Virus record (IMG/VR): IMGVR_UViG_3300046059_000057 | Span: 1-51,430 of that record | From: a virus | Lineage: Duplodnaviria > Caudoviricetes | Strand: one strand, 5' to 3' | DNA length: 51,430 nucleotides | Shown: piece after piece, positions 1 to 51,430 of the stretch | Layout: each line of letters opens with the position of its first letter | Numbering within the stretch: the first letter of the stretch is position 1 | Position numbers and translations under genes: made by a program | The notes under the pieces: generated by a model | What the model was told of the DNA's origin: nothing | The model's database searches: none | Seen by the model: only the letters and a program-made list of their open reading frames with translations

Positions 1-1
1 C

Positions 2-55
2 GAAGAACGACAAGAACTGTTCAACGAAGCGGAAGACCGAGGACTCAAGCTATGA
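2..55 (+). CDS. Partial CDS (C-terminus, EERQELFNEAEDRGLKL*)
   Basis: Open acidic frame from the window edge; TGA overlaps the ATG at 52 (ATGA coupling). Confidence 0.5.
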   Translation, partial: EERQELFNEAEDRGLKL

Positions 56-438
56 GTTACGAAAATTCGATACTTAGTAGGCTTCCACCGTCGGTTCAGG
101 AATACGCTGTTTCCCACGATGAAATCGGTGTTAATGAAATGCCGACGGAGTCGATTAACTGGGGCTTGCACGGCGAAGGGGACGGTGTAGCCTACCATAT
201 CCACGAATTCTCCGATAAAGATGGTATTGAACACACGGTTTCTTTCTACGATGAAGGTGACCGGTCATTCGGTTACATTGACGTTCAATCGTTTGAATGT
301 CAAAACGTCGTAAAAACGCCGTTTAATAACAGAAAAGTACGGAACCCATGTCTTCAATTTCGTCTCTTGGAACCATCGACTATTGTAACCGTTGGCGTTA
401 GTACCGACGGTTTACCGGTGTTCATAATATCCGGTTAA
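52..438 (+). CDS. Hypothetical protein
   Basis: 128-aa acidic ORF ending just before hammerhead 1. Confidence 0.7.
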   Translation: MSYENSILSRLPPSVQEYAVSHDEIGVNEMPTESINWGLHGEGDGVAYHIHEFSDKDGIEHTVSFYDEGDRSFGYIDVQSFECQNVVKTPFNNRKVRNPCLQFRLLEPSTIVTVGVSTDGLPVFIISG

Positions 439-454
439 ATCCGGACTACCTCTC

Positions 455-537
455 GGTATTGCGCCATACCTCCCCCTCGGCGGTTATCCGGGGGCTAAGG
501 CGCCTGATGAGTCCGATTAGGGTCCGGACGAAATACT
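455..537 (+). ncRNA. Type III hammerhead ribozyme HH1
   Basis: Stem III GGTA/TACT; triplet AUU (cut after 460); stem I GCGCC/GGCGC; core CTGATGA 504-510; stem II GTCCG/CGGAC; GAAA 530-533. Confidence 0.92.
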
Positions 538-552
538 AAGGTGTAATGCCAC

Positions 553-1008
553 ATGAAAGCGCTATATGCTGACGTTAAACACGTCACAGACGCGATCGAG
601 AAGTTGAACGGGGCCGTAGACTTAAGCGGTGAAGACGGTAGAATCACCGTTTATCCATCGGGGCCAGTAATGCGGGGTATAACCCTCACGGAGGCGAGGA
701 AACGTAACCTCATTAAAACGTTGGACCAGTCCGTTTGCTCGGTGAAAACCGATGGTGTCCGATGGACGATGGTGTTTCACCAAAAGATAACCGACGGTAC
801 ATTCGAGTTACGACCGGTTGAATCCGGTGAACAGGCGACGAGGATTGAGGAAATCGCTCCCATGTTGAAACCGGTGGTTCAGTCGATCGAAGACGAGTTT
901 AACGTAATTTCGTGGGATTTCTGCGAAGTTTCCGCCGCGAGCATCGGTAGCAACGGGCACTTCGTGGACTTCGAATTTCGGTACGTTATTACTTCAACGG
1001 AGCTATGA
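553..1008 (+). CDS. Hypothetical protein
   Basis: 151-aa ORF starting 16 nt after HH1. Confidence 0.75.
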   Translation: MKALYADVKHVTDAIEKLNGAVDLSGEDGRITVYPSGPVMRGITLTEARKRNLIKTLDQSVCSVKTDGVRWTMVFHQKITDGTFELRPVESGEQATRIEEIAPMLKPVVQSIEDEFNVISWDFCEVSAASIGSNGHFVDFEFRYVITSTEL

Positions 1009-1160
1009 ACAACGTTACTCACAACTTTCGGTTAATCGATGGCAGGTACGTATGTCAAGCGGAAGAATGTAGCTACGATACGTTGAACCGATGGACGGCG
1101 GTAGAACATTTCGCCGAAGAAACCACCGGTCTCAAGGAACCGGTGGAAGTCGTAGAATAA
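1005..1160 (+). CDS. Small Cys/His protein (MNNVTHNFRLIDGRYVCQAEEC..., 51 aa)
   Basis: Manual translation; ATGA-coupled to the upstream ORF; stop just before HH2. Confidence 0.6.
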   Translation: MNNVTHNFRLIDGRYVCQAEECSYDTLNRWTAVEHFAEETTGLKEPVEVVE

Positions 1161-1172
1161 CCCGAAATATTC

Positions 1173-1255
1173 CTTGTTTAGCGCCAGACCTGCCCTTCGG
1201 TTTACCGAAGGTAAGGCGCCTGATGAAACGGGGTAGGGTCCCGTTGAAAAACAAG
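1173..1255 (+). ncRNA. Type III hammerhead ribozyme HH2
   Basis: Stem III CTTGTT/AACAAG; triplet UUA (cut after 1180); stem I GCGCC/GGCGC; CTGATGA 1220-1226; stem II AACGGG/CCCGTT; GAAA 1246-1249. Confidence 0.93.
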
Positions 1256-1256
1256 T

Positions 1257-1412
1257 ATGTTCCGAGAACACGACGGTAGATACCTTCGGTGTACGGGCTG
1301 CGGCGGTCTCGTGGCACGTCCCGAAGAGGCAAAGTCATACGACGAAACACCGAAAACTCATGAGTGCGTGGATTTCGATGAAACAGGCGGTGCGCCAACG
1401 AATTTAATGTAA
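1257..1412 (+). CDS. Small CxxC protein (MFREHDGRYLRCTGCGG..., 51 aa)
   Basis: Manual translation; ATG 2 nt after HH2; stop abuts the next ORF. Confidence 0.65.
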   Translation: MFREHDGRYLRCTGCGGLVARPEEAKSYDETPKTHECVDFDETGGAPTNLM

Positions 1413-1413
1413 G

Positions 1414-2277
1414 ATGTTACGGTACATCCTGAAATACGGTCGGTCGGTGTATAAATGGCTCTTCCGTCGGGAAACGGCGGGGGGTACGGAAGACGAAAGT
1501 AACAACGAGGAACCGACGACGGAATCACCGGAGGAAACAACGGATGAGCCGTCTAACAGTTCAGCCGTTGAAACTCCTGAACCGACGGCGGAACCACCGG
1601 AGGACGAAGAAACCGAAGAACCAACGGTTAACCGCTCTTCGGAGGAGTCTGTAAACGTTCCTTGGCCGCCGTTTGTGGGTGGTGACGTGTGCCCGTGGCC
1701 GGAGCCTCCCGAGGAACCGAAAAACGTCATCGAGATACGGTTATACTGGCGCTCAAAGTCCACGGAGACCGCTTGTCATCAAGCGGTTAAATACGTCGAA
1801 TACTGCCTTCTCGACGCGTTTTCCGATCAGGGATATGACGTTGATGTTTCCGTTCATTCAGAGCCTATACCGGTGGGAGTCGACTTTTCATCGTGGTACT
1901 GGACGCTTGATGATATGGCTAAGGATGCGAATATCGCTTTTCATCCATACGGTAGTGTCTACGGTGCCGCCGGTGGATACGGCGGTTGGATGGACCCATC
2001 GTTCTTCGAGGGATGGGGCCGTGACCCGGGGGACCGTATCAAGAACGTCGGCGGTGATGGGGATTTCAACGGTCCAACCGCCGGTATTGTAACTCTATTA
2101 CATGAAATCGGTCATTGCCTCGGTTTATCGCATCTTGACCGGGTCGGGAACGAAGTTGAAGCGTACGGTAATGACTATACAACACCGATGAACGCGGGTT
2201 ACTCAAATACAACGAGAACCCGGTACATCTACGAGTATCACCCGTCGATTAAAAACCGGAAGCCTAAGGTACAATGA
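1414..2277 (+). CDS. Metzincin-type zinc metalloprotease with Glu/Pro/Thr-rich N-terminal linker
   Basis: HEIGHCLGLSH (HExxHxxGxxH) followed by a Met-turn-like TPMN. Confidence 0.75.
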   Translation: MLRYILKYGRSVYKWLFRRETAGGTEDESNNEEPTTESPEETTDEPSNSSAVETPEPTAEPPEDEETEEPTVNRSSEESVNVPWPPFVGGDVCPWPEPPEEPKNVIEIRLYWRSKSTETACHQAVKYVEYCLLDAFSDQGYDVDVSVHSEPIPVGVDFSSWYWTLDDMAKDANIAFHPYGSVYGAAGGYGGWMDPSFFEGWGRDPGDRIKNVGGDGDFNGPTAGIVTLLHEIGHCLGLSHLDRVGNEVEAYGNDYTTPMNAGYSNTTRTRYIYEYHPSIKNRKPKVQ

Positions 2278-2423
2278 TGTCGAAATGTCCGACTTGTGGT
2301 GACACGAACGCCGTACAATATGACGTAGACACGTACGAATGTCGTAGCTGCCGTACGCCCTTAAGAACCGACTGGTTAACGAACGACTGGACGTTACATG
2401 ACGATTATGAAACGTCAATGTGA
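2274..2423 (+). CDS. Zinc-finger microprotein (CPTC...CRSC, 49 aa)
   Basis: Manual translation; two CxxC pairs; ATGA coupling. Confidence 0.65.
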   Translation: MMSKCPTCGDTNAVQYDVDTYECRSCRTPLRTDWLTNDWTLHDDYETSM

Positions 2424-2523
2424 GGGATATTGTAACGGAATGGTAAAACTATCGGAGATTTATACGTTAAGCACCGGTGAACGCGTTTGCCCGAAATGTT
2501 ATCGTGAAGCGGTGAATCGTTGA
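2407..2523 (+). CDS. Zinc-finger microprotein (CEGYC...CPKC, 38 aa)
   Basis: Manual translation; four Cys; ends before a T-tract and HH3. Confidence 0.55.
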   Translation: MKRQCEGYCNGMVKLSEIYTLSTGERVCPKCYREAVNR

Positions 2524-2546
2524 ATCAATACCTTTTTTCCGTCGTT

Positions 2547-2624
2547 GTATCGCACCATACCTGCCCTCCGGTTTACCGGAGGCTAAGGTGCCTGACGAAA
2601 CGGGGTAGGGTCCCGTAGAAATAC
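2547..2624 (+). ncRNA. Type III hammerhead ribozyme HH3
   Basis: Stem III GTA/TAC; triplet AUC (cut after 2551); stem I GCACC/GGTGC; core CTGACGA 2592-2598; stem II ACGGG/CCCGT with a basal A-A mismatch; GAAA 2618-2621. Confidence 0.88.
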
Positions 2625-2628
2625 CACC

Positions 2629-2802
2629 ATGAAATCCGAAACACGGACGTTTGAACTGGAAAAGGTAACGAAGAACACGTTCCGGTACGAAGAAGCCACC
2701 GATGGCGTTCCACCGGCGTTTGGCAAGATTTACGTTCAGAAGTGGTTAATCGACGACGAACCGCCGGATGAGCTGTCAGTAACGGTTGAGACGAAGGAAT
2801 AA
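2629..2802 (+). CDS. Small protein (MKSETRTFELEKVTKNTFRYEE..., 57 aa)
   Basis: Manual translation; sole ORF between HH3 and HH4. Confidence 0.75.
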   Translation: MKSETRTFELEKVTKNTFRYEEATDGVPPAFGKIYVQKWLIDDEPPDELSVTVETKE

Positions 2803-2810
2803 CGGTCTAA

Positions 2811-2891
2811 CCTCCGTTATTGCGGTATACCTGATTTATAAACGTAAAACCGCCTGATGAGTCCGGGTAGGGTCCGGACGAAATACCGAGG
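2811..2891 (+). ncRNA. Type III hammerhead ribozyme HH4
   Basis: Triplet AUU (cut after 2821); stem I GCGGT/ACCGC; CTGATGA 2854-2860; stem II GTCCGG/CCGGAC; GAAA 2880-2883; stem III interrupted (TA/TA plus CCTC/GAGG). Confidence 0.88.
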
Positions 2892-2901
2892 TAATACCCA
2901 C

Positions 2902-3447
2902 ATGAATCCAACAGTAACCGTAATCGACGAAGGCGTTAGAACGGAGTATGAATTAATTCAAGCGATTAACGAAGGTGTTAGTATACCGACGGTTAAGTCG
3001 CTTCTTGACGTTCAAACAGCGCTCGACGAGGAAATGCTGGTTTCATCCGTTGACCGGAATAGTCATGTCGCCGAGAGAGCGGTGGAAGAAAACGTGTTCG
3101 CCGGTCAAATAATTTTACCGGGTTGGTTCGTTAACAATGACGCTGAACTGTCGGATAAATACGGCGAGATGCATCCCGGAGCCCGACTGACCATCGAAGG
3201 CCTCGTTGAGGATTATTCAGAGCCATCGTGGCGTGTAGTCGCCAGTAGAGACGTTGAACTACCGGGCCTTATCTTTGAGTACGAATGGACTTTCCTCCCG
3301 AAATCCGTTGTTACACTCATCCGCTTAGACGGTATCGGGGATATGGTAACGGCGGATAGAGTAAGTGAAGCGATCAACCGGTACCGACGTAATAAAACCG
3401 ATGAGTGGGCGGATATAACGTGGCAGGAGATGCTCGAAGCTTTATGA
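2902..3447 (+). CDS. Hypothetical protein
   Basis: Start moved from 2857 (an ATG inside the hammerhead core) to 2902, downstream of a GAGGT SD. Confidence 0.75.
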   Translation: MNPTVTVIDEGVRTEYELIQAINEGVSIPTVKSLLDVQTALDEEMLVSSVDRNSHVAERAVEENVFAGQIILPGWFVNNDAELSDKYGEMHPGARLTIEGLVEDYSEPSWRVVASRDVELPGLIFEYEWTFLPKSVVTLIRLDGIGDMVTADRVSEAINRYRRNKTDEWADITWQEMLEAL

Positions 3448-3587
3448 CGACGGAAACCCGGAGGTATGAATGCGGGAATTGTGATGGAACGTTAACCCGG
3501 GAAACCGTTGGTGAGCATTTCACGTGCGAGGATTGTGGCATCGTTGTAGCACCGGAATACGCCGAACAAGGTAGGAGGATACGATGA
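3444..3587 (+). CDS. Zinc-ribbon microprotein (CGNC...CEDC)
   Basis: TFIIB-like zinc-ribbon Cys spacing; ATGA coupling. Confidence 0.65.
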   Translation: MTTETRRYECGNCDGTLTRETVGEHFTCEDCGIVVAPEYAEQGRRIR

Positions 3588-3609
3588 TTAGTACGGTGGA
3601 GCATAACAC

Positions 3610-3708
3610 ATGAGCGACTTAATAACGGATTGTCCGGAGTGCGAACGTAAGAATAATCGGTTCGTTAATCCGGTTCGTTGTTATTACTGTGGCACGAAAT
3701 TCCGATGA
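3610..3708 (+). CDS. Zinc-finger microprotein (CPEC...CYYC, 32 aa)
   Basis: Manual translation; two CxxC pairs; overlaps the next ATG. Confidence 0.55.
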   Translation: MSDLITDCPECERKNNRFVNPVRCYYCGTKFR

Positions 3709-4010
3709 CTGCTCAACGAAAATTGGGTGACTATTCCGATAGTACCGAACTTGAAACTACGGAAGACCGTGGTATTCGGAGAACCGCTATTGCTTTACGT
3801 GAAGCACCGGATAACGCTGAACCTAATAATCCGTTATCTTGTCCGTGGTGCCTCGCGTCACCCGACGGTTTCAAAGTCACAACGAACGACGACGTAATAG
3901 GTAAATACCCGAAGCCGGATGAGCGGCTTGTATCGTGTGGGAACTGTAACGCCTGTATCCCGACGGAGGCAGACTGGTACCTCCGGGGACGTAAAATATG
4001 TCTGAGTTGA
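3705..4010 (+). CDS. Zinc-finger protein (CPWC...CGNC)
   Basis: Two CxxC pairs; start at ATG 3705. Confidence 0.7.
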   Translation: MTAQRKLGDYSDSTELETTEDRGIRRTAIALREAPDNAEPNNPLSCPWCLASPDGFKVTTNDDVIGKYPKPDERLVSCGNCNACIPTEADWYLRGRKICLS

Positions 4011-4396
4011 CAATCACGACGGTTAATTCGGTTGAACGTCGGTTATTACCGATTTTGGATGATTACAAGTCCTTTAAAGCCGAATATCGTACGGCGGAAG
4101 CGGTAATACAACCGGTTGACGGTGAACTACGTGTGCCATACGTTGCACGACGGAATCCCGGTGATTTCAAGGCTCTGATGGACGTTTTAACCGACGAATT
4201 GAATCACACGAGGTTTCGGTTTATCGGTACAAGCGTCCCTCCTTCGGAGGTATTCACGAAAATCGGCCCTTCCGACGCGAGGACTATCCATGAGGCGGTT
4301 AATGGATTTACCGAAGAAACGCTACGAGAGTACGTTAACGATCGAGGGGACATAGAACCGGTGGAAACGCTGGTTGGCGATTGGAAGCCCGATTGA
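3998..4396 (+). CDS. Hypothetical protein
   Basis: 132-aa ORF ending a few nt before HH5. Confidence 0.75.
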   Translation: MSELTITTVNSVERRLLPILDDYKSFKAEYRTAEAVIQPVDGELRVPYVARRNPGDFKALMDVLTDELNHTRFRFIGTSVPPSEVFTKIGPSDARTIHEAVNGFTEETLREYVNDRGDIEPVETLVGDWKPD

Positions 4397-4400
4397 GCGT

Positions 4401-4480
4401 TTTGTAGCACCATACCTGCCCTCCGGTTTACCGGAGGCTAAGGTGCCTGACGAACCGTAGTAGGGTTACGGTGAAACAAG
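4401..4480 (+). ncRNA. Type III hammerhead ribozyme HH5
   Basis: Stem III TTG/CAA; triplet GUA (cut after 4406); stem I GCACC/GGTGC; CTGACGA 4447-4453; stem II ACCGTA/TACGGT; GAAA 4473-4476. Confidence 0.92.
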
Positions 4481-4494
4481 GAGACGATAAACCG

Positions 4495-4740
4495 ATGGAG
4501 AATAAGGTAACTGGTTCGATAATCGGAGAATTGATACTCGGTGAGTTGTACGATTGGCACGTCGGTATCTGTCGTGTCAAGTACGACGGCGGTAACACCG
4601 CTGATATCGTGGTTTACGACGAGAATGACCACGTACTCAAACGGTTGGATATCGAGGAATACACCGATGACGCGATACATCTGGATGCTATTGCCGATAC
4701 CGTTAATGCAACGGTTCAACGGGAAATGGAACGGTTATAG
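4495..4740 (+). CDS. Hypothetical protein
   Basis: ATG after an AGGAG SD; the ORF-track start at 4471 lies inside HH5. Confidence 0.7.
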   Translation: MENKVTGSIIGELILGELYDWHVGICRVKYDGGNTADIVVYDENDHVLKRLDIEEYTDDAIHLDAIADTVNATVQREMERL

Positions 4741-4741
4741 C

Positions 4742-4975
4742 ATGGAGTGGAAACGGAAATCCGAGGTCTCCGAGATGTATTGTGCGGTTCATAACGTTGA
4801 TTGTTCGTTGCACCGGCATCCCGAAGACCCGTGGGTGTTAGCACTCGATCCCACGAAGATACCGGATGCGTGGATATGCCCAAAGAGCGTACAAGAAATC
4901 GCAGTATTCGGGGAGCAAGCGGATTTACGTGTCGAGAGGAATCGTGATACGAATAACCCGAATCTACCGCCATGA
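4742..4975 (+). CDS. Hypothetical Cys/His protein
   Basis: MEWKRKSEVSEMYCAVH...; starts 1 nt after the previous stop. Confidence 0.6.
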   Translation: MEWKRKSEVSEMYCAVHNVDCSLHRHPEDPWVLALDPTKIPDAWICPKSVQEIAVFGEQADLRVERNRDTNNPNLPP

Positions 4976-5103
4976 TAACGGTTACAACGATTTATAAGGT
5001 CAAGACACCGGATGGCACCGTTTATCAGACAACCGATGCTGAAACTGCGGGTACGGAATCCCGTAGAGGCGGTTACGTTACAGCGGTGGTAACCGATGCC
5101 TGA
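4972..5103 (+). CDS. Small hypothetical protein (43 aa)
   Basis: Manual translation MITVTTIYKVKTPDG...; ATGA coupling. Confidence 0.55.
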   Translation: MITVTTIYKVKTPDGTVYQTTDAETAGTESRRGGYVTAVVTDA

Positions 5104-5221
5104 ATCAATCCTACGGGAAAACGACGAATGTCCGGCGTGTAAGAAACCCGGGGAAACCGGTGAAGCGTGGTTACTATGCACTACCTTTCAATGCAGAGTG
5201 GTAAACTACGAAGAACGGTGA
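5096..5221 (+). CDS. Zinc-finger microprotein (CPAC...CTTFQC, 41 aa)
   Basis: Manual translation; four Cys; overlaps the upstream stop. Confidence 0.6.
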   Translation: MPESILRENDECPACKKPGETGEAWLLCTTFQCRVVNYEER

Positions 5222-5226
5222 GCGGC

Positions 5227-5394
5227 GGATTCTACGTGCGTATGTCGGTAAGCCTCAAGTCCCCCGAAATAAGCGAACGTTCTTACGTTCGTAATAACCG
5301 CTCGACGTACGGTTACTTGAACGTAGACCTTGGGGGTTTGACCGGCTTCGGGGGTAGGGGTTATCGACGCCAGAATCCAATCCCGGACGTTCAA
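5227..5394 (+). ncRNA. Putative multi-stem structured RNA of unknown class
   Basis: Nested pairings GGATTCT/AGAATCC, GTCGGTAA/TTATCGAC, CCCCCGAA/TTCGGGGG plus internal hairpins. Confidence 0.5.
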
Positions 5395-5468
5395 TTAAAC
5401 GCCGTTCAAGGGTACAGTAAACCGAATAACCGTTGGTATTCAATCCAACGAACCACCGTACGTTAAAC

Positions 5469-6491
5469 ATGAAACAGTACGAATTTCATTCGACCGAGGG
5501 GTACGATAAGTTTACAAACGCCGGAGAAACGCCATTGGCGGAGGCCAAACGCCATTCCGTGTACGCGGATAGGGCACACGCTTTTAACGAAGAACCGAAG
5601 GGCAGAAAACACTACGCTGAACTTGAAACGAAATCCGCTGTGTTCAACGATAGAGACGACGAATTGGCGTATGTGAGTTCCGATATTTACGACTTGATTC
5701 AGCATCACGAGGTATTTGACGCCGTTAAAACCGCTGTCGATGCGACTGTGGGCGAAATCGATTTCGGTATGATACGCGATTACGGGGCCAGAGTTGACGG
5801 GGTCGTTGTCTTCGGGAATCAGTCGGAGGCTAACATCGATATGCGTGAGTTACTCGGTGATTCGTATATACCTCCGGAAGGTCGACCGGATACTGACCCA
5901 ACAGCAGAGGATTCAAGATGGCGTGATAGCGTTGGCTTGGGTATGAGATTCCGGAATTCGTTTGACGGGGACACGAAAATCGGCGGTAGTACGATGGGAT
6001 ACCGGTACATCTGCCAGAATTGGCTTGTGTGGGATGAAGCGGAAATCGGGTCCGTTGAACGGTCGCATACGCGTTCTCGTGACGCCGAAGATGGCATTGA
6101 ACCCGATTTCTTCGTCGATATTATAACTGACGTGTTTGAGGTTCGTGAACAGGTAGAATCGCTGTTAACCGAGGCAGCGGAGACAGAGGTTCCATTAACG
6201 TGGGTACCCGGTGTTTTAGAGCAAAACAATTTCGGAGAGAACTACCAGAAACGAATAACCGGTCGGGTACTCGCTCAAGACTCCGGAAGTCGGTCGGAGG
6301 ACGAAACGTCAATGTGGAACGTTTATAATGCTACAACGGCGGAGCTTGATCGGAATACCGCTGAATCCTCCGGTAAAACGTATGACTATTATCAGTCGTA
6401 TGCTTGGGGTATGCTTGATTCGGAGATCGGTGAAATCGAAGAACCGACGGAGGATATGAGTGAGTTACGGGATTTCGCTATAGCTCCGTAA
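5469..6491 (+). CDS. DUF932/DUF945-like mobile-element protein
   Basis: RNSFDG...GYRYICQN pattern typical of this family; ATG at 5469. Confidence 0.65.
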   Translation: MKQYEFHSTEGYDKFTNAGETPLAEAKRHSVYADRAHAFNEEPKGRKHYAELETKSAVFNDRDDELAYVSSDIYDLIQHHEVFDAVKTAVDATVGEIDFGMIRDYGARVDGVVVFGNQSEANIDMRELLGDSYIPPEGRPDTDPTAEDSRWRDSVGLGMRFRNSFDGDTKIGGSTMGYRYICQNWLVWDEAEIGSVERSHTRSRDAEDGIEPDFFVDIITDVFEVREQVESLLTEAAETEVPLTWVPGVLEQNNFGENYQKRITGRVLAQDSGSRSEDETSMWNVYNATTAELDRNTAESSGKTYDYYQSYAWGMLDSEIGEIEEPTEDMSELRDFAIAP

Positions 6492-6511
6492 AAACGGAAC
6501 CCCGTTATTTG

Positions 6512-6568
6512 CCGTCGTTCCATACCTTAAGGAACCTGATGAACCGGGGTAGGGTCCCGGTGAAACGG
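6512..6568 (+). ncRNA. Type III hammerhead ribozyme HH6 (minimal, 57 nt)
   Basis: Stem III CCG/CGG; triplet GUC (cut after 6516); stem I GTTCC/GGAAC; CTGATGA 6536-6542; stem II ACCGGG/CCCGGT; GAAA 6562-6565. Confidence 0.95.
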
Positions 6569-6575
6569 AGGTACT

Positions 6576-6809
6576 ATGGAAATACAACGGTTATACCGCG
6601 ACAACGAGCTCGATGAAACGACGGTTAGAATCGTAGGCCACCGCTCTAAGGAAATGTTAGACGGAATACACGCCATAACCGATGAATCATCGGTTGAACG
6701 TAATGTGTATGCTTCGTCGGAAACCACGAAGATAGCCTATAAGAAACCGGTTGAAGCGAACGTTGAGAAAACCGAAGAAGGAAACGTTCTCCGGATACAT
6801 GACCGGTGA
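6576..6809 (+). CDS. Hypothetical protein
   Basis: ATG after a GGAGGT SD that overlaps the HH6 3' end. Confidence 0.75.
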   Translation: MEIQRLYRDNELDETTVRIVGHRSKEMLDGIHAITDESSVERNVYASSETTKIAYKKPVEANVEKTEEGNVLRIHDR

Positions 6810-7200
6810 TAGATTCGACGCTTGGATGAATCAAGCGGAGGAGAATACCGATAAGTGGGGCGTTCAACCGCCGGCTGACGTCGTTCTCGCTATCATGGAG
6901 GAACTCGCGGAGGTTACCGAAGAAATACTTTATACCTCCGAAATACCGTCGGGCCAACGGGATATGGATGAACCGGTGTTAATGAGTTACATCGTTGAGA
7001 TAGCGGTTCTTGGAACGGAAATCCGTGAAGAGCTCGAAAACCAATATGAAGACGAAAACGGTCGGCCTATCCCGGAACATGAACGGCCAACCGTACTCGG
7101 AAGAATAAACGACCCTAAAGCAGTTGACCGTGAGCTGGATGACCTCGGTCCATTAGTCGTTCAGCTTGCGGAAAGTATTGACGAATACTCGAAGGAATAA
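6799..7200 (+). CDS. MazG-like all-alpha NTP pyrophosphatase-fold protein (tentative)
   Basis: WG.Q...MEELAEV..E and ELDDL acidic motifs. Confidence 0.45.
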   Translation: MTGDRFDAWMNQAEENTDKWGVQPPADVVLAIMEELAEVTEEILYTSEIPSGQRDMDEPVLMSYIVEIAVLGTEIREELENQYEDENGRPIPEHERPTVLGRINDPKAVDRELDDLGPLVVQLAESIDEYSKE

Positions 7201-7203
7201 CGT

Positions 7204-7350
7204 ATGGTACAACGGAACGCGAAAAAGACGGCTACAGGCAACTTCGTCGTCGAATGCCCGTCATGCGGGCAAACGATACAATTGACGGGTAGCCCGTGTG
7301 ATTTCTGCGGAGAACCGTACAGTATAACCGTCGAGTTCCCGGGGGTATGA
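7204..7350 (+). CDS. Zinc-finger microprotein (CPSC...CDFC, 48 aa)
   Basis: Manual translation; CPxCG motif. Confidence 0.65.
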   Translation: MVQRNAKKTATGNFVVECPSCGQTIQLTGSPCDFCGEPYSITVEFPGV

Positions 7351-7413
7351 CCCCTCCGCCGTTAGCCGACGGTTGAACCGCTCTACGAGCGAGGGTACGA
7401 AATACCGATGGTG

Positions 7414-7498
7414 TCTGTCTTCCGTCGCCCAGCCAACGGCTAACCGTCGTTAAGGGCCTGATGAGTTCGGTGTGGCGACCGGTGAAACGAAAGACGGG
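7414..7498 (+). ncRNA. Type III hammerhead ribozyme HH7 (divergent)
   Basis: Long stem III TCTGTCTTCCG/CGAAAGACGGG; triplet GUC (cut after 7426); stem I GCCC/GGGC; CTGATGA 7458-7464; GAAA 7484-7487. Confidence 0.85.
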
Positions 7499-7556
7499 TT
7501 CAAGGGCGCCAGAACTGGCGCCGGGTGAGCGTTTACCGCCGCGGTACTTAAAGATT

Positions 7557-7718
7557 ATGACAAGGTACGAACCAAAAACCGCCGTATTGAAATGCGGTGG
7601 TAGAGACAGGGGTAACGTTGAAATCCCGGATGACGGGATTATAGTGGAGAGGCGAGCCGTCGGAGGTTTAGCCGCTGAAAAGGTCGTTATTACGTGGTTA
7701 CACCCAATTGATACATGA
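7557..7718 (+). CDS. Small hypothetical protein
   Basis: MTRYEPKTAVLKC...; the ORF-track start at 7461 is inside HH7. Confidence 0.55.
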   Translation: MTRYEPKTAVLKCGGRDRGNVEIPDDGIIVERRAVGGLAAEKVVITWLHPIDT

Positions 7719-8191
7719 ACGTCTTTTGGCTTGACTCCGATTACGATACGGCTGCCCGATGTATGATTGACTCCCACGTCGGTTCTAAGATGATTGTTGA
7801 AGCCGCTCAAATCATCGGTGAAGCGCTTCAAGCCAACGGTTTCAAGCAACCGTTCCTAAGGTCCGGGTACCCGTCTCACCCATTAGTAAAGTGGGCGGCG
7901 GAGTCGTCGGAGAACGTTCGTACCGTTGGACTAATGGCTTCAGCGATGTATCGTGAGAAGAAGCATAGATACGGCGGGGGCCACAAGTCATACGAAGAAG
8001 GAATTGAACCGATCGATTTCCGTAGTATTGAGTACGGTGGTGCGTACACGGAGCCGCCGAAATGCATGGACGATAAATACGTTCATTCCGACTTAGTACC
8101 GTCGTACCGTCACTATTACGCTTGCGAGAAAACGGTAGGAGCAAGCTGGACGGACCGATCGGAACCTGATTGGATAGAATCATGGCGCTAA
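7715..8191 (+). CDS. Pyrimidine-dimer DNA glycosylase / endonuclease V-like protein
   Basis: MNVFWLD..AA...D.HV.KMIVEAAQ...HP..KWA pattern of the DenV/Pyr_excise-related family. Confidence 0.7.
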   Translation: MNVFWLDSDYDTAARCMIDSHVGSKMIVEAAQIIGEALQANGFKQPFLRSGYPSHPLVKWAAESSENVRTVGLMASAMYREKKHRYGGGHKSYEEGIEPIDFRSIEYGGAYTEPPKCMDDKYVHSDLVPSYRHYYACEKTVGASWTDRSEPDWIESWR

Positions 8192-8379
8192 CCGACGATC
8201 AGAAGCGTACGTTAAGCGAAATACCGTCGGTTGGATTTCACATTAACACCGGTGGACCGTGTGAATGCGGTGGTGAGAACTATCGTACAACGAAAACTCA
8301 CGGGTTTAGTGATTCGATAGTCTACCGGCACAAGTGCCAAACCTGCGGGAATGAGTTTTCAACGTGGATAGAGGGCTAA
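8182..8379 (+). CDS. Zinc-ribbon protein (CECG...CQTCG)
   Basis: Cys pairs; C-terminal HKCQTCGNEF. Confidence 0.65.
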   Translation: MALTDDQKRTLSEIPSVGFHINTGGPCECGGENYRTTKTHGFSDSIVYRHKCQTCGNEFSTWIEG

Positions 8380-8561
8380 GCCTCGGAATGCCGAATTCGT
8401 ATTTACGCATAACTGAAATCGTCTCGACCTCCGGTTTCGCCAGAGCGACGGTGTATCGCACTTACAGTCGTTGGGCGTTCTCCCCATTGGCAACGGGTCA
8501 CGGATGTAAGCTTCAGGAGACCGGTTAGTCGGTACCGGTTCCCGTTATACCGTCTGATTTT

Positions 8562-8625
8562 TCGTTCCGGCATACCTCGGTAAAAAGCCGGCTGATGAAG
8601 CGGGTTTAGGGTCCCGTTGAAACGA
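8562..8625 (+). ncRNA. Type III hammerhead ribozyme HH8
   Basis: Stem III TCG/CGA; triplet GUU (cut after 8566); stem I CCGGC/GCCGG; CTGATGA 8592-8598; stem II AGCGGG/CCCGTT; GAAA 8619-8622. Confidence 0.92.
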
Positions 8626-8629
8626 CACT

Positions 8630-8965
8630 ATGAACCGCTCAACACCGACGCCCAAGATAATCATAGAAACCGCCGCGAAGAATCCAGATGCGTCGTTTAA
8701 AGAGATAGCCAACATAATCAACGGGGAAACCAACGGTCCGATAGTTCAACCGTCGTACGTTAAGAGGGTCTTAAACGGGGAAATCGTAGAGTTAACGATT
8801 TCTTATACCATCGACCTAACTGATGATGACCTCGACGGTTTACCGGATGTGGATACGGTTCATCGGTATACTGAAGATACGGAACACCGTACCGAAAACC
8901 GCTCAACCGTCGGGGGTACAGGGAGTCAAGGTGCTCCCTCCGGTGATTCGTCGGAGGAAACTTAG
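8630..8965 (+). CDS. Putative HTH DNA-binding protein
   Basis: NPDASFKEIA...SYVKRVL HTH-like pattern; ATG 5 nt after HH8. Confidence 0.55.
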   Translation: MNRSTPTPKIIIETAAKNPDASFKEIANIINGETNGPIVQPSYVKRVLNGEIVELTISYTIDLTDDDLDGLPDVDTVHRYTEDTEHRTENRSTVGGTGSQGAPSGDSSEET

Positions 8966-8966
8966 T

Positions 8967-9272
8967 ATGGACGAGTTCTTCGACCTCGTTGATACCGAAG
9001 TTACCGACGATTATCTTCGTCAGGTGCATGGTCACGAGGCGGAGCAGGATATCGATCTTCCAGAGGTTAAGAAACCGCTTCTTGAAGTTCTCATCGACGG
9101 GCAGATTAGCGCTTTCAACGACTGTGTTTCCGGGGGCAGAACCGCGAAAGCAGCCCTGCATTACCGGTTGATTGTACGGTTACTGGAATCCGACGGTGAA
9201 CTACGTGAAGCTTTCGAAAAACATCAAAGTCAGCATCCGTTGGCTTCAGTATTCGGGGAAACGGAGTTCTGA
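8967..9272 (+). CDS. Hypothetical protein
   Basis: MDEFFDLVD...; starts 1 nt after the previous stop. Confidence 0.7.
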   Translation: MDEFFDLVDTEVTDDYLRQVHGHEAEQDIDLPEVKKPLLEVLIDGQISAFNDCVSGGRTAKAALHYRLIVRLLESDGELREAFEKHQSQHPLASVFGETEF

Positions 9273-9643
9273 GTATTATTTCTTCGATTTTCCGTGGAAT
9301 TGTTTACCAGCAAATTTTGCCTATAGTGATTCTACGTATAACCGAAGATACAAGCGTTCTCTCTTTCAGGATTGTATATACCTTAGTAAGGTACCCGTTT
9401 CGATCGACGGTAGAGAGCTGTTAACCGTTGTAAAGCGTACGTAAACGGCTACAGATACGTTTACTCCGTTTAAAACGACTGTTCCTCCGGATAACCGTTG
9501 ATAATTTTTCGGTGAAATTAAAAGTTTCGATGAGCGTGCGATTCTACGGCACCTTATCTTAGAGCCGGTGAATCAGATAGCCTTGGGAAAGATTATCGGG
9601 GTTACATGGGAAAGATTAAGGCCTTCGACGGTAAAGAGCTTCT

Positions 9644-9949
9644 ATGGGCGGAGTTGATATGGATAATCGGTTGGACGTAGAAGTACCGTTAGATTTCTTT
9701 AACCCGGAGAAATCCGAAGGTACTAAGAATCCGAAGGCACGGGAACATATGGCGAAGGTAGCACAGTTTTCCGCCGGCGGTTTAACGGCTTTAGAGTATG
9801 CAGAGAAAGCGTTAGTTGATGAAAACACGGCGTACCGCGTTCTACAAGAAGCTGTAACCGAAGGGAAAATGAAAACGGAAACCCGGGAAACCGAAGGCAG
9901 AGGCGAACACCCAACGGTTTACACCGTTGATAGACCCGTTGGTACGTGA
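9644..9949 (+). CDS. Putative winged-helix DNA-binding protein
   Basis: LTALEYAE...NTAYRVLQE...GRGEHPTVY wHTH-like layout. Confidence 0.55.
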   Translation: MGGVDMDNRLDVEVPLDFFNPEKSEGTKNPKAREHMAKVAQFSAGGLTALEYAEKALVDENTAYRVLQEAVTEGKMKTETRETEGRGEHPTVYTVDRPVGT

Positions 9950-9974
9950 CAAGGTTCGATTCCTTGAGGGTCCC
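9932..9974 (+). ncRNA. tRNA-like mini-element A (acceptor stem plus T-arm)
   Basis: GACCC/GGGTC stem stacked on CAAGG-TTCGATT-CCTTG; no anticodon arm. Confidence 0.5.
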
Positions 9975-10074
9975 TTGGGGCCGGAGAACCGCCCTCATGT
10001 GGGGCGGCACCCGCGTCAGGCCGGGTTAAATACTCCGTGCCCCAGTCACACGCTCCGTGCCTCCGGTTTTCCGG

Positions 10075-10157
10075 GGGCACGTAGTGGGTATAAAGGCCTC
10101 CGACGGTACATCGTCTGTACCATCGGTGGGCCGAGGGTTCAAATCCCTCTGTACCTC
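10075..10157 (+). ncRNA. tRNA-like element B
   Basis: GGGCACG/TGTACCT acceptor-like stem; T-arm GAGGG-TTCAAAT-CCCTC; a long irregular stem replaces the anticodon arm. Confidence 0.5.
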
Positions 10158-10179
10158 CGGAAAACCGGAGGGCAGGCGT

Positions 10180-10231
10180 GCTCCCGAAGTATTCGGACTT
10201 GATACCGGTGGTTCGATTCCGCCCGGGGGCG
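10180..10231 (+). ncRNA. tRNA-like mini-element C
   Basis: 7-bp acceptor GCTCCCG/CGGGGGC; T-arm GGTGG-TTCGATT-CCGCC; 20-nt linker. Confidence 0.6.
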
Positions 10232-10244
10232 TGAGGTACTACCG

Positions 10245-10514
10245 ATGAAAGCGGAGTTCAGTAACGTCGATCAGTTGTCGAATTGGCTTTCAGACGTCGT
10301 TAATCCGATGAAGTACGACGTATATTATGAAACGTTAGACCGTCGGTGTTTCGCCATTAAAAACGTTTCGACGGAACCCCGGTTGCACGGGGTGGTGAAT
10401 AACGTAGATATCGGAGAAATTGAGGACGTTGCAGATTCGTACAATCGTACGTTAACCGTAGTTAAGTCGTTCGAATGGGAACATGAGGCTACCACCGGTA
10501 ATACGGATTTATGA
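10245..10514 (+). CDS. Hypothetical protein
   Basis: 89 aa; GAGGT SD directly after element C. Confidence 0.7.
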   Translation: MKAEFSNVDQLSNWLSDVVNPMKYDVYYETLDRRCFAIKNVSTEPRLHGVVNNVDIGEIEDVADSYNRTLTVVKSFEWEHEATTGNTDL

Positions 10515-10729
10515 AATACAAAAATTCCGGTGTTTCAAGTGACAGTTTCACGGATTCCGTGCACGTACGTGTAACCGCTGGTGACACGCCTGACGACTTC
10601 GAGAGTTATGCGGTTTTCGACGACGTGACACAGGTCTCCGAGGAATTCGTCGGACGGCATGGGAAACGTGGAGCTCGGAGATACGCCCGGGGATACGCTG
10701 AAGCTAAAGTACGATACACCGATGGATGA
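10511..10729 (+). CDS. Hypothetical protein
   Basis: 72 aa; ATGA coupling. Confidence 0.6.
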   Translation: MKYKNSGVSSDSFTDSVHVRVTAGDTPDDFESYAVFDDVTQVSEEFVGRHGKRGARRYARGYAEAKVRYTDG

Positions 10730-11141
10730 AACCTACGAGGACTTGATTGAATTAGCACGGGAAAACGGTCTTAGAGACATCGCAGATACGATTGAGTATC
10801 TGCTCGATACCACCGACCCCCTCGCCGTTGAACCCGATGAATATTCTGCTACCGGCGATTTAGCGTTTTGCTTTCGGTCAGGCGTTGTTTGGGGCATTGA
10901 AAACGAAAGATCGGAAACCGGTCGTAGTAAGCCAAACGATCGTGAAGCCTTCGTTTCAAGCTTATTGTCTAATGGGAAAACACGGTTAGCCGACGCGTTT
11001 GATTATTGTTGGGCGAATTCCGAAGAGGTTACTTCTAATGATTTCGATGTCACGGAATTACCGATCGAGGGGGATAGATTAGGCGCTTTTTCGATTGGTA
11101 TGTCGGTTGGAATGACCTTGGAACGTCGGGAAAAGAAATAA
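10722..11141 (+). CDS. Hypothetical protein with internal duplication
   Basis: Two similar units: IADTIEY...AFCFRSGVVWGIENER and LADAFDY...AFSIGMSVGMTLERR. Confidence 0.7.
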   Translation: MDETYEDLIELARENGLRDIADTIEYLLDTTDPLAVEPDEYSATGDLAFCFRSGVVWGIENERSETGRSKPNDREAFVSSLLSNGKTRLADAFDYCWANSEEVTSNDFDVTELPIEGDRLGAFSIGMSVGMTLERREKK

Positions 11142-11203
11142 GTGAAACGCCGGTTAACGAAAGCCAGCGTGAGTCTAACCGTCACCGAACCCTCAACAGT
11201 ACC

Positions 11204-11300
11204 CGGTGATACAGGCGAACGCTTCGGTGGAAACCGAGGGCTGTGAGAGGCCCGAATCCCGGATAAGGGGTTGGTCGTGCCCCGAAACCGGGTGTTACCG
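11204..11300. ncRNA. Putative multibranch structured RNA at the convergent gene junction
   Basis: Closing stem CGGTGATAC/GTGTTACCG with internal hairpins. Confidence 0.45.
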
Positions 11301-11301
11301 T

Positions 11302-11751
11302 TTATTCAAATACCTCGGTGCCTAAATTTAGTTGTTCAGCCCATTCATCGGCGGTTAACCGACGGTATTTTGGTCCTAATTGATCGAGTAACTCTTCGAA
11401 GGCCGAAGTTATATCCTCCGGAATTCCGGATAAATCAAGCCTATATTCGTCATTCAGGTAACCGGCGGTTTCCTCCGGAGTAACATCGGATTCAACCGAA
11501 TTTCCGATCAGCCATGTATCAAGGTCATCGATAGCATCGTCATGCACCGATTCTTCAGCGGTTATACCAGCGAAGTAGACTTCGCCATCCGACGTCGTAT
11601 CCCCCGGAAAACCGTCGGGGGCACTTATCAACGAACCGTTCCACCCTTGAACGGTGTCTCTATCCGTATACTTCGGTTGAACCGTCGTTTCTTCCGGGTT
11701 CTCTACTTCTATCACCGGTAAAACGTAGGCTTTTGTGCTCGTCATGTTCAA
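11302..11751 (-). CDS. Hypothetical protein (last gene of the tail module)
   Basis: 149-aa acidic ORF. Confidence 0.7.
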   Translation of the reverse strand: MNMTSTKAYVLPVIEVENPEETTVQPKYTDRDTVQGWNGSLISAPDGFPGDTTSDGEVYFAGITAEESVHDDAIDDLDTWLIGNSVESDVTPEETAGYLNDEYRLDLSGIPEDITSAFEELLDQLGPKYRRLTADEWAEQLNLGTEVFE

Positions 11752-11792
11752 CCGGAAGAACCTCGCTCCGGCGGGGTCATCGGTATCAACAG

Positions 11793-14700
11793 TTAGACTA
11801 TTTCTACTATGTCAAAGAACTGGCTGTATGATTGATTCCCGTTTTGTGCTCTAAACTTGATACCGCCGTCGGTATACGTCGTCGTTGTAGCAGTTAGGGT
11901 GGAGAAGTTGCTTCCATCCGAATCAAAGAAATCTATGGTAATATCGCCGGAGGCACCCCAATTGACGACGACTTTATGCCATTCCCCGATCGGCGTATCG
12001 GTCGTTGTGTTTGATGCTAACGTGGTGTACGAACCGTTGTCGACCTCTAAAAACCGTTGATTCGCCGAATCTGCGTCTTTCGAGGCAACAATGATTATAT
12101 ATCTGTTGCTTGAATCTGTTACTCCGAACGAAAGTTCGGGGTTATCGTCTATATCCGTCGTTCTAAATCTAAACTGGAATATATCTCCTGCTTTCGGGTA
12201 TCGGGGAAGACCCGACGTCGAGGTTATGGAATTACCTGAACTCGGTGCACCCGTCGCTTCCAACGCGTATTGACCCTCGTAAACCGTGCCGGTTTGCACG
12301 TTATAATCGCTGGTGTCGCCCGTGTATTCTCCGACGTCACCGTCCTCGAAGTCGTCTATGGGACCAGTTTGCGTTGTGTCCCCGGAAGCGGTAATTTCAA
12401 ACGTGTCAAAATACCACTTATCACCGGAAGTACCACCTCCACCAACCGATATACCTCCTCCGGAGTAATTCGTATCAGTAGCCGATGTCGAAGCGAGTTC
12501 AGTACCCGATTCATCGTACAGAGTAGCAACTAAATCTCCACCACTTCCCCAATCAACAACGATCCGGTACCACGTATCAGCAGACGTTGACACCGATTTG
12601 CTCGAAAGCGCCGTTACTGAGTCGTTATCCCACCGGCGAATGTCGATTCTTGAGTCGTTGAATAAGATATCGTACCCGTTATCCTTCGTGTCCTCCTGTA
12701 TCCCGAATCCTACCTCTGTTGAGTTCCCTTGAACCGATCTCGCCCAATACTGGAACGTATCACCGGCTTGAGGATACCTCGGTAAACCCGACATAGAACC
12801 GGCGTGCCCGTCTTCAGAACTGGATTCCTCCGTACGGATAGCGTATGTTCCGTCGTGTACGACGTTCGACTGAACCGCCGTGTTACCGGTTACATTAGAG
12901 TATTCCGATAAATCGTTATCTTCATAATCGTCTATAATACCGGTGGAATCCGTTACTTCCGTAATTTCAGCGATATCGTAATATGTTTTGGTGTTAGTGT
13001 CAGCGTTTGCGTTGTAATGCCACGATATACCGCCTTCAATAAATGTGGAGTCCGTGGCGTTGATCGAGTCGAGAAGGCTTCCAGACGCGTCGTACACCGA
13101 AATCGTGATACTTCCACCTTCTCCCCACTCAATTTTAAATCGGTTCCACTCGTTTACCGGAAAGCCACCCGATAACGTCGTACTCGCTAACGTCGTATAC
13201 GATCCGTTCTCAACTACTTTAAGACGTAGGTCCTCGAAGTCGTCGGCAGGTCGTGCTAAAAGCTGATATTGGTTATTGTCATCCTGCCGACTGAAATACA
13301 TACCAACGTCTCCAACGTCGGATTCAAACCTACACCGGAATTCGAAGGTGTCGCCCGCCTGCGGATACCGATCGAGTCCCGATACCGAGTGAATTCTCTT
13401 AAATCCATCACTCGCGACTGCATCGGCTTGTAGTGCGTATGAACCTTCGTACACTACCGACGACTGTACCTGATAAAACGACGTGTCACCGGAATACTCC
13501 GAAATATCGTTATCTTCGAAGTCGTCGATAGCACCGGTATCACGTCCGGTACTCGTCGTTTGAGAGCCAGACGTTTGCTTTACAGCGTAATCAAAGTATG
13601 ACGTTATTGAGCCTCCTTGCTCCGACCAACCGTGCCCACCGGAAGACCACGTGTTATCCGTGCCAGTAACACTCGAAATCTTCGTATCAGTACCATCGTA
13701 GAGATTCGCAGTTATACTGCCATCAGAGGCCCATTCTATCTGAAACGTTAAATACACGTCGGTAGGAACGGTGACACTCGTATCCTCCGAGATAACCGAT
13801 GCACCACCGGCCTCGATCTTCCCAACCGTCCAATTACCGTTGACAGAATCGGCCTCAACGTAATAATAATTATTCGCGTCCTGTACCCCGAATAAGTGAC
13901 GGCTAACCGACGATGTGGGTAGGTAGTGATATGTTTCGAACGTATCACCGGATTCCGCATCGGTGTTCAAGTTACCTGCGGGTGTCTGAATCGTTGCTGT
14001 ACCGGTGATTTCAAGGGCGTAATCGCCATGTTTCGTGGGTATATTCGTTTTGTTTTCAACCGAGGCAGAACTCGTATCCCCATTGTATTCGGTAATACCA
14101 GCGTCTTCAAAATCGTCGATAACGTTCGCTGCGACCGTTGTCCGAGCGAAGTCAAAGATTGATTCAAGGTCATCGTTTGTTAAAACCCGCGGCGCTGAAC
14201 CCCATCCAACGCCGCCTGAAAGATACGTATCATCCGGTGTCGTAAACGTTCCTACCGATGTTCCGTCGTCTTCGAACAATTCAACGGTAAAACCGCCGGA
14301 GGAATCCCAATCGACTTGTATTTCGTACCATACACCCGTGCTAACCGACGCGGAAATTTCTCCTAACTCCGTTGTATCGCCGCCGTCAACAACGCTTACA
14401 CGTACTCTATCTTCGGCGGGGTTTAAGTCGATTCGGTACGCATTATCGGCGTCTGAAGCACCGAAGTAATGAACGGCACGGTTGTCAGGAACCGATACAT
14501 ACGCCCAATAACGGTATTTATCACCGGATTCCGGATAATAGTTCAGTCCTGACGTTGAAACGATGTTACGTGGCGTTGAACCGTCGGATTTTATAGAAAG
14601 CGACGCTGCACCATTCTGAACCGGATAACTCCGGATAGAAGCCCCCGACGTATCACCGGAGTATTCACCGATATCTTCGTCTTCGAAGTCATCGATAACA

Positions 14701-14903
14701 TTCGATGCAGGCGCCTGTTCTACCGTTTTTGAAACGACTTCAGTTATATCTGATCGATCAACGACCCGCTCAATCGGTGTCAAAACTTGGTCGCCACCGA
14801 CTGATGAACCCTCCGGTGGCTGCGCCGCTCTGGCTTCTTCAAGCCGCTGCACTCTCGTCTTGACGGTACGAAGCTCCTCCGCCGCTTTATCGTTATCTGT
14901 CAT
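11793..14903 (-). CDS. Tail fiber / receptor-binding adhesin with five tandem beta-rich repeats
   Basis: Five ~190-aa repeats starting IDD(F/Y)EDxxxxEY; located at the end of the tail operon. Confidence 0.75.
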   Translation of the reverse strand: MTDNDKAAEELRTVKTRVQRLEEARAAQPPEGSSVGGDQVLTPIERVVDRSDITEVVSKTVEQAPASNVIDDFEDEDIGEYSGDTSGASIRSYPVQNGAASLSIKSDGSTPRNIVSTSGLNYYPESGDKYRYWAYVSVPDNRAVHYFGASDADNAYRIDLNPAEDRVRVSVVDGGDTTELGEISASVSTGVWYEIQVDWDSSGGFTVELFEDDGTSVGTFTTPDDTYLSGGVGWGSAPRVLTNDDLESIFDFARTTVAANVIDDFEDAGITEYNGDTSSASVENKTNIPTKHGDYALEITGTATIQTPAGNLNTDAESGDTFETYHYLPTSSVSRHLFGVQDANNYYYVEADSVNGNWTVGKIEAGGASVISEDTSVTVPTDVYLTFQIEWASDGSITANLYDGTDTKISSVTGTDNTWSSGGHGWSEQGGSITSYFDYAVKQTSGSQTTSTGRDTGAIDDFEDNDISEYSGDTSFYQVQSSVVYEGSYALQADAVASDGFKRIHSVSGLDRYPQAGDTFEFRCRFESDVGDVGMYFSRQDDNNQYQLLARPADDFEDLRLKVVENGSYTTLASTTLSGGFPVNEWNRFKIEWGEGGSITISVYDASGSLLDSINATDSTFIEGGISWHYNANADTNTKTYYDIAEITEVTDSTGIIDDYEDNDLSEYSNVTGNTAVQSNVVHDGTYAIRTEESSSEDGHAGSMSGLPRYPQAGDTFQYWARSVQGNSTEVGFGIQEDTKDNGYDILFNDSRIDIRRWDNDSVTALSSKSVSTSADTWYRIVVDWGSGGDLVATLYDESGTELASTSATDTNYSGGGISVGGGGTSGDKWYFDTFEITASGDTTQTGPIDDFEDGDVGEYTGDTSDYNVQTGTVYEGQYALEATGAPSSGNSITSTSGLPRYPKAGDIFQFRFRTTDIDDNPELSFGVTDSSNRYIIIVASKDADSANQRFLEVDNGSYTTLASNTTTDTPIGEWHKVVVNWGASGDITIDFFDSDGSNFSTLTATTTTYTDGGIKFRAQNGNQSYSQFFDIVEIV

Positions 14904-14905
14904 TG

Positions 14906-15484
14906 TTACGCATTCCGGAATTGTAGTTCCACTTCGTACGTAATCGATACATCCGAGGTTTTGGTTTCCTCTGAAACGAGTGAGTGATTGAAGAACGTTC
15001 CACCGGTTGAAGCGGATACAAGGCCGACTTCCCGGAAGGTATTCCCGTTGGCTTCACCGGTGCCTATCAAGGTTTCCGTGGTTAAGTTCTTCCCGTTATC
15101 CGTTGTTGAATCCACGGCTTCCCGATGGACCTCGTTGTTAAGACCGGTATTCGACGACGAGGGATTGCTACCGCCGTCACCGATCGCTAAATGCGATGCA
15201 TCAATCGTCGAAGGGCTTTGCGTGCTATCTATATGATCGACGATATACTCCAAGAACCCGTCAAGTATTACGTTTTCAGTAACCGTTGTATCAGCTTTTG
15301 GACCGTACTTCTTGAGTGCTTTTATACGGGCGGCGTCTAACGGATCAGGTTGTTCGGTGAACGATTCTCCGGTGCGTTCACACAAATCGTCGTAATCGTC
15401 CCACGAAGGCACCTTCGTACGAATATCGTTGTATTCATAGCACCGTTGGATTATCCGACCCATGATGACTAAGCCGTCGGTCAT
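14906..15484 (-). CDS. Tail tip / fiber-attachment protein
   Basis: AIGDG...L.NEV.R...EANG.TFREVGL pattern seen in tail-fiber N-terminal/baseplate proteins. Confidence 0.6.
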   Translation of the reverse strand: MTDGLVIMGRIIQRCYEYNDIRTKVPSWDDYDDLCERTGESFTEQPDPLDAARIKALKKYGPKADTTVTENVILDGFLEYIVDHIDSTQSPSTIDASHLAIGDGGSNPSSSNTGLNNEVHREAVDSTTDNGKNLTTETLIGTGEANGNTFREVGLVSASTGGTFFNHSLVSEETKTSDVSITYEVELQFRNA

Positions 15485-16905
15485 ACGTTCTCCCTTGTTT
15501 TCGCTTTTACATCGGTGTTTAACCGTATTCCGTCATAAGTGTCAACAACCGAAGTAACAACGTAATCACCGTTTGCATCAACGGTTGAGTCGTTGACGTT
15601 TATAATCTCTCGGGGACGTAGGTTATGCGTTCTCAAAGAATCAGCGGTGAACGATAATTCGCCACCGGGGGTACGTCTTCTTGCGATAATACCTTGAACG
15701 ACATTCTCGCCCTCCGTTTCTCCTACAACGGATTCCCGGCGATACCTGCCCTCCCGACGTCTGTACTGATTTACTGACGAATTATTGCGGGCTCCTATAA
15801 CGATCGGATAATAATAGAAGATACGGTACGCCGTTTCATTCGTAGAACTGTCATACCGTACGTCATGGCCGCCTGAACCGTCGGACTCAATGAGTATGTG
15901 AGGATTCGGGTTCGGAAGGTTATTCTCCGGCATCGGTACGTAGTTCATACCATCGGTTACATTCGATACCTTAGACCTCGCTAAATCCGAATTCTTATTA
16001 TCAGGGGCTTTCGGGGAACCGGAGGCATCCGACTGTATGCGTACAACGAGGGCGTCATCAGGGTCGTACGGGTCAACGTCAATAGAAACCCCAGCGATCT
16101 CGCCTTTCCGGACGTTCACCTGTTGTATGCGTCGGTTAGTGTCCGTTACACGTTCCGTTGAATCGTGAGAAGTCTGCTCGACGTCAAGAGCCGTATCCCT
16201 AACACCGTCGATTAAAACGTCGTTAGCCATATGTTTATCGGTTTCCTCGTGTGACCAAGAACCGACGCGATCGGTGGAATCGAGCTCGAATTCCGTGGAT
16301 AGAGCGGAGCGTTCTTTAAACACGAAATCCTTCCCGTCGGAGGCCATTACGACCGGTGTTTGTTCGCGTATACGCCGGAATGCTTCAAGTAAATTCGTTC
16401 GTTGATATTGTACGGATAAGTTACGTGTAACCGTATCCACCTGCGAAGTACCAACTTCGGAGGCATTCGTACGTAAAAGTGTCTCTACAATCGAATCCGG
16501 TGTACCTGAAACCTGAATTTCGTCAAAGGATTCCGTGGTAAACCGCATCGAAAAGACTGCGAAGACGAAATCCTCAAGCGTTATTCCAAGGTCTTGAGAC
16601 GTCGGACCGTTAACCGTGTGAGAAACCGGTCTAACCATCCCGGTCCACCGGTGGCTTAACGAATTCTCGCCCTCCAATTGCGTCCGGAATTGTATTCGAT
16701 CACCGATGTCAATGACATTAGTGTACGTAGCCCCGTCGTTATCAAGCTCTATTTTAGCGGTGTCTTTGACGCTTTGTAACCGGTTCTCGATATTTACATA
16801 CATAATATCGGAATCCGGTATTGTACCGTCGGAATCCGCGGGAGCCGTACTCGTGTTACCGGGTTCAAAAACACGTAACTCCGCATTCACCACCGTTCTT
16901 GTCAT
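15481..16905 (-). CDS. Tail tip / baseplate hub-like protein
   Basis: 474 aa directly downstream of the tape measure gene. Confidence 0.6.
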   Translation of the reverse strand: MTRTVVNAELRVFEPGNTSTAPADSDGTIPDSDIMYVNIENRLQSVKDTAKIELDNDGATYTNVIDIGDRIQFRTQLEGENSLSHRWTGMVRPVSHTVNGPTSQDLGITLEDFVFAVFSMRFTTESFDEIQVSGTPDSIVETLLRTNASEVGTSQVDTVTRNLSVQYQRTNLLEAFRRIREQTPVVMASDGKDFVFKERSALSTEFELDSTDRVGSWSHEETDKHMANDVLIDGVRDTALDVEQTSHDSTERVTDTNRRIQQVNVRKGEIAGVSIDVDPYDPDDALVVRIQSDASGSPKAPDNKNSDLARSKVSNVTDGMNYVPMPENNLPNPNPHILIESDGSGGHDVRYDSSTNETAYRIFYYYPIVIGARNNSSVNQYRRREGRYRRESVVGETEGENVVQGIIARRRTPGGELSFTADSLRTHNLRPREIINVNDSTVDANGDYVVTSVVDTYDGIRLNTDVKAKTRENV

Positions 16906-19325
16906 TGCGTTGCCCCGGTGTCAGCGATGTTCTGCGACCGGAGGGCACGCTTGAAGCCTTCCGCCGCTTTCCGTCCACCTTCACGACTATCCGCATTTAT
17001 GACCAACCGGTTGATATTCACTCCGGAGGATTTATCTAACGGTTCGACCCGCTCTGGTCCGGATTCACCGATTAACGCAACGGTTGGCTGAGTAACGACG
17101 CCACCTTCCGCAAGAGCGGGTATCCCGATTGTTTCACCGGAGAACACCTCTTCGCCTTTTACAGATACCTCTCCGATCGTGTGTTCCCACGGTAAACCGA
17201 GGGCGTTGTTAAACGCATCCTTCACCGCTTGACCGAGGCCTTCGGCGAAACCGACGATAGCACCGGTTATATCCCATTCAGTTAGTAGGTCAGTTATACG
17301 GCCAAGCGTCCGGTCAATGAAGCCCTCGATCGCTTCCCACGCTTCGCCCCAATCACCCTGTAGAACGTTCAGGAATACTCGTATCGCTGTTAGGAAAGCG
17401 TCAAGAGCCGTCTGTAGAATCGTTGAAATAACGTCGAAGACAAATGACAGGTATGTTATTATTTCGTCGCCCCATCTACTCCACGCTTCACCGATAATAC
17501 CAAGAACCGTACGAACGATATCCATCATAACGTTTAACCCGACTCTTACACGTTTAACGATCGGGTCAATGGTTTCACGTACCTCCTCCGTGATAGGTCC
17601 GGCGTGTAACCGCCATAGATCGACGATAGCCCCGAAATACTCCTGAATCTCACGGATAAGCGGCTCAATCGGGGCCAAGAAACCACTAACGGTCTCATCC
17701 GCTTTGTCACCGGCTAAACCCGGTAATCCCCACGATTCAAGTAAATCAGTAATTCTCTCGATCCGCCGGCTGAACAGGCCTACGAACATCGACCAAGCAC
17801 GTTTCCAGTCTCCCTGTATTAAGGCGAGGAATATACGGATTCTCGACAGTATAGTATCTATCGAATTAACGATGACAACGCTTATAACGTCCATAACGGC
17901 GTTAACCACCGTCATTATCTCATCGCCCCACTCGTCCCAGAAAGCCTGTATCTCCGATAAAATCGCTTGAATATCCTCCCGTAGAGGCTCGCCGTGAACT
18001 GCCCACAACTCACGAATCTTCGAGAACGTCTCCTCTGTAACATCACGGATACCCGCAAAGTTATTAGCGAATGCAGCGCCCAAGGCACCAACGGCAGCAA
18101 CCGCGGCAGCCACCGGACCGCTAACAAGCAGAGCAACCGCCGCGATAGTGCTTCCTATCGCGAGGGCTACAAGTCCCCACGCTTTTTCCTGCGACGACAG
18201 CATATTTATCACCGATTCCCCGGAGCTTAAGAAATCGTTGATACCTTCAACGAGAGACGTTAGATACGGTAGTAAGACATTCCCAATTTCAATCGCTGTG
18301 TTCTTCAGTCGGTTTTTCAGTAACTTTAGCTTGGCGTTGAACGTGTCTGTAGCAGCGTTAAACTCCTCCTGTAACGACGATGCCTCGGCGTACGATTCAT
18401 TCGACGCGTCAAGCGCCTCCTTCGTGCCTTCGAGATTCTGTCCGAGACCCGCCAAAGCCTGCCTCGAAGTCGTAGATAACGTCTGTCTCAATTCATTCGC
18501 AGCTTCGCCGTCAGCCGCCATAGCCTCCGCCATGCTAAGAAACAATTTCTGCGGTTCTTCGTCCCTCATACGTTCGAATTCTTCCGTCGACATTCCGAGT
18601 GCGTGGCTTACATCCTCGACCTTTTTCGGGTCCATAAGTTCCTGCGCCACACGGCGGAGTCTGGTCCCTGCTCTCCGGGCACTCGCTGAAACCTCGTTCA
18701 AAGCAGCGGACATACCAGCGATCTGCCGTTGATTTAGGCCGAACTGTGAAAGTGCGGCGGAGGAACGTAACATGGAGTCTGTAACCTCTTGAGCGGATGT
18801 CGCAAAGTTATTCGAGAGCGCATTTACCGCCGAACCAAGATTTTCGACCTCGTCAATCGGAGTATTCGTAAGCTCCGCCAGTTTAGCCAACGACTCACCG
18901 GCTTCATCGGTATTAAGGTTTGTAGCCGTCGCCATCTTCGCCGTAGTTTCGGTGAAGTTACGGATGTTCTCCGTTCCCTCGATGCCGAAACGCGCAGCGT
19001 CAGCGGTTAAGCCTGCGAGTTCCTCTTGAGCAATCGGTATCTCCGCTGCCATGTCACGGATTTCCGAATTCAGAGCCGCTGCAGTCGTCTCATCCGTTAC
19101 CTTCTCGACTTCCACCATCGCTTCCTCGAAATCCGACGCGGCAGACGCTGATTTAGCGAGGGCAGCAGTTGAGAATGCCGCTAAAGCGCCGGCTGCAGCG
19201 CCAACAGCGGCACGGAACGAAAACAAGCTACTTGTGGCATTACCCATCGAGTTCCGGAAACCGCCGACGCCCTCCGATTTAACCCGCACCGCCATCGTGT
19301 TCTCTGAACCGGGTGTGAACGGCAT
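16902..19325 (-). CDS. Tape measure protein
   Basis: TP901-like core (FEEAMVEVEKV, LSNNFATSAQE, AGTRLRR), Trp-periodic helical repeats, C-terminal LAEGGVVTQPTVALIGESGPE. Confidence 0.92.
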   Translation of the reverse strand: MPFTPGSENTMAVRVKSEGVGGFRNSMGNATSSLFSFRAAVGAAAGALAAFSTAALAKSASAASDFEEAMVEVEKVTDETTAAALNSEIRDMAAEIPIAQEELAGLTADAARFGIEGTENIRNFTETTAKMATATNLNTDEAGESLAKLAELTNTPIDEVENLGSAVNALSNNFATSAQEVTDSMLRSSAALSQFGLNQRQIAGMSAALNEVSASARRAGTRLRRVAQELMDPKKVEDVSHALGMSTEEFERMRDEEPQKLFLSMAEAMAADGEAANELRQTLSTTSRQALAGLGQNLEGTKEALDASNESYAEASSLQEEFNAATDTFNAKLKLLKNRLKNTAIEIGNVLLPYLTSLVEGINDFLSSGESVINMLSSQEKAWGLVALAIGSTIAAVALLVSGPVAAAVAAVGALGAAFANNFAGIRDVTEETFSKIRELWAVHGEPLREDIQAILSEIQAFWDEWGDEIMTVVNAVMDVISVVIVNSIDTILSRIRIFLALIQGDWKRAWSMFVGLFSRRIERITDLLESWGLPGLAGDKADETVSGFLAPIEPLIREIQEYFGAIVDLWRLHAGPITEEVRETIDPIVKRVRVGLNVMMDIVRTVLGIIGEAWSRWGDEIITYLSFVFDVISTILQTALDAFLTAIRVFLNVLQGDWGEAWEAIEGFIDRTLGRITDLLTEWDITGAIVGFAEGLGQAVKDAFNNALGLPWEHTIGEVSVKGEEVFSGETIGIPALAEGGVVTQPTVALIGESGPERVEPLDKSSGVNINRLVINADSREGGRKAAEGFKRALRSQNIADTGATQ

Positions 19326-19328
19326 TAG

Positions 19329-19583
19329 TTAGTTCCTCCGGTGTTCATCGAACTCTTTTAGCTTGTCGAAATCCGACGGTCTCGCTACACCGGTTGTACG
19401 GTTCTCGCCCATTTCGTCGTTTTGAGCCATCTTCCGTATCTTCTCGTGTACCCGGTGTCCCTCTACGATCCTCCGGATTTCCGGGTACGTTAATCCGGCG
19501 ATTGGATTCTGATTATACGAATAACCGGCTTCGTGAAGAACGTACTCTGCACGGGCTTCTAACTGCCAGTCTTCGAATTTCCC
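19329..19583 (-). CDS. -1 frameshift extension of the tail assembly chaperone (gpGT-like)
   Basis: Slippery G GGA AAT at 19583-19577; the -1 frame is open (KFEDWQLEARAEYVL...LTYPEIRR...) to TAA at 19331-19329, 3 nt before the TMP start. Confidence 0.8.
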   Translation of the reverse strand, partial: GKFEDWQLEARAEYVLHEAGYSYNQNPIAGLTYPEIRRIVEGHRVHEKIRKMAQNDEMGENRTTGVARPSDFDKLKEFDEHRRN

Positions 19584-20086
19584 TCAATCGCATCGGCAAG
19601 TTCCGCGTTATCAAGCACCATACCCTTCGCCATCTCGAAGCCAGAAGCGTTATATATACATAGAATCAACGGTTCAACGCCGAATGCAGTAAAGTCGTCA
19701 AGCTCCGTTTCAGCGTCGGAAACGTCGAGTTCAAAATTTGGTTCAACGAACCGCTGATTCAAGAGCTTAACGGTTTTCCGGTCGGAAATATTACTCGGAT
19801 CGCCGTCCCTCGGGAGATACTTCTCCGCCGCGCCTTGCTCTAAAGGCACGACCTTTGCATAAGCGTCAACTTCCCCCTCGCCGGTACAGCGGTCGCAGGT
19901 TACGAATTCCGGTACTTCAGATTCTTCGGAATCCGTGAGTGAATTACCCTCACCTTCGCATTCCGGACAGTCATTCCGTACACCGGGAATTCGCTCCCAA
20001 ACCGGTAGAAGATCGCCGGATTCGTCCCGTTGAACTTGAAAATCATCAGCGCTGGCAACGGCGCCAGCCGGTGGTTCATCCGACAT
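19559..20086 (-). CDS. Tail assembly chaperone (gpG-like) with CxxCxGxG insert
   Basis: Lies between tail tube and TMP; carries a slippery site; CPECEGEG...CDRCTGEG. Confidence 0.8.
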   Translation of the reverse strand: MSDEPPAGAVASADDFQVQRDESGDLLPVWERIPGVRNDCPECEGEGNSLTDSEESEVPEFVTCDRCTGEGEVDAYAKVVPLEQGAAEKYLPRDGDPSNISDRKTVKLLNQRFVEPNFELDVSDAETELDDFTAFGVEPLILCIYNASGFEMAKGMVLDNAELADAIEGNSKTGS

Positions 20087-20089
20087 TGT

Positions 20090-21370
20090 TTACGCTATTG
20101 AAAGCCCGGAGCTACCGCCGCCTTGAGGCTCGAAGGTGTTATCCAAGGTCATCTGCGTTTGTTCGGCTTCATGGGACACGCTGCCGGGTTCCACGAGTTT
20201 AGCGGTGCTAAGCGTTACGGTATCACCGGTTTGGAACGTCCACACGATGTCAGCCCCGGTGTTAGCGAGAGACCTTTTCAAGTCGGAGTAAGACTCCGTT
20301 TCCCCGTAGACAGTAGCGGTTAACTGCGTATCCCTAACGCCTTCTTCGATGACCTGCCGGAATGAATCGTCCCGCATCCGGGTGTTCAGGTTGTTATCCA
20401 CCGATAGCTCTTTCGAGTTTATTTCCAGCCAATACGACGAAGAGCCGCCGAGTGTAATTTCATCCTCCAACGTTCTGTAATACGACGAACCGATGGCTGA
20501 AGCATGGCTACCGGAGCCAAGCGCCGGGATACCGTGGGCGCCTTCGACACCGGCGTAGGTGCTTGAACCGTCGATTTCCGCGATGGTGTTACCGGAACCA
20601 GTAACCGAAACCGTAACGGTGCCTACTGTATCCGTCGGGTTACCGGAGCCATCAGTTATGTATATCGCGTCGATATCGCCAAATGACGCCGTTGTAGTAA
20701 CCGCCGTTGTGCCATTTAATGCAACGGATTCTGACGTTCCCGCGCCTTCATCTTCAATAACCACGGTTTGCGACGTGTCACTACCATCGTCGGAGACTAC
20801 GTCTAAGGTGTCCGAGGACGCGGGTTGATCGATTTGGTGCCGTCGTACGTACTCAAATTGATACGTTACTTCGACGTTTACAGGCTGTTGATCGGAAGGG
20901 TCTACGGTGACTGAAACGTCGGAAATCTTCCCGCCGATTCCAACGGTGTACAAGCGACTGCTAAGCGCTGTACCGCTAAGCGTCGAACTTGACGTCAATT
21001 GGCCTTTATCCTCCCGATCAACGACGGTTAGGGTATTTGGGAGTAACTGATCGGAATCCCGTATCATACCGTAACCCGCAGCGTCTTGAGCGTCACCGTT
21101 ACCATCGACGAACCAACGCTGCAACGCGTAAGAAACCGTTACCTCATGCTCTTCCGGTGCCTTATCGAATGCATCAACGTCAGCATCGCCGAGGCCCCGA
21201 TCGCCTTCCAGATTCGGGGATGGCGACCAATCAACGGAGTAAACCCGGTCGGAGAACCGTTCCCACGAAGGATTCTGTGGAGGTTCCGGTACCCCGTCGG
21301 AGCTAACGTTCTCCGTAACGAATTCCGTTCGGTGATTCCGTAAGCCGGATTCAGGTCTTGTCGTACTCAT
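20090..21370 (-). CDS. Major tail (tube) protein
   Basis: Synteny; 426 aa, beta-rich and acidic. Confidence 0.75.
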   Translation of the reverse strand: MSTTRPESGLRNHRTEFVTENVSSDGVPEPPQNPSWERFSDRVYSVDWSPSPNLEGDRGLGDADVDAFDKAPEEHEVTVSYALQRWFVDGNGDAQDAAGYGMIRDSDQLLPNTLTVVDREDKGQLTSSSTLSGTALSSRLYTVGIGGKISDVSVTVDPSDQQPVNVEVTYQFEYVRRHQIDQPASSDTLDVVSDDGSDTSQTVVIEDEGAGTSESVALNGTTAVTTTASFGDIDAIYITDGSGNPTDTVGTVTVSVTGSGNTIAEIDGSSTYAGVEGAHGIPALGSGSHASAIGSSYYRTLEDEITLGGSSSYWLEINSKELSVDNNLNTRMRDDSFRQVIEEGVRDTQLTATVYGETESYSDLKRSLANTGADIVWTFQTGDTVTLSTAKLVEPGSVSHEAEQTQMTLDNTFEPQGGGSSGLSIA

Positions 21371-21560
21371 AAGTTACGTCGGTTTCTTCGTCTTCTACTT
21401 CTTCTATGTGCGAATAGTGTTCGACCATCGATTCCCCTACCTCCGTTGTCACATTCGCCGTCCAGTTATCGGTGAATTCGACGGTTTCACCGTTTGTACC
21501 TTCGGGGTCCGACAGCTCGTCGGTTGGGTGCGTTTCGGGTTCGGTATTCTCTACCCACAT
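21351..21560 (-). CDS. Small acidic virion-module protein
   Basis: 69 aa, overlaps the tail-tube start. Confidence 0.65.
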   Translation of the reverse strand: MWVENTEPETHPTDELSDPEGTNGETVEFTDNWTANVTTEVGESMVEHYSHIEEVEDEETDVTYEYDKT

Positions 21561-21684
21561 ACGTTTGTCAACGAATCGGTTAACCGGCAGGTAGTAACCT
21601 TCATACCTGACGAATCATCCGGTTCAACAACGTCGATGAACCGGGGTATAACAGTCCGTCACCGTACGTTCAATGACGGGTTCT

Positions 21685-22173
21685 TTACACACGGTAGTTA
21701 AACCCTACCGTAACGAGATACCGGAAAACCACTTTCCGGCGTTCCGTTTCCTGAAATGGCTCCCTCGATAGCCACGCTACGACCTCTACCGGCGTATTAC
21801 CGGTTCTTGGATTCACCGGTTGATCGGCATTATTCCTAATTATCCGTCGTATCTCCTCCGTTACTTGATAGTTATACTGACGCGGATTACCGGTGCTTGG
21901 ACCAGACATATCAGACCGACGGCTCCACACGTTCAAATCGACTGTACCAGCGAATTCCTGACCGGGTTCACCGGATTGGTTAATCGACTGATAACCGGTA
22001 TCCCCGCCGGAAACCGTTGAATCCTCCGGTTGACCGATGGTAAGCTGCGGATTACCGCCGTCATCGTCGAACCAACCGTAATGTATATCCGGCTTGAAGT
22101 CGTATGTATTGCTTGCTACCCACGAATCTTCAAGTAAATCGTGTACGAGTGTTTCCGGCGCTTCCTCCGGCAT
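21685..22173 (-). CDS. Tail terminator-like protein
   Basis: Synteny and size. Confidence 0.55.
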   Translation of the reverse strand: MPEEAPETLVHDLLEDSWVASNTYDFKPDIHYGWFDDDGGNPQLTIGQPEDSTVSGGDTGYQSINQSGEPGQEFAGTVDLNVWSRRSDMSGPSTGNPRQYNYQVTEEIRRIIRNNADQPVNPRTGNTPVEVVAWLSREPFQETERRKVVFRYLVTVGFNYRV

Positions 22174-22174
22174 T

Positions 22175-22537
22175 CTATGTCTCCTTGACGCAGGCTAACC
22201 GAATGAGGTCGTTGTCTTGTACGTCTTTAAGCATGACTATCAGCGTTTCACCGTCAACGTCGACTTCCGTGGCGCCTTGGCCTGCACCGTCGGTTATCTC
22301 CGAGGTACTGATTGCGTCTTCCTTTATCCATACATCGACGTCGATATCCGCCTCCGTGGAATAAGCATCAGCGATTTGCTGCGGCGTTGAACCGTAATCC
22401 ACCCGTGCTTTAACGTTATACGGAGAGCCGGTGGTTTCACTCCAATCCGGTCGATCCGTACCGGAATTCGTGTAGTTTCGGATAACCACCGTTCTACCTA
22501 TCCGATCGATCGCTCTTGAAACGGCGGAACCAACCAT
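22175..22537 (-). CDS. Head closure (stopper) protein
   Basis: Synteny; beta-rich 120 aa. Confidence 0.55.
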   Translation of the reverse strand: MVGSAVSRAIDRIGRTVVIRNYTNSGTDRPDWSETTGSPYNVKARVDYGSTPQQIADAYSTEADIDVDVWIKEDAISTSEITDGAGQGATEVDVDGETLIVMLKDVQDNDLIRLACVKET

Positions 22538-22875
22538 TAGTTAATCCTCTTCGCACGGATGCTACCTTGAAGGTTACCGGTGTCAACCGGTGCTTTCTTC
22601 GTTGCCTCCGCTTCTATAGCGAGTGCAACGGCACGAATGAATCCGGAGAGAGTATCATAACTACCGGATATGTATCTTTCCGGGTCTCGAGCGACTTGCC
22701 GTGCGGCGGGCCGGAGGTACGGTTGCGCTTCTTGATGCGATGTACCGAACTCCACGTACGCCGCGTACTCAACGTTTGTACCAACGCTGTATACGATTTC
22801 CTCTGAATCGGCGAAATCCTCGGCCTCACGGAAGGATTCAACGGTGGCTGAAAAACCGATTAACTCCATGCTCAT
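22537..22875 (-). CDS. HK97 gp10-like neck/tail-completion protein
   Basis: VGTNVEYAAYVEFGT...AQPYLRPA and APVDTGNLQGSI motifs. Confidence 0.8.
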   Translation of the reverse strand: MSMELIGFSATVESFREAEDFADSEEIVYSVGTNVEYAAYVEFGTSHQEAQPYLRPAARQVARDPERYISGSYDTLSGFIRAVALAIEAEATKKAPVDTGNLQGSIRAKRIN

Positions 22876-23261
22876 TCGATGTTCCTCCCGTCAAGAACAC
22901 GAATATCCGCCGGGGGTTTACCCTCGGTTTCCTCGAAGAAACCGGTGGTATCTAATTCTACGGCGGTCCGCCAGTAATCCGTTGTTTCGTCGGCTCCCTT
23001 GTAGTCAAATTGGGCGTCTCCAACGGTTTCCTCGGAGATTCTCGGGTCCTGTGTCGACGCGTAATGCGCCGCCAAATTCTTTTCAATGAGCTTCAACCGG
23101 TTATTTGACAGCTCGTCGGAGTCATCATTAGAGTCGATATCCTCCGTTGTCTCCGCTGCCATATTAATCCAGTTATGAAGCTGAGAATCCGTTAAATCCG
23201 TTGGGAAAATCTCCTTAACCTCGGATGCCGTGTTACGAGCATTCGAGTTAAGGGACGCCAT
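22872..23261 (-). CDS. Head-tail adaptor protein
   Basis: Synteny; LAAHY...SETVGD-like...ELDTTG pattern. Confidence 0.65.
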   Translation of the reverse strand: MASLNSNARNTASEVKEIFPTDLTDSQLHNWINMAAETTEDIDSNDDSDELSNNRLKLIEKNLAAHYASTQDPRISEETVGDAQFDYKGADETTDYWRTAVELDTTGFFEETEGKPPADIRVLDGRNIE

Positions 23262-23266
23262 ACTTA

Positions 23267-23623
23267 TTACCTCTGCTCGTCAATCGCGTCGTATACACCG
23301 GCTCTATCGTCGTTGTTCTCCTCCGCTGCCTCCAAGTCGTCAAGCCCCTCGGAATCGTAACTACCGTCTTCCAACGCCTCACCGACCTCGGCCACCGTCA
23401 TACCGGTGGGGTCGAAAGGCGCCTGCTCCACCGACTCATCGGTGTTTACGTTTCTTAGTTCCCTAAACCGATCGGGGAACGCTTCAAGCTCCGATTCCGT
23501 CGGGGTAATCTCATCGCCGGTCTCAAACGTTTCCATGCCTCCCATACCGGCGGAGGCATCGTCGGTTTGGGACGACGACCGATGGTGCTTCTTACCGACT
23601 ACTTCGTGCGTATGTTCTGACAT
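23267..23623 (-). CDS. Acidic protein with a small C-terminal helical domain
   Basis: FPDRF motif; TVAEV..AL...LEAAE....RAGV.DAI. Confidence 0.7.
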   Translation of the reverse strand: MSEHTHEVVGKKHHRSSSQTDDASAGMGGMETFETGDEITPTESELEAFPDRFRELRNVNTDESVEQAPFDPTGMTVAEVGEALEDGSYDSEGLDDLEAAEENNDDRAGVYDAIDEQR

Positions 23624-23808
23624 TATCCGTTATCCTCGACGTCTTGAGACAGCGCTTCGTTCGTGTTTTTATGCCGGTAATAGTTGCTAACTTCCCGCAT
23701 ATCAACGATGTAACCAGCGCTACGTGACCGAACGTACCCGGCCAAGTAAGCGCCGAAACCGGCGAAAAGCGCAACTACGCCGATTCCGACGGAAACAGCT
23801 TCTACCAT
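23623..23808 (-). CDS. Small membrane protein
   Basis: N-terminal hydrophobic segment. Confidence 0.55.
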   Translation of the reverse strand: MVEAVSVGIGVVALFAGFGAYLAGYVRSRSAGYIVDMREVSNYYRHKNTNEALSQDVEDNG

Positions 23809-24821
23809 TATATCCCCGTTAGGTGAACGACTCCCGATTGACCGGTGGTATCTGCCTTAACCTCCGGGGCCATCGCTGCCATGACCTTGTAGTGATTCGT
23901 CATGCCGGAGCCACTTTGCCACTCAATCGTCTGTACGTCTTCTGCAACGGCGAGTTCCACGACATCTGGACTTGGATCGACCATAACCGCCTCACCATCC
24001 GGCAGGAACGATGCACGACGGGTAGCACCGATCTCCGGTCCGAACTCATTGTTAACGCGTTCCCGAACGGTTAAGTTACCGTCTCCGTCCGGGTCAACAG
24101 CGGACCGGAATTCGCGGTATTGAGTGGGTGCAACGTACATCCAGAAGCCACCGGAAGTACGTTCATCCGTATCGAGAGCATCTAAAGCGGATACGATGTC
24201 GTCACGGATATTACCCGCTGTACCCCAGTCAGAACCCGCTACGGTGTTCCGGTTAGGGTGAGTAGTATACCCGTACAAGGTAAACGTGTCACCACTTGAA
24301 TCCCGGACGCTTGGGTCCCAACCTTGGAATAAGATACGTTCCAGCATCTCCGTTACTGACACCGTAGCCTGCGCTACACCGTCGGTTCTGAGGTCATTCC
24401 CCATCCGACGGCTTGACTGCAAATCACGGTCGGAAACCCGGAAGTCCTTATGAACGATGGGAATCGGTACGCCAGAGGTCGAATACGTCGGTCTGTCTTC
24501 TTGTGACCTCGTTTCCCCATCCATTGTAACGTCGGCATCCGACATCTCGCCGCCTCGCGACCAGAGATCGACCTTAGTCGCAAGACTGAGATCGCGCGTA
24601 AGACCGGCGTTTTGAAGGTCCTCGATACCGACAGTCGTTTCCTGATAAACCGATACCATCCGGTCGGAAAGCGTCTCCCACTCCTCTTCTTCGAGCGTCG
24701 TGGCGTTGGCAGCTATTTCACGGCGTTCTTCGACGTTTGCCATGAAATAATCCATACCAACGCCAAAGGCGCCATCGACCGCTTCCTCACCGGTGTCAAC
24801 GTTTGCTCCAGTAGCGCTCAT
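23808..24821 (-). CDS. Major capsid protein (HK97 fold, linocin/encapsulin-like family)
   Basis: PIPIVHKDFRVSDRDL..SRR motif; lies after the protease and decoration genes. Confidence 0.85.
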   Translation of the reverse strand: MSATGANVDTGEEAVDGAFGVGMDYFMANVEERREIAANATTLEEEEWETLSDRMVSVYQETTVGIEDLQNAGLTRDLSLATKVDLWSRGGEMSDADVTMDGETRSQEDRPTYSTSGVPIPIVHKDFRVSDRDLQSSRRMGNDLRTDGVAQATVSVTEMLERILFQGWDPSVRDSSGDTFTLYGYTTHPNRNTVAGSDWGTAGNIRDDIVSALDALDTDERTSGGFWMYVAPTQYREFRSAVDPDGDGNLTVRERVNNEFGPEIGATRRASFLPDGEAVMVDPSPDVVELAVAEDVQTIEWQSGSGMTNHYKVMAAMAPEVKADTTGQSGVVHLTGI

Positions 24822-25334
24822 TTACACGGCCTCCACTTCTATACGAGCGGGGTCAGTCCCACCCGAGTTATCCACGGCTTCAACCGCCACACCGACGATA
24901 GCCCCGGTGTCATCAGCATCGTATGCCCGGAGTGTACCGTCCTGACCAGCGCCGGAGTACGTCACGAGCTTATCTCCAACGGAGATATTCGCATTAGCGG
25001 AAAGGTCAGTACCCGCTCCGCCAGCGTTTCCACCGTCGAACACGAAGCCGTCGAACTCATCACCGGTTTCCAGCGGTAGATACCGTAGTTCATCGCCGGC
25101 CTCATAGTCGTCGGATTTCTCCCGACCTGCCGTTGTATAGACGAGGGCGGTGTAGAACGGTCCACCGGCTGCGTCCGTGCTAACACGGGTGAAATTACGT
25201 TCCTCCGACGCCCCAGCGGTGTTCAAACCACCGAGTTCGATCATATCACCCGGCGTGATCGTACCGTTAGCTATGTCTCTCTTTACGGTTCCCGGGTCGT
25301 CGTCTGCTCGGAGAAGTACGGTGTTATCCGCCAT
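24822..25334 (-). CDS. Capsid decoration/cement protein
   Basis: ITPGDMIE...VGVAVEAVD pattern; lies between protease and MCP. Confidence 0.7.
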   Translation of the reverse strand: MADNTVLLRADDDPGTVKRDIANGTITPGDMIELGGLNTAGASEERNFTRVSTDAAGGPFYTALVYTTAGREKSDDYEAGDELRYLPLETGDEFDGFVFDGGNAGGAGTDLSANANISVGDKLVTYSGAGQDGTLRAYDADDTGAIVGVAVEAVDNSGGTDPARIEVEAV

Positions 25335-27340
25335 CAGTCGTCACCTTCCATCCGCTCATTAACCGACAACGCCGGCATCTTTGAGCCATCGGCTTCCTGA
25401 TTCGCCGAGACACCGCGGGTAGCACCGAAGTCCGGCGAAGGATTTGGGTTACTAACCTCGGTGGATAGCTTCTCAAGCACGGACACCGGTGAATCCATCA
25501 AAGTATCCCGGTCATCCGTACCGTAATCGTCCGAATTAGCGATTACCTCGTCGGCTAATTCACGTTTCTCCTCCGCTTTCTGGTTTGCAGCTAACGCTTC
25601 ATCGACCGCGTCATCAACAACCGAACTAACCGCTTCCTCAAATTCCTCCTCGGAATCAAAGGTTACTTCTGTCTCCGGCGACTCATCGGGTTCTTCGTCA
25701 CCTCCATCGTCGGATTCGTCGTTGTCTTCATCGTCCGGTTCTTCATCGTCCGCATTACCAGCGAACTCCTCGTGAATCCGGTCGAAGCACTCGGTGTCTT
25801 CATCCGGAAGATTCTCGGCGTTAAAGCCGATATCAACGAGTTCGCTCGTTCGTTCGCTCATGTTTGAATCCTTCGGTTTCTCGTTAGACCCGGATTCCGC
25901 CGGACCATCGTTAATTTCACCGTTCCAACCAAGCATCGTGAGGCCCCGCTCGATTAGCGTCTTAGCGTTCGATGAAAGGTCCCTATCGAATTCCGACTCA
26001 AGCAAGCCTGTAGCCGTACTTGCAGCGCTATCATACGCTTCATCGGATATATCGGCTTGGGAACCCCGACCGCTAATCACCGCCTCCAGCGCCCCCTCAT
26101 TCAAATCACCGGTGTTATGATTCACCACCGGGAAGAAATACAGGTCACGCCAATCATCGGCGTCAGCCTCGCCAAGCAACGTAAGTTCAGCAACCTCGGT
26201 CTTTTGTTCGGAGGTAAGCTCTCCGACGGAATCAGCGTTAATATCGAGAGCGTCGGTAACCGCCGTCAGCGTCTTAGAAACGTCGCTCCAAGACGTTGAC
26301 TCAACGCCCTCGTATTCCGGTGTTCGAGCGCTTCCCCGAACGTTAAAGGCTTCCGTCATCTTAGTACCCTCGCCCTGCCCAAACTCGGGACTAACGGGGT
26401 CATCGGTGGTATTAGCGTTTAATTCCTCGGACTTCCGTACCGCCCACTCGATACCGATATCGCCGCCCCACCCAAGCCAAGCAACATATCCGGCGTCAGT
26501 CCACGGTTTACCACGTTTATCATCGTCCAAATCACCGTTCTCCTGATGACGCTTGAATTGAGCCATCCGCTTAACCACGTCTTTCGACAACGTATCACCG
26601 GATGCGAGTTGATTAGCTCTACGCCATCCTACCTCCGTCATACCCTCAATTTCGTCCGGATACTCATCACGCCAATCGAGGACTTTTTGAGCGTTCTCTT
26701 GCGCCTGAACCGGCGGCGTTAAGTCGATGTCCTGATTCAGACTAACGGCGTTTAGCATCAAACCGACGTTGGAATTCGCAGATACAGCGTTTGGACCCGC
26801 CATACATCCGTCGGTTATCGAGCATCGACCTTCGCGATTCCGTAGTAAAGCCACATGGTCCGGCCGGAGATTCCCGACGACTCTATCACGTTCTTCGCCG
26901 TCGTAAACACCGGAGGGAAGCCTGATACCACCGTAAGCCGCTGATACACCGATCGTTCGGTTATTCGCCAGTTCTTCTTTTATTTCTTCGGCCTCTCCGC
27001 CGATTGACTCCGCTTTCTCTACGTTTATCCATACTTCTCCGAAGGTTTCAGCGGTACCGTTGGTCTTCGTTGTTGTATCATCGATAAACCCAAACGGCGT
27101 TTTATCGGCGGTAGGATTATTAATACTAACGAATTCGCCGGATTCGTCCTTAGGATGATCGGCGATTACCCGTGTACCCGGCCACTTCTCCGTCGCTTTT
27201 TCGATTTCACGTTCAGGAACGTAACCTAAGTGTAAATCCATCGACTTGATGAACGTGACCGGCGCCACGAGATACTCTGTACCACCGGTTTCTTCGGTTC
27301 TAACTTCCCCGGTCGAAGAAGCATTGATGAATGTTTCCAT
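25334..27340 (-). CDS. Prohead protease (DUF2213-like) / scaffold fusion
   Basis: DHP, GVSAAY and PDHVALL...GRC motifs; acidic scaffold-like C-terminus; start at METFINAS. Confidence 0.8.
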   Translation of the reverse strand: METFINASSTGEVRTEETGGTEYLVAPVTFIKSMDLHLGYVPEREIEKATEKWPGTRVIADHPKDESGEFVSINNPTADKTPFGFIDDTTTKTNGTAETFGEVWINVEKAESIGGEAEEIKEELANNRTIGVSAAYGGIRLPSGVYDGEERDRVVGNLRPDHVALLRNREGRCSITDGCMAGPNAVSANSNVGLMLNAVSLNQDIDLTPPVQAQENAQKVLDWRDEYPDEIEGMTEVGWRRANQLASGDTLSKDVVKRMAQFKRHQENGDLDDDKRGKPWTDAGYVAWLGWGGDIGIEWAVRKSEELNANTTDDPVSPEFGQGEGTKMTEAFNVRGSARTPEYEGVESTSWSDVSKTLTAVTDALDINADSVGELTSEQKTEVAELTLLGEADADDWRDLYFFPVVNHNTGDLNEGALEAVISGRGSQADISDEAYDSAASTATGLLESEFDRDLSSNAKTLIERGLTMLGWNGEINDGPAESGSNEKPKDSNMSERTSELVDIGFNAENLPDEDTECFDRIHEEFAGNADDEEPDDEDNDESDDGGDEEPDESPETEVTFDSEEEFEEAVSSVVDDAVDEALAANQKAEEKRELADEVIANSDDYGTDDRDTLMDSPVSVLEKLSTEVSNPNPSPDFGATRGVSANQEADGSKMPALSVNERMEGDD

Positions 27341-27347
27341 CGTACTT

Positions 27348-27620
27348 TCAACCTCCGTTAACCACCGACCACGCTTCCTTAACCGCCGGGCCAAATACAT
27401 ATATGAGCGCGGCGATGAAAGCACCGGAATCAATGAACCACCACGCTTGAGGTACCGTTTCTAAAGCAACGTAAGGAGTCGTAGAGAGCGATACTAACGT
27501 GATATAGTGTCCGATGATAAGTAAAGAAGCGACGGTGGAAAGCCACTCCGCACGGAACTTCGAGTATTCAGTCATGTAGTCGTCTGGCTCTTCGTGTTTC
27601 GGTTTACCGTCGTTAGCCAT
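27348..27620 (-). CDS. Two-TM membrane protein
   Basis: Two hydrophobic helices; start at MANDGK. Confidence 0.6.
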   Translation of the reverse strand: MANDGKPKHEEPDDYMTEYSKFRAEWLSTVASLLIIGHYITLVSLSTTPYVALETVPQAWWFIDSGAFIAALIYVFGPAVKEAWSVVNGG

Positions 27621-27622
27621 AT

Positions 27623-28471
27623 TTATACCACCGGGATTAAAGCGCACCGGCAATTCGGATGAGCAGGTGGTCTAACCGGATACTCTCGATCTTCGAACGT
27701 AAACGACCCAGACCGCGCTTTCTGAACCGTAAACGTTCGTCCTTCGAGAGCCCGACAAATCGGGCACACCCTCGAATCACCGGCGGTTGTCCATTCAGCT
27801 TGAACGGTGACTTCGTCAACACCAAACCTCTCGAAGCGGTTCAACGTACCCTCTGAATGCGCCCTAATCACCTCGGTACGAGCCAAAGTCTCCGATCTCC
27901 GTTTCCCGATATCATTAACGGAATCCGTGATACTACGGGCTATCTTCGTCGGGTTTTCGCCCCGTTGGAAACCGTCGGCTAACTCCCGGCTGATACGTTG
28001 ATTCATCGTTTCAGTAATCCCATTCAATTCTTCGAAATTCCGCGTATAGAGAAACTGAACGGCTTCTTGATGAACTGGTATATTGAATATATTAGATACG
28101 TTTTCTTTAGGTACATCGACCCCTTCGGCTCTTAGGGCTTCATCGGCGTGTTCAACGCCACGCTCATAACTGCTACGAATGAACGTATTATCGTTTCTTG
28201 TAACGATTTCTAATAAACCGTTCTGTTCTTGTTTTCTTAACCACCGGAGGAACGCCTCGTTTTTCTGGTCATCACGCGGAAACGCGAAAACATTCGGGGG
28301 AACCGGGTCAGACTGATTAATCGAAAAAACGTCGTCTTGTATAATTGATTCACGAATAACGGCGTTTAAACGTCCAAGCCAACCCCGGAGTCTCTGGGCG
28401 TAGCGTTTACGGATGACCGTCGTTTGAGTGGGGTCACGATTGCTTTTAGCATTAACCGCTGAAACACTCAT
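27623..28471 (-). CDS. Minor head protein (MuF / SPP1 gp7 family)
   Basis: LARTEVIRAH, DSRVCPIC and PPAHPNCRC motifs. Confidence 0.9.
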   Translation of the reverse strand: MSVSAVNAKSNRDPTQTTVIRKRYAQRLRGWLGRLNAVIRESIIQDDVFSINQSDPVPPNVFAFPRDDQKNEAFLRWLRKQEQNGLLEIVTRNDNTFIRSSYERGVEHADEALRAEGVDVPKENVSNIFNIPVHQEAVQFLYTRNFEELNGITETMNQRISRELADGFQRGENPTKIARSITDSVNDIGKRRSETLARTEVIRAHSEGTLNRFERFGVDEVTVQAEWTTAGDSRVCPICRALEGRTFTVQKARSGSFTFEDREYPVRPPAHPNCRCALIPVV

Positions 28472-29910
28472 GTTTCATCCCCGAAAGATTCGTTAAACTG
28501 TCGTTGTACCTCCGAATCAGCTTCGTCCAAGGATGGCTCCGTAGAACCGCCGAAGTCAGGTTTTTCACCGGTTTTAACGTAAGACATGATTTCGTTGAAG
28601 CTCCCGAGTAAATCCGTGTTACCCTTCGGCGCTATTTGGGCGATTACCTCCGCTCTATTAGCCTCAACTTCCGATTGTTCGAGTTCATTCAATTCAAACA
28701 AATTCGGCCACTCGACGGTATAAACGCCATCCATCGGCTCCGATAGAACTTCAAATTCGATTAACCGGTCGATGAATGGTCTAACGATCGCGGGTTCAAC
28801 GAATTGATTCCGTCGGGTTTCAACCTTACCAAACCATGTAGCCCGGTCTTGCGTTGACGCTAACTCCCCTCTTTCCGAACCCGTTAAAATCCGCTTCGGT
28901 ATGCCTTTAGTACCCGAAATCGCAGACAGGATGACATCGTGAACACCGGAGGGATCGACCTCTTCGCCGGATATGACTTCTACGTCGGTATTAAACGTTT
29001 TAATGTAGTTCTGCATATTATGGACGAGCTTCTGTACCTCTTCGTCCAATTTCGTGAGTTCATCCTGCGGTACATCGGAGGCATTATCGGCGTCAACGTT
29101 GAATTGATACCGCGGTGAAGCCCCCGTCCAAAATATCTCTGCTGACGAACCAACGGTTTTCTCCAAGTCAATTAACCGGTTATAGACGTCTTTTAACCGC
29201 GGGGTGCCAATCAGGTCAGATTCGTCTCTACCGTCGGATGGGACGTGGAGAACGCGACTCCAATGAACGGGTTCTAAGTCTCGATCACCGGAATCCCCGA
29301 AGTTCAAGTGGTACTCCACCGGCTTATTGTATCTCGGATGAGACGTAGGTAGACCTTCGTTCTTGCCGAGTTCCCAGCCTTCGATTGAGTCTTGAGCGAA
29401 CGGTTCAAAGTGGCTAACTGCCTTCGTTACGTCGGTTGGTAGTGACGATACATCGATGGCTTCACCGGTGGAACCGTCATCGGTGAATCCGATGAATAGA
29501 ACAGCGTATTGGCCGATGCCCGCAATAGTATCCGTTCTACGAAGGTAATGCCACGGTTTCACCGCTTGTCTGAACCGTTCGAACTCCCGCTCAAACGTAC
29601 TTTCGTCAGATTCCGGTGAATCCGTTACGCGTGGTGCCTCCGTCCACGAATCTTCGGCGGGTAACTCAACGATTCGTTTACCGATATTCCGTTCGTACTT
29701 CGCTCTGTAATCCGTTATCCGTATCTCCTCCGGGTAACCAAGTACGTCGTATATGTCTCTATCCCCGTCATACTGTCGTCCTAAGCTACCGAGGTAGTCC
29801 GTACGTATGCCGGTTCTGGTTCCTGCCTGAACGCTGTTAAGCGCAAGTCGAGTAGCTTCAGCGAACGTTCCCTCATCGTATTCTTCGCCGTTCCAAGTAA
29901 CCGTGCTCAT
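28468..29910 (-). CDS. Portal protein (DUF1073-like)
   Basis: VHWSRVLH and GIPKRILTGSERGELASTQD motifs; synteny. Confidence 0.85.
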   Translation of the reverse strand: MSTVTWNGEEYDEGTFAEATRLALNSVQAGTRTGIRTDYLGSLGRQYDGDRDIYDVLGYPEEIRITDYRAKYERNIGKRIVELPAEDSWTEAPRVTDSPESDESTFEREFERFRQAVKPWHYLRRTDTIAGIGQYAVLFIGFTDDGSTGEAIDVSSLPTDVTKAVSHFEPFAQDSIEGWELGKNEGLPTSHPRYNKPVEYHLNFGDSGDRDLEPVHWSRVLHVPSDGRDESDLIGTPRLKDVYNRLIDLEKTVGSSAEIFWTGASPRYQFNVDADNASDVPQDELTKLDEEVQKLVHNMQNYIKTFNTDVEVISGEEVDPSGVHDVILSAISGTKGIPKRILTGSERGELASTQDRATWFGKVETRRNQFVEPAIVRPFIDRLIEFEVLSEPMDGVYTVEWPNLFELNELEQSEVEANRAEVIAQIAPKGNTDLLGSFNEIMSYVKTGEKPDFGGSTEPSLDEADSEVQRQFNESFGDET

Positions 29911-29912
29911 GG

Positions 29913-31193
29913 TTATACACCTCCGGCTTTCAGATTAAACGCTTCCAGCGTTAAATCCGTCGTTCCACCGGTGTTTTCAAGCGCCACCGAAAACTCATCA
30001 CCGGCAGTAACCGACGGTATAATCGTTGTAACGTCGGTAGTATCCGGTTCATTAGCCCCCGAAATCGTGCTCTCGACCTTCGATCGGTCAAGCGTGCTAC
30101 CATTCAGTTTAACGGCGATCGTGTACGTCGTATTTGACTCCGATACAGATACTGTAGCGTCGATTTCGATGTTACCATCGAAGAATGCGTTGTATTTAAT
30201 CACTCCCGGCGACGGGTTTGAAATCCGTTCACCTAAGTTTAGAGTGTACGTTCCATCGGTTATTGTGACTTCACCGGAACCGGAACCGGTTACCGTTGGT
30301 GTTGTGCCATCTTCAACGAGTTCACCGGCGACTTGACTATCCGCGATTGGAAGGCTGTTACTAACGAAAGCACCGGGCTCATTGCGTCGTGCTTGCCCGG
30401 ATAAAATGTTGGATTTCGTAACGGTGTTATCGTGATCGACGTTTTGATACTTCACGTACTCGTTAACCGTAGCATTAGAGTCGATGTCGAGTACCTTTGT
30501 GTCCGATTGAACGTTTTTCACATAACAACCGTCCACTTTGAATATCTGAACGTCTAAATCGGCGTCTCCATGAATGCACGTTACACCGGTACCGACGTTC
30601 CGTAGTGGGCACGTTTGGAAGAATACTTTATCGGGGTTCCCAGTAACCGTAATCCCGGAGTTAAAGTGCTCGAAGTTAACGGATTTAAATGAAACGACTT
30701 TGTAACCGTCTATAGTACCTAAATCGGCGATATCACCAAACAAATTATCCGGGTCAAAAAACGCTGTATCCGTTACATAGAACCTCGTTGAGTTATCCGC
30801 TGAAAGGTCAAAGAGCGTCCCACCCGGTGCGTGACCGTAGAAATTATCAGCGTAAAAACCGGCGTCTGACGCCTGAAAAGCGGTACCACCGCCGGTGTGA
30901 ATGTATCCACCAGCGGAACCATGAATCCCAACTAAGGGTACGCCATTCGGGTCTAACGTTGCGTCATCGGAAATGAACCGTGTGAAGAAATAAGCCCTCG
31001 CAGAACCGTCCAATTTACGTACGCCGGATTCCGGCTCTGGGAGGTCAGTAACGTCGTTAACCCATTGAACACCGTTCAACCGGCCTTTATCAAACTCAAA
31101 CGTACGGCCCGTTGGCACGTGCTCAAACGCGATTTTCTCGCCGGAAGAAGGGTCAGTACGGAGGTTATACTCACCCAACGTTAAATCCTTCAT
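29913..31193 (-). CDS. Beta-rich putative virion/carbohydrate-binding protein inserted between terminase and portal
   Basis: Beta-helix-like centre and jelly-roll-like C-terminus; start at MKDLTL. Confidence 0.55.
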   Translation of the reverse strand: MKDLTLGEYNLRTDPSSGEKIAFEHVPTGRTFEFDKGRLNGVQWVNDVTDLPEPESGVRKLDGSARAYFFTRFISDDATLDPNGVPLVGIHGSAGGYIHTGGGTAFQASDAGFYADNFYGHAPGGTLFDLSADNSTRFYVTDTAFFDPDNLFGDIADLGTIDGYKVVSFKSVNFEHFNSGITVTGNPDKVFFQTCPLRNVGTGVTCIHGDADLDVQIFKVDGCYVKNVQSDTKVLDIDSNATVNEYVKYQNVDHDNTVTKSNILSGQARRNEPGAFVSNSLPIADSQVAGELVEDGTTPTVTGSGSGEVTITDGTYTLNLGERISNPSPGVIKYNAFFDGNIEIDATVSVSESNTTYTIAVKLNGSTLDRSKVESTISGANEPDTTDVTTIIPSVTAGDEFSVALENTGGTTDLTLEAFNLKAGGV

Positions 31194-31197
31194 TTTC

Positions 31198-32784
31198 TCA
31201 CCATACAAGCCTCGTTCGACCGGTCTTCGACTCCGCCTTAGCCGCCCAAACTGCCATGTATGCGGCGTCAAGTAAATCCGGCGATCGGCCTAATTGTGAC
31301 CTAATACTATCCTTAGACGTAGCTTTCAAAACCTCGCCGTCCCGACTGCTATAGTATTTCTCCTCGAACTCAACGCATCGGCCAGCCGCGAGTAACTCCT
31401 CTCTAAGACGTTCATTCGTGAAGATACCTCCTTCGTCGAAAAACCGGCCTAAATGGAACAATCCTTCCGCCCATTTGTCGTAATACTGGCTTTCAACCAA
31501 CGGTTTAGAGCCAGCGGAGAACCTTACGGTTTCCGGATAAAAGGTACGTATCCTATCCGCTAAACCGGAACCCTCACCTTGAGCGTCAACAGCGAAATCC
31601 GGTGTGATATTCAAACCGTCGGTATGCGCACGTACCAACGTCTCATTTCGGTTATGATCGACGCCCTGCCACCGATCCAGAACAACGATCTCACCGTCGA
31701 AGACACCGGCTAAAGCGTTCCAATCCCCGCCAGCTCTCGCCACGTCAAGGCCTAAACCGTCGGGGGCAATATTATCGGTGTCTCCACCGGGCACCCGTTG
31801 TACGTACGATTCCTCGACATCTGCGATGGTGAAAGGCCTGTACGCCCCCGCGGACTCCGGTGGTATAACTCCGGCGCGTCGTCGGTACCACCGTTCGTCT
31901 AAATCATCCCGTTCAACGTGAGCGTACTCCGCTTTCTCAACACCCGGTGTTAACACATGAACGGCCTTTTCACGTGGGATTTCACCGGCGGTTATCCGTC
32001 GTTCAACCTCCGCCATACCCGGCCAATCTTTCGGAGTCTCCGGCCACGGCTCCCCGTTCCAGCTTTCATAATCGGAGGCGATTGTCACGAGGTCGGTTAA
32101 ACCGGGGATTCTATCGCTCTTTTCACCGATATCGACGAGCACGTTGTGTGACTCAAACGTCGAAAATTGAATCACGTGCCATCTCTCCGAACGCATCTTC
32201 TCGTACACGACGTTGCCTTCGTCTCTCGGCGGATTAGCGATAGCGATAACCCGATCGTTCTCATCAGTCACCGACGAATTGGCAGAATCGAAGTGTTCGG
32301 TGGTAATATACCGTTTATCCGCTTCTTCGATGACGATCAGAACATGGTCGTCATGCCGACCCTCTAAGTCACCGGGGTCCCGAGGGCTAACCGCTTTAGC
32401 GTACCAGTCATCGTCAATCTCAAGTCGTGGTGGATTCCCTCGACGGAGCTGACCCGGTAGTACAGCGTTTTTCTTCGCATTCCTAAACGTTTTTCTAAGT
32501 GGTCGCCACATCGTATCACGGAACTGCGAATAACTTCCAGAAGTGCCGAGAACCGTGCTATCCAAGTTAGTCAGTACGAAAGCCAGAATCAAGTTAGCAA
32601 CGGCATACGATTTCCCGACGCCATTACCGGAGACAACGAGGGTTCGTTGATTGTTTGTTACGGCGGAAATTATGCGTTCTTGGGTTCCAGAAAGCCGGGT
32701 ATCAAGCACTTCGTCAATAAAACGAATATACCGATCCTCACCCGTTGAGAAATCGGAAGGCCGATACTGAACGTCTTGACTCAT
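31198..32784 (-). CDS. terL: Terminase large subunit
   Basis: Walker A SGNGVGKS, Walker B VIEEAD, nuclease GLDVARAGGD and SPDLLDA. Confidence 0.92.
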   Translation of the reverse strand: MSQDVQYRPSDFSTGEDRYIRFIDEVLDTRLSGTQERIISAVTNNQRTLVVSGNGVGKSYAVANLILAFVLTNLDSTVLGTSGSYSQFRDTMWRPLRKTFRNAKKNAVLPGQLRRGNPPRLEIDDDWYAKAVSPRDPGDLEGRHDDHVLIVIEEADKRYITTEHFDSANSSVTDENDRVIAIANPPRDEGNVVYEKMRSERWHVIQFSTFESHNVLVDIGEKSDRIPGLTDLVTIASDYESWNGEPWPETPKDWPGMAEVERRITAGEIPREKAVHVLTPGVEKAEYAHVERDDLDERWYRRRAGVIPPESAGAYRPFTIADVEESYVQRVPGGDTDNIAPDGLGLDVARAGGDWNALAGVFDGEIVVLDRWQGVDHNRNETLVRAHTDGLNITPDFAVDAQGEGSGLADRIRTFYPETVRFSAGSKPLVESQYYDKWAEGLFHLGRFFDEGGIFTNERLREELLAAGRCVEFEEKYYSSRDGEVLKATSKDSIRSQLGRSPDLLDAAYMAVWAAKAESKTGRTRLVW

Positions 32785-32787
32785 GTA

Positions 32788-33129
32788 TCAAGTCCCCTCG
32801 GTCGTAGAGCGGTTGAACCGACGGTTAATGCCGAAGGATACTTCCGTCCGCTCAACCGTCGGATTAGGAACGGCCGGGATTGGATTCTGGTACGTTCGAC
32901 CCCTACCCCCGACGCCGGTGGAATGCCCCTCCGGTCGTATCGTCTGATTTACGGTTGAACCACCGGTCAACCGGTACTGATTAACGTTCTTCGGTGAATC
33001 CGTGGAGCCTTGAGCAGAACCGCCACCGGTGTTATTGTTCCGCCACCGAAATTCCGTACTTATGAACATCGCGATAACAACGACTGTAACCCTTATCGAA
33101 CGTACAAGAGTCGTGAGTGAATTACTCAT
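32788..33129 (-). CDS. Hypothetical protein with an N-terminal hydrophobic segment
   Basis: ORF fills the gap before terL. Confidence 0.45.
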   Translation of the reverse strand: MSNSLTTLVRSIRVTVVVIAMFISTEFRWRNNNTGGGSAQGSTDSPKNVNQYRLTGGSTVNQTIRPEGHSTGVGGRGRTYQNPIPAVPNPTVERTEVSFGINRRFNRSTTEGT

Positions 33130-33394
33130 ACCAACGGATTACCCAACCACCGGTTATCCAAGTAACGGTAAACCGTAAATAAAACAGGTCTACGGAAGTA
33201 AAACCGGCGCCGTAGAACATAATGGTGTTCTCTGTGAAACGCCGACGTCCCGTCGTCGCGCGTCACCGATCGTCGGTCCCCCGACGGTTTTACGTGTACG
33301 TTTCCCGTCGGTATTCCGACGGTTCGTCTGGTAGCTTGGCATGACGCACGTGCCACCGGTTACTCGGTAACTCTGAACCACCGCTTAACCGTGG

Positions 33395-34066
33395 TCAATC
33401 TTCTACCAAGTCCTGTCGCCAGACCGCTAACGCGTCCAATTGAGCATCCGTTTCTTTGGTAGCACCAATATCCCGGAGTATCCGCACGAGGTCCTTGTTA
33501 TACTGCCGGATGTGTGTTAACATCCGGTTTTCGACTTCAAACGTGCCATCCGGTGTACGGACCCGCTCGATTAAACCCTCTGTAGCGAAGTGCTCGGAGG
33601 CTTGCACGGATATGTAGAGCATTACCGCCACCCGCCGTGCTAAGATTCTATCCACGTAATCAACGCCACCGGTGTTTTCGCGGATTCTCTCAAGCACCGA
33701 ACGGCTCGCCGTTAGCACGAAGTCACGGGCCTCCGGTTCAAGGTCTTCGTGCATCCGGCTTGGGTCCGCCGAAAGACCGTAATCTTGAGCGTTAGACCGT
33801 GTCACCTTCAAACCGGCTTCCGTTGGACCCGGGTTATTACCCCCGCAGCCCTCACAGCGTCCTTCGCCCGGGTGGTCAGTACCCTTACCCGCCGGTTCCT
33901 CGCAATATCCCCAAAACAATCCAGTCTCGCTCGATCGTTTTGCGTTACAATACTTCCCCGGCGGTTTCTGCGGGACCTCGGGACACGGTGTACCGTACTG
34001 GGGATCGGAGTCCGTTCGGTACCCAGACCGGTCGTTCAGCGCCTCAGCGCATTCATTATCGCTCAT
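33395..34066 (-). CDS. Terminase small subunit-like protein
   Basis: Upstream of terL; C...GTDHPGEGRC..CGG (HGGxSTG-like) N-terminal motif; helical C-terminus. Confidence 0.65.
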   Translation of the reverse strand: MSDNECAEALNDRSGYRTDSDPQYGTPCPEVPQKPPGKYCNAKRSSETGLFWGYCEEPAGKGTDHPGEGRCEGCGGNNPGPTEAGLKVTRSNAQDYGLSADPSRMHEDLEPEARDFVLTASRSVLERIRENTGGVDYVDRILARRVAVMLYISVQASEHFATEGLIERVRTPDGTFEVENRMLTHIRQYNKDLVRILRDIGATKETDAQLDALAVWRQDLVED

Positions 34067-34070
34067 TCGT

Positions 34071-34559
34071 TCATCCTTCCGTTATACCGTCGGCTAAGCC
34101 GTTCGTTGTTTCAAGAGCTTCTTGCGTCGCTTCCTCGAACAATCGATCGTCGGCAAATTGCTTCGATGGATCGGTTTTCAACGTTTCCAATTCACCGATA
34201 AACGCTTCTTGGTCGATTTCCACACCGAATTCCACGTACCGTTCGTACAGATTCCCAGCGTACGAAAAGAACAACTTTTTGGGTAACGGTCGGAGTTGTT
34301 CACCCGACGGATAACCGCAGGCACAGTAGTTACGTAAACCCTGTGAAGCAACGTCTTCTGGCACGGATACCCGATTCGCACGAACTGGATATGAACGATC
34401 CGGTAAATCGACTTTCCGATGCCATGTCTCCCACTCGAATTCATCGACCTTATACGTGTCTACGGCGTAGTTACGTTCGAACGAGTGATGCGTACGTCTG
34501 AAACAATTACCGCAGATATCGGCGTTTGATTGAACCGTTCGGAAGAGCATGGCTATCAT
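34071..34559 (-). CDS. Hypothetical zinc-binding protein
   Basis: CGNC and CACG motifs. Confidence 0.7.
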   Translation of the reverse strand: MIAMLFRTVQSNADICGNCFRRTHHSFERNYAVDTYKVDEFEWETWHRKVDLPDRSYPVRANRVSVPEDVASQGLRNYCACGYPSGEQLRPLPKKLFFSYAGNLYERYVEFGVEIDQEAFIGELETLKTDPSKQFADDRLFEEATQEALETTNGLADGITEG

Positions 34560-34635
34560 CGTCCAGCCGCCGGCTGGTGTGGAAACAGCTCCGGTTTATC
34601 GGTACCGGAGGTTATGCCATCGTAAAACTGCGATC

Positions 34636-34650
34636 ATATTAAAGTTTACC
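34636..34650 (-). promoter_or_regulatory. Archaeal BRE/TATA-like promoter for the packaging operon
   Basis: Minus-strand GGTAAACTTTAATAT, similar to the histone promoter. Confidence 0.45.
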
Positions 34651-34702
34651 CGAATACCGTCTAACAGCCGCTCAACCGTACGAAAAACGAAAACGTGGAA
34701 CC

Positions 34703-34876
34703 TTACAAATCGCGGGCTTGAATAGTCACTCGACCGTTTGCTTCCGCTCGCTCACCCGCTCGTGCGAGTTCCTCTTTCACGAGCTCGTCGAGTTCTTGAT
34801 AAATCCCTTTACCGACTTGATAGTCGTCCGGAACGAAGTCGTGCACCTTGGTTTTAACGATTAGCACATCGCTCAT
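34703..34876 (-). CDS. Histone-fold protein (57 aa)
   Basis: MSDVLIVKTKVHDFVPDDYQVGKGIYQELDELVKEELARAGERAEANGRVTIQARDL; C-terminal A..NGR.TI..RDL histone signature; AGGAG SD; below the ORF-track cutoff. Confidence 0.8.
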   Translation of the reverse strand: MSDVLIVKTKVHDFVPDDYQVGKGIYQELDELVKEELARAGERAEANGRVTIQARDL

Positions 34877-34925
34877 GTGTTACTCCTGCTGTCGGTTGAC
34901 AGCGGGTTTACGTTGAACGGCGGTA

Positions 34926-34940
34926 TATATAAACTTTACC
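34926..34940 (-). promoter_or_regulatory. BRE/TATA promoter of the histone gene
   Basis: Minus-strand GGTAAAGTTTATATA about 50 nt upstream of the ATG. Confidence 0.65.
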
Positions 34941-35061
34941 GTATGTAACGAACGTTCGTCCGAAGACACGAAAAACCGTCAGCCCCGGTTACAGGATACA
35001 AGTGTGCCCTCCGGTTCTTTAACGGTTGAGCTTTTGAACCGACGGGTTCCGATAGATCGAT

Positions 35062-35216
35062 GGTTCTAAATCTGTAAGTACGATGAACGGCGGAGGGGAC
35101 GTCCTCCCGATTATTAGTTTCCCCCGACGGTTGAACGGTTCTATTAACGGTAGTCCGTATTTTTCGTGGGTACCGAAGGCTCTAAGTCTATAAGTACGGT
35201 AAACGGCGAAGGGTAC
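35062..35216. repeat. Imperfect 39-bp direct repeat pair
   Basis: 35062-35100 vs 35178-35216, 32/39 identical. Confidence 0.75.
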
Positions 35217-35463
35217 TGGAAACCTGTTGTTACCGTAGTAAGGTATTAGGGGTGTTTCCCGGTTGACACCGTCGTCCGGCGTTCTATCGACGAAATTGAC
35301 GTCGAGATACGTTTATTGGTGATGCGTCACCCGGTGATCGCTAACCCGGAGACCGCGAAAATCGATGTCGGGTTTCAATCAAAATCCAGTACCCCCGACG
35401 GTACAGGCGCTCTACGACCGAGGGGACGTCCCTTCCTGAATACTTATAGCTCGAGGGCGCTGC

Positions 35464-37626
35464 TCAGTCGACGTTACACCGCCCCTCCGACCGATGCCTC
35501 CGCCATTCCGTCATGGTTACATAACCCGTCGAACAATCGGAGCAGTAATACATCCCACGGGATTCTTCGACGTTCTTGATATGCGATAACACTTCGTTTA
35601 AGACTTCGGATATACGGTATTCCGTTGAGATTTCGGTGACTTCTTCATGTAAACCGAAGTACGTCACCATTGACGGCACGATACAAACGTGTTTTTCTCC
35701 TTGTCCGGCGCCTCGAAGCATCATATTGTGAACTTCGATCTCCTTCGAGTACCGTCGCATATCCCGACATTTCTCCGTTGTTCCGTCGGTTCTATCATTC
35801 GCTTGATAGTCCCATACACCCGCTTGAAAGTCCGTGCTACGGACGATTGTTACGTTCGTCGGTAAGTCGATTCCCCGGCTTATCCTACTACCGGGATAGG
35901 AGGTTATTGCATACCCTATACCGGCGACATCGTCGTAATGACTGCGTTCCGCATTCGAATTAAAGAAATAAGATGCCGGTCCTAACCGTTGATGAGTCTT
36001 CTCCGCACGTAACCCGGAGCCTGCGAAAATCGGATGCGGGATACGTTCCTCCGCCAACTTCTTTGAAACATCCGTCATAAACCGCCGTCTTTCGTATTCA
36101 TCACCGTCGTCACACGCTACCATGAGAATCTTCAAATCCTCGAGGTCGGTATCCTCCGCCCCAAGGTCCTTATACTCCGCCGGTTTATCGTATTTACTGG
36201 CGAAGTCCTTAGCCATAAGGTCCCCGACGAGCCAGACGTTCTCCGCGTTTTCAAACGCTTCCTTATTCACGAGAAAATCGGAGGTCGGGTCGGGAATAAC
36301 CCGGACATCGTATTTCTCTCCTGATTGAATGACTTGGATTTCGGGGTTAAAAAACGCTGCTTCAAGCGCTTGTGAAGCGCTGAACCGGTGGTAGTCCATC
36401 CGTATTCTGTCAAACGTAGCCGACTGCTCTGAAACCGGTCCTTCGAAGTCTATTTGACCGGGTTCTATATCCCGGAGGTATTCTATGTAACCGTCGGTTT
36501 CCGGGCCGTCGGCAAAGTCGTAGTCAATCGCCGTTTGAACGAGTTCATCAAGCCATTCACACGCGTTCTTAACGTTCCGGTATCTCGATGCAACGCGTTC
36601 TAACTCATCGATTTTATTCTGCTCACGGCTAAGAACGTTACTAACGTTCTCCTCCGTGACTTTCAAATCGACGGTGAAAGCCGGTCCAACCAATGAATTC
36701 GACGGATGAATCTCCGCCAGCTTAAAGCCTGAAGGCCGGAAGTATCCCTGCGTTGATTCCTCGTCTATTATCACTTGGTACCGTTCAGGAAACGTTGAAC
36801 TACCCGTTATCCGGTAGAACATCTGAGCGACGCAAACGATCGTGTCAGCGTGCTCCATCGCGAACTTCGAGGCATAATAAGCACAAGCGTCTTTACTCCG
36901 GAAACTCGACGGTTGAACAACGTCATTCTTCGCCGCTACGTCCCTCGCAGCATTCTTTATCCGATTGAACGCAGAACCGCCGAGCTCGTGGTCACATTCG
37001 TCGGAACAGTATTCCGTTGCACGGTCCTTACCCTTCGGGATAACGACGGTATCCGGAGAAACGCCATATTTACCGCCACTTAAGTGATTACCGACGGTTT
37101 CGTCAATTTGCTCGTAATTATTGTCAATAATAATCGGAACACCGCCGGAGCCATCGGTGTAACTTTCGAACGCCGCATTTATACCTTTCGTAGTCTTTCG
37201 GCTGAAACGCGGCGGACCATCGATGATATGAGTATGCCTACGGGTATGAAAGTCTTCACCGTCTTTAAGGTCTGTAACACCGAACCCACCGGTTTTACCT
37301 ATCCGACGTTCAAACGCTTCATTAAACACTTCATCGATTTCGTTGATAGAGTCGGTGATATACAGAATCGGTGCCCCTTTGTAAACGAATAAGTGGATGT
37401 AATACGGCTTTCCCTCCGATGTATCGATGATTGGGTATCCGCGTTTGTTCGCGTAGTCAATGTGTCGAAATGGCGAGTTAGTATTTACGAGCTCTATCCG
37501 GTCGAAAAAGGTTTCAACATCCGATATAAAACGTTCTTCGAAGTCGATTTTCACCGTTTCTTCGTCAACTGGACCGTTTTCCTCAAGCCACCGGTCACTC
37601 GCCGACTGAAGCTTCTCCACCGTCAT
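35464..37626 (-). CDS. Divergent SF2 (DinG/XPD-like) helicase-like replication protein
   Basis: CAYY...ADTIVC, VIIDEES and ISRGIDLP motifs; atypical Walker A GPPRFSRKTT; C-terminal C2H2-like finger. Confidence 0.6.
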   Translation of the reverse strand: MTVEKLQSASDRWLEENGPVDEETVKIDFEERFISDVETFFDRIELVNTNSPFRHIDYANKRGYPIIDTSEGKPYYIHLFVYKGAPILYITDSINEIDEVFNEAFERRIGKTGGFGVTDLKDGEDFHTRRHTHIIDGPPRFSRKTTKGINAAFESYTDGSGGVPIIIDNNYEQIDETVGNHLSGGKYGVSPDTVVIPKGKDRATEYCSDECDHELGGSAFNRIKNAARDVAAKNDVVQPSSFRSKDACAYYASKFAMEHADTIVCVAQMFYRITGSSTFPERYQVIIDEESTQGYFRPSGFKLAEIHPSNSLVGPAFTVDLKVTEENVSNVLSREQNKIDELERVASRYRNVKNACEWLDELVQTAIDYDFADGPETDGYIEYLRDIEPGQIDFEGPVSEQSATFDRIRMDYHRFSASQALEAAFFNPEIQVIQSGEKYDVRVIPDPTSDFLVNKEAFENAENVWLVGDLMAKDFASKYDKPAEYKDLGAEDTDLEDLKILMVACDDGDEYERRRFMTDVSKKLAEERIPHPIFAGSGLRAEKTHQRLGPASYFFNSNAERSHYDDVAGIGYAITSYPGSRISRGIDLPTNVTIVRSTDFQAGVWDYQANDRTDGTTEKCRDMRRYSKEIEVHNMMLRGAGQGEKHVCIVPSMVTYFGLHEEVTEISTEYRISEVLNEVLSHIKNVEESRGMYYCSDCSTGYVTMTEWRRHRSEGRCNVD

Positions 37627-37675
37627 TAACGAACCTCGGTTTTTCGGGGACCGGAATTCCGGTGGTTATTCGAAA

Positions 37676-38689
37676 TTACCGCCATAGAGTCACCCCGCTG
37701 AACGGATGTCGTCTTCCGCATTCAAACGGACAGAGGTCATTTTCTTGTACGGTTTCACACGATATAACGTCATCATCCGTTACGAAACCGTTATTCCGTG
37801 CGTACTGTTTAATCTCGCCCATTGGCGTATATCCGACCGCCCAATCGCCGCAGTTTATAATGCCGGCTTTAACGCCGATGAGGTGGTAAGCGTTACCGGT
37901 TTCCGAATGTCGCCAACACCGGAACGTTTCCCCGCCTTCGTCGACCCGGAAGTTAGAACCTGTAGATGACGGTGAATCGTGGAGAAAATTCGGTGCCGAG
38001 ACGTTGGAACCTTCGGGAAACCGTGACTTGTCAAGAACACGGTAAACCGAAATCTCATCAACTTCACCGTGCTTCGCTCCCGAGACTAATTTGTCAGCGA
38101 ATTCTGTGTCGACATCGACTGCATTAGCGAGACATGGCGGGGAAGTCTTTGCGTGTATCCCGTCGGTTGCACCGGAGTTAACGATGGTTCCTTGGGTATG
38201 CTTTACTCCAAACGACCGGAAAACCGGTAACTCACGTAGTAATTCCGTTGAAACCTTCGTCGGTTTAACGTCGTTTTGGACAGTATACTCGTTGGTTGGC
38301 CGCGCTAAGGCATACCCCCGGGCAACGTCGCCCTTAAGGTCTACATTATCGATTACGTGAGACGTGTTATCGAATTCAGCATCCGTACGAAGATAAACGT
38401 GCAACCCACCTGACGGCGTTTTTACAATACGGGTGTCGTCGAGTAAACCGTACCATCCGTACTCAACGCTCGCTTTTTCCGCATCCGTCATCTTGTATAA
38501 ATCAATATCGATGACAAGTAAATCCGACGTCTTATTACCCACAACCGCCCACCAATCGTGCTTTGAATCCTTAACTTCGACGGACTCAACAACGAAGGCT
38601 TCCGTGGGATCGACCGGCCAACCCCCGAATTCGGCAACCGGTCGTTTTGACTCCGGTTGAACCGGAATGTAGTAATATGAGTCCGTCAC
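37676..38689 (-). CDS. Primase-polymerase (AEP, Prim-Pol family)
   Basis: LLVIDIDL and TPSGGLHVY motifs. Confidence 0.85.
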   Translation of the reverse strand: MTDSYYYIPVQPESKRPVAEFGGWPVDPTEAFVVESVEVKDSKHDWWAVVGNKTSDLLVIDIDLYKMTDAEKASVEYGWYGLLDDTRIVKTPSGGLHVYLRTDAEFDNTSHVIDNVDLKGDVARGYALARPTNEYTVQNDVKPTKVSTELLRELPVFRSFGVKHTQGTIVNSGATDGIHAKTSPPCLANAVDVDTEFADKLVSGAKHGEVDEISVYRVLDKSRFPEGSNVSAPNFLHDSPSSTGSNFRVDEGGETFRCWRHSETGNAYHLIGVKAGIINCGDWAVGYTPMGEIKQYARNNGFVTDDDVISCETVQENDLCPFECGRRHPFSGVTLWR

Positions 38690-39044
38690 GTTTCGTGTGT
38701 ATTCCTGTTTTTCGGTTTTCTTGAACCCGTCATCTGTCGGTGTTTCAGTATATAGGGCCGCGGTAGTAATAAAACTACTTCCGGTTTCAAATTCAGGTGC
38801 CGGTTTACCGGTGTCTGACTGACGCTATATACCGGCTGCTAAACGGGAACCGGAAACCCGAAATACCAAAATTATTCGTATATCGCCGTGTCGTCCGCCG
38901 TTATTCCGATCTCCGAACGGTTCATGGACACCTTTATTACCCTCCCCGGTGAACGTTTACCCGGAGGTAAAACGACATACTTCGGACGGAAGACGGGTGA
39001 ACAACGCATTGATCGATAACTAATAACCGAAAAACCGATAAAAC

Positions 39045-39905
39045 ATGAACGACATCGACGACCTACTCGACGACCGAATGAGCGGAACAACCGGCGATTA
39101 TCCCCCGTGGTTCGACGAAGAGGGAACGGAGCTTGGGGAACCCCCGATAACCGACGAAGGCAGCGTCTTGCAGGGCCGTGTGACGAAGATTCGTGACGAC
39201 CCGTTTTACGACCCTTCGGAGGAGAATGAACCGAAACCGATTCTTCACGTTGAGCAGGATTCTGGCGACGAATGGTCGACGCGTACTCACGTTACACTCG
39301 TTCAGTTAATCCGTGAGCAAGACCCTGAAGTCGGCGATCTTATCCGGATTCAGTACGACGGTTCCTTTAAGACGGATAATGGGCAGATGGCAAACGATTA
39401 CCAACTCGGTGTTGTCCGTTCGGAGGAACTTGAAGACGTCGAACAGGAAGCGGCTTCTGACGGAGGTACGACGACTGAAACGTCGGGGGCTTCTACTCCG
39501 GAGGACGGAGGTACGGACGTTGATATGTCGGAGCAAACGGTGTCCGACATTGAGGCGCTTGTGTCTACGATTGACGACGTGGATAAGTTGAATCAGATGG
39601 CTGCCGCGGAGATGGCGGGTAAGGACCGGAAGACGGCGAAGGCTCAAATCCAGAACCGGTTGGACGAACTCGGAGAAACCGATGAACCGGAGGACGATTC
39701 CGGTGGTACGGATGATGACGACCCGGAGGTACCGGGTGATGTAACCGAGTTTACGGAGTCTCTAATGTCGTTCCACGGCGAACTTACATTCGACGAGTTA
39801 GACGAGTATCTGAACGATACCCGGGATTTCGACATCAAACCATCCGTTGTGGCGGAGGCCTTAGACGACGTGGAAGTTGACGATAACGTAGTTAGACAAG
39901 CTTAG
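39045..39905 (+). CDS. Putative OB-fold ssDNA-binding protein with acidic extensions
   Basis: G.VLQGRV...EVGDLIRIQYDG pattern; heads the replication operon. Confidence 0.55.
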   Translation: MNDIDDLLDDRMSGTTGDYPPWFDEEGTELGEPPITDEGSVLQGRVTKIRDDPFYDPSEENEPKPILHVEQDSGDEWSTRTHVTLVQLIREQDPEVGDLIRIQYDGSFKTDNGQMANDYQLGVVRSEELEDVEQEAASDGGTTTETSGASTPEDGGTDVDMSEQTVSDIEALVSTIDDVDKLNQMAAAEMAGKDRKTAKAQIQNRLDELGETDEPEDDSGGTDDDDPEVPGDVTEFTESLMSFHGELTFDELDEYLNDTRDFDIKPSVVAEALDDVEVDDNVVRQA

Positions 39906-40436
39906 ATGACGGTTTACTACGTGGATGGGCCAGACGGAACAGGAAAAACCGGGTACAGTCGCTACTTAAGCGATTATACCGGGTATCCCCGTCTTGAAAT
40001 GAGACCGGTGGATAGCACGGACGACATTGAGGGTAAGTCCGCGGTGTTTAACGCCGTTATTCGTGACTTGTACGACCAAGGCACCGACCTCGTTGTGGAT
40101 AGAGGGTCAACGTCGAGTATCGTCTATTCGAGGGTGTTTGACCGTGGGAAACCGGAGCACGCTTGGGAAACGCTGAACCACGTTGAACCCGTGGTCTTCT
40201 ATCTCCGGTGTAACCCCGACGAGTTAGCGGTCAGATACGGTAATAATGACGAGTTATTCTCCCCCGACGAGATAAGGGCTGTCGCCGCTACTTACGACGA
40301 CGTTATGTCGGAGGTACAGGATTCAACGCCGGTAGACGTTGTTGAAATCGATACGACGGTATCCGTAACGGAAAAGCTTGAGAAAGCGGTTTTCGGCGAA
40401 GGGGTCGATGACCGGAGGACCGCTGACTGTGTATAG
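39906..40436 (+). CDS. Thymidylate-kinase-like dNMP kinase
   Basis: P-loop DGPDGTGKT and VVDRG. Confidence 0.8.
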   Translation: MTVYYVDGPDGTGKTGYSRYLSDYTGYPRLEMRPVDSTDDIEGKSAVFNAVIRDLYDQGTDLVVDRGSTSSIVYSRVFDRGKPEHAWETLNHVEPVVFYLRCNPDELAVRYGNNDELFSPDEIRAVAATYDDVMSEVQDSTPVDVVEIDTTVSVTEKLEKAVFGEGVDDRRTADCV

Positions 40437-40469
40437 AATGATCGCGTGTACGCGTTCGGAGGGTAAGGT

Positions 40470-41345
40470 ATGAAGTATGTTCTTGGAGGCGGTTTAAGCG
40501 GTCTCGTTGCGGCTTACTATAACCCGGAGTATACCGTTGTTTCTCCGGAGTTTGGTGGTTTTATTGATAGTAAATACGGACGGGCATTCGTTGTTCTCCA
40601 CGCTACACCGGCGATGCGTGAGTTATTCGGGGAACTTGACGTACCGGTGTTTGAAAAACGAATACAGATCGGTTACTACGACGGTTCGAAGCTTCAAACA
40701 GAATGGTCGTCAGATGACGAGGAAAAAAGCTTCGCCCGACGGTATACCGAAGATAAGCTTCCTCCGGAGTTTCAACCGGGTAAAGACCTTGAACTGTCGG
40801 CTCCCGGTGACGAGTGGGAGGCTTTATTCGTTGATTCCTCGATCGTGGATGCGTTGGCTGAACACGTCAGAAGTCGTCGTAAAGCCTTCGTTGAATCCAT
40901 CAGTTTCGATGAAATCCGGTTTGAATCCGGTGAAACGGTGGATTGGAGTAAGATAGTTTCAACGTTGCCAGCTACGGCATTCCGACGGCTTACCGACGTC
41001 GGTTGGTCGTTGGAGCATGAGCCAACGACGTACGCTGAGCTACCGAGGGAGAAGGTTCCAGATCGGTATTTCGAGGAACCGTGGAATCTGCTCTATACAG
41101 TCGATTCCGGCGTGGAATACCATCGGGTTGCGCAGAAAATTCATAGTAGACCTTATTAAGTCGAAAGTAACGGATAAAACCCTGTATAAGGTTATACAGC
41201 CAGAAATACGAATCCTATTGGTGTTATCAAAGACGAAGGCTTAAAGCCTCCCTACGACGGTGTAACGTTTCTCGGGAGGTACGCCGAATGGTCACATGAT
41301 GTACGTATAGATGACGTTGTTGAACGAGCGAAGGTGGAACTATGA
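40470..41345 (+). pseudogene. FAD-dependent oxidoreductase interrupted by three in-frame TAA codons
   Basis: N-terminal GGGLSG; the same frame resumes after stops at 41157, 41175 and 41187 and encodes GVTFLGRYAEW...VEL* to 41345. Confidence 0.65.
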
Positions 41346-41533
41346 GGTGCCGGGAATGCGGTGATTCGGTTGTTGTTTCAACGGAATTCGAATTCGTCGT
41401 TCAGTCACCGGATCGGTGGCGGTTGATAGAGTATAAAATCGCGGAATGCGGTTGTACGACAACGGTTATCGATCGTACAGGGCACCGGTTGAGCGCATTA
41501 CCGAACGCTTGGACGACGACGGAGGAACCATGA
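41342..41533 (+). CDS. Zinc-finger microprotein
   Basis: CREC...ECGC. Confidence 0.55.
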   Translation: MRCRECGDSVVVSTEFEFVVQSPDRWRLIEYKIAECGCTTTVIDRTGHRLSALPNAWTTTEEP

Positions 41534-41868
41534 AACTCGAAGACATGATTCAGGAACAGTACGACTTTCAGCGGGAGTACGCCTTCGACCCCGACGGTTT
41601 AACGATGGAGGAAAGGGAGCGATGGCTCGAGAAATTCGTGGTTCATACGACCGATCAGTCGATGTCGGTTTTGCACGAACTCAATTGGAAGGACCACGAA
41701 CCTAACGAACCGGTGGATTACGATCAAGCAACGGAGGAAATCGTAGATACATTAAAATATGTTTTTAATATGGCCGTGGTTTTAAACGTGACTCCGGAGG
41801 AGCTTGAAGCGGAATTCCGGAGGCGGAGTAAAGAGGTTCGGAACCGGCAGGAATCAACCGATGGTTAG
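41530..41868 (+). CDS. Dimeric dUTPase/MazG-like dNTP pyrophosphatase
   Basis: Q..FQ, ELNWKDH and EEIVDTLKY motifs; GGAGG SD. Confidence 0.7.
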   Translation: MKLEDMIQEQYDFQREYAFDPDGLTMEERERWLEKFVVHTTDQSMSVLHELNWKDHEPNEPVDYDQATEEIVDTLKYVFNMAVVLNVTPEELEAEFRRRSKEVRNRQESTDG

Positions 41869-41992
41869 TTGCCCGGACTGCGGTACTTCCAACGTTCGTG
41901 AGTGGACGTACGATCCGGTTGGTAAGCCGGATACCGTACGGATAATCGATTGTAACGAGTGCTATGGAACGTTCAAACATGAAAAACGATAA
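41861..41992 (+). CDS. Zinc-finger microprotein (CPDCG...CNEC)
   Basis: Two CxxC pairs. Confidence 0.6.
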   Translation: MVSCPDCGTSNVREWTYDPVGKPDTVRIIDCNECYGTFKHEKR

Positions 41993-42815
41993 AATCGAGC
42001 TTAAAGACGTAAGACAGGCGTTGCTTAGAACCGACGAATATAAGCACCGTGTAGCATGGTACAAACGGCGGAAGCTTGAAGAAATACGCGATATCGGCCT
42101 CGAGATCGTTGCAGGCGTTAGTTTAGAGAACCCCGGTGAATTGAACGAAGAGGTATTCTCCGAGGACTTCTGGCGTCGGAAGACGCGGGATTTATGGTAT
42201 CGGGAATCACCGGATTCACCCACGGAGATATTCGAATGGTACGGTTCTCATAAGGCATATCTCGTTGAGAATATGATACGGCAAGCCGAAGTCGTGGACG
42301 TTATACGGCAATGCCACCGGTGGCTTCGTGAATACGACGTTGATAGTATCTTAGACTACGGTGGAGGCGTCGGTGACTTTTCTCTGTATCACGCCGTACA
42401 GGGATACGATGTCGTATATGCTGATGTCGAGGGCTCGTTCCCTTGGTTCGTCGGGGAACGCCTGAATCAACGACCGGAAGTTGACGTTTCCGTGGCTGAA
42501 ATAACCGGTCCACGTGAAACTCCATCAGACGTAGTTACCAACGTAGACGCGGCGATTTGCCTCGAAGTCATTGAACACCTTCCGCACGTACAGACGGTCA
42601 TCGACGGTTTTTCCGAGGTTATTAATTCTGACGGTTTACTTATTACAAGTTGGACGTTTGAAGACTGGCGCGATGACCCAGACGACGTTTACACGCCGTG
42701 TCACATAAATACCGGTCGGGATAACAGCCGCGAGGTCCGTGAGTATATGGAGTTATACTTCGAAGAAGTCGAGCACACGTGGAATGCGCAAGAGAGACTA
42801 TGGAGGCGGAAATGA
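41979..42815 (+). CDS. Class I SAM-dependent methyltransferase
   Basis: ILDYGGGVG motif I; CLEVIEHL. Confidence 0.8.
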   Translation: MKNDKIELKDVRQALLRTDEYKHRVAWYKRRKLEEIRDIGLEIVAGVSLENPGELNEEVFSEDFWRRKTRDLWYRESPDSPTEIFEWYGSHKAYLVENMIRQAEVVDVIRQCHRWLREYDVDSILDYGGGVGDFSLYHAVQGYDVVYADVEGSFPWFVGERLNQRPEVDVSVAEITGPRETPSDVVTNVDAAICLEVIEHLPHVQTVIDGFSEVINSDGLLITSWTFEDWRDDPDDVYTPCHINTGRDNSREVREYMELYFEEVEHTWNAQERLWRRK

Positions 42816-43312
42816 CGGAATACAAGCAAACCGTCGGTAGATGTAAAGGTTGTTCGGAGAACCGTCGGTACATAGCACCGTGGGGGGACACGGATTCATC
42901 CACCGGTATCGTCGGTACTCAACCGGGGGACCAACACCCCGAAGAATCCGAATGTGTATTCGGTTTAGACCTCGGTTATACCGCTTGGAGCGGTGAAGTT
43001 CTCGAAGACGTTTTCGAGGAGTTAGACTACGAAATGTCGGGGTATTACTGGACGAATGCTATCAAGTGTGTTGAAGCCGACGGGAACACGTGCGGAGACC
43101 TGCTTAAACGTGAATTATCAACGTTTTCGAAAATCCTCCTATTGGGGAACGATACCGTTGATACAGCCCCCGGGTTACCGGGTTCCGACGTCTATAAACT
43201 CTGGCACCCCGCTTACGTACACCGGAACCGTCGGAAATTTGATGCTTACGTACGTCGATGGAGGGACGTGTTAACCGAAGAGTCACCGTCTACACTATCG
43301 GACTTCGCTTGA
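42812..43312 (+). CDS. Uracil-DNA glycosylase superfamily (family 4-like) protein
   Basis: CKGC, VGTQPG, WTNAIKC, LLLG and WHPAY motifs. Confidence 0.75.
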   Translation: MTEYKQTVGRCKGCSENRRYIAPWGDTDSSTGIVGTQPGDQHPEESECVFGLDLGYTAWSGEVLEDVFEELDYEMSGYYWTNAIKCVEADGNTCGDLLKRELSTFSKILLLGNDTVDTAPGLPGSDVYKLWHPAYVHRNRRKFDAYVRRWRDVLTEESPSTLSDFA

Positions 43313-43367
43313 CTGGTGTGCCCTCCGGTTTTCCGGAGGCTACGGGGTTCGATTCCCCGGAAGCGAT
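43305..43367 (+). ncRNA. tRNA-like mini-element D
   Basis: TCGCTT/AAGCGA acceptor-like stem; T-arm CGGGG-TTCGATT-CCCCG; internal CCTCCGG/CCGGAGG hairpin. Confidence 0.55.
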
Positions 43368-43395
43368 TGGGTAGCGACCAACCGCTGTGAGACTG

Positions 43396-44376
43396 ATGCC
43401 AAGCGTACAAGACACGCAAACCGGGGATAAAGACCCCGGTACGACGGAAGAACGGATAACTGACCAACCGCCGGTTTGGCGGGATGTTGAATGGACGGCG
43501 TTCGACGATGAGAGCACGGAATCCGCGAACCGAAATCAAAACGCTGATTCCGTGGGTGAGATACTGCCTGAACCGGTTATGGACGGCGAGGACGCTGACC
43601 CGACGGTTATCCCGGAGAAGTCTGTAACCGTTGAACTTGTGTCTGCGCCGGATTGGGAGGAAGTCCGGCGGGTTCTCGTGGATTCAGCAGTCGCCGCTTT
43701 CGGGTATGAACCAAATAAGTTCGACCGGTTGAGCGAAGAGGGTAGGGATAGGTTAGTCGAGGAGATAATCTCCGGTGGGGCGTTGCCTAACAGCCTCGAA
43801 GGCGTAAAGTATGTATTCTACGTTAAAAACATCTCTAAAACGATTCTGGCGCAGATAACACGGCACCGGATAGGCGTGTCATTTACATCGGTAACATCCG
43901 GTAACTTCGATCAGCGAAAAACGCCGTACATATTACCTGACGGCGTCAAGAATGCCGGGCACGAGGAAACCTTCGTAGAAACCGCTGAAAAGGCGTATGA
44001 AGCCTACGCTGAAATGGTCGACGACGGTGTTCCGTTGGAATGTGCCCGGGATATTCTACCCGGTGCCCTTCGGAATTACCACGTATTCACGGCGAATTAT
44101 CGTGCCCTTGAAACTATCTTCGGAATCCGGTCAGTAGAGCCGCAGCAACCTGTGGTATGGAAGTATCTTCTTGATAGCATACGGGAGGAGATTCGTACGG
44201 TTCACCCTGTATTAGCCGAAGAGCTGACGTATCATAATTCGTGGGAATCGTACCCTATGGACCTTGAATGGTCGAATTACGCTCAATTTCGGCACCCCGA
44301 AGCACCGGAGGGTTCAGACGCCGATAAACCGAATAACTTTATTTACGACGACGACCCACGGAGGCTTCGAGAATGA
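43396..44376 (+). CDS. thyX: Flavin-dependent thymidylate synthase (divergent)
   Basis: QITRHR...S, Y..MVDDGVPLECARDILP and NYRAL motifs; exact start uncertain. Confidence 0.8.
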   Translation: MPSVQDTQTGDKDPGTTEERITDQPPVWRDVEWTAFDDESTESANRNQNADSVGEILPEPVMDGEDADPTVIPEKSVTVELVSAPDWEEVRRVLVDSAVAAFGYEPNKFDRLSEEGRDRLVEEIISGGALPNSLEGVKYVFYVKNISKTILAQITRHRIGVSFTSVTSGNFDQRKTPYILPDGVKNAGHEETFVETAEKAYEAYAEMVDDGVPLECARDILPGALRNYHVFTANYRALETIFGIRSVEPQQPVVWKYLLDSIREEIRTVHPVLAEELTYHNSWESYPMDLEWSNYAQFRHPEAPEGSDADKPNNFIYDDDPRRLRE

Positions 44377-44582
44377 ACACGATTCAACTAACCGCCGATG
44401 ATATGACGTTTGGGCTGTTCAACGCCGTGGTATTCGCGGTTACATCAGTAGTCGTGCTATTCCCGATAGTAGGCCGAGGGCTACCGGTTTACGCGTATGG
44501 TTTCCTCGCCGTTACAACCGCTATCGTCGGGTTTGGCACCGGTGTAGTGATAGCCACAGGAGCGGTGTTAGCCGTAGAATGA
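44373..44582 (+). CDS. Small two-TM membrane protein
   Basis: Hydrophobic 69 aa. Confidence 0.6.
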   Translation: MNTIQLTADDMTFGLFNAVVFAVTSVVVLFPIVGRGLPVYAYGFLAVTTAIVGFGTGVVIATGAVLAVE

Positions 44583-44827
44583 GCCATTTCCCCGACGAAG
44601 TAAAAGATGACCCGGTTGATCGGTTGCAGAAAGCTCAATGCGTCGACTGTAACCGGCGTGCAGACCTCGTGGATCGTGAGCGAATCGACTATTGGCTCAC
44701 ATACGCATTTGAAGCCGGTCATAGCGGTGAAGAAACGTATGCATGGTTCCGCCACGATAAAGACTGGCGGTGCTTTGATTGTGCAACGGAGTTTTACCCG
44801 CCGGAGTACGATGATAGTAACGGATAA
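44579..44827 (+). CDS. Zinc-finger protein (CVDC...CFDC)
   Basis: Two CxxC pairs. Confidence 0.65.
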   Translation: MSHFPDEVKDDPVDRLQKAQCVDCNRRADLVDRERIDYWLTYAFEAGHSGEETYAWFRHDKDWRCFDCATEFYPPEYDDSNG

Positions 44828-45233
44828 TCGCCTGAATAGGGAACTGACGGAGACGATCGCTCAAACGACGACGTTAACCGAACGTGACCTACGTAGTTTT
44901 CGTGGTGTTCCAATTGATGACGCCGATCATGAGTATTACGATGGTAAAATCGATGAAGTCGTTGAAAAGCTACGGGAGAATGAAACGACGCGTAGAGCGG
45001 TTATGCTTGCGGATTACCCGGAGATGTGTATGATTGGCGTGCACGTGCTCGTTCGGGAGCGTATTCACGTTTTATCGTGGCTTAGAGCGTCAGATATTGA
45101 CGAATACAGGGATGAAGACCTCGGTTTCCTGTATTACGTAGGACGGAGAATTCGTAAGGAATTGGGTAATAACAAGCGAATCATGGTGCACGTCTTTACG
45201 TCGTCACTTCATTCGGAGGTAAGTAATTCATGA
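44811..45233 (+). CDS. Minimal ThyA/dCMP-hydroxymethylase-fold protein
   Basis: TRRAVM...EMC, LRASD and SSLH motifs in a 140-aa ORF. Confidence 0.6.
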   Translation: MIVTDNRLNRELTETIAQTTTLTERDLRSFRGVPIDDADHEYYDGKIDEVVEKLRENETTRRAVMLADYPEMCMIGVHVLVRERIHVLSWLRASDIDEYRDEDLGFLYYVGRRIRKELGNNKRIMVHVFTSSLHSEVSNS

Positions 45234-45973
45234 CCGAAGATACTCAAAACGTGATGCAGGCGTATCTTGAGGCTGAACACGGCGGGCCAGTAGATGAGTA
45301 TTTCGAACCGACAATCGGAGAGTTCCACGCCAGTACCACCGGTTCCTGCGTTCGTAGACTCTATTTCGACTTTATGGACCCAGAGCAGGCGCGTTCCGGC
45401 GCTTGGAAGCATTTCGAGTTAGGGAACCGTATGGAGAACGTTTTTGAAGACGCTCTCGTTGAGAGATACGGTCGGAAGTATATCGTTAATGTGGTGCCTA
45501 TAGAGATCGAAATCGACGACTTCAAGATCGTTGGTGAGACCGACCCGGTGGTTATCACCGACGACTTAAAACCAGACGTTCTTTGGGAGGTTAAATCGAC
45601 GACTAACCTCTCGTACGTACGGGATAAGCCGAAATGGACTCACGTCTGTCAATTACATTGTTACGCTTACGGGTTAGACTTGCTTAATCCGTCGGATAAC
45701 CGTAGGATTGTGTATATCGATAAGGGGTCGCTTGAAACCGTTGTTCACGATGTATCGTTCGAACAAGGTATTTGGGAGCATATCGTCGGGAAGTTAAGAA
45801 CCGTATACACAGCGCTTATGAACGAAGAGCCGCCAGAACCCGCCGAAGAAAAGCATCAAGACCACTTCTGTCCGCATAAGGATAAAGCGATATGTTGTAA
45901 GAACATCGACTTAGACGGCGAACAGGAAACCGTCGATGGAGACAACGATTCATCGGGTGGTTGGGGGCTGTAA
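45230..45973 (+). CDS. Cas4-like PD-(D/E)xK exonuclease (solo)
   Basis: C.RRLY, GETD, EVKS, QL..Y and a C-terminal Cys cluster. Confidence 0.8.
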   Translation: MTEDTQNVMQAYLEAEHGGPVDEYFEPTIGEFHASTTGSCVRRLYFDFMDPEQARSGAWKHFELGNRMENVFEDALVERYGRKYIVNVVPIEIEIDDFKIVGETDPVVITDDLKPDVLWEVKSTTNLSYVRDKPKWTHVCQLHCYAYGLDLLNPSDNRRIVYIDKGSLETVVHDVSFEQGIWEHIVGKLRTVYTALMNEEPPEPAEEKHQDHFCPHKDKAICCKNIDLDGEQETVDGDNDSSGGWGL

Positions 45974-45976
45974 CGT

Positions 45977-48900
45977 ATGAAAGACCCAACGGAAGTTGAC
46001 GTCGAGTTGCCGGAGTTCCTCGATATATCGTGGGGTTGGCAGGATAGCGAGGCTAAGTTGAAGTTACTCACGGAGTCTGACGGTGTTGTGTACCGTGATT
46101 TACCGTTCCGACCGTACTGTTATATGCGTAGGAGCGAAGTGACTGAGGAAACGTTGAAATCTATCCGTGAAATCGATGAAACGGCGGAGATCGTTGAGAC
46201 TTCGGACTACTATCAGGGCGACTTGTATCGTGTCCACGTATCTTATCCGACGTTGATTCGTGAGCTACGGGAAACCGTAGATATCGAGACCCTACAGTCG
46301 GATGTGCCGTACAGTCGGAGGGTACTCATAGACCTCGATGAATCGGTGTCCGAGCCCTCAAGAGTGCTATCCTTCGATTTGGAGGTAAAAGCCGATGAAG
46401 GGTTCCCTGACGTCGAAGAAGCCGAACAACCGATTTTAACGATCGCTGCCGTTGGCTCCGACGGTCAAGAGTATACGTTCGGAAGTGATAACGAACGGGA
46501 AACTATCAACCGGTTTCTCGACGTTGCAAAGGAGTACCGGGCGATTATGGGCTGGAACTCGATACGGTTCGATTTTCCGTATCTCGAGAACCGCTGCCGC
46601 CGGTTAGACGCCGAGGGTTCAGAGGTGGAATTGAACTTTGACCCGTTCAGCTTCGTTCATGTGGACGCTTTCCCGACGTACCGCCGGATTCTGATGAAAG
46701 GCGGTCAATCGTATGCGCTTGAAGACGTTGGTGTGTACGAGTTCGGTGATGAATTCGGTGGGTATCCAGAAGTCGATTATTCGGCTCTCGAAGAGCTGTT
46801 CCACGAAGACCGTGAACGGCTTATGGAATACAATCTGTCGGATGCTCGGGTCGTGAAGCGGTTGAACGATCGGTATCAATTCAAGAAGATAACGTTCGGT
46901 ATACTCGCTAAACGGGGTCATTGTCGGCCTTCTGATATATTTTTCGTCCACGGTTTCGAAGGCGGTTTCCACGGGTATCGTGAGGTTGATAAAGCGAGTA
47001 ACACGCTTATTGAAGGCATCGTTATGTCGTTGTCTAACGGTGACCACGGGCCGGAAGTCGTTTGGCCTAATCAGATACGTGACCATGAGGTAGAATTCGA
47101 GGGTGCAAAGGTTCTCGACCCGAAAGACGGCCTTCATTATAACGCGATTACCCTCGATTACGCGTCGATGTATCCGTCCATTATTGATGCTTTGAACATC
47201 GGTCCGGAGACGTATCGAGACGGTAATAAAGGCGAAATCAAAGGACCAACGGGTTCATTCGTTAAAGAACCGAAAAGCCGGTTCTCCGAGGCTTATCACG
47301 TGATGAAAGATGAACGGGATACGTATACAAACCTCAAGAAGTCGCTTCCCCGTAGTCATGACGAATATACGATCGTTGAGTCTTTAGACGCGGGGCTTAA
47401 AACGTACGTTAATTGCTTCGTACCGGAGACAACCGTTGTTACTCCAGATGGAATAAAGAAAATCGGAAATATAGAGGTCGGAGACGACGTTTATTCGATA
47501 AATCCGGAAACATATGAAACCGAAGTAAAACCGGTGGTAGATACGTATGAACGAAAGTATGAAGGTCCGATGTATCACATTAACAACGCTAACTACGAAC
47601 AAAAAGTAACACCGAACCATCGGTTCCTCGTTGATGAATACGACGGGGAGCTATCTGCACCCTCGTCGGATTTCAACGAAATTAAGGACATGGACGAACG
47701 GTATGTAATCCCTCGTAATAAACCCTTAACCGGTGATACACCGCCGGAGGTAGATTTAGCGGAGCTCGCGGATACCGGTGAAGTGCTATTGGAGTATACC
47801 GTTGATTATAGAACTGTAAACGCGGAATTCGATATTGACGGTGAACGTATGGCTTGGCACGAAACCGACGACCATACAGTTCGGTTGATAAGGATTTCGT
47901 TAGACGAATATTCGTCAAATAGAGTGGAAATAAATCGGCTTATTGAGTCCGAATACGTCGAAAGAACGTTTTATCGATATGCCGAAAAGCACACGAAACA
48001 ACCGCTGAAGATCGACTCCATCGAATTTCTGAAGGTCGTCGGTTGGTACGTTGCAGAAGGCGGTGAAAAGAATATCGACGGTTCGGCGGTAATATACCAA
48101 CAGGACCGGAATGATACGCTTAAAGAAGACCTCGATAACGCCGGTTTAGAGTATAAAGCGTACGATAAAGGTGTTCAAGTCCCCGGAGGTATAGGCGCTG
48201 TACTGTCGAAATACTTCGGGGATAAGTCAGAGAATAAACGGTTACCCGAGTTCTTATACGACTGGGACGGCGGTGACTTATATTGGTTATTCCACCGGTT
48301 GTGTCTCGGAGACGGTCGGATGACAGAACGCGGGAATCCGGCGAGTTATGTGACTAAAAGTACGGAACTACGAAAAGACGTTACGAGGCTCGCTGTTCAT
48401 GTAGGTACAATACCGAAGGATACGGCCCGAGATGTACGGTTCTTGAACGAACACAAGTCACGGTGTGATACGATAGACATGGAAAGAGACGTCGAAATTG
48501 AACAGTACGATGGAAAGGTACAATGCGTTACAGCGGAGGATAACCACACTATACTTGCGGGTTTGAACGGAAGGTGGGGTTGGACGGGACAAACGTTCTA
48601 CGGAGTCATAGGCAGCGGATATTCGAGGTTTTATTCTAAACCGGTGGCTGAAGCCATTACACTCATGGGTCAGAAACTCGTGGATAAACTCGCTGAACTT
48701 GCGGAGGAACGGGACTTGAAGGTTATCTACGGGGATACGGATTCCGTGATAATAGGACTCGGCGAAAACCCGGAGGAAGACCCCGTGAAACATGGCAAAC
48801 GCTTAGCCGACGAATTCACCGCTGAAATTAAGAATTGGGTGGAAGATGAGTTTAACGGGTTCCCAGACCGTATAGACGTCGGTTTAGACGAGGTCTATGA

Positions 48901-49420
48901 AACGTTCTATATCACGGATGTAAAGAAGCGCTATGCGGGAATATGCGTATGGGACGGTGCATCATGCTATGAGTACGATAGAACCGGATTTAAGTCAGTC
49001 CGCGGGGATACATCCGAAGCCGTGGCTAACTTCGTGGATGATTTACTCCGTGCTATACTCCTTGAAAACGACGTTTGGGACGTTGTTCAAAACTACCGCG
49101 AGAGGCTCTTTAACGGTGAATTAGACGATTCCTTGGTGAATGCGGTGAGCCTCCGGAAACCCGTGGAGGAATACGATAGCTGTCCGCCTCACGTTAGAGT
49201 AGCGCAGAACTGCGATGATAACATCCGTGTCGGCGACCAAGTACCGTACTTGAAGTACGGTTCAGACCCGAAAGACGTCGTTTATGCACCTGAAGGCCCG
49301 CCGGAAGAGTACCTTACAAATGCGACATACCGGTGGATGTGGAAAAAGCACTTCAAATCGTGTATGGACAACATGAACGTTTCTAAGCACGAGAAAACGG
49401 TACTGAGTGATTACGCATGA
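45977..49420 (+). CDS. polB: Family B DNA polymerase with intein
   Basis: SFDLEV, DYASMYPS, K...N/TFYG and YGDTDS motifs. Confidence 0.95.
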   Translation: MKDPTEVDVELPEFLDISWGWQDSEAKLKLLTESDGVVYRDLPFRPYCYMRRSEVTEETLKSIREIDETAEIVETSDYYQGDLYRVHVSYPTLIRELRETVDIETLQSDVPYSRRVLIDLDESVSEPSRVLSFDLEVKADEGFPDVEEAEQPILTIAAVGSDGQEYTFGSDNERETINRFLDVAKEYRAIMGWNSIRFDFPYLENRCRRLDAEGSEVELNFDPFSFVHVDAFPTYRRILMKGGQSYALEDVGVYEFGDEFGGYPEVDYSALEELFHEDRERLMEYNLSDARVVKRLNDRYQFKKITFGILAKRGHCRPSDIFFVHGFEGGFHGYREVDKASNTLIEGIVMSLSNGDHGPEVVWPNQIRDHEVEFEGAKVLDPKDGLHYNAITLDYASMYPSIIDALNIGPETYRDGNKGEIKGPTGSFVKEPKSRFSEAYHVMKDERDTYTNLKKSLPRSHDEYTIVESLDAGLKTYVNCFVPETTVVTPDGIKKIGNIEVGDDVYSINPETYETEVKPVVDTYERKYEGPMYHINNANYEQKVTPNHRFLVDEYDGELSAPSSDFNEIKDMDERYVIPRNKPLTGDTPPEVDLAELADTGEVLLEYTVDYRTVNAEFDIDGERMAWHETDDHTVRLIRISLDEYSSNRVEINRLIESEYVERTFYRYAEKHTKQPLKIDSIEFLKVVGWYVAEGGEKNIDGSAVIYQQDRNDTLKEDLDNAGLEYKAYDKGVQVPGGIGAVLSKYFGDKSENKRLPEFLYDWDGGDLYWLFHRLCLGDGRMTERGNPASYVTKSTELRKDVTRLAVHVGTIPKDTARDVRFLNEHKSRCDTIDMERDVEIEQYDGKVQCVTAEDNHTILAGLNGRWGWTGQTFYGVIGSGYSRFYSKPVAEAITLMGQKLVDKLAELAEERDLKVIYGDTDSVIIGLGENPEEDPVKHGKRLADEFTAEIKNWVEDEFNGFPDRIDVGLDEVYETFYITDVKKRYAGICVWDGASCYEYDRTGFKSVRGDTSEAVANFVDDLLRAILLENDVWDVVQNYRERLFNGELDDSLVNAVSLRKPVEEYDSCPPHVRVAQNCDDNIRVGDQVPYLKYGSDPKDVVYAPEGPPEEYLTNATYRWMWKKHFKSCMDNMNVSKHEKTVLSDYA
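47414..48592 (+). mobile_element. Intein with LAGLIDADG-type homing endonuclease in PolB (393 aa)
   Basis: Begins CFVPET after KTYVN; block B TPNHRF; GWYVAEG and LCLGDG; ends WTGQ before T-FYG. Confidence 0.9.
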
Positions 49421-49824
49421 CTGGCGATGAGAGTGCGGAGAACGGCGGAGGGTACAGGCGAACGAGGAGCGTTTCATACCCTCATGTAGCCGATCGGTCA
49501 GTCGACGATATGAGTCATCCGGAGGCGAGACTCGTTATAATCCGGAATGTCGGGCTTAACTTGTCCCCGTGGTCGCATTTCGGTAAAGCGGACTTAAATT
49601 CGATTTACCGATACTTGACCGGGGAATTTTATTTCCCGTTAGACGAGTATCATACCTCCGAATCTCCGACGAAAGGAGAAATAAGGCTTCACATCGCTGG
49701 CACCGCCGATTTATCGTATAACCCGGGTCCTAAGTTCAGTCGCCCGTTCAATTTACAGAATGTACGGAATCTCGCATACACCGTACGTGAAACCGACGAT
49801 CAACGTCCGGAGGTTAAATCATGA
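49417..49824 (+). CDS. Hypothetical protein
   Basis: 135 aa; ATGA coupling on both sides. Confidence 0.65.
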   Translation: MTGDESAENGGGYRRTRSVSYPHVADRSVDDMSHPEARLVIIRNVGLNLSPWSHFGKADLNSIYRYLTGEFYFPLDEYHTSESPTKGEIRLHIAGTADLSYNPGPKFSRPFNLQNVRNLAYTVRETDDQRPEVKS

Positions 49825-50468
49825 TAACGGTCGATATGCACGAGTATTCAAACCACGAGAAAGCCGTCGAAGAGGAGTTAGGCCATCGAGAAACCGAAGT
49901 AATCGAGTTACCTGCCGGCGATTTTGCGGTGGAAGGACAACGTGGGAAGGCGCTTATCGAAAGAAAAGAGTGGACGGATTTCGTCGGGGCTTACCGTTCA
50001 GGAACGTTGTTTAATCAGCTTCATCGGTGTCTCGAGCAGCCACACGATACCTACGTGCTTATCGAGGGCTCGAAGAAAGACCCGATTGAGTATTCGGGTG
50101 CACGTCGTCTTGAGCTACGTAGAATGTGGTCGTCTTTACACTTCAAGAGTCCGGTTCAGGTAATCGAAACAAATTCGTTTAGACAAACGCTGAAAGCCGT
50201 AGCAGACGCCGACGACTGGTTGGGTCAAGAACCCGATGAAACGAAGCATTCAGTTCGTCCAGCAGAGAAGATACCGTCGGAAGACCGGCCCCGGTTTATC
50301 GTAGAGGGACTGCCCAAGATCGGTGCTACCAACGCCGAACGGCTCTTGACGTACTTTGGTTCTGCGTACGCGGTTATGACCGCTTCCGTTGAAGAACTAC
50401 AAGAAGTCGACGGTATAGGGCCGAAACGCGCCGAAAGTATCGTTGAAGCGGTCAATCGAAAGCACTAA
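49821..50468 (+). CDS. ERCC4/XPF-family nuclease with tandem HhH motifs
   Basis: VD.HE, GDF and ERKxxxD motifs; LPKIG and VDGIGPKRA HhH. Confidence 0.88.
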   Translation: MITVDMHEYSNHEKAVEEELGHRETEVIELPAGDFAVEGQRGKALIERKEWTDFVGAYRSGTLFNQLHRCLEQPHDTYVLIEGSKKDPIEYSGARRLELRRMWSSLHFKSPVQVIETNSFRQTLKAVADADDWLGQEPDETKHSVRPAEKIPSEDRPRFIVEGLPKIGATNAERLLTYFGSAYAVMTASVEELQEVDGIGPKRAESIVEAVNRKH

Positions 50469-51430
50469 GCTAATTGTTACGATTAACCGATGGATGGAAA
50501 CGTTAAACTTTCGTAAGTTTAAGCTCTGTACCGTCGGGGGTAATGGATTCCGGTGGTTCTAAGAGCCGGTGTTCTATCTACGGTTTTCCGGTTGTTCTTA
50601 TATGACGGTTAACACCGTGTATCGCGAATCCGGTGGTTCAGAGGTTCTACGTTCCGCTTTATTGAAACTGGCATTCGGTTGTTATACCGTAATTCCCCGG
50701 TACCTACGTCGTTGTAGCTTTGCACCGTCGGTTTAACCGGAGTCTATTTGTTCGCCTCCGACCCTCACCCTTCACGTAGCTAAAACTCCAATCCCGGCCG
50801 TTCCTAATCCGACGTTTCAGAGGCATCGGTTTTGCGTAGATACAACGTTTGAGTCATGTAATTCCGGAGAACCGTTGCAGCGTGACGGTAGCATGAAGTC
50901 TATCGGTGCTTTAGCTCCCGACGGTAGTACTCGTATACCCACGGAATACAAAATCGTTGATACTTTCGTGAACGCGTCGGATTAGAGATACGTCGGTAGA
51001 GATTAAGTACCGTCGGTTTATAGTACGACGTCGGTGATTAGTTATTTACGACTTACCGCATACGTAATACCGAAGTAAATACGTCTAAAGACGTATTATA
51101 AATACGGTCGTTGATTACTCAAAAATACGGGTAATCGCATACGAAAAATCGAAACAATTTTCAGTTTAAACGTATTATAGAACCGGTTTCATTTATACCA
51201 ACGCTACGAAAAACCGCCGAAGGTTCATTCTGCCTATCTACGATTAGTCGGTACCGGTGAACCGGTCAGTTCAAATCGTTTCTATCGTCGGTCTTTCGGT
51301 TTTCGATGGTACAAGCGTTCTTAGTACGGGTTTTCAAGCTAGTAGTTTGGGTCTAATTACGGTAGAGCGGTTAAACCGACGGTTGATCGCATACGATACT
51401 TCGAAACGTAGATTTCTGTTAATCGTAGGT

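Follow-up and report, generated by a model that had tools for sequence, protein, structure and literature searches.

Eight hammerhead ribozymes between the genes of a probable haloarchaeal virus are likely to divide a polycistronic transcript into linear mRNAs

The tailed-virus record IMGVR_UViG_3300046059_000057 (51,430 nt, analysed as a whole and referred to here as the window; completeness roughly 90%) carries eight type III hammerhead ribozymes on its + strand, with cuts placed by the parsed structures after positions 460, 1180, 2551, 2821, 4406, 6516, 7426 and 8566. A preliminary description had reported hammerheads in this region, and these are real: its positions 461, 2552, 2821 and 8566 agree with the parsed cleavage sites. 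The eight copies fall within 8.2 kb, are all intergenic and bracket the genes of the virus in a + strand block of small, tightly packed genes (52–9000) that has PolB–XPF replication genes upstream of it. We consider it likely that this ribozyme array cuts a polycistronic transcript into linear mRNAs, and we infer co-transcription, cleavage in vivo, the linearity of the products and any effects on stability and translation from the sequence. The record encodes a portal, a terminase, a capsid and a tape measure protein, its proteome is acidic and its capsid resembles that of haloarchaeal Kirjokansivirales; the host domain is probably archaeal, as for a haloarchaeal-type virus. A scan of genome contigs gave ten matches, all in bacterial MAGs and none in a haloarchaeal provirus, and such model scores as there were proved weak (26.3 bits once and 19.6 bits twice).

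The pattern CTGANGA-N12-30-GAAA matched ten times in the window against 1.78 expected, and none of 100 shuffles reached ten; eight of the ten matches form one family, every member of which is on the + strand, between 504 and 8622. A strict descriptor (U-H at the cut, at least 4 bp in stem I, at least 4 bp in stem II and at least 3 bp in stem III) recovered seven of the eight family members and found nothing in 200 shuffled windows, the seventh copy in the array (HH7) being missed because its stem II is bulged. A covariance model (R1) scored the eight window ribozymes at 39–85 bits, a match that holds by construction since its training set includes them, and the best further match reached 15.3 bits and lacked the catalytic box. 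Weak R1 matches at 43923, 50170, 40883, 38790 and 51053 were discarded because their catalytic boxes are missing. Rfam gave no match in the window at gathering score; in E-value mode RF00008 matched HH4 alone, at 18.5 bits against a gathering cut-off of 48.5, which is an operational criterion and does not define hammerheads. These sub-cut-off scores are probably explained by the long stem I inserts and the 6-bp stem II.

All eight window copies have the consensus core (CUGANGA, GAAA, an A15.1-U16.1 pair and a nucleotide other than G at cleavage position 17), and the A15.1-U16.1 pair is invariant both in the 11 aligned sequences (11/11) and in 22 further copies from metagenome contigs (22/22). 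Across the 11 sequences 89.8% of cells were paired: stem I was paired throughout (100%), with compensatory double changes in 5/5 pairs, stem II was 93.9% paired, with compensatory double changes in 6/6 pairs, and the inner pairs of stem III were likewise compensatory, stem III being open and stems I and II loop-closed. The covariation score was 0.62, against at most 0.16 with the partners slid. The 22 further copies, which were kept out of model building, showed 90.5% of cells paired, and their covariation reached 0.70 where slid controls did not exceed 0.11. Between loop I and loop II, 4–7 contiguous pairs are possible in 11/11 copies (with GCCA/UGGC as the partners in HH7 and ACCU/GGGU elsewhere); the aligned loop columns contain no double changes and loop shuffles per copy gave P=0.015–0.69, a weak significance for the pseudoknot that arises because the loops are G-rich and C/U-rich. 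Taken together, the aligned sequences show the RNA fold to be under strong purifying and compensatory selection, so that an RNA function would be the primary one.

The position of the ribozymes relative to the genes is regular. From stop codon to cut the gaps are 22, 20, 28, 19, 10, 25, 76 and 187 nt for HH1 to HH8, most of them too short to hold a separate promoter unless it overlapped coding sequence, and at 7/8 window ribozymes an ORF begins with an ATG 7–19 nt past the GAAA. With relatives counted in, an ATG lies within 40 nt in 23/26 parsed copies and a Shine-Dalgarno (SD)-like pentamer within 24 nt in 12/26, a set that, like the pair counts given below, omits unparsed weak copies in two related contigs (L161, oriented 5364–5432; L155, oriented 33–124). 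HH1 (451..543; 79.4 bits), a type III copy whose stem I is a 43-nt extended hairpin, is followed 19 nt past the GAAA by an ATG at 553, and HH2 (1171..1259; 84.8 bits), with a native stem III of 7 bp, by an ATG at 1257 after 7 nt. The same distance of 7 nt separates HH3 (2542..2631; 83.0 bits) from the ATG at 2629 and HH8 (8557..8632; 70.5 bits) from that at 8630. The core of HH3 reads CUGACGA, with C at position 7, the variable position of the box, and the first pair of its stem II is an A-A mismatch, so that cleavage may be slow. HH4 (2812..2893; 77.9 bits) is followed by HH5 (4397..4486; 79.9 bits), cut just 10 nt past the stop codon of the ORF at 3998–4396, by HH6 (6507..6575; 71.8 bits), in which stem I is a short 19-nt hairpin, and by HH7 (7417..7497; 39.2 bits), a divergent copy.

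On the reading that we prefer, the block from 52 to 9000 would be transcribed into one long polycistronic RNA, which the eight type III hammerheads would cleave during its synthesis, a putative pseudoknot between loops I and II lending them stability. Each product would be a linear mRNA with 1–6 ORFs, beginning with a folded ribozyme that buries its 5'-OH in stem I, carrying its first start codon 7–19 nt past the ribozyme, often with an SD box in or beside the stem III strand, and ending in a 2',3'-cyclic phosphate. The cassettes would thereby be uncoupled in stability and translation, as by a natural insulator. Precedents have been reported: tandem hammerheads from prophages cleave polycistronic RNAs of about 2 kb in vitro, and the hammerhead of the haloviruses HF1/HF2 lies 13 nt before a start codon, with a transcript 5' end within 3 nt of the cut (PMC3088659). 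T5–T6 tracts occur closely upstream of HH3 and HH8. As archaeal terminators, these tracts could make some cassettes separate transcripts.

The nearness of SD boxes to stem III also bears on an alternative in which the ribozymes are conditional switches, either because the cleavage rate answers intracellular salt or Mg, or because stem III masks the SD box until the cut is made; such an array would time or tune expression and not act constitutively. In the family consensus the stem III strand ...CCUCCGUUAU pairs with AUAACGGAGGU, which places the SD box inside the helix in several copies (in L161, in the related contig L169 and in the upstream strand of HH4), and the weakened stem II of HH3 would suit a tuned rate. 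A response to salt and Mg was suggested for halovirus hammerheads by Perreault 2011, where variants from salterns required 75 mM Mg or more in vitro (PMC3088659). The Mg-dependent saltern variants, however, have core insertions whereas the cores here are consensus, an SD-like box accompanies only 12/26 copies, and with native stem III lengths of 3 to 10 bp masking would be inconsistent. We regard a switch as unlikely.

Related metagenome contigs carry arrays of 2–5 copies, partly at matching gene boundaries. In L160 (about 70% nucleotide identity) ribozymes occupy the HH4 and HH6 boundaries, the HH6 orthologue coming after the same 340-aa gene, and HH4 has an orthologue at the same gene boundary in L169 as well. 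L160 has no HH7 orthologue, and it carries an additional ribozyme between the homologues of 2902–3447 and 3678–4010; L168 carries an additional cassette. The smallest ribozyme-bounded unit of the window, 270 nt between the HH3 and HH4 cuts (2552..2821, +), encodes a 57-aa protein of pI 4.6 (2629–2802), which is, in line with the preliminary description, the sole + strand ORF of at least 40 aa in the unit. The − strand of the unit holds two ORFs of 46–47 aa. The 57-aa ORF and the ribozymes on either side of it have counterparts in L169, the proteins sharing 65% amino-acid identity over 54 residues; L160 lacks the 57-aa cassette. Outside these arrays, the same subtype occurs as a lone copy in three other viral contigs, flanked by the large terminase gene on one side and a virion-type gene on the other, and no homologues of the cassette genes were found in them. 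Among 108 matches to a first, loose pattern in viral contigs, four passed the structural descriptor, three of them of the same subtype, and the remainder look like chance; a second viral-contig scan yielded 23 loci, with model scores only for three already known contigs. Among cultured viruses Hardycor1 and HATV-3 are the nearest by capsid, and neither contains a copy of the hammerhead (nor did Rfam at gathering score match in Hardycor1); single-protein seeds (340-aa DUF932-like, 158-aa Pyr_excise-like and XPF-like) retrieved no close relatives among viral contigs.

This shifting of boundaries while the array persists would be explained if the ribozyme repeats also had a role at the DNA level, as portable recombination joints that swap whole cassettes and regenerate a working ribozyme each time, a role compatible with RNA processing. 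Several observations are consistent with such exchange, beyond the gain and loss of cassettes and ribozymes among L160, L168, L169 and the window. HH3 and HH5 share every base of the first 48 nt past the cut, yet their stem II sequences differ, with compensation; the upstream strand of HH1 pairs better with the body of HH4 (9 bp, −12.0 kcal/mol) than with its own (5 bp); and a decayed remnant of HH1/HH4 type (7366..7414, +), which retains the stem I 3' strand and ACGAAATACCGA but no longer the CUGAUGA box or the greater part of stem II, adjoins HH7. Ordinary indels and ribozyme duplication would look the same, however, the comparison covers five related contigs that are mostly short, and the strong selection on the RNA fold argues for a primarily RNA-level function. 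Among the cassette genes no paralogues were found beyond one 16-residue match (E=8e-4). We consider a recombination role possible, though rather doubtful.

Hammerhead cleavage leaves a 5'-OH and a 2',3'-cyclic phosphate. The preliminary description raised the possibility of circular viral mRNAs. On this reading host RtcB, or the hammerhead acting in reverse as a ligase, would seal some doubly cut cassettes, and the coding circles so formed would resist exonucleases and be translated from SD sites within them. Chemically this is possible, but the idea is only partly supported: RtcB-compatible ends follow from established hammerhead chemistry, RtcB joins such ends, many first ORFs are preceded by SD-like boxes, and RtcB is present in Haloferax volcanii and nine other control genomes, although the virus record itself encodes none. 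Retrozyme monomers released by ribozymes are circularised efficiently in vitro by RtcB (30–80%, versus 1–3% by self-ligation; PMC7229834). The further claim that joining rebuilds a hybrid hammerhead did not hold for the 270-nt unit that had been singled out, and is predicted for one fragment in seven. Contiguous hybrid stem III pairs number 1, 1, 3, 3, 2, 7 and 8 for the seven fragments in order; the ribozymes at the two ends of a unit differ from each other, which is why most units fail to give a hybrid. In partition-function folds of whole fragments the hybrid helix formed only in 6517..7426 (+), where the HH6 body and the HH7 3' strand pair over 7 bp with probabilities of 0.84–0.95; the probability of such a helix was 0.00 in 2552–2821 and at most 0.07 in the other five fragments, among them 7427–8566, where the eight potential pairs are disfavoured in the ensemble (0.02).

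Hybrid pairing was also not above chance across the arrays. Over 14 consecutive pairs in five contigs, 11 reach at most 3 bp and three reach at least 5 bp, against 7.5% of 650 non-native pairings (P=0.079), and mean pairing gave P=0.15; when the order of the eight window ribozymes was permuted, hybrid compatibility had P=0.057, a signal lost with more arrays. Nor is compatibility conserved between orthologous small cassettes, with 3 bp in the window versus 7 bp in L169. That L169 hybrid stem III and the ends of 6517–7426, predicted to close, are observations that stand against purely linear products. The lone copies of the subtype are counted for linear processing, because one ribozyme cannot give a ribozyme-bounded circle. 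Perreault et al. 2011 had already considered spliced or circular products of prophage arrays, and neither kind was detected there (data not shown; PMC3088659). Archaeal circRNA surveys list rRNA, tRNA and IS RNAs, and in them protein-coding genes account for a single circle (PMC12558985). We regard circular viral mRNAs as quite unlikely, and give slightly less weight still to a coding circular RNA with a rebuilt hybrid hammerhead, made in vivo when host RtcB or the ribozyme itself seals at least one cassette; the best candidate is 6517–7426, for which the folds predict that the two ends come together as a full hybrid hammerhead.

Linear products invite comparison with engineered insulators. 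RiboJ-type insulators are engineered bacterial self-cleaving ribozymes placed directly upstream of a ribosome-binding site, where cleavage strips away the RNA that precedes them and the mRNA then begins with a folded structure; the window array, with its ribozymes likewise before start codons, is natural. It also lies in a probable archaeal virus, and in archaea mRNA 5'-end biology is unlike that of bacteria (leaderless versus leadered mRNAs, no cap, 5'-end-dependent decay). If its products are only linear, the array is a tidy and expected addition to a known phenomenon.

In retrozymes and viroid-like RNAs, as would be the case here, two hammerhead cuts free a unit whose 5'-OH and 2',3'-cyclic phosphate can be joined by a tRNA ligase or by RtcB; those units are, however, bounded by identical repeats, so that the circle regenerates a perfect ribozyme, and they are non-coding and replicated or retrotransposed (PMC7229834, PMC6765202). 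The window units are protein-coding. The preliminary description had likened end joining here to that of retrozymes, but the ribozymes that flank a window unit are not near-identical repeats, and most hybrids are unpaired. Fragment 6517–7426 gives a sharp prediction for or against circularisation. A coding circle, if real, would be the first circRNA of that kind encoded by a virus in archaea, and would give circular mRNAs engineered with ribozymes plus RtcB a natural parallel.

The closest published systems are viral. The HHphage hammerhead of HF1/HF2 (also mentioned in PMC7230728) resembles the window copies in lying in the early region of a haloarchaeal tailed virus, 13 nt upstream of a start codon, but it is a single copy with a 2-nt catalytic-core insertion and a high Mg need, in contrast to the consensus cores and the array found here (PMC3088659); HF1 and HF2 are myoviruses unrelated to the window virus. 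The prophage clusters of Perreault 2011 resemble the array: in both, a few kb of a tailed virus hold several hammerheads on the same strand, set around single genes or short gene blocks, and a role in polycistronic RNA processing is proposed, with circular or spliced products likewise considered; the prophage copies have a loop I–loop II pseudoknot, of the sort that may form here (PMC3088659). Clustered phage hammerheads and a halovirus hammerhead were already published in 2011, and the window array extends such clusters to a probable archaeal virus. The purpose of phage ribozyme clusters, open since 2011, was still called unresolved in a 2019 review (PMC6765202). The present lineage is a clean natural example, in which the distance to start codons is fixed and relatives carry orthologous arrays for comparison. 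The window array differs from the prophage clusters in its probably archaeal host, the tested examples described in PMC3088659 being bacterial, and in consisting of eight type III copies that belong to a single subtype, an array kept in a small saltern-type contig lineage.

The pattern CTGANGA-N12-30-GAAA matched ten times in the window against 1.78 expected (0 of 100 shuffles reached ten), and eight of these matches, all on the + strand, belong to a single family (HH1–HH8, numbered in order). Every copy follows the order of a type III hammerhead ribozyme: the short 3′ strand of stem III, U16.1, a non-G residue, the cut, the stem I hairpin, CUGAYGA, the stem II hairpin, GAAA and the 5′ strand of stem III. 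A strict descriptor recovered seven of the eight copies and none in 200 shuffled windows; the copy that it missed, HH7, has a bulged stem II. The cuts fall after 460, 1180, 2551, 2821, 4406, 6516, 7426 and 8566, and the positions given in the preliminary description (461, 2552, 2821 and 8566) held exactly. None of the eight was detected by Rfam at the gathering score, and in E-value mode HH4 alone was matched (18.5 bits), likely because stem I inserts reach 33 nt.

The eight window copies and three further members of the subtype, taken from other viral contigs, were aligned, with the hammerhead structure imposed. In this 11-copy alignment, 89.8% of cells were paired and the covariation score was 0.62, versus at most 0.16 in any slid control. 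Compensatory double changes were seen in all five stem I pairs and all six stem II pairs, while the two stem III pairs beside the invariant A15.1-U16.1 were 100% paired, again with double changes. A covariance model built from this alignment, run over the window at full sensitivity, found no further credible copy, the next matches scoring at most 15.3 bits and lacking the catalytic boxes. The same model recovered 22 copies in metagenome contigs, none of which had been used in building it; 90.5% of their cells were paired (score 0.70 versus at most 0.11 for slid controls), in an alignment whose fitting to the model somewhat favours pairing. Judged by these sequence patterns, the eight copies are almost certainly genuine ribozymes, predicted to cleave themselves.

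Individual copies showed further features. In each of the 11 copies, the G-G-G-U of the conserved loop II has a potential partner in a conserved A-U/G-A-C-C-U box that immediately follows the 5-bp stem I, with 4–7 contiguous pairs possible; a per-copy shuffling control was not significant. Both loop partners are changed in HH7 (GCCA/UGGC). This pairing agrees with the pseudoknot type described for hammerheads, which is reported in about 40% of them (PMC3088659). In HH3 the first stem II pair is an A-A mismatch, and this copy may therefore cleave more slowly. HH3 (2552–2599) and HH5 (4407–4454) are identical for 48 nt from the cut onward, a stretch that covers the whole stem I hairpin and the core box; their stem II sequences differ with compensation, a hint that copies have recombined or undergone gene conversion. 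Directly upstream of the divergent HH7, at 7366–7414, is a dead hammerhead of the HH1/HH4 type, which suggests ribozyme turnover at that boundary. The strand upstream of the HH1 cut (449–460) and the HH4 body (2880–2893) can form 9 contiguous bp (−12.0 kcal/mol), which outranks every other stem III combination in the 8 × 8 matrix, native ones included; either a duplication left this match behind or it underlies a splice-like join, 460→2822.

In a block of small ORFs that are tightly packed or overlap, the ribozymes fill nearly all the larger intergenic gaps. The cut lies 22, 20, 28, 19, 10 and 25 nt after the preceding stop codon for HH1–HH6, and 76 and 187 nt after it for HH7 and HH8. Downstream, the next ATG follows GAAA after 19, 7, 7, 18, 18, 10 and 7 nt in seven of the eight copies, HH7 being the exception. 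When relatives were included, 23 of 26 parsed copies had an ATG within 40 nt, and 12 of 26 had a Shine–Dalgarno-like pentamer within 24 nt. The seven bounded fragments measure 720, 1371, 270, 1585, 2110, 910 and 1140 nt and hold from one to about six ORFs each; as first described, the 270-nt unit (2552–2821) carries a single ORF (57 aa, 2629–2802), and it is the sole monocistronic fragment of the seven. T6 and T5 tracts (2531–2540 and 8557–8562) stand directly upstream of HH3 and HH8 and could be archaeal oligo-T terminators, in which case both read-through and termination may occur at these boundaries. Within the block, a 287-aa ORF (1414–2277) has a HEIGHxxGLSH motif, read from the DNA, that is zinc-metalloprotease-like; Pfam and PHROG searches gave no match for it.

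Hammerhead products end in a 5′-OH and a 2′,3′-cyclic phosphate, and RtcB joins such ends. In vitro, RtcB closed 30–80% of ribozyme-released retrozyme monomers, versus 1–3% by self-ligation, in the experiments described in PMC7229834. The virus record encodes no RtcB, which was present in a Haloferax control genome. It had been proposed that joining the ends of each fragment would rebuild a hybrid hammerhead, which requires the ribozyme body at the 5′ end to base-pair with the stem III strand that the following ribozyme leaves at the 3′ end. Counted from the core outward, the hybrid stem III had 1, 1, 3, 3, 2, 7 and 8 contiguous pairs in the seven fragments, compared with 5, 7, 4, 3, 6, 4, 3 and 4 native pairs in HH1–HH8. 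Partition-function folds of whole fragments bore the proposal out for 6517–7426, where the hybrid helix formed with probabilities of 0.84–0.95 over 7 pairs, and went against it for the other six (0.00 in the 270-nt unit, 0.02 in 7427–8566 and at most 0.07 in the remaining four). With relatives included, the 14 consecutive pairs gave 1, 1, 1, 1, 2, 7, 2, 1, 1, 3, 3, 2, 7 and 8 contiguous hybrid pairs; at least 5 bp were thus found in 3 of 14, versus 7.5% of 650 non-native pairings among the 26 copies (P = 0.079; P = 0.15 for the mean). The compatible cases have the family consensus stem III in common (…CCGUUA-U-H with GAAA-UAACGGAGGU), and common descent accounts for their compatibility, which differs between orthologous small cassettes (3 bp in the window versus 7 bp in the related contig L169). 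Circles reported in the archaeal surveys described in PMC12558985, which include two haloarchaea, were rRNA and tRNA intermediates, IS-associated RNAs and one circle in a protein-coding gene. Taken together, the modelled folds leave a slim chance that particular fragments, above all 6517–7426, circularise, but the overall architecture of the array does not favour it. The most likely reading, which we hold with reasonable confidence, is that HH1–HH8 cut up a long transcript, yielding linear mRNAs that each start with a folded ribozyme.

True relatives, with 50–52% GC, were recovered in one metagenome scan. Contig L160 is syntenic with window 2.3–7.3 kb at ~70% nucleotide identity and has five ribozyme copies, two of them at gene boundaries matching HH4 and HH6 and one additional copy between homologues of 2902–3447 and 3678–4010; it lacks an HH7 orthologue and the 57-aa cassette. 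Contig L169, with two copies, carries homologues of ORFs 2274–2423 and 2398–2523 followed by a homologue of the 57-aa ORF (65% identity over 54 residues) with one ribozyme on either side, which marks the small cassette as a conserved, real unit. L168 has a homologue of ORF 8170–8379, two copies and an extra cassette. In L161, PolB and XPF genes run on into an array with three copies, which indicates that the window's + strand block continues across the record ends. The array is thus a feature of the lineage, with boundaries that shift between relatives. Three observations suggest a complementary role at the DNA level, in which repeated ribozymes would serve as joints for cassette gain and loss: cassettes are present or absent between relatives, the copies show mosaic similarity (as in HH3 and HH5), and the HH4 body is a better partner for the HH1 upstream strand than the HH1 body is.

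Lone copies of the same subtype occur in three low-GC (37–47%) viral contigs, at 3805–3870 in L141 and, on the − strand, at 3991–4059 in L132 and 603–671 in L138. Each is flanked on one side by the large terminase gene and on the other by a conserved acidic virion-type gene encoding a very acidic 142-aa protein (phrog_17792, with a weak Gp80-like match).

The record, 51,430 bases in its entirety, is classed as linear and ~90% complete. Genes for a portal, a MuF-like protein, large and small terminase subunits, an HK97-type capsid protein, a tape measure and a tail fibre occupy 11.8–38.7 kb on the − strand, and those for PrimPol, thymidylate kinase, ThyX, UDG, a Cas4-like nuclease, an intein-bearing family B DNA polymerase and an XPF/ERCC4-HhH nuclease occupy 39–50.5 kb on the + strand. 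Capsid protein identity is 40% with Halorubrum phage Hardycor1 and 31% with HATV-3 (both Kirjokansivirales), the proteome is strongly acidic (median pI 4.64 for 19 small ORFs; pI 4.05–4.97 for eleven large proteins) and CxxC small proteins are common, all of which fits a haloarchaeal tailed virus. The genome collection searched yielded no provirus. The polymerase (45977–49420) has a Hint/intein domain at residues ~480–570, and L161 aligns on either side without ~1.18 kb there (window about 47412–48593), so that the predicted intein is present in this virus and missing from its relative. The ~960 nt that separate the XPF gene from the start of the ribozyme block's genes (50470–51430) contain no ORF of at least 90 aa and have AT-rich tracts (35% GC near 51053–51112); this is likely a promoter or origin region. 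At 9940–10240, three tRNA T-arm-like motifs (GGTTCGATTCC, GGGTTCAAATCCC and again GGTTCGATTCC) lie within 300 nt, where ARAGORN found no tRNA and Rfam gave weak, chance-level matches to a tmRNA 3′ end and sucA; they could act as tRNA-like signals for processing, or represent an attP-type partial tRNA of the kind described in HF1-group viruses.

No hammerhead of the window subtype was found in Hardycor1 or HATV-3, and full-text literature searches on hammerheads of haloviruses and archaeal viruses turned up no paper on halovirus hammerheads beyond Perreault et al. 2011. A 2019 review still called the purpose of such ribozymes unresolved (PMC6765202). The kind of system is already known, and the value of the array is as a well-defined test case. 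In prophages, as described by Perreault et al. 2011 (PMC3088659), closely spaced hammerheads flank genes and cleave ~2-kb polycistronic transcripts in vitro; its authors considered spliced or circular products of such arrays and reported that they could detect neither. The paper also notes one hammerhead with a consensus core in saltern metagenomes, which may belong to the window subtype. In the haloviruses HF1 and HF2, it describes a hammerhead variant that precedes a start codon by 13 nt, and a transcript 5′ end was mapped at most 3 nt from the cut.

Follow-up and report, generated by a model that had tools for sequence, protein, structure and literature searches.

Eight type III hammerhead motifs at gene junctions of a probably haloarchaeal tailed virus, and their likely role in processing an operon transcript

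The window analysed here is an entire 51,430-bp source record from a tailed dsDNA virus. Near one end of the genome, a co-directional block on the + strand (52..9272) holds about 27 small ORFs, most of them unannotatable; several encode CxxC zinc-ribbon mini-proteins, one carries DUF932 and another matches a PHROG DNA-binding protein. Judged solely by its gene content, the block would be an early one. It is divided by an array of eight hammerhead ribozyme motifs, HH1 to HH8, that spans 455-8625, and every intergenic gap of at least 84 nt within 439-8629 contains one of them. The capsid and terminase proteins most resemble those known from haloarchaeal viruses, with MCP and TerL showing 40-44% identity to their Halorubrum virus counterparts; on these identities, the archaeal virus proposed in the initial annotation is likely.

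Searching for the core pattern CTGAYGA-N10-30-GAAA gave eight matches in the 51,430 bp, all on the + strand and all within 504-8622. Dinucleotide shuffles averaged 1.55 matches with a maximum of 5, none of 100 reaching eight, and the backwards-read control sequence held no match to the pattern. We also trained a covariance model, R1, on HH1, HH2, HH3 and HH5 only and searched with filters off. Applied to both strands of the record, R1 recovered HH4, HH6, HH7 and HH8 and found no full-length element beyond the eight. Pattern and model thus agree on the eight type III hammerheads with full cores described in the initial annotation, and re-reading the sequence returned the same predicted cuts, after positions 460, 1180, 2551, 2821, 4406, 6516, 7426 and 8566. 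The Rfam hammerhead search that had been suggested as a check came out otherwise, with no match at gathering scores; in E-value mode RF00008 returned only HH4, in a shifted register, and its 18.5 bits fall short of the 48.5-bit cut-off. This sub-threshold score is a limit of the curated model and not a failure on structural grounds. Single-sequence minimum free energy (MFE) folding gave a clean three-way junction only for HH2, the other copies mostly preferring other structures, and MFE z-scores were weak (-0.15 to -2.4).

All eight elements lie on the + strand, and the four used in training score highest with R1. HH1 (455..537; predicted cut after U460; 92.3 bits) has a 5-bp stem III, a long stem I with the internal loop AUACCU (466-471) and the stem II loop UUAGGGU, and is followed by an SD-like AAGGUG and the start codon at 553. 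HH2 (1173..1255; cut after A1180; 102.5 bits) has a 7-bp stem III and the stem I loop AGACCU, its ATG at 1257 lying 1 nt past stem III. HH3 (2547..2624; cut after C2551; 103.1 bits), with a stem III of 4 bp, the core CUGACGA and an A.A at 10.1/11.1, precedes ATG 2629, and its position is matched by a copy at 444 of the metagenomic contig L145. HH5 (4400..4481; cut after A4406; 103.9 bits) begins 3 nt past the upstream stop codon, and its 3' strand continues into AAGGAG before ATG 4495.

The other four elements were outside the training set. In HH4 (2812..2891; cut after U2821; 57 bits), stem III has nine positions with two mismatches and its 3' strand carries the SD-like GAGGU, ahead of ATG 2902; the orthologous position is 1085 of contig L142. 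HH6 (6512..6568; cut after C6516; 56 bits) has a stem III of only 4 bp and a short hairpin with the loop AUACCUUAA as stem I, and its 3' strand ACGG continues into GGAGGU before ATG 6576; the orthologous copy, L142:6113, carries compensatory changes in stems I and II. HH8 (8562..8625; cut after U8566; 48.2 bits) combines a 4-bp stem III with a stem I hairpin whose loop is AUACCUCGGUAAAAA, and precedes ATG 8630. The divergent HH7 (7417..7495; cut after C7426; 26.2 bits, E 3e-6) retains a canonical core and has a 9-bp stem III with one A.C, an irregular stem II and a next ATG at 7557; it does not have the family loops, and its GCCA (7432-7435) is complementary to UGGC (7473-7476). Seven elements form one subclass, with HH7 as the divergent one. 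Just upstream of HH7, also on the + strand, lies a probable decayed copy (7336..7416) that aligns along HH4 and HH1 (alignment A6), retains ACGAAAUACCGA, has a mutated core (CUCUACGAG) with stem II mostly deleted, and scores just 7.9 bits with R1. Some of the eight may themselves be slow or inactive, given the short stem III of HH3, HH6 and HH8, the A.A of HH3 and the stem II of HH7.

Beyond the record, R1 found another 20 copies, spread over 11 metagenome contigs, and a single one in a different viral contig. Related metagenomic contigs repeat the arrangement, with up to five copies on a 7.9-kb contig; L142 carries five, L143 three, and L138, L144 and L145 two each. We fitted 28 copies to the model as family alignment A5. 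Because 12 of the 20 metagenomic copies were picked by a pattern requiring the core and both loops, conservation of core and loops is partly by construction; the stems were outside that pattern. CUGAUGA or CUGACGA is present in all eight window copies and in 28/28 of the family, and GAAA in all eight and in 27 of the 28, the exception being L143:2917, where the model register reads GUUA and GAAA follows further downstream, past an insertion. U16.1 and the A15.1:U16.1 pair are invariant (28/28), and H17 (A5 column 8) is A, C or U in every copy and never G, as an NUH cleavage triplet demands. The topology is type III throughout, with stems I and II closed by loops and stem III open.

The stems argue for selection on the fold. 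In A5, 91.6% of stem cells are paired compared with 70.3% in shuffles, a level reached by none of 500 shuffles, and double changes occur in 20 pairs. Pairing reaches 100% in stem I, 94.6% in stem II and 90% in stem III, and the pairs that covary number 5/5, 6/6 and 4/5, respectively. RNAalifold independently gave the three-stem fold, with compensatory changes in 15 of 16 pairs. The compensatory stem changes initially noted in the window thus extend to strong covariation of all three stems across the 28 copies, in an alignment fitted to the model. Two short sequences, ACCU in stem I and GGGU in loop II, hardly vary, are paired in 25-26 of the 28 copies and never covary; HH7 alone, a single case, swaps them for its complementary GCCA and UGGC, and L142:4614 accommodates the pairing only in a shifted register. 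Together, the comparative data support reading the elements as true type III hammerheads that evolution has maintained at the cassette junctions, on the coding strand.

Placement is equally regular. As first described, all eight window elements are intergenic and co-directional with the ORFs; in the contigs as in the window, each element follows one ORF's stop codon and precedes the next start codon, on the coding strand. The distance from the upstream stop to the predicted cut is 10-28 nt for six of the eight. At the other end, stem III finishes 1-15 nt before an ATG in seven elements and 61 nt before one in HH7, in line with the original reading. In 11 of the 28 copies, stem III overlaps or is followed by an SD-like motif of at least 5 nt; in roughly half of the family the stem's 3' strand leads into an SD-like GGAGGU or GAGGU. 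L142 is syntenic with window 2.3-7.3 kb and carries hammerheads at the junctions that HH4 and HH6 occupy here, with stems that differ by compensatory changes. Occupancy of junctions varies among relatives, L142:2618 having no counterpart in the window, and because copies are present or absent between relatives, no single junction strictly needs a hammerhead.

We consider it likely that this array cuts the polycistronic RNA of the co-directional small-gene block into separate cassettes. Beyond the motif, fold conservation, placement and recurrence described above, we infer cleavage, a single transcript and any effect on stability or translation. Each element would fold while the polycistronic RNA is being made and self-cleave after its own NUH site, and subtracting the cut positions gives cassettes of 720, 1371, 270, 1585, 2110, 910 and 1140 nt, the lengths initially proposed. 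The upstream product would end in a 2',3'-cyclic phosphate and retain just the short 5' strand of stem III. The downstream product would begin with a 5'-OH buried in stem I and carry the whole ribozyme body as its leader, with the start codon 1-15 nt after stem III; that the folded body should form a structured 5' leader, as the initial annotation had it, follows from type III anatomy. Where stem III leads into an SD-like motif, as in roughly half of the family, cleavage and loss of the 4-9-bp stem should also free the ribosome-binding site. The overall outcome would be gene cassettes whose stability and translation no longer depend on one another, each with a standard leader. On the initially suggested protection by a 5'-OH, precedents disagree: in Bacillus, RNase J1 degrades the glmS ribozyme product that carries such an end.

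Because promoters could lie inside upstream coding ends, the single transcript is presumed, and each hammerhead might instead sit just downstream of its own promoter and trim a short leader, so that the block would consist of many small transcription units with no long precursor. We regard this as unlikely. There is room for promoters in the gaps that precede HH7 (66 nt) and HH8 (182 nt), A-T-rich stretches are visible by eye ahead of several cut sites, and the 5' end of an HF2 early transcript coincides with a hammerhead cut site in the available text of Perreault et al. 2011 (PMC3088659). However, because only 10-28 nt separate stop and cut in six of the eight, a TATA box at about -27 would there fall within the upstream ORF or right at its end, and a scan for promoters of bacterial rather than archaeal type ran at chance (11 found, 13.0 expected).

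Several features of the copies themselves would suit a different reading, in which the junction of about 80-100 nt made up of hammerhead, SD and start codon is mainly a portable linker whose copies recombine and shuffle cassettes among co-infecting viruses, with cleavage secondary or dispensable. The in-genome copies are close paralogues: HH3 and HH5 are identical in stem I, HH1 and HH4 have stem II and the downstream ribosome-binding site in common, and the 5' strand of HH1 pairs over 9 bp with the 3' strand of HH4 compared with 5 bp with its own. The cassettes lying between hammerheads form a mosaic among the window, L142 and L145, the junction GGAGGUAAUACCACGAUG is found again across contigs, and a decayed copy exists (7336..7416). 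Yet strong covariation by compensatory change, and a catalytic core kept intact in 27-28 of the 28 copies, show selection on the RNA fold and active site, beyond DNA identity, and the stems of most copies are too different for efficient homologous recombination; we judge this reading quite improbable.

Doubly cut cassettes could also end up as circular mRNAs, closed by the hammerheads themselves in a reverse ligation through a hybrid stem III or by an RtcB-type ligase of the host. The established end chemistry, 5'-OH and 2',3'-cyclic phosphate, would fit, Perreault et al. (PMC3088659), in the part available, raised spliced or circular products as possible, and a 7-bp hybrid stem III can form at three adjacent pairs (HH6-HH7, HH7-HH8 and L145:444-848). 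However, a hybrid of at least 5 bp occurs in only these 3 of 16 adjacent pairs, about 1.2 being expected from a background of 7.3% among 756 non-self ordered pairs, and the remaining 13 reach 1-3 bp. The same available text reports that such products were sought and none detected in the systems studied there, and a Pfam search of the virus returned no RNA ligase. We therefore give circularisation little credence. An extended version, in which a portable junction of hammerhead and ribosome-binding site replaces promoters and terminators, and archaeal RtcB-type ligases turn the cassettes into exonuclease-proof circular mRNAs translated from an internal SD, is similarly far-fetched, although the three 7-bp hybrids would be its first trace. 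That the core matches are chance or non-functional look-alikes, as the empty Rfam gathering search and weak z-scores might suggest, is next to inconceivable against shuffles that never reach eight matches, the confinement of all matches to one strand and to intergenic sites, the covariation across 28 copies and the positions kept in syntenic relatives.

According to a 2019 review, it was still unknown what the hundreds of hammerheads found in bacterial, archaeal and phage DNA do. As a natural test case this genome is unusually clean, with eight co-oriented copies, each fixed between a stop and a start codon, seven of one subclass and half sharing stem III with a ribosome-binding site, and with relatives whose junctions keep, gain or lose copies. 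Standard Rfam annotation misses the whole subclass (29 copies), and ribozyme punctuation of viral operons may for that reason be under-counted. Should cleavage be confirmed in high salt, the family would serve as a compact model of how ribozymes process mRNA and unmask translation in archaea, and would supply natural insulator parts functional at molar salt.

The proposed arrangement recalls mitochondrial tRNA punctuation, where structured RNAs at gene junctions set the cuts that free individual mRNAs from one precursor. There RNase P and RNase Z cut in trans, whereas here the element would cleave itself and stay on the downstream mRNA. Among hammerheads, the window copies share with Rfam Hammerhead_3 (RF00008) the same core, three-helix junction and open stem III, but are set apart as a subclass by their fixed loop pair AUACCU / UAGGGU and by a stem I that is long or looped.

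The single hammerhead of haloviruses HF1 and HF2, HHphage (Perreault et al. 2011, PMC3088659; annotated at NC_003345 10292-10359), was noted again for the HF1 group in the available text of Dyall-Smith et al. 2020 (PMC7230728). It too lies on the coding strand of a haloarchaeal tailed virus, 11-13 nt before a start codon, in a block of small, CxxC-rich genes called early in the accessible part of PMC3088659, which also maps the 5' end of the HF2 early transcript to within 3 nt of its cut site and describes a need for very high Mg2+ in vitro. In contrast to the eight copies here, HHphage is present once per genome and has type II topology, with a 2-nt insertion in the core next to C3 (order in HF2: GAAA-hairpin-cut site-hairpin-CUG..GACGA); the core of the window copies is uninterrupted. 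We rejected assignment of the window copies to this class, as the type II topology and C3 insertion are absent; an R1 search of HF2 did not detect HHphage, which has no sequence similarity to the window elements.

A close parallel is with the prophage clusters of Perreault et al. 2011 (PMC3088659), likewise several co-oriented hammerheads between genes or short gene blocks of one phage transcription unit. As far as the available text goes, clustered phage hammerheads were proposed there to cut long transcripts down to mRNAs the length of a gene or operon, and triples from prophages cleave in vitro as well as in E. coli. The motif thus has precedent, and so has its occurrence in phage clusters, as the initial annotation allowed for the motif; its reading of a dedicated transcript-processing system is plausible, with the novelty overstated. 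The clusters tested, as described in that text, are triples that mix types I, II and III and come from bacterial prophages, and pseudoknot-type tertiary contacts between stems I and II are common in the prophage set. Here, by comparison, eight elements, all type III, occupy 8.2 kb of a probable archaeal virus and abut start codons, often sharing stem III with an SD-like motif. Relative to those tested triples the density of the array is unusual and looks new, as do the fusion of ribozyme to ribosome-binding site and start codon and the conserved loop pair AUACCU / UAGGGU.

A search of the record with the core pattern CTGAYGA-N10-30-GAAA returned eight matches, all on the + strand and all within positions 504–8622, compared with 1.55 on average and at most 5 in the shuffled record and none in a control read backwards. 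Each match has its parts in the same order: the 5′ strand of stem III with U16.1 and H17 at its end, the stem I hairpin, CUGAYGA, the stem II hairpin, GAAA and the 3′ strand of stem III. Read in context, all eight are type III hammerheads (HH1, 455–537; HH2, 1173–1255; HH3, 2547–2624; HH4, 2812–2891; HH5, 4400–4481; HH6, 6512–6568; HH7, 7417–7495; HH8, 8562–8625), and re-reading the sequence placed the predicted cuts exactly where the initial annotation had them, after nucleotides 460, 1180, 2551, 2821, 4406, 6516, 7426 and 8566. A covariance model, R1, trained on HH1, HH2, HH3 and HH5 alone and run over both strands of the record with filters off, recovered the four untrained copies (HH4 at 57 bits, HH6 at 56, HH8 at 48.2 and HH7 at 26.2), with all other matches in the record being partial hairpins or scoring at most 18.4 bits. 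Together, the excess of core matches over shuffled sequence and the recovery of untrained copies confirm that the eight hammerheads are present. The Rfam models, proposed as a check in the initial annotation, gave no match at gathering scores across the whole window; in E-value mode (positions 1–12000) they returned only HH4, in another register and weakly (18.5 bits; cut-off 48.5).

In an alignment of 28 copies fitted to R1, for 12 of which the search pattern had fixed the core and loops, with the stems in neither constraint, every copy has an intact core heptamer, U16.1 and an H17 other than G, and GAAA is intact in 27. Paired cells amount to 91.6%, against 70.3% in shuffles, none of 500 of which scored as high, and a one-column shift of the partner strand lowers pairing to at most 54%. 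Double compensatory changes occur in 15 of the 16 pairs of stems I–III, and RNAalifold on its own returned the same three helices. Taken singly, only HH2 folds cleanly into a hammerhead by minimum free energy, with z-scores of the copies ranging from −0.15 to −2.4; stem III is just 4 bp long in HH3, HH6 and HH8, HH3 carries an A·A at 10.1/11.1, and stem II of the divergent HH7 is irregular. The 5′ strand of HH1 stem III (455–460) pairs over 9 bp with the 3′ strand of HH4 (2883–2891) and over 5 bp with its own partner, and the two elements, which have stem II and the downstream RBS in common, resemble recent paralogues or recombinants.

The hammerheads had been described as intergenic, on the coding strand and near start codons, and this placement holds. 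Every intergenic gap of at least 84 nt between positions 439 and 8629 contains one, the only remaining gap there being 23 nt. From the last stem III pair to the next ATG the distance is 1–15 nt for seven elements and 61 nt for HH7. The cut follows the upstream stop codon by 10–28 nt in six elements, by 76 nt in HH7 and by 187 nt in HH8. The same stop–hammerhead–start layout is found in metagenome contigs. One of these, L142, is syntenic with 2.3–7.3 kb of the window at 36–69% amino-acid identity; one of its hammerheads precedes the homologue of a 181-aa protein, as HH4 does, and another follows a DUF932 protein, as HH6 does. At both junctions compensatory changes separate the L142 stems from those of the window copies. 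A copy at position 444 of contig L145 matches HH3 in position, the L142 copy at 2618 has no counterpart in the window, and a probable decayed copy (7336–7416) lies directly 5′ of HH7, which suggests ribozyme turnover or replacement at that one junction. Hammerheads have therefore persisted at certain junctions across considerable divergence, while other junctions have gained or lost them.

Two loops mark the subclass. AUACCU or AGACCU stands directly after the 5-bp proximal stem I in 26 of the 28 copies, in an internal loop or at the start of the hairpin loop, and the 6-bp stem II is closed in most copies by a loop ending in UAGGGU. ACCU and GGGU could pair, but these loops show no covariation across the alignment; in HH7 both are replaced, by the complementary GCCA and UGGC. 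Perreault et al. 2011 (PMC3088659) give pseudoknot-type loop–loop contacts for about 40% of hammerheads, and a contact of that kind is a likely, not an established, feature of the subclass judging from these motifs. Two metagenome copies on the − strand (L138, 1145–1230; L143, 2917–2979) have a large stem II insertion consisting of an additional hairpin ahead of the GGUAGGGU one; in the L143 copy the model alignment ends early and the real GAAA lies further downstream. In 11 of 28 copies the 3′ strand of stem III overlaps, or is immediately followed by, an SD-like word of at least 5 nt, GAAAUAACGGAGGUAAUACCACGAUG being a recurrent example. No more than 14 nt separate A15.1 from the first ATG in 12 of 28, including at least two (HH1 and the L142 copy at 1085) in which this ATG is not the real start codon.

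A strict class pattern (AUACCU, core, UAGGGU, GAAA) matched no other record in IMG/VR and matched 11 metagenome contigs, in which R1 identified 20 hammerheads, 12 being the pattern matches and 8 found by R1 alone. L142 carries five on one strand within 7,951 bp, L143 three, and L138, L144 and L145 two each. A looser core-plus-loop pattern listed at least 119 IMG/VR stretches, mostly single chance matches, and R1 run over these 119 gave one real copy (locus L089, 35.9 bits) and one marginal copy (locus L122, 21.2 bits). The sole strict-pattern match in species-representative genomes, on a Sulfitobacter contig, is a chance one, with 14 bits and unpaired stems. R1 had no match in five IMG/VR records with TerL at 36–40% identity (five of ten such loci) or in Hardycor1, CGphi46 and HF2, blanks that carry little weight because for three genomes the first-pass filter gave no candidates. 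Neither blastn in distant mode with HH4 nor megablast with positions 1–9000 matched phages, and a look-up of sequencing runs matching positions 400–8700 came back empty.

The record, a complete IMG/VR entry of 51,430 bp that is classed as linear, represents a genome about 90% complete as estimated by CheckV, with a G+C content of about 50%. It encodes an HK97-type major capsid protein, portal, Mu-F-like head protein and large terminase at 11.8–38.5 kb (− strand), and a family B DNA polymerase with an intein, ThyX, a uracil-DNA glycosylase family protein, a methyltransferase, a thymidylate-kinase-like protein and an ERCC4 nuclease at 38.5–50.5 kb (+ strand). An intein-like Hint domain (residues ~480–560) splits the polymerase gene (45977–49420, +). 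The capsid protein has 40% identity to that of Halorubrum phage Hardycor1 and the terminase 44% to that of Halorubrum virus CGphi46, followed by Haloarcula tailed virus 3 and Halobacterium phage ChaoS9, and only 24% to Salinibacter phages. Because these proteins are closest to those of haloarchaeal viruses, an archaeal halophilic host is likely; the initial label of archaeal virus is thus probable rather than proven. Most cassette proteins received no name from Pfam or PHROGs. Many of the small ORFs of positions 1–8700 encode CxxC zinc-ribbon mini-proteins of 31–65 aa (for example 1257–1412, 2274–2423, 2398–2523, 3444–3587, 5096–5221, 7204–7350 and 8182–8379), and the hammerhead-containing block of HF2 likewise has many 'putative CxxC motif proteins'.

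No convincing ORF occupies the last ~950 bp (50470–51430), which, should the genome be circularly permuted, would directly precede the hammerhead block and could hold its promoter or a replication origin. A bacterial promoter and terminator scan, unsuited to archaea, gave chance-level results. Intergenic tRNA-like fragments at 9950–10235 and 43312–43370 (+) contain T-arm-like motifs, GGUUCGAUUCC and GGGUUCAAAUCCC. A 7-bp hairpin, CCUCCGG-NNNN-CCGGAGG, sits 5′ of each motif and closely resembles the distal stem I hairpin of HH2, HH3 and HH5, and these hairpins are partial R1 matches (E values of 8e-5 and 2e-4). ARAGORN called no tRNA in the fragments, and Rfam reported just a T-arm fragment of tmRNA. 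The fragments may represent RNase P/Z-type processing signals, remnants of att sites or a shared hairpin for protein binding.

Hammerhead cleavage is established to leave a 2′,3′-cyclic phosphate and a 5′-OH. By its anatomy, a type III topology would keep nearly the whole ribozyme on the downstream RNA. The 5′ end of that RNA would be paired in stem I, and the short stem III would have to open once cut, exposing the SD and start codon. Beyond this, it is inferred that one precursor RNA is made, that its timing is early and that stability or translation is affected. The 5′-OH end, initially suggested as possibly protective, is not necessarily so; in the case of the glmS ribozyme, it is the 5′-OH of the product that leads RNase J1 to degrade it. 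Cleaved RNAs could circularise via a hybrid stem III formed by neighbouring hammerheads, but only 3 of 16 adjacent pairs can form such a stem of at least 5 bp, with a background of 7.3%, and circularisation through hybrid hammerheads is not supported as a general rule. Pfam detected no RNA ligase, kinase or phosphodiesterase among the virus proteins.

Processing of one transcript into cassette RNAs, as the initial annotation proposed, is a reasonable interpretation but not a new one, having been put forward in kind by Perreault et al. 2011 (PMC3088659). That paper describes multiple hammerheads flanking genes in prophages, proposes that long transcripts are processed into gene-length mRNAs, and reports that triple arrangements cut; it also includes several hammerheads from saltern viromes and a single HF1/HF2 hammerhead before a helicase gene, with a cut site that coincides with a mapped 5′ end. 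Unlike the window subclass, to which it is unrelated in sequence, the HF2 hammerhead (annotated 10292–10359) has type II topology and an insertion in its core. Other work credits Sencilo et al. 2013 with hammerheads in haloarchaeal tailed viruses, and as late as 2019 a review described what such ribozymes are for as undefined. The partial literature covered here yielded neither an array this large nor any account of the subclass; the supplements of Perreault et al. 2011 may already list its saltern-virome copies. The eight elements belong to the hammerhead class, and what looks new relative to known clustered phage hammerheads is the density of eight copies in 8.2 kb, their membership of one conserved subclass missed by Rfam, and their physical fusion to the translation start.

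Follow-up and report, generated by a model that had tools for sequence, protein, structure and literature searches.

Does the short open reading frame upstream of the packaging genes of this virus encode a histone and, if so, to which type of histone does it belong and on which DNA would it act? The window, i.e. the whole stretch of 51,430 nucleotides analysed here, carries tape measure, portal, MuF and TerS genes, its major capsid protein is 40% identical to that of Halorubrum phage Hardycor1, and judging from this gene content it is an uncultured haloarchaeal tailed virus. The first-pass annotation had claimed a 57-aa singlet at this locus. This singlet is real: the ORF encodes the quoted protein, hereafter P0001, which in the ORF listing has the N-terminus MSDVLIVKTKV and the C-terminus RAEANGRVTIQARDL, and the ORF is a genuine gene. 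The same frame is kept in two other viral/metagenomic contigs, L002 and L086, with protein identities of 31/54 and 34/57, and pN/pS is 0.28-0.35 in all three pairs among the window, L002 and L086, with synonymous sites near saturation; the histone gene is under purifying selection in these three related uncultured viruses. Two ORFs of 48 aa and 39 aa on the opposite strand of the locus were rejected, as homology and selection match the minus-strand frame. Short-pattern scans of IMG/VR, a type of search that cannot prove absence, identified one other viral contig of the lineage; no viral contig yielded an FtF gene of the host type. The features of the locus are collected in Table 1.

Table 1. 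Coordinates of the histone gene, its expression signals and the neighbouring packaging genes in the window.
Feature	Position	Strand	Description
Histone CDS (P0001)	34703..34876	-	ATG start, 57 aa; probable alpha3-truncated FtF-type histone-fold protein
Putative archaeal promoter	34924..34940	-	BRE-like GGTAAAG 34940-34934 and TATA-like TTTATATATA 34933-34924
15-nt repeat TACGWTGAACGGCGG, copy 1 of 3	34909..34923	+	Abuts the TATA-like box
Hairpin/inverted repeat GCTGTC-AACC-GACAGC	34888..34903	-	Between TATA-like box and ATG; RNA fold z-score -4.0
SD-like AGGAG	34883..34887	-	6 nt before ATG; in the window only, 1/3 loci
T-runs TTTT, TTTTT	34683..34693 (34693-34690, 34687-34683)	-	10-20 nt after stop; terminator-like
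Second promoter-like block GGTAAAC TTTAATAT	34636..34650	-	Precedes ORF162 and the packaging genes
ORF162, CxxC...CxC protein	34071..34559	-	Always the next gene after the histone gene (window, L002, L086)
TerS	33395..34066	-	phrog_9231, E 2.3e-12; homologue after ORF162 in L002
TerL	31198..32784	-	phrog_2, E 2.3e-20; 43.7% identical to Halorubrum virus CGphi46

Scanned by itself against Pfam and PHROG, the 57-aa protein returned 0 families even at E<=1​0 and the P0001 family becomes visible only by means of relatives and profiles; a word-index homologue search with P0001 likewise found nothing beyond P0001 itself, an identical entry of the public protein collection that had been called from a contig of 51,430 bases. 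When P0001 was run with HMMER against 1.84 billion cluster representatives, 24 proteins passed the cut-off of E<=1e-3, 23 of them besides P0001, and these relatives match histone-fold Pfam families. Compared with the PDB as a single sequence, P0001 gave a weak match (E 0.0015). With a profile built from P0001 and 13 singlet relatives the best match was the FtF histone HTkC (9f2c) at E 2.2e-16, followed by HLp (9qt0) at E 1.9e-9, by HBb/Bd0055 (8cmp/8fvx) at about 1e-8 and then by HmvA, NF-YB and HMfA, the matches to HMfA/HMfB being weak (E 0.016-0.33). The AF2 model of P0001 (pLDDT 81.8) has an a1-L1-a2-L2 arrangement with helices at residues 8-14, 24-46 and 54-56. In this model a3 consists of three residues and the chain ends at L57, in line with the a3 of 3-4 residues that defines alpha3-truncated histones. 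The first eight rows of a Foldseek search of the PDB with this model are chains of HTkC, HBb and HLp, the best being 9f2c_A (rmsd 2.4 A), with E-values that are weak (at least 0.014) for such a short chain; a fold search of BFVD gave weak matches to giant-virus histones alone (E at least 0.16). Thus the check proposed in the first-pass annotation, a profile comparison together with AlphaFold-multimer-type modelling, predicts a histone fold rather than its absence, and the claim of a short alpha3-truncated histone is borne out by the sequence profile and the fold as well as by the modelled oligomer, the gene order and the signs of selection. In total, sequence and model support the conclusion that P0001 is a virus-encoded short alpha3-truncated singlet histone. 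It has neither the full-length a3 of about 10 residues found in HMf-type histones nor the two folds per chain of HpyA, which is set apart here by its description. The contrast with HpyA drawn earlier stands as far as singlet versus doublet is concerned (57 aa, one fold, a 3-residue a3), but HpyA is not a useful comparison beyond that.

The nearest relatives are found in Halobacteria. Of 600 candidate stretches in GTDB genomes, 308 encode a relative, and 79 of the 80 loci kept bear haloarchaeal names; these proteins are 47-56% identical to P0001. A plasmid-type version of this FtF histone is present on 83 PLSDB plasmid records, where it is annotated as DNA-binding protein or DUF1931. FtF histones are characterized, according to Schwab et al. 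(PMC11390915), by a predicted ring tetramer in which the end of a2 together with a3 connects two handshake dimers, by an Arg and an Asn that make this dimer-dimer contact (R41 and N45 of D4GZE0) and by an RxTxxxxD motif. P0001 residues R43, N47, R49, T51 and D56 align with R41, N45, R47, T49 and D54 of the halobacterial proteins, which also have the RDL end in common with it. Across a 26-row alignment that includes host proteins R43 never varies and N47 is conserved to 90% or more, and R49, T51 and D56 of the motif are invariant in alignment A3. Because of the 47-56% identity and this common tetramer signature we assign P0001 to the FtF type and not to the Bd0055 type; the comparison with Bd0055-type histones that had been proposed is not the most useful one, the nearer relative being the 55-aa FtF/DUF1931 mini-histone, which in Halobacteria is found on chromosomes as well as on plasmids. 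These halobacterial proteins (the HVO_0196 / VNG2273H family), described as the "acidic miniature" cluster 4 (PMC13260811), are like P0001 single alpha3-truncated folds of 55-57 aa, they are acidic, and the identity extends over the full length. P0001 differs from them in being virus-encoded and in having one additional residue at the N-terminus and one in L1 (P16).

In a tree of 62 rows and 55 columns, in which 47 of 59 inner forks are unresolved, the viral rows lie on long branches (0.69-0.84) separate from the tight clade of host proteins (80/85 support) and fail to pair even with one another, while the median end-branch length across the tree, which consists mostly of host rows, is 0.02, i.e. 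the host FtF histones are almost invariant in Halobacteria. The tree does not put the viral proteins inside the host clade and points to no donor, and thus gives no support to capture of the gene from a host. A tblastn search with P0001 against phages and plasmids and one with the host plasmid-type protein against phages gave no match, but these blanks are weak evidence because even a 100% identical 55-aa match scores about 60 bits, so that relatives of about 55% identity are invisible; megablast with 25 kb of the window likewise returned nothing from phages. Within the explanation that we favor, P0001 is, by sequence, a diverged relative of the halobacterial 55-aa mini-histone.

Combining these data, we consider it likely that the locus is a real, separately transcribed viral gene for an FtF-type alpha3-truncated histone that serves as the virus's own DNA-architectural protein. 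In this model, (i) two P0001 chains would form a histone handshake dimer, (ii) two dimers would form a ring-shaped tetramer via R43, N47 and the C-terminal end, (iii) the ring would bind DNA without sequence preference by means of the N-terminal part of a1 (K8, T9 and K10) and the L1/L2 loops (V21, K23 and T51), and (iv) the ring would bend or wrap about 50-60 bp as is the case for both HTkC and HLp. In the course of an infection P0001 would thus be the DNA-architectural protein of the virus itself, and the likeliest targets would be replicating or to-be-packaged viral DNA because the gene lies between the replication and packaging modules; this link to replication and packaging is suggested solely by gene order in three related contigs. 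HTkC and HLp are reported to bind DNA and to bend or wrap about 50-60 bp of it. Of ten HTkC DNA-contact residues, five are identical in P0001 in the alignment (K8, K10, V21, R49 and T51), T9 is a conservative change, and the remaining four differ (HTkC K11 to H12, R22 to Q20, K52 to V50 and Y55 to Q53), which counts against the model; K8 is invariant in the alignment with the host proteins. The kept contacts suggest that P0001 may bind DNA, with target and timing as proposed in the model. As had been suggested from the first look at the sequence, it may compact or protect viral DNA or remodel host chromatin.

P0001 might mix with the host FtF histone in heterodimers or mixed tetramers and, because its DNA-contact surface is altered, loosen or re-programme host chromatin while the virus takes over the cell, and not organise viral DNA, an alternative that we regard as improbable. 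It would explain that the viral copies have diverged on long branches and yet keep R43, N47 and the C-terminus, and that the DNA-contact lysines K11 and K48 of the host protein are H12 and V50 in P0001; moreover, Schwab et al. (PMC11390915) suggest that in Halobacteria it is the FtF histone that acts as the principal protein of chromatin. The changes are, however, inconsistent among the viruses. The strongly conserved a1 lysine (K11 of D4GZE0), which is a conserved residue of FtF histones and not the authors' defining feature of the group, is His in P0001 and Arg in both L002 and L086, and L086 also keeps the RKT in which P0001 has V50. In addition, P0001 gains K10 and K23 relative to the host proteins, and therefore its basic surface has been moved rather than lost. 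A point against the favored model is that P0001 is acidic (net charge -4, pI 4.7), if not as strongly as the host proteins, which have a net charge of -8.

Alternatively, P0001 could be a packaging accessory that bends DNA at the packaging start for terminase, or a protein packed with the genome that orders DNA in the capsid. There is precedent for the former in that IHF bends DNA at lambda cos for terminase. The position upstream of packaging genes that the first-pass annotation had claimed is correct: the histone gene is located two genes upstream of TerS, and ORF162, TerS, TerL and the portal gene follow on the same strand. The histone gene is succeeded by the CxxC ORF in 3/3 loci, with TerS next in both loci that reach that far (window and L002), and the short stretch that separates the histone gene from ORF162 contains conserved inverted repeats. 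ORF162 has nine further metagenomic homologues at 60-68% identity and no Pfam or PHROG match; its AF2 model (pLDDT 60.6) was too poor for a fold search. As to capsid DNA, the discussion of the HFTV1 cryo-EM paper (PMC12494034) speculates that histone-like proteins could order the inner DNA layers. Gene order alone is nevertheless weak evidence, and the promoter-like and terminator-like signals of its own imply that the histone gene is not obviously part of a packaging operon. Moreover, none of four cultured relatives (Hardycor1, CGphi46, HATV-3 and ChaoS9) matches the histone profile, so that this virus group does not depend on the protein for packaging; profiles of this kind did match the window (E 5e-27) and the L002 record (2e-25). 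We find a packaging role of this kind just as improbable as interference with host chromatin.

In our preferred reading, a DNA-architectural ring, P0001 would assemble beyond the dimer. A model of four P0001 copies scored 0.71 in three runs versus 0.01 for the best control, with at least 95% of contacts in agreement and a partner pLDDT of 76-77. Each copy makes an extensive handshake with one copy while residues 42-43, 46-47 and 55-56 touch another copy. Among proteins solved as pairs 20 of 30 attain the mark for this score, as does 1 of 23 solved as single chains; this calibration applies to two copies whereas the P0001 model has four, and the pass may reflect the model's memory of the HTkC tetramer (9f2c). 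With these data P0001 is predicted to adopt a handshake dimer and an FtF ring tetramer. HTkC, the solved and assayed FtF histone from Thermococcus kodakarensis, is the best match by profile as well as by fold (TM 0.79, 36% identity), and its tetramer arginine R45 is kept as R43 in P0001 by alignment; the HTkC R45A mutant is a dimer according to a preprint (bioRxiv 10.64898/2025.12.06.692711). HTkC differs from P0001 in having His in place of the Asp of RxTxxxxD, in an L1 that is three residues longer, and in being a basic-surfaced cellular protein, whereas P0001 is acidic and viral.

That P0001 is instead a Bd0055/HBb-like dimer, which only bends DNA and forms no tetramer, appears very unlikely. 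HBb chains rank near the top of both the fold and the profile matches, HBb (Bd0055) is an alpha3-truncated fold of similar length, and the comparison had been put forward in the first-pass annotation. But bacterial dimer histones, as described in PMC11390915, are without the Arg and Asn that join the dimers, carry RKT in an RKTxxxD motif and form no multimers larger than the dimer, while P0001 has R43, N47 and RVT; the profile match to HTkC is eight orders of magnitude better than that to HBb; and the four-copy model makes the FtF dimer-dimer contact, which has the lowest predicted errors in that model (0.8-1.2 A).

In the explanation that we favor the gene would also be transcribed separately, in accordance with the signals that surround it. 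The claim of an own strong promoter with BRE/TATA and SD holds in part: a BRE/TATA-like block is conserved in 3/3 loci, while "strong" goes beyond the sequence evidence and the SD is present in one of the three. The TATA-like TTTATATATA ends 47 nt before the histone ATG, and the window, L002 and L086 each have an AAAG-N(1-2)-TTA block, its start lying at -61, -64 and -61, respectively, relative to the ATG. A TATA box alone is weak evidence because the window contains 55 A/T runs of at least 8, and it is the conservation that counts. As a repeated viral promoter the motif is not significant (4 matches versus 1.55 expected, a number equalled in 8 of 100 shuffles). The SD-like AGGAG is seen in neither L002 nor L086 and, because it is not conserved, is weak evidence. 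The inverted repeat in front of the gene is a putative 5' leader stem-loop or operator; hairpins with other stem sequences occupy the same place in L086 (z -3.5) and L002 (z -1.9). From the promoter-like block and this hairpin, transcription would be predicted to begin at about 34900-34905. Oligo-T acts as an archaeal terminator, and T-runs also follow the histone stop in L002 and L086. The core GTAA-N-CTTTA of the second promoter-like block shows no change between the window, L002 and L086, and the block is followed by a conserved structured leader. Rfam found nothing in 34000-36000, and a tRNA scan of the whole window found none. Two more copies of TACGWTGAACGGCGG lie at 35079-35093 and 35195-35209 (repeat search, family D2), and a pattern search gave 3 matches versus 0.42 expected, one of the three being elsewhere in the window and having 2 mismatches. 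Least probable of all is a histone fold that is no longer DNA-binding and acts as an adaptor between proteins or specifically regulates viral genes, possibly at these repeats: the acidity of P0001, the Gln in place of the HTkC L1 arginine that enters the minor groove, the three repeat copies upstream of the gene and the report that the haloarchaeal histone HpyA acts on gene expression and not on packaging (PMC8682779) speak for it, but the halobacterial FtF histones are equally acidic and also lack the L1 arginine, P0001 retains T51, R49-D56 and the a1 lysines under purifying selection, and the L002 upstream region ends at the contig edge, so that it allows no comparison of repeats.

Viral proteins with an FtF-like histone fold have already been published as VFFHFP from tailed viruses in IMG/VR (Liu et al. 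2025, PMC13681535). VFFHFP have the FtF-like fold and a predicted tetramer in common with P0001; they are described with a lysine-rich N-terminal tail of 5-40 aa, whereas P0001 has no tail and only MSDV before LIVK. The main text of PMC13681535 contains 0 occurrences of Halobacter* or haloarchae* and names no haloarchaeal virus. The phage histones (Schwab et al. 2024) or VTTHFP (Liu et al. 2025) are, like P0001, alpha3-truncated folds in tailed-virus contigs, but their tetramer is made by a C-terminal helix and they are without RxTxxxxD, while P0001 ends after a3 and has the motif. P0001 would therefore be a further case of a known viral histone type, for which, as far as we found, none is in print for haloarchaeal tailed viruses.

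Beyond the DNA-architectural role that we favor, a bolder scenario is speculative and, in our view, unlikely: this lineage may chromatinise DNA with its own ring-forming mini-histone, which either accompanies the genome or works at the site where packaging begins, or is a variant subunit in host FtF tetramers that rewires host chromatin. The conserved terminase-adjacent position, the kept interface residues and the reshuffled DNA-contact lysines fit both forms. If the packaging form were true, a histone would take part in packaging the genome of a tailed virus, and P0001 is a concrete candidate for the "histone-like protein" of archaeal capsids on which the discussion of the HFTV1 paper (PMC12494034) speculates. 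As P0001 keeps the ring interface and changes the DNA contacts, it lends itself, as a natural variant, to the question of which residues are important. The histone gene is small and easily expressed, and these questions are directly testable. Independently of their outcome, P0001 would extend the catalogue of histone-fold proteins of tailed viruses to haloarchaeal viruses and to a tail-less, acidic form.

The ATG-initiated ORF at 34703..34876 (-) encodes 57 aa and contains exactly both the N- and C-terminal strings quoted in the first-pass annotation, which had taken the gene to be missed by the ORF track; an identical protein, predicted on a contig of 51,430 bases, is on record in a public collection, and at least one gene caller had therefore found the ORF. 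Direct Pfam and PHROG scans of the protein gave no family, and a single-sequence PDB search gave weak matches only (9f2c, E 0.0015; Bd0055, about 0.02). HMMER against 1.84 billion representatives (E<=1e-3) returned 24 proteins, 23 excluding the window protein: singlets between 55 and 77 aa in length, a single-fold protein of 122 aa in which a long, acidic extension at the N-terminus precedes the fold, and others of 97-130 aa in which two stretches match. These last (P0002-P0008, P0013, P0022 and P0023, from metagenomes) carry two tandem alpha3-truncated histone folds and rank among the best matches to the viral singlet. At least weakly (E<=1), 22 of the 23 relatives match CBFD_NFYB_HMF and 19 match DUF1931, a few of them scoring above the Pfam cut-off. 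A profile of the window protein and 13 singlet relatives matched, in the PDB, the face-to-face (FtF) histone HTkC of Thermococcus kodakarensis (9f2c, E 2.2e-16), HLp (9qt0, 1.9e-9), the bacterial dimer histone HBb/Bd0055 (about 1e-8) and HmvA (4e-5), with NF-YB, HMfA and others weaker than HmvA. The AF2 model (14-row alignment, pLDDT 81.8; helices 8-14, 24-46 and 54-56) is a histone fold in which the third helix has only three residues. Foldseek placed HTkC first in the PDB (TM 0.79, 36% identity, rmsd 2.4 A) and chains of HBb and HLp next, with E-values that are weak (at least 0.014), as expected at 57 residues; a BFVD fold search matched giant-virus histones, weakly only. The earlier description of an alpha3-truncated singlet histone, to be given up if no histone fold were predicted, is borne out by the profile matches, the AF2 model and Foldseek, the latter two giving a histone fold.

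According to Schwab et al. 2024 (PMC11390915), FtF histones are defined by a ring tetramer, five residues are conserved in the Haloferax FtF protein (R41, N45, R47, T49 and D54), and bacterial dimer histones are without the first two of these and have RKT. When aligned with host proteins (26 rows), the window protein shows all five, as R43, N47, R49, T51 and D56, and has the same RDL end; the conserved FtF alpha1 lysine (K11 in Haloferax) is H12 in it and Arg in the homologues of L002 and L086 described below. R43 aligns with HTkC R45, and the R45A mutant is reported to be a dimer by SEC-MALS (bioRxiv 10.64898/2025.12.06.692711). A four-copy model scored 0.70-0.71 in three runs (best control 0.01), passing a mark that 20 of 30 proteins with structures solved as pairs reach, against 1 of 23 solved as single chains. 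This mark is calibrated on two copies rather than four, and the model may be reproducing the solved HTkC tetramer from its training. The runs share at least 95% of their contacts, and partner pLDDT is 76-77. With one partner the scored copy forms a long handshake interface; with another it forms a small second one through residues 42-43, 46-47 and 55-56, in which the predicted error is lowest for the pairs 43-43, 47-47 and 43-56. This second predicted interface is the published FtF contact. Because the FtF residues are present and the FtF contact is predicted, we file the protein as FtF-type, keeping the two model caveats. The comparison with Bd0055 drawn earlier holds for the fold, as the HBb matches indicate, and fails for the type, given R43, N47 and the predicted contact.

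The window, an entire virus record of IMG/VR (51,430 bases), is linear and 90% complete by estimate, with a G+C content of about 50% throughout. Among 49 ORFs scanned with Pfam and PHROG, a structural and packaging arm (tape measure, tail-fibre N-domain, HK97-like major capsid, MuF, portal, TerL and TerS) and another arm (family-B DNA polymerase, Cas4-like nuclease, ThyX, thymidylate kinase, UDG, methyltransferase, ERCC4-HhH nuclease and prim-pol) identify a tailed virus from its genes; the same scan found no integrase, and a tRNA scan of the window found no tRNA genes. The polymerase gene (45977-49420) contains an intein (Intein_splicing and HINT matches, residues about 480-570 of 1147). The major capsid protein is 40% identical to that of Halorubrum phage Hardycor1, and TerL is 44%, 36% and 34% identical to those of Halorubrum virus CGphi46, HATV-3 and Halobacterium phage ChaoS9, respectively; because these relatives are haloarchaeal viruses, the host is taken to be a haloarchaeon. 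A G+C content of about 50% is low for haloarchaea, except Haloquadratum and nanohaloarchaea, and may be a pointer to the host.

A homologue of the histone gene lies in the same place in L002, a 35-kb IMG/VR record 62% complete by estimate (met again as L085), and in L086, a 2-kb metagenome contig. Protein identities are 31/54 (window-L002), 34/57 (window-L086) and 42/54 (L002-L086). In all three pairs pS is high (0.48-0.87) and pN low (0.13-0.28), with a ratio of 0.28-0.35, which argues for purifying selection on the protein. The next gene in all three loci, ORF162 in the window, encodes a CxxC...CxC protein with an invariant CGNCFRRTH and a C-x-C-G-x-P motif, no family match in Pfam or PHROG and a poor AF2 model (pLDDT 60.6). 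A TerS homologue follows directly in L002; the position upstream of the packaging genes noted at first reading stands, with the order histone-ORF162-TerS on one strand in the window and the same gene order in L002. Nine further metagenomic homologues of ORF162 (59-68% identity) indicate that the lineage is not rare. The 26-row histone profile matched none of the four cultured relatives (Hardycor1, CGphi46, HATV-3 and ChaoS9), with positive controls at 2e-25 (same profile, L002 record) and 5e-27 (14-row profile A1, window record), and IMG/VR pattern scans found the gene in the window's lineage only. On these searches the histone is an accessory gene, known from a single uncultured lineage and not general to haloarchaeal tailed viruses.

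Coordinates of features around the histone gene in the window
Feature	Position	Strand	Remark
Prim-pol / 720-aa ORF block	35464-38689	(-)	histone gene lies between it and packaging block
Non-coding stretch	34877-35463		587 nt, upstream of histone gene
Near-palindromes around GGGGACGTCC	35092-35109, 35419-35436		
43-nt direct repeat	35058-35100, 35174-35216		81% identity
15-nt core TACGWTGAACGGCGG	34909, 35079, 35195		three copies in 587-nt stretch
BRE-like GGTAAAG	34940-34934	(-)	
TATA-like TTTATATATA	34933-34924	(-)	end 47 nt before ATG
Inverted repeat GCTGTC-AACC-GACAGC	34903-34888	(-)	
SD-like AGGAG	34887-34883	(-)	6 nt before ATG
Two T-runs	34693-34683	(-)	3' of stop codon
Second promoter-like block	34650-34636	(-)	ahead of ORF162
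Conserved ORF162 leader	34560-34650		
ORF162	34071-34559	(-)	

Relative to the ATG, a conserved AAAG-N(1-2)-TTA block starts at -61 in the window, -64 in L002 and -61 in L086; each of the three leaders has a hairpin 10-25 nt before the ATG, with differing stem sequences (z-scores -4.0, -1.9 and -3.5, in the same order), and each stop codon is followed by T-runs. Because these signals are kept throughout, the gene looks like its own transcription unit with putative signals. Of the strong promoter and SD proposed at first, the BRE/TATA-like block is conserved, "strong" is not supported, and the SD-like motif is found in the window and in neither L002 nor L086. A/T runs of 8 or more are common (55 in the window), and the promoter motif is not significantly repeated across the window as a whole. 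The second promoter-like block has a core, GTAA-N-CTTTA, invariant in all three loci. The conserved leader that precedes ORF162 and, after it, the packaging genes (L002 340-465; L086 1130-1244) has two hairpins, CCTCCG...CGGAG and CCAGC...GCTGG, with 19 predicted pairs, five of them showing compensatory changes among three sequences only, and no Rfam match. The 587-nt stretch could be an operator, a packaging site or a replication origin adjoining the prim-pol block.

In a scan that took one genome for each GTDB species, 308 relatives were found in 600 candidate stretches. From these, 80 loci were kept, 79 of them haloarchaeal by name and one from an Aenigmatarchaeota MAG. They are 47-56% identical to the window protein; 78 are genes of 55 codons and two are matches a few codons shorter. 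The contrast with the fused-doublet HpyA drawn in the first-pass annotation is correct and overlooked this nearer relative. Two host forms are prominent, a chromosomal one and a second that 26 of the 80 loci, from many genera, share letter for letter; PLSDB has this second form on 83 plasmid records, where its annotation reads "DNA-binding protein" or "DUF1931". From this distribution the plasmid-type histone looks like a mobile gene with recent and wide spread; in two plasmids it adjoins a divergent HTH regulator gene. Schwab et al. describe one chromosomal FtF histone and more on plasmids in Halobacteria, proposed as the main chromatin protein (PMC11390915), and the same proteins form the "acidic miniature" cluster 4 in the account of PMC13260811. 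Compared with the host proteins, the viral ones have an additional residue after the start, an additional L1 residue (P16) common to all three, a YQV motif in L1, Gly (G41 of AGERAEAN) where hosts mostly have Ala, and a net charge of -4 versus -8; in the window protein host K11 becomes H12, host K48 becomes V50, and K10 and K23 are new. In a tree with unresolved forks the viral rows lie on long branches outside a tight host clade, and the tree points to no donor or date of acquisition.

By pairwise alignment with the ten HTkC residues reported to touch DNA in the co-crystal, the window protein has five identical (K8, K10, V21, R49 and T51), one conservative (T9) and four changed (H12, Q20, V50 and Q53) positions; the L1 arginine of HTkC is missing in the halobacterial host proteins too. 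These comparisons suggest that the DNA-contact surface is rearranged, not lost. HTkC is reported to wrap DNA with a compaction about twice that of hypernucleosomes, and HLp to wrap about 60 bp. Combining the residue and model data, we suggest that the protein is probably an FtF-type ring tetramer that would bind DNA without sequence specificity and bend or wrap it. With less confidence, we suggest that the virus would make it to arrange viral DNA during replication or ahead of packaging. Less probably, it may interfere with host chromatin by forming mixed oligomers with the related host histones. It may, as improbably, be a packaging cofactor or packaged protein, in keeping with its place ahead of TerS. 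A dimer-only DNA bender would accord with the HBb matches and sits less well with R43, N47 and the predicted second contact. A non-DNA or sequence-specific role is the least likely of these.

FtF histones, haloarchaeal plasmid ones included, and "phage histones" with a C-terminal helix are already in print (PMC11390915), as are six Caudoviricetes histone-fold clusters drawn from IMG/VR 4, which include FtF-like proteins with lysine-rich tails (PMC13681535). Haloarchaea occur 0 times in the main text of PMC13681535; a full-text literature search found no published description of an FtF/DUF1931 histone gene in a haloarchaeal virus, and neither phages nor archaeal viruses are treated in the review PMC9145170. 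Modestly new are the tail-less acidic form, the haloarchaeal host range and the conserved place adjoining the terminase genes. This kind of histone is already known, and the window protein adds to it a further member, from a haloarchaeal tailed virus.
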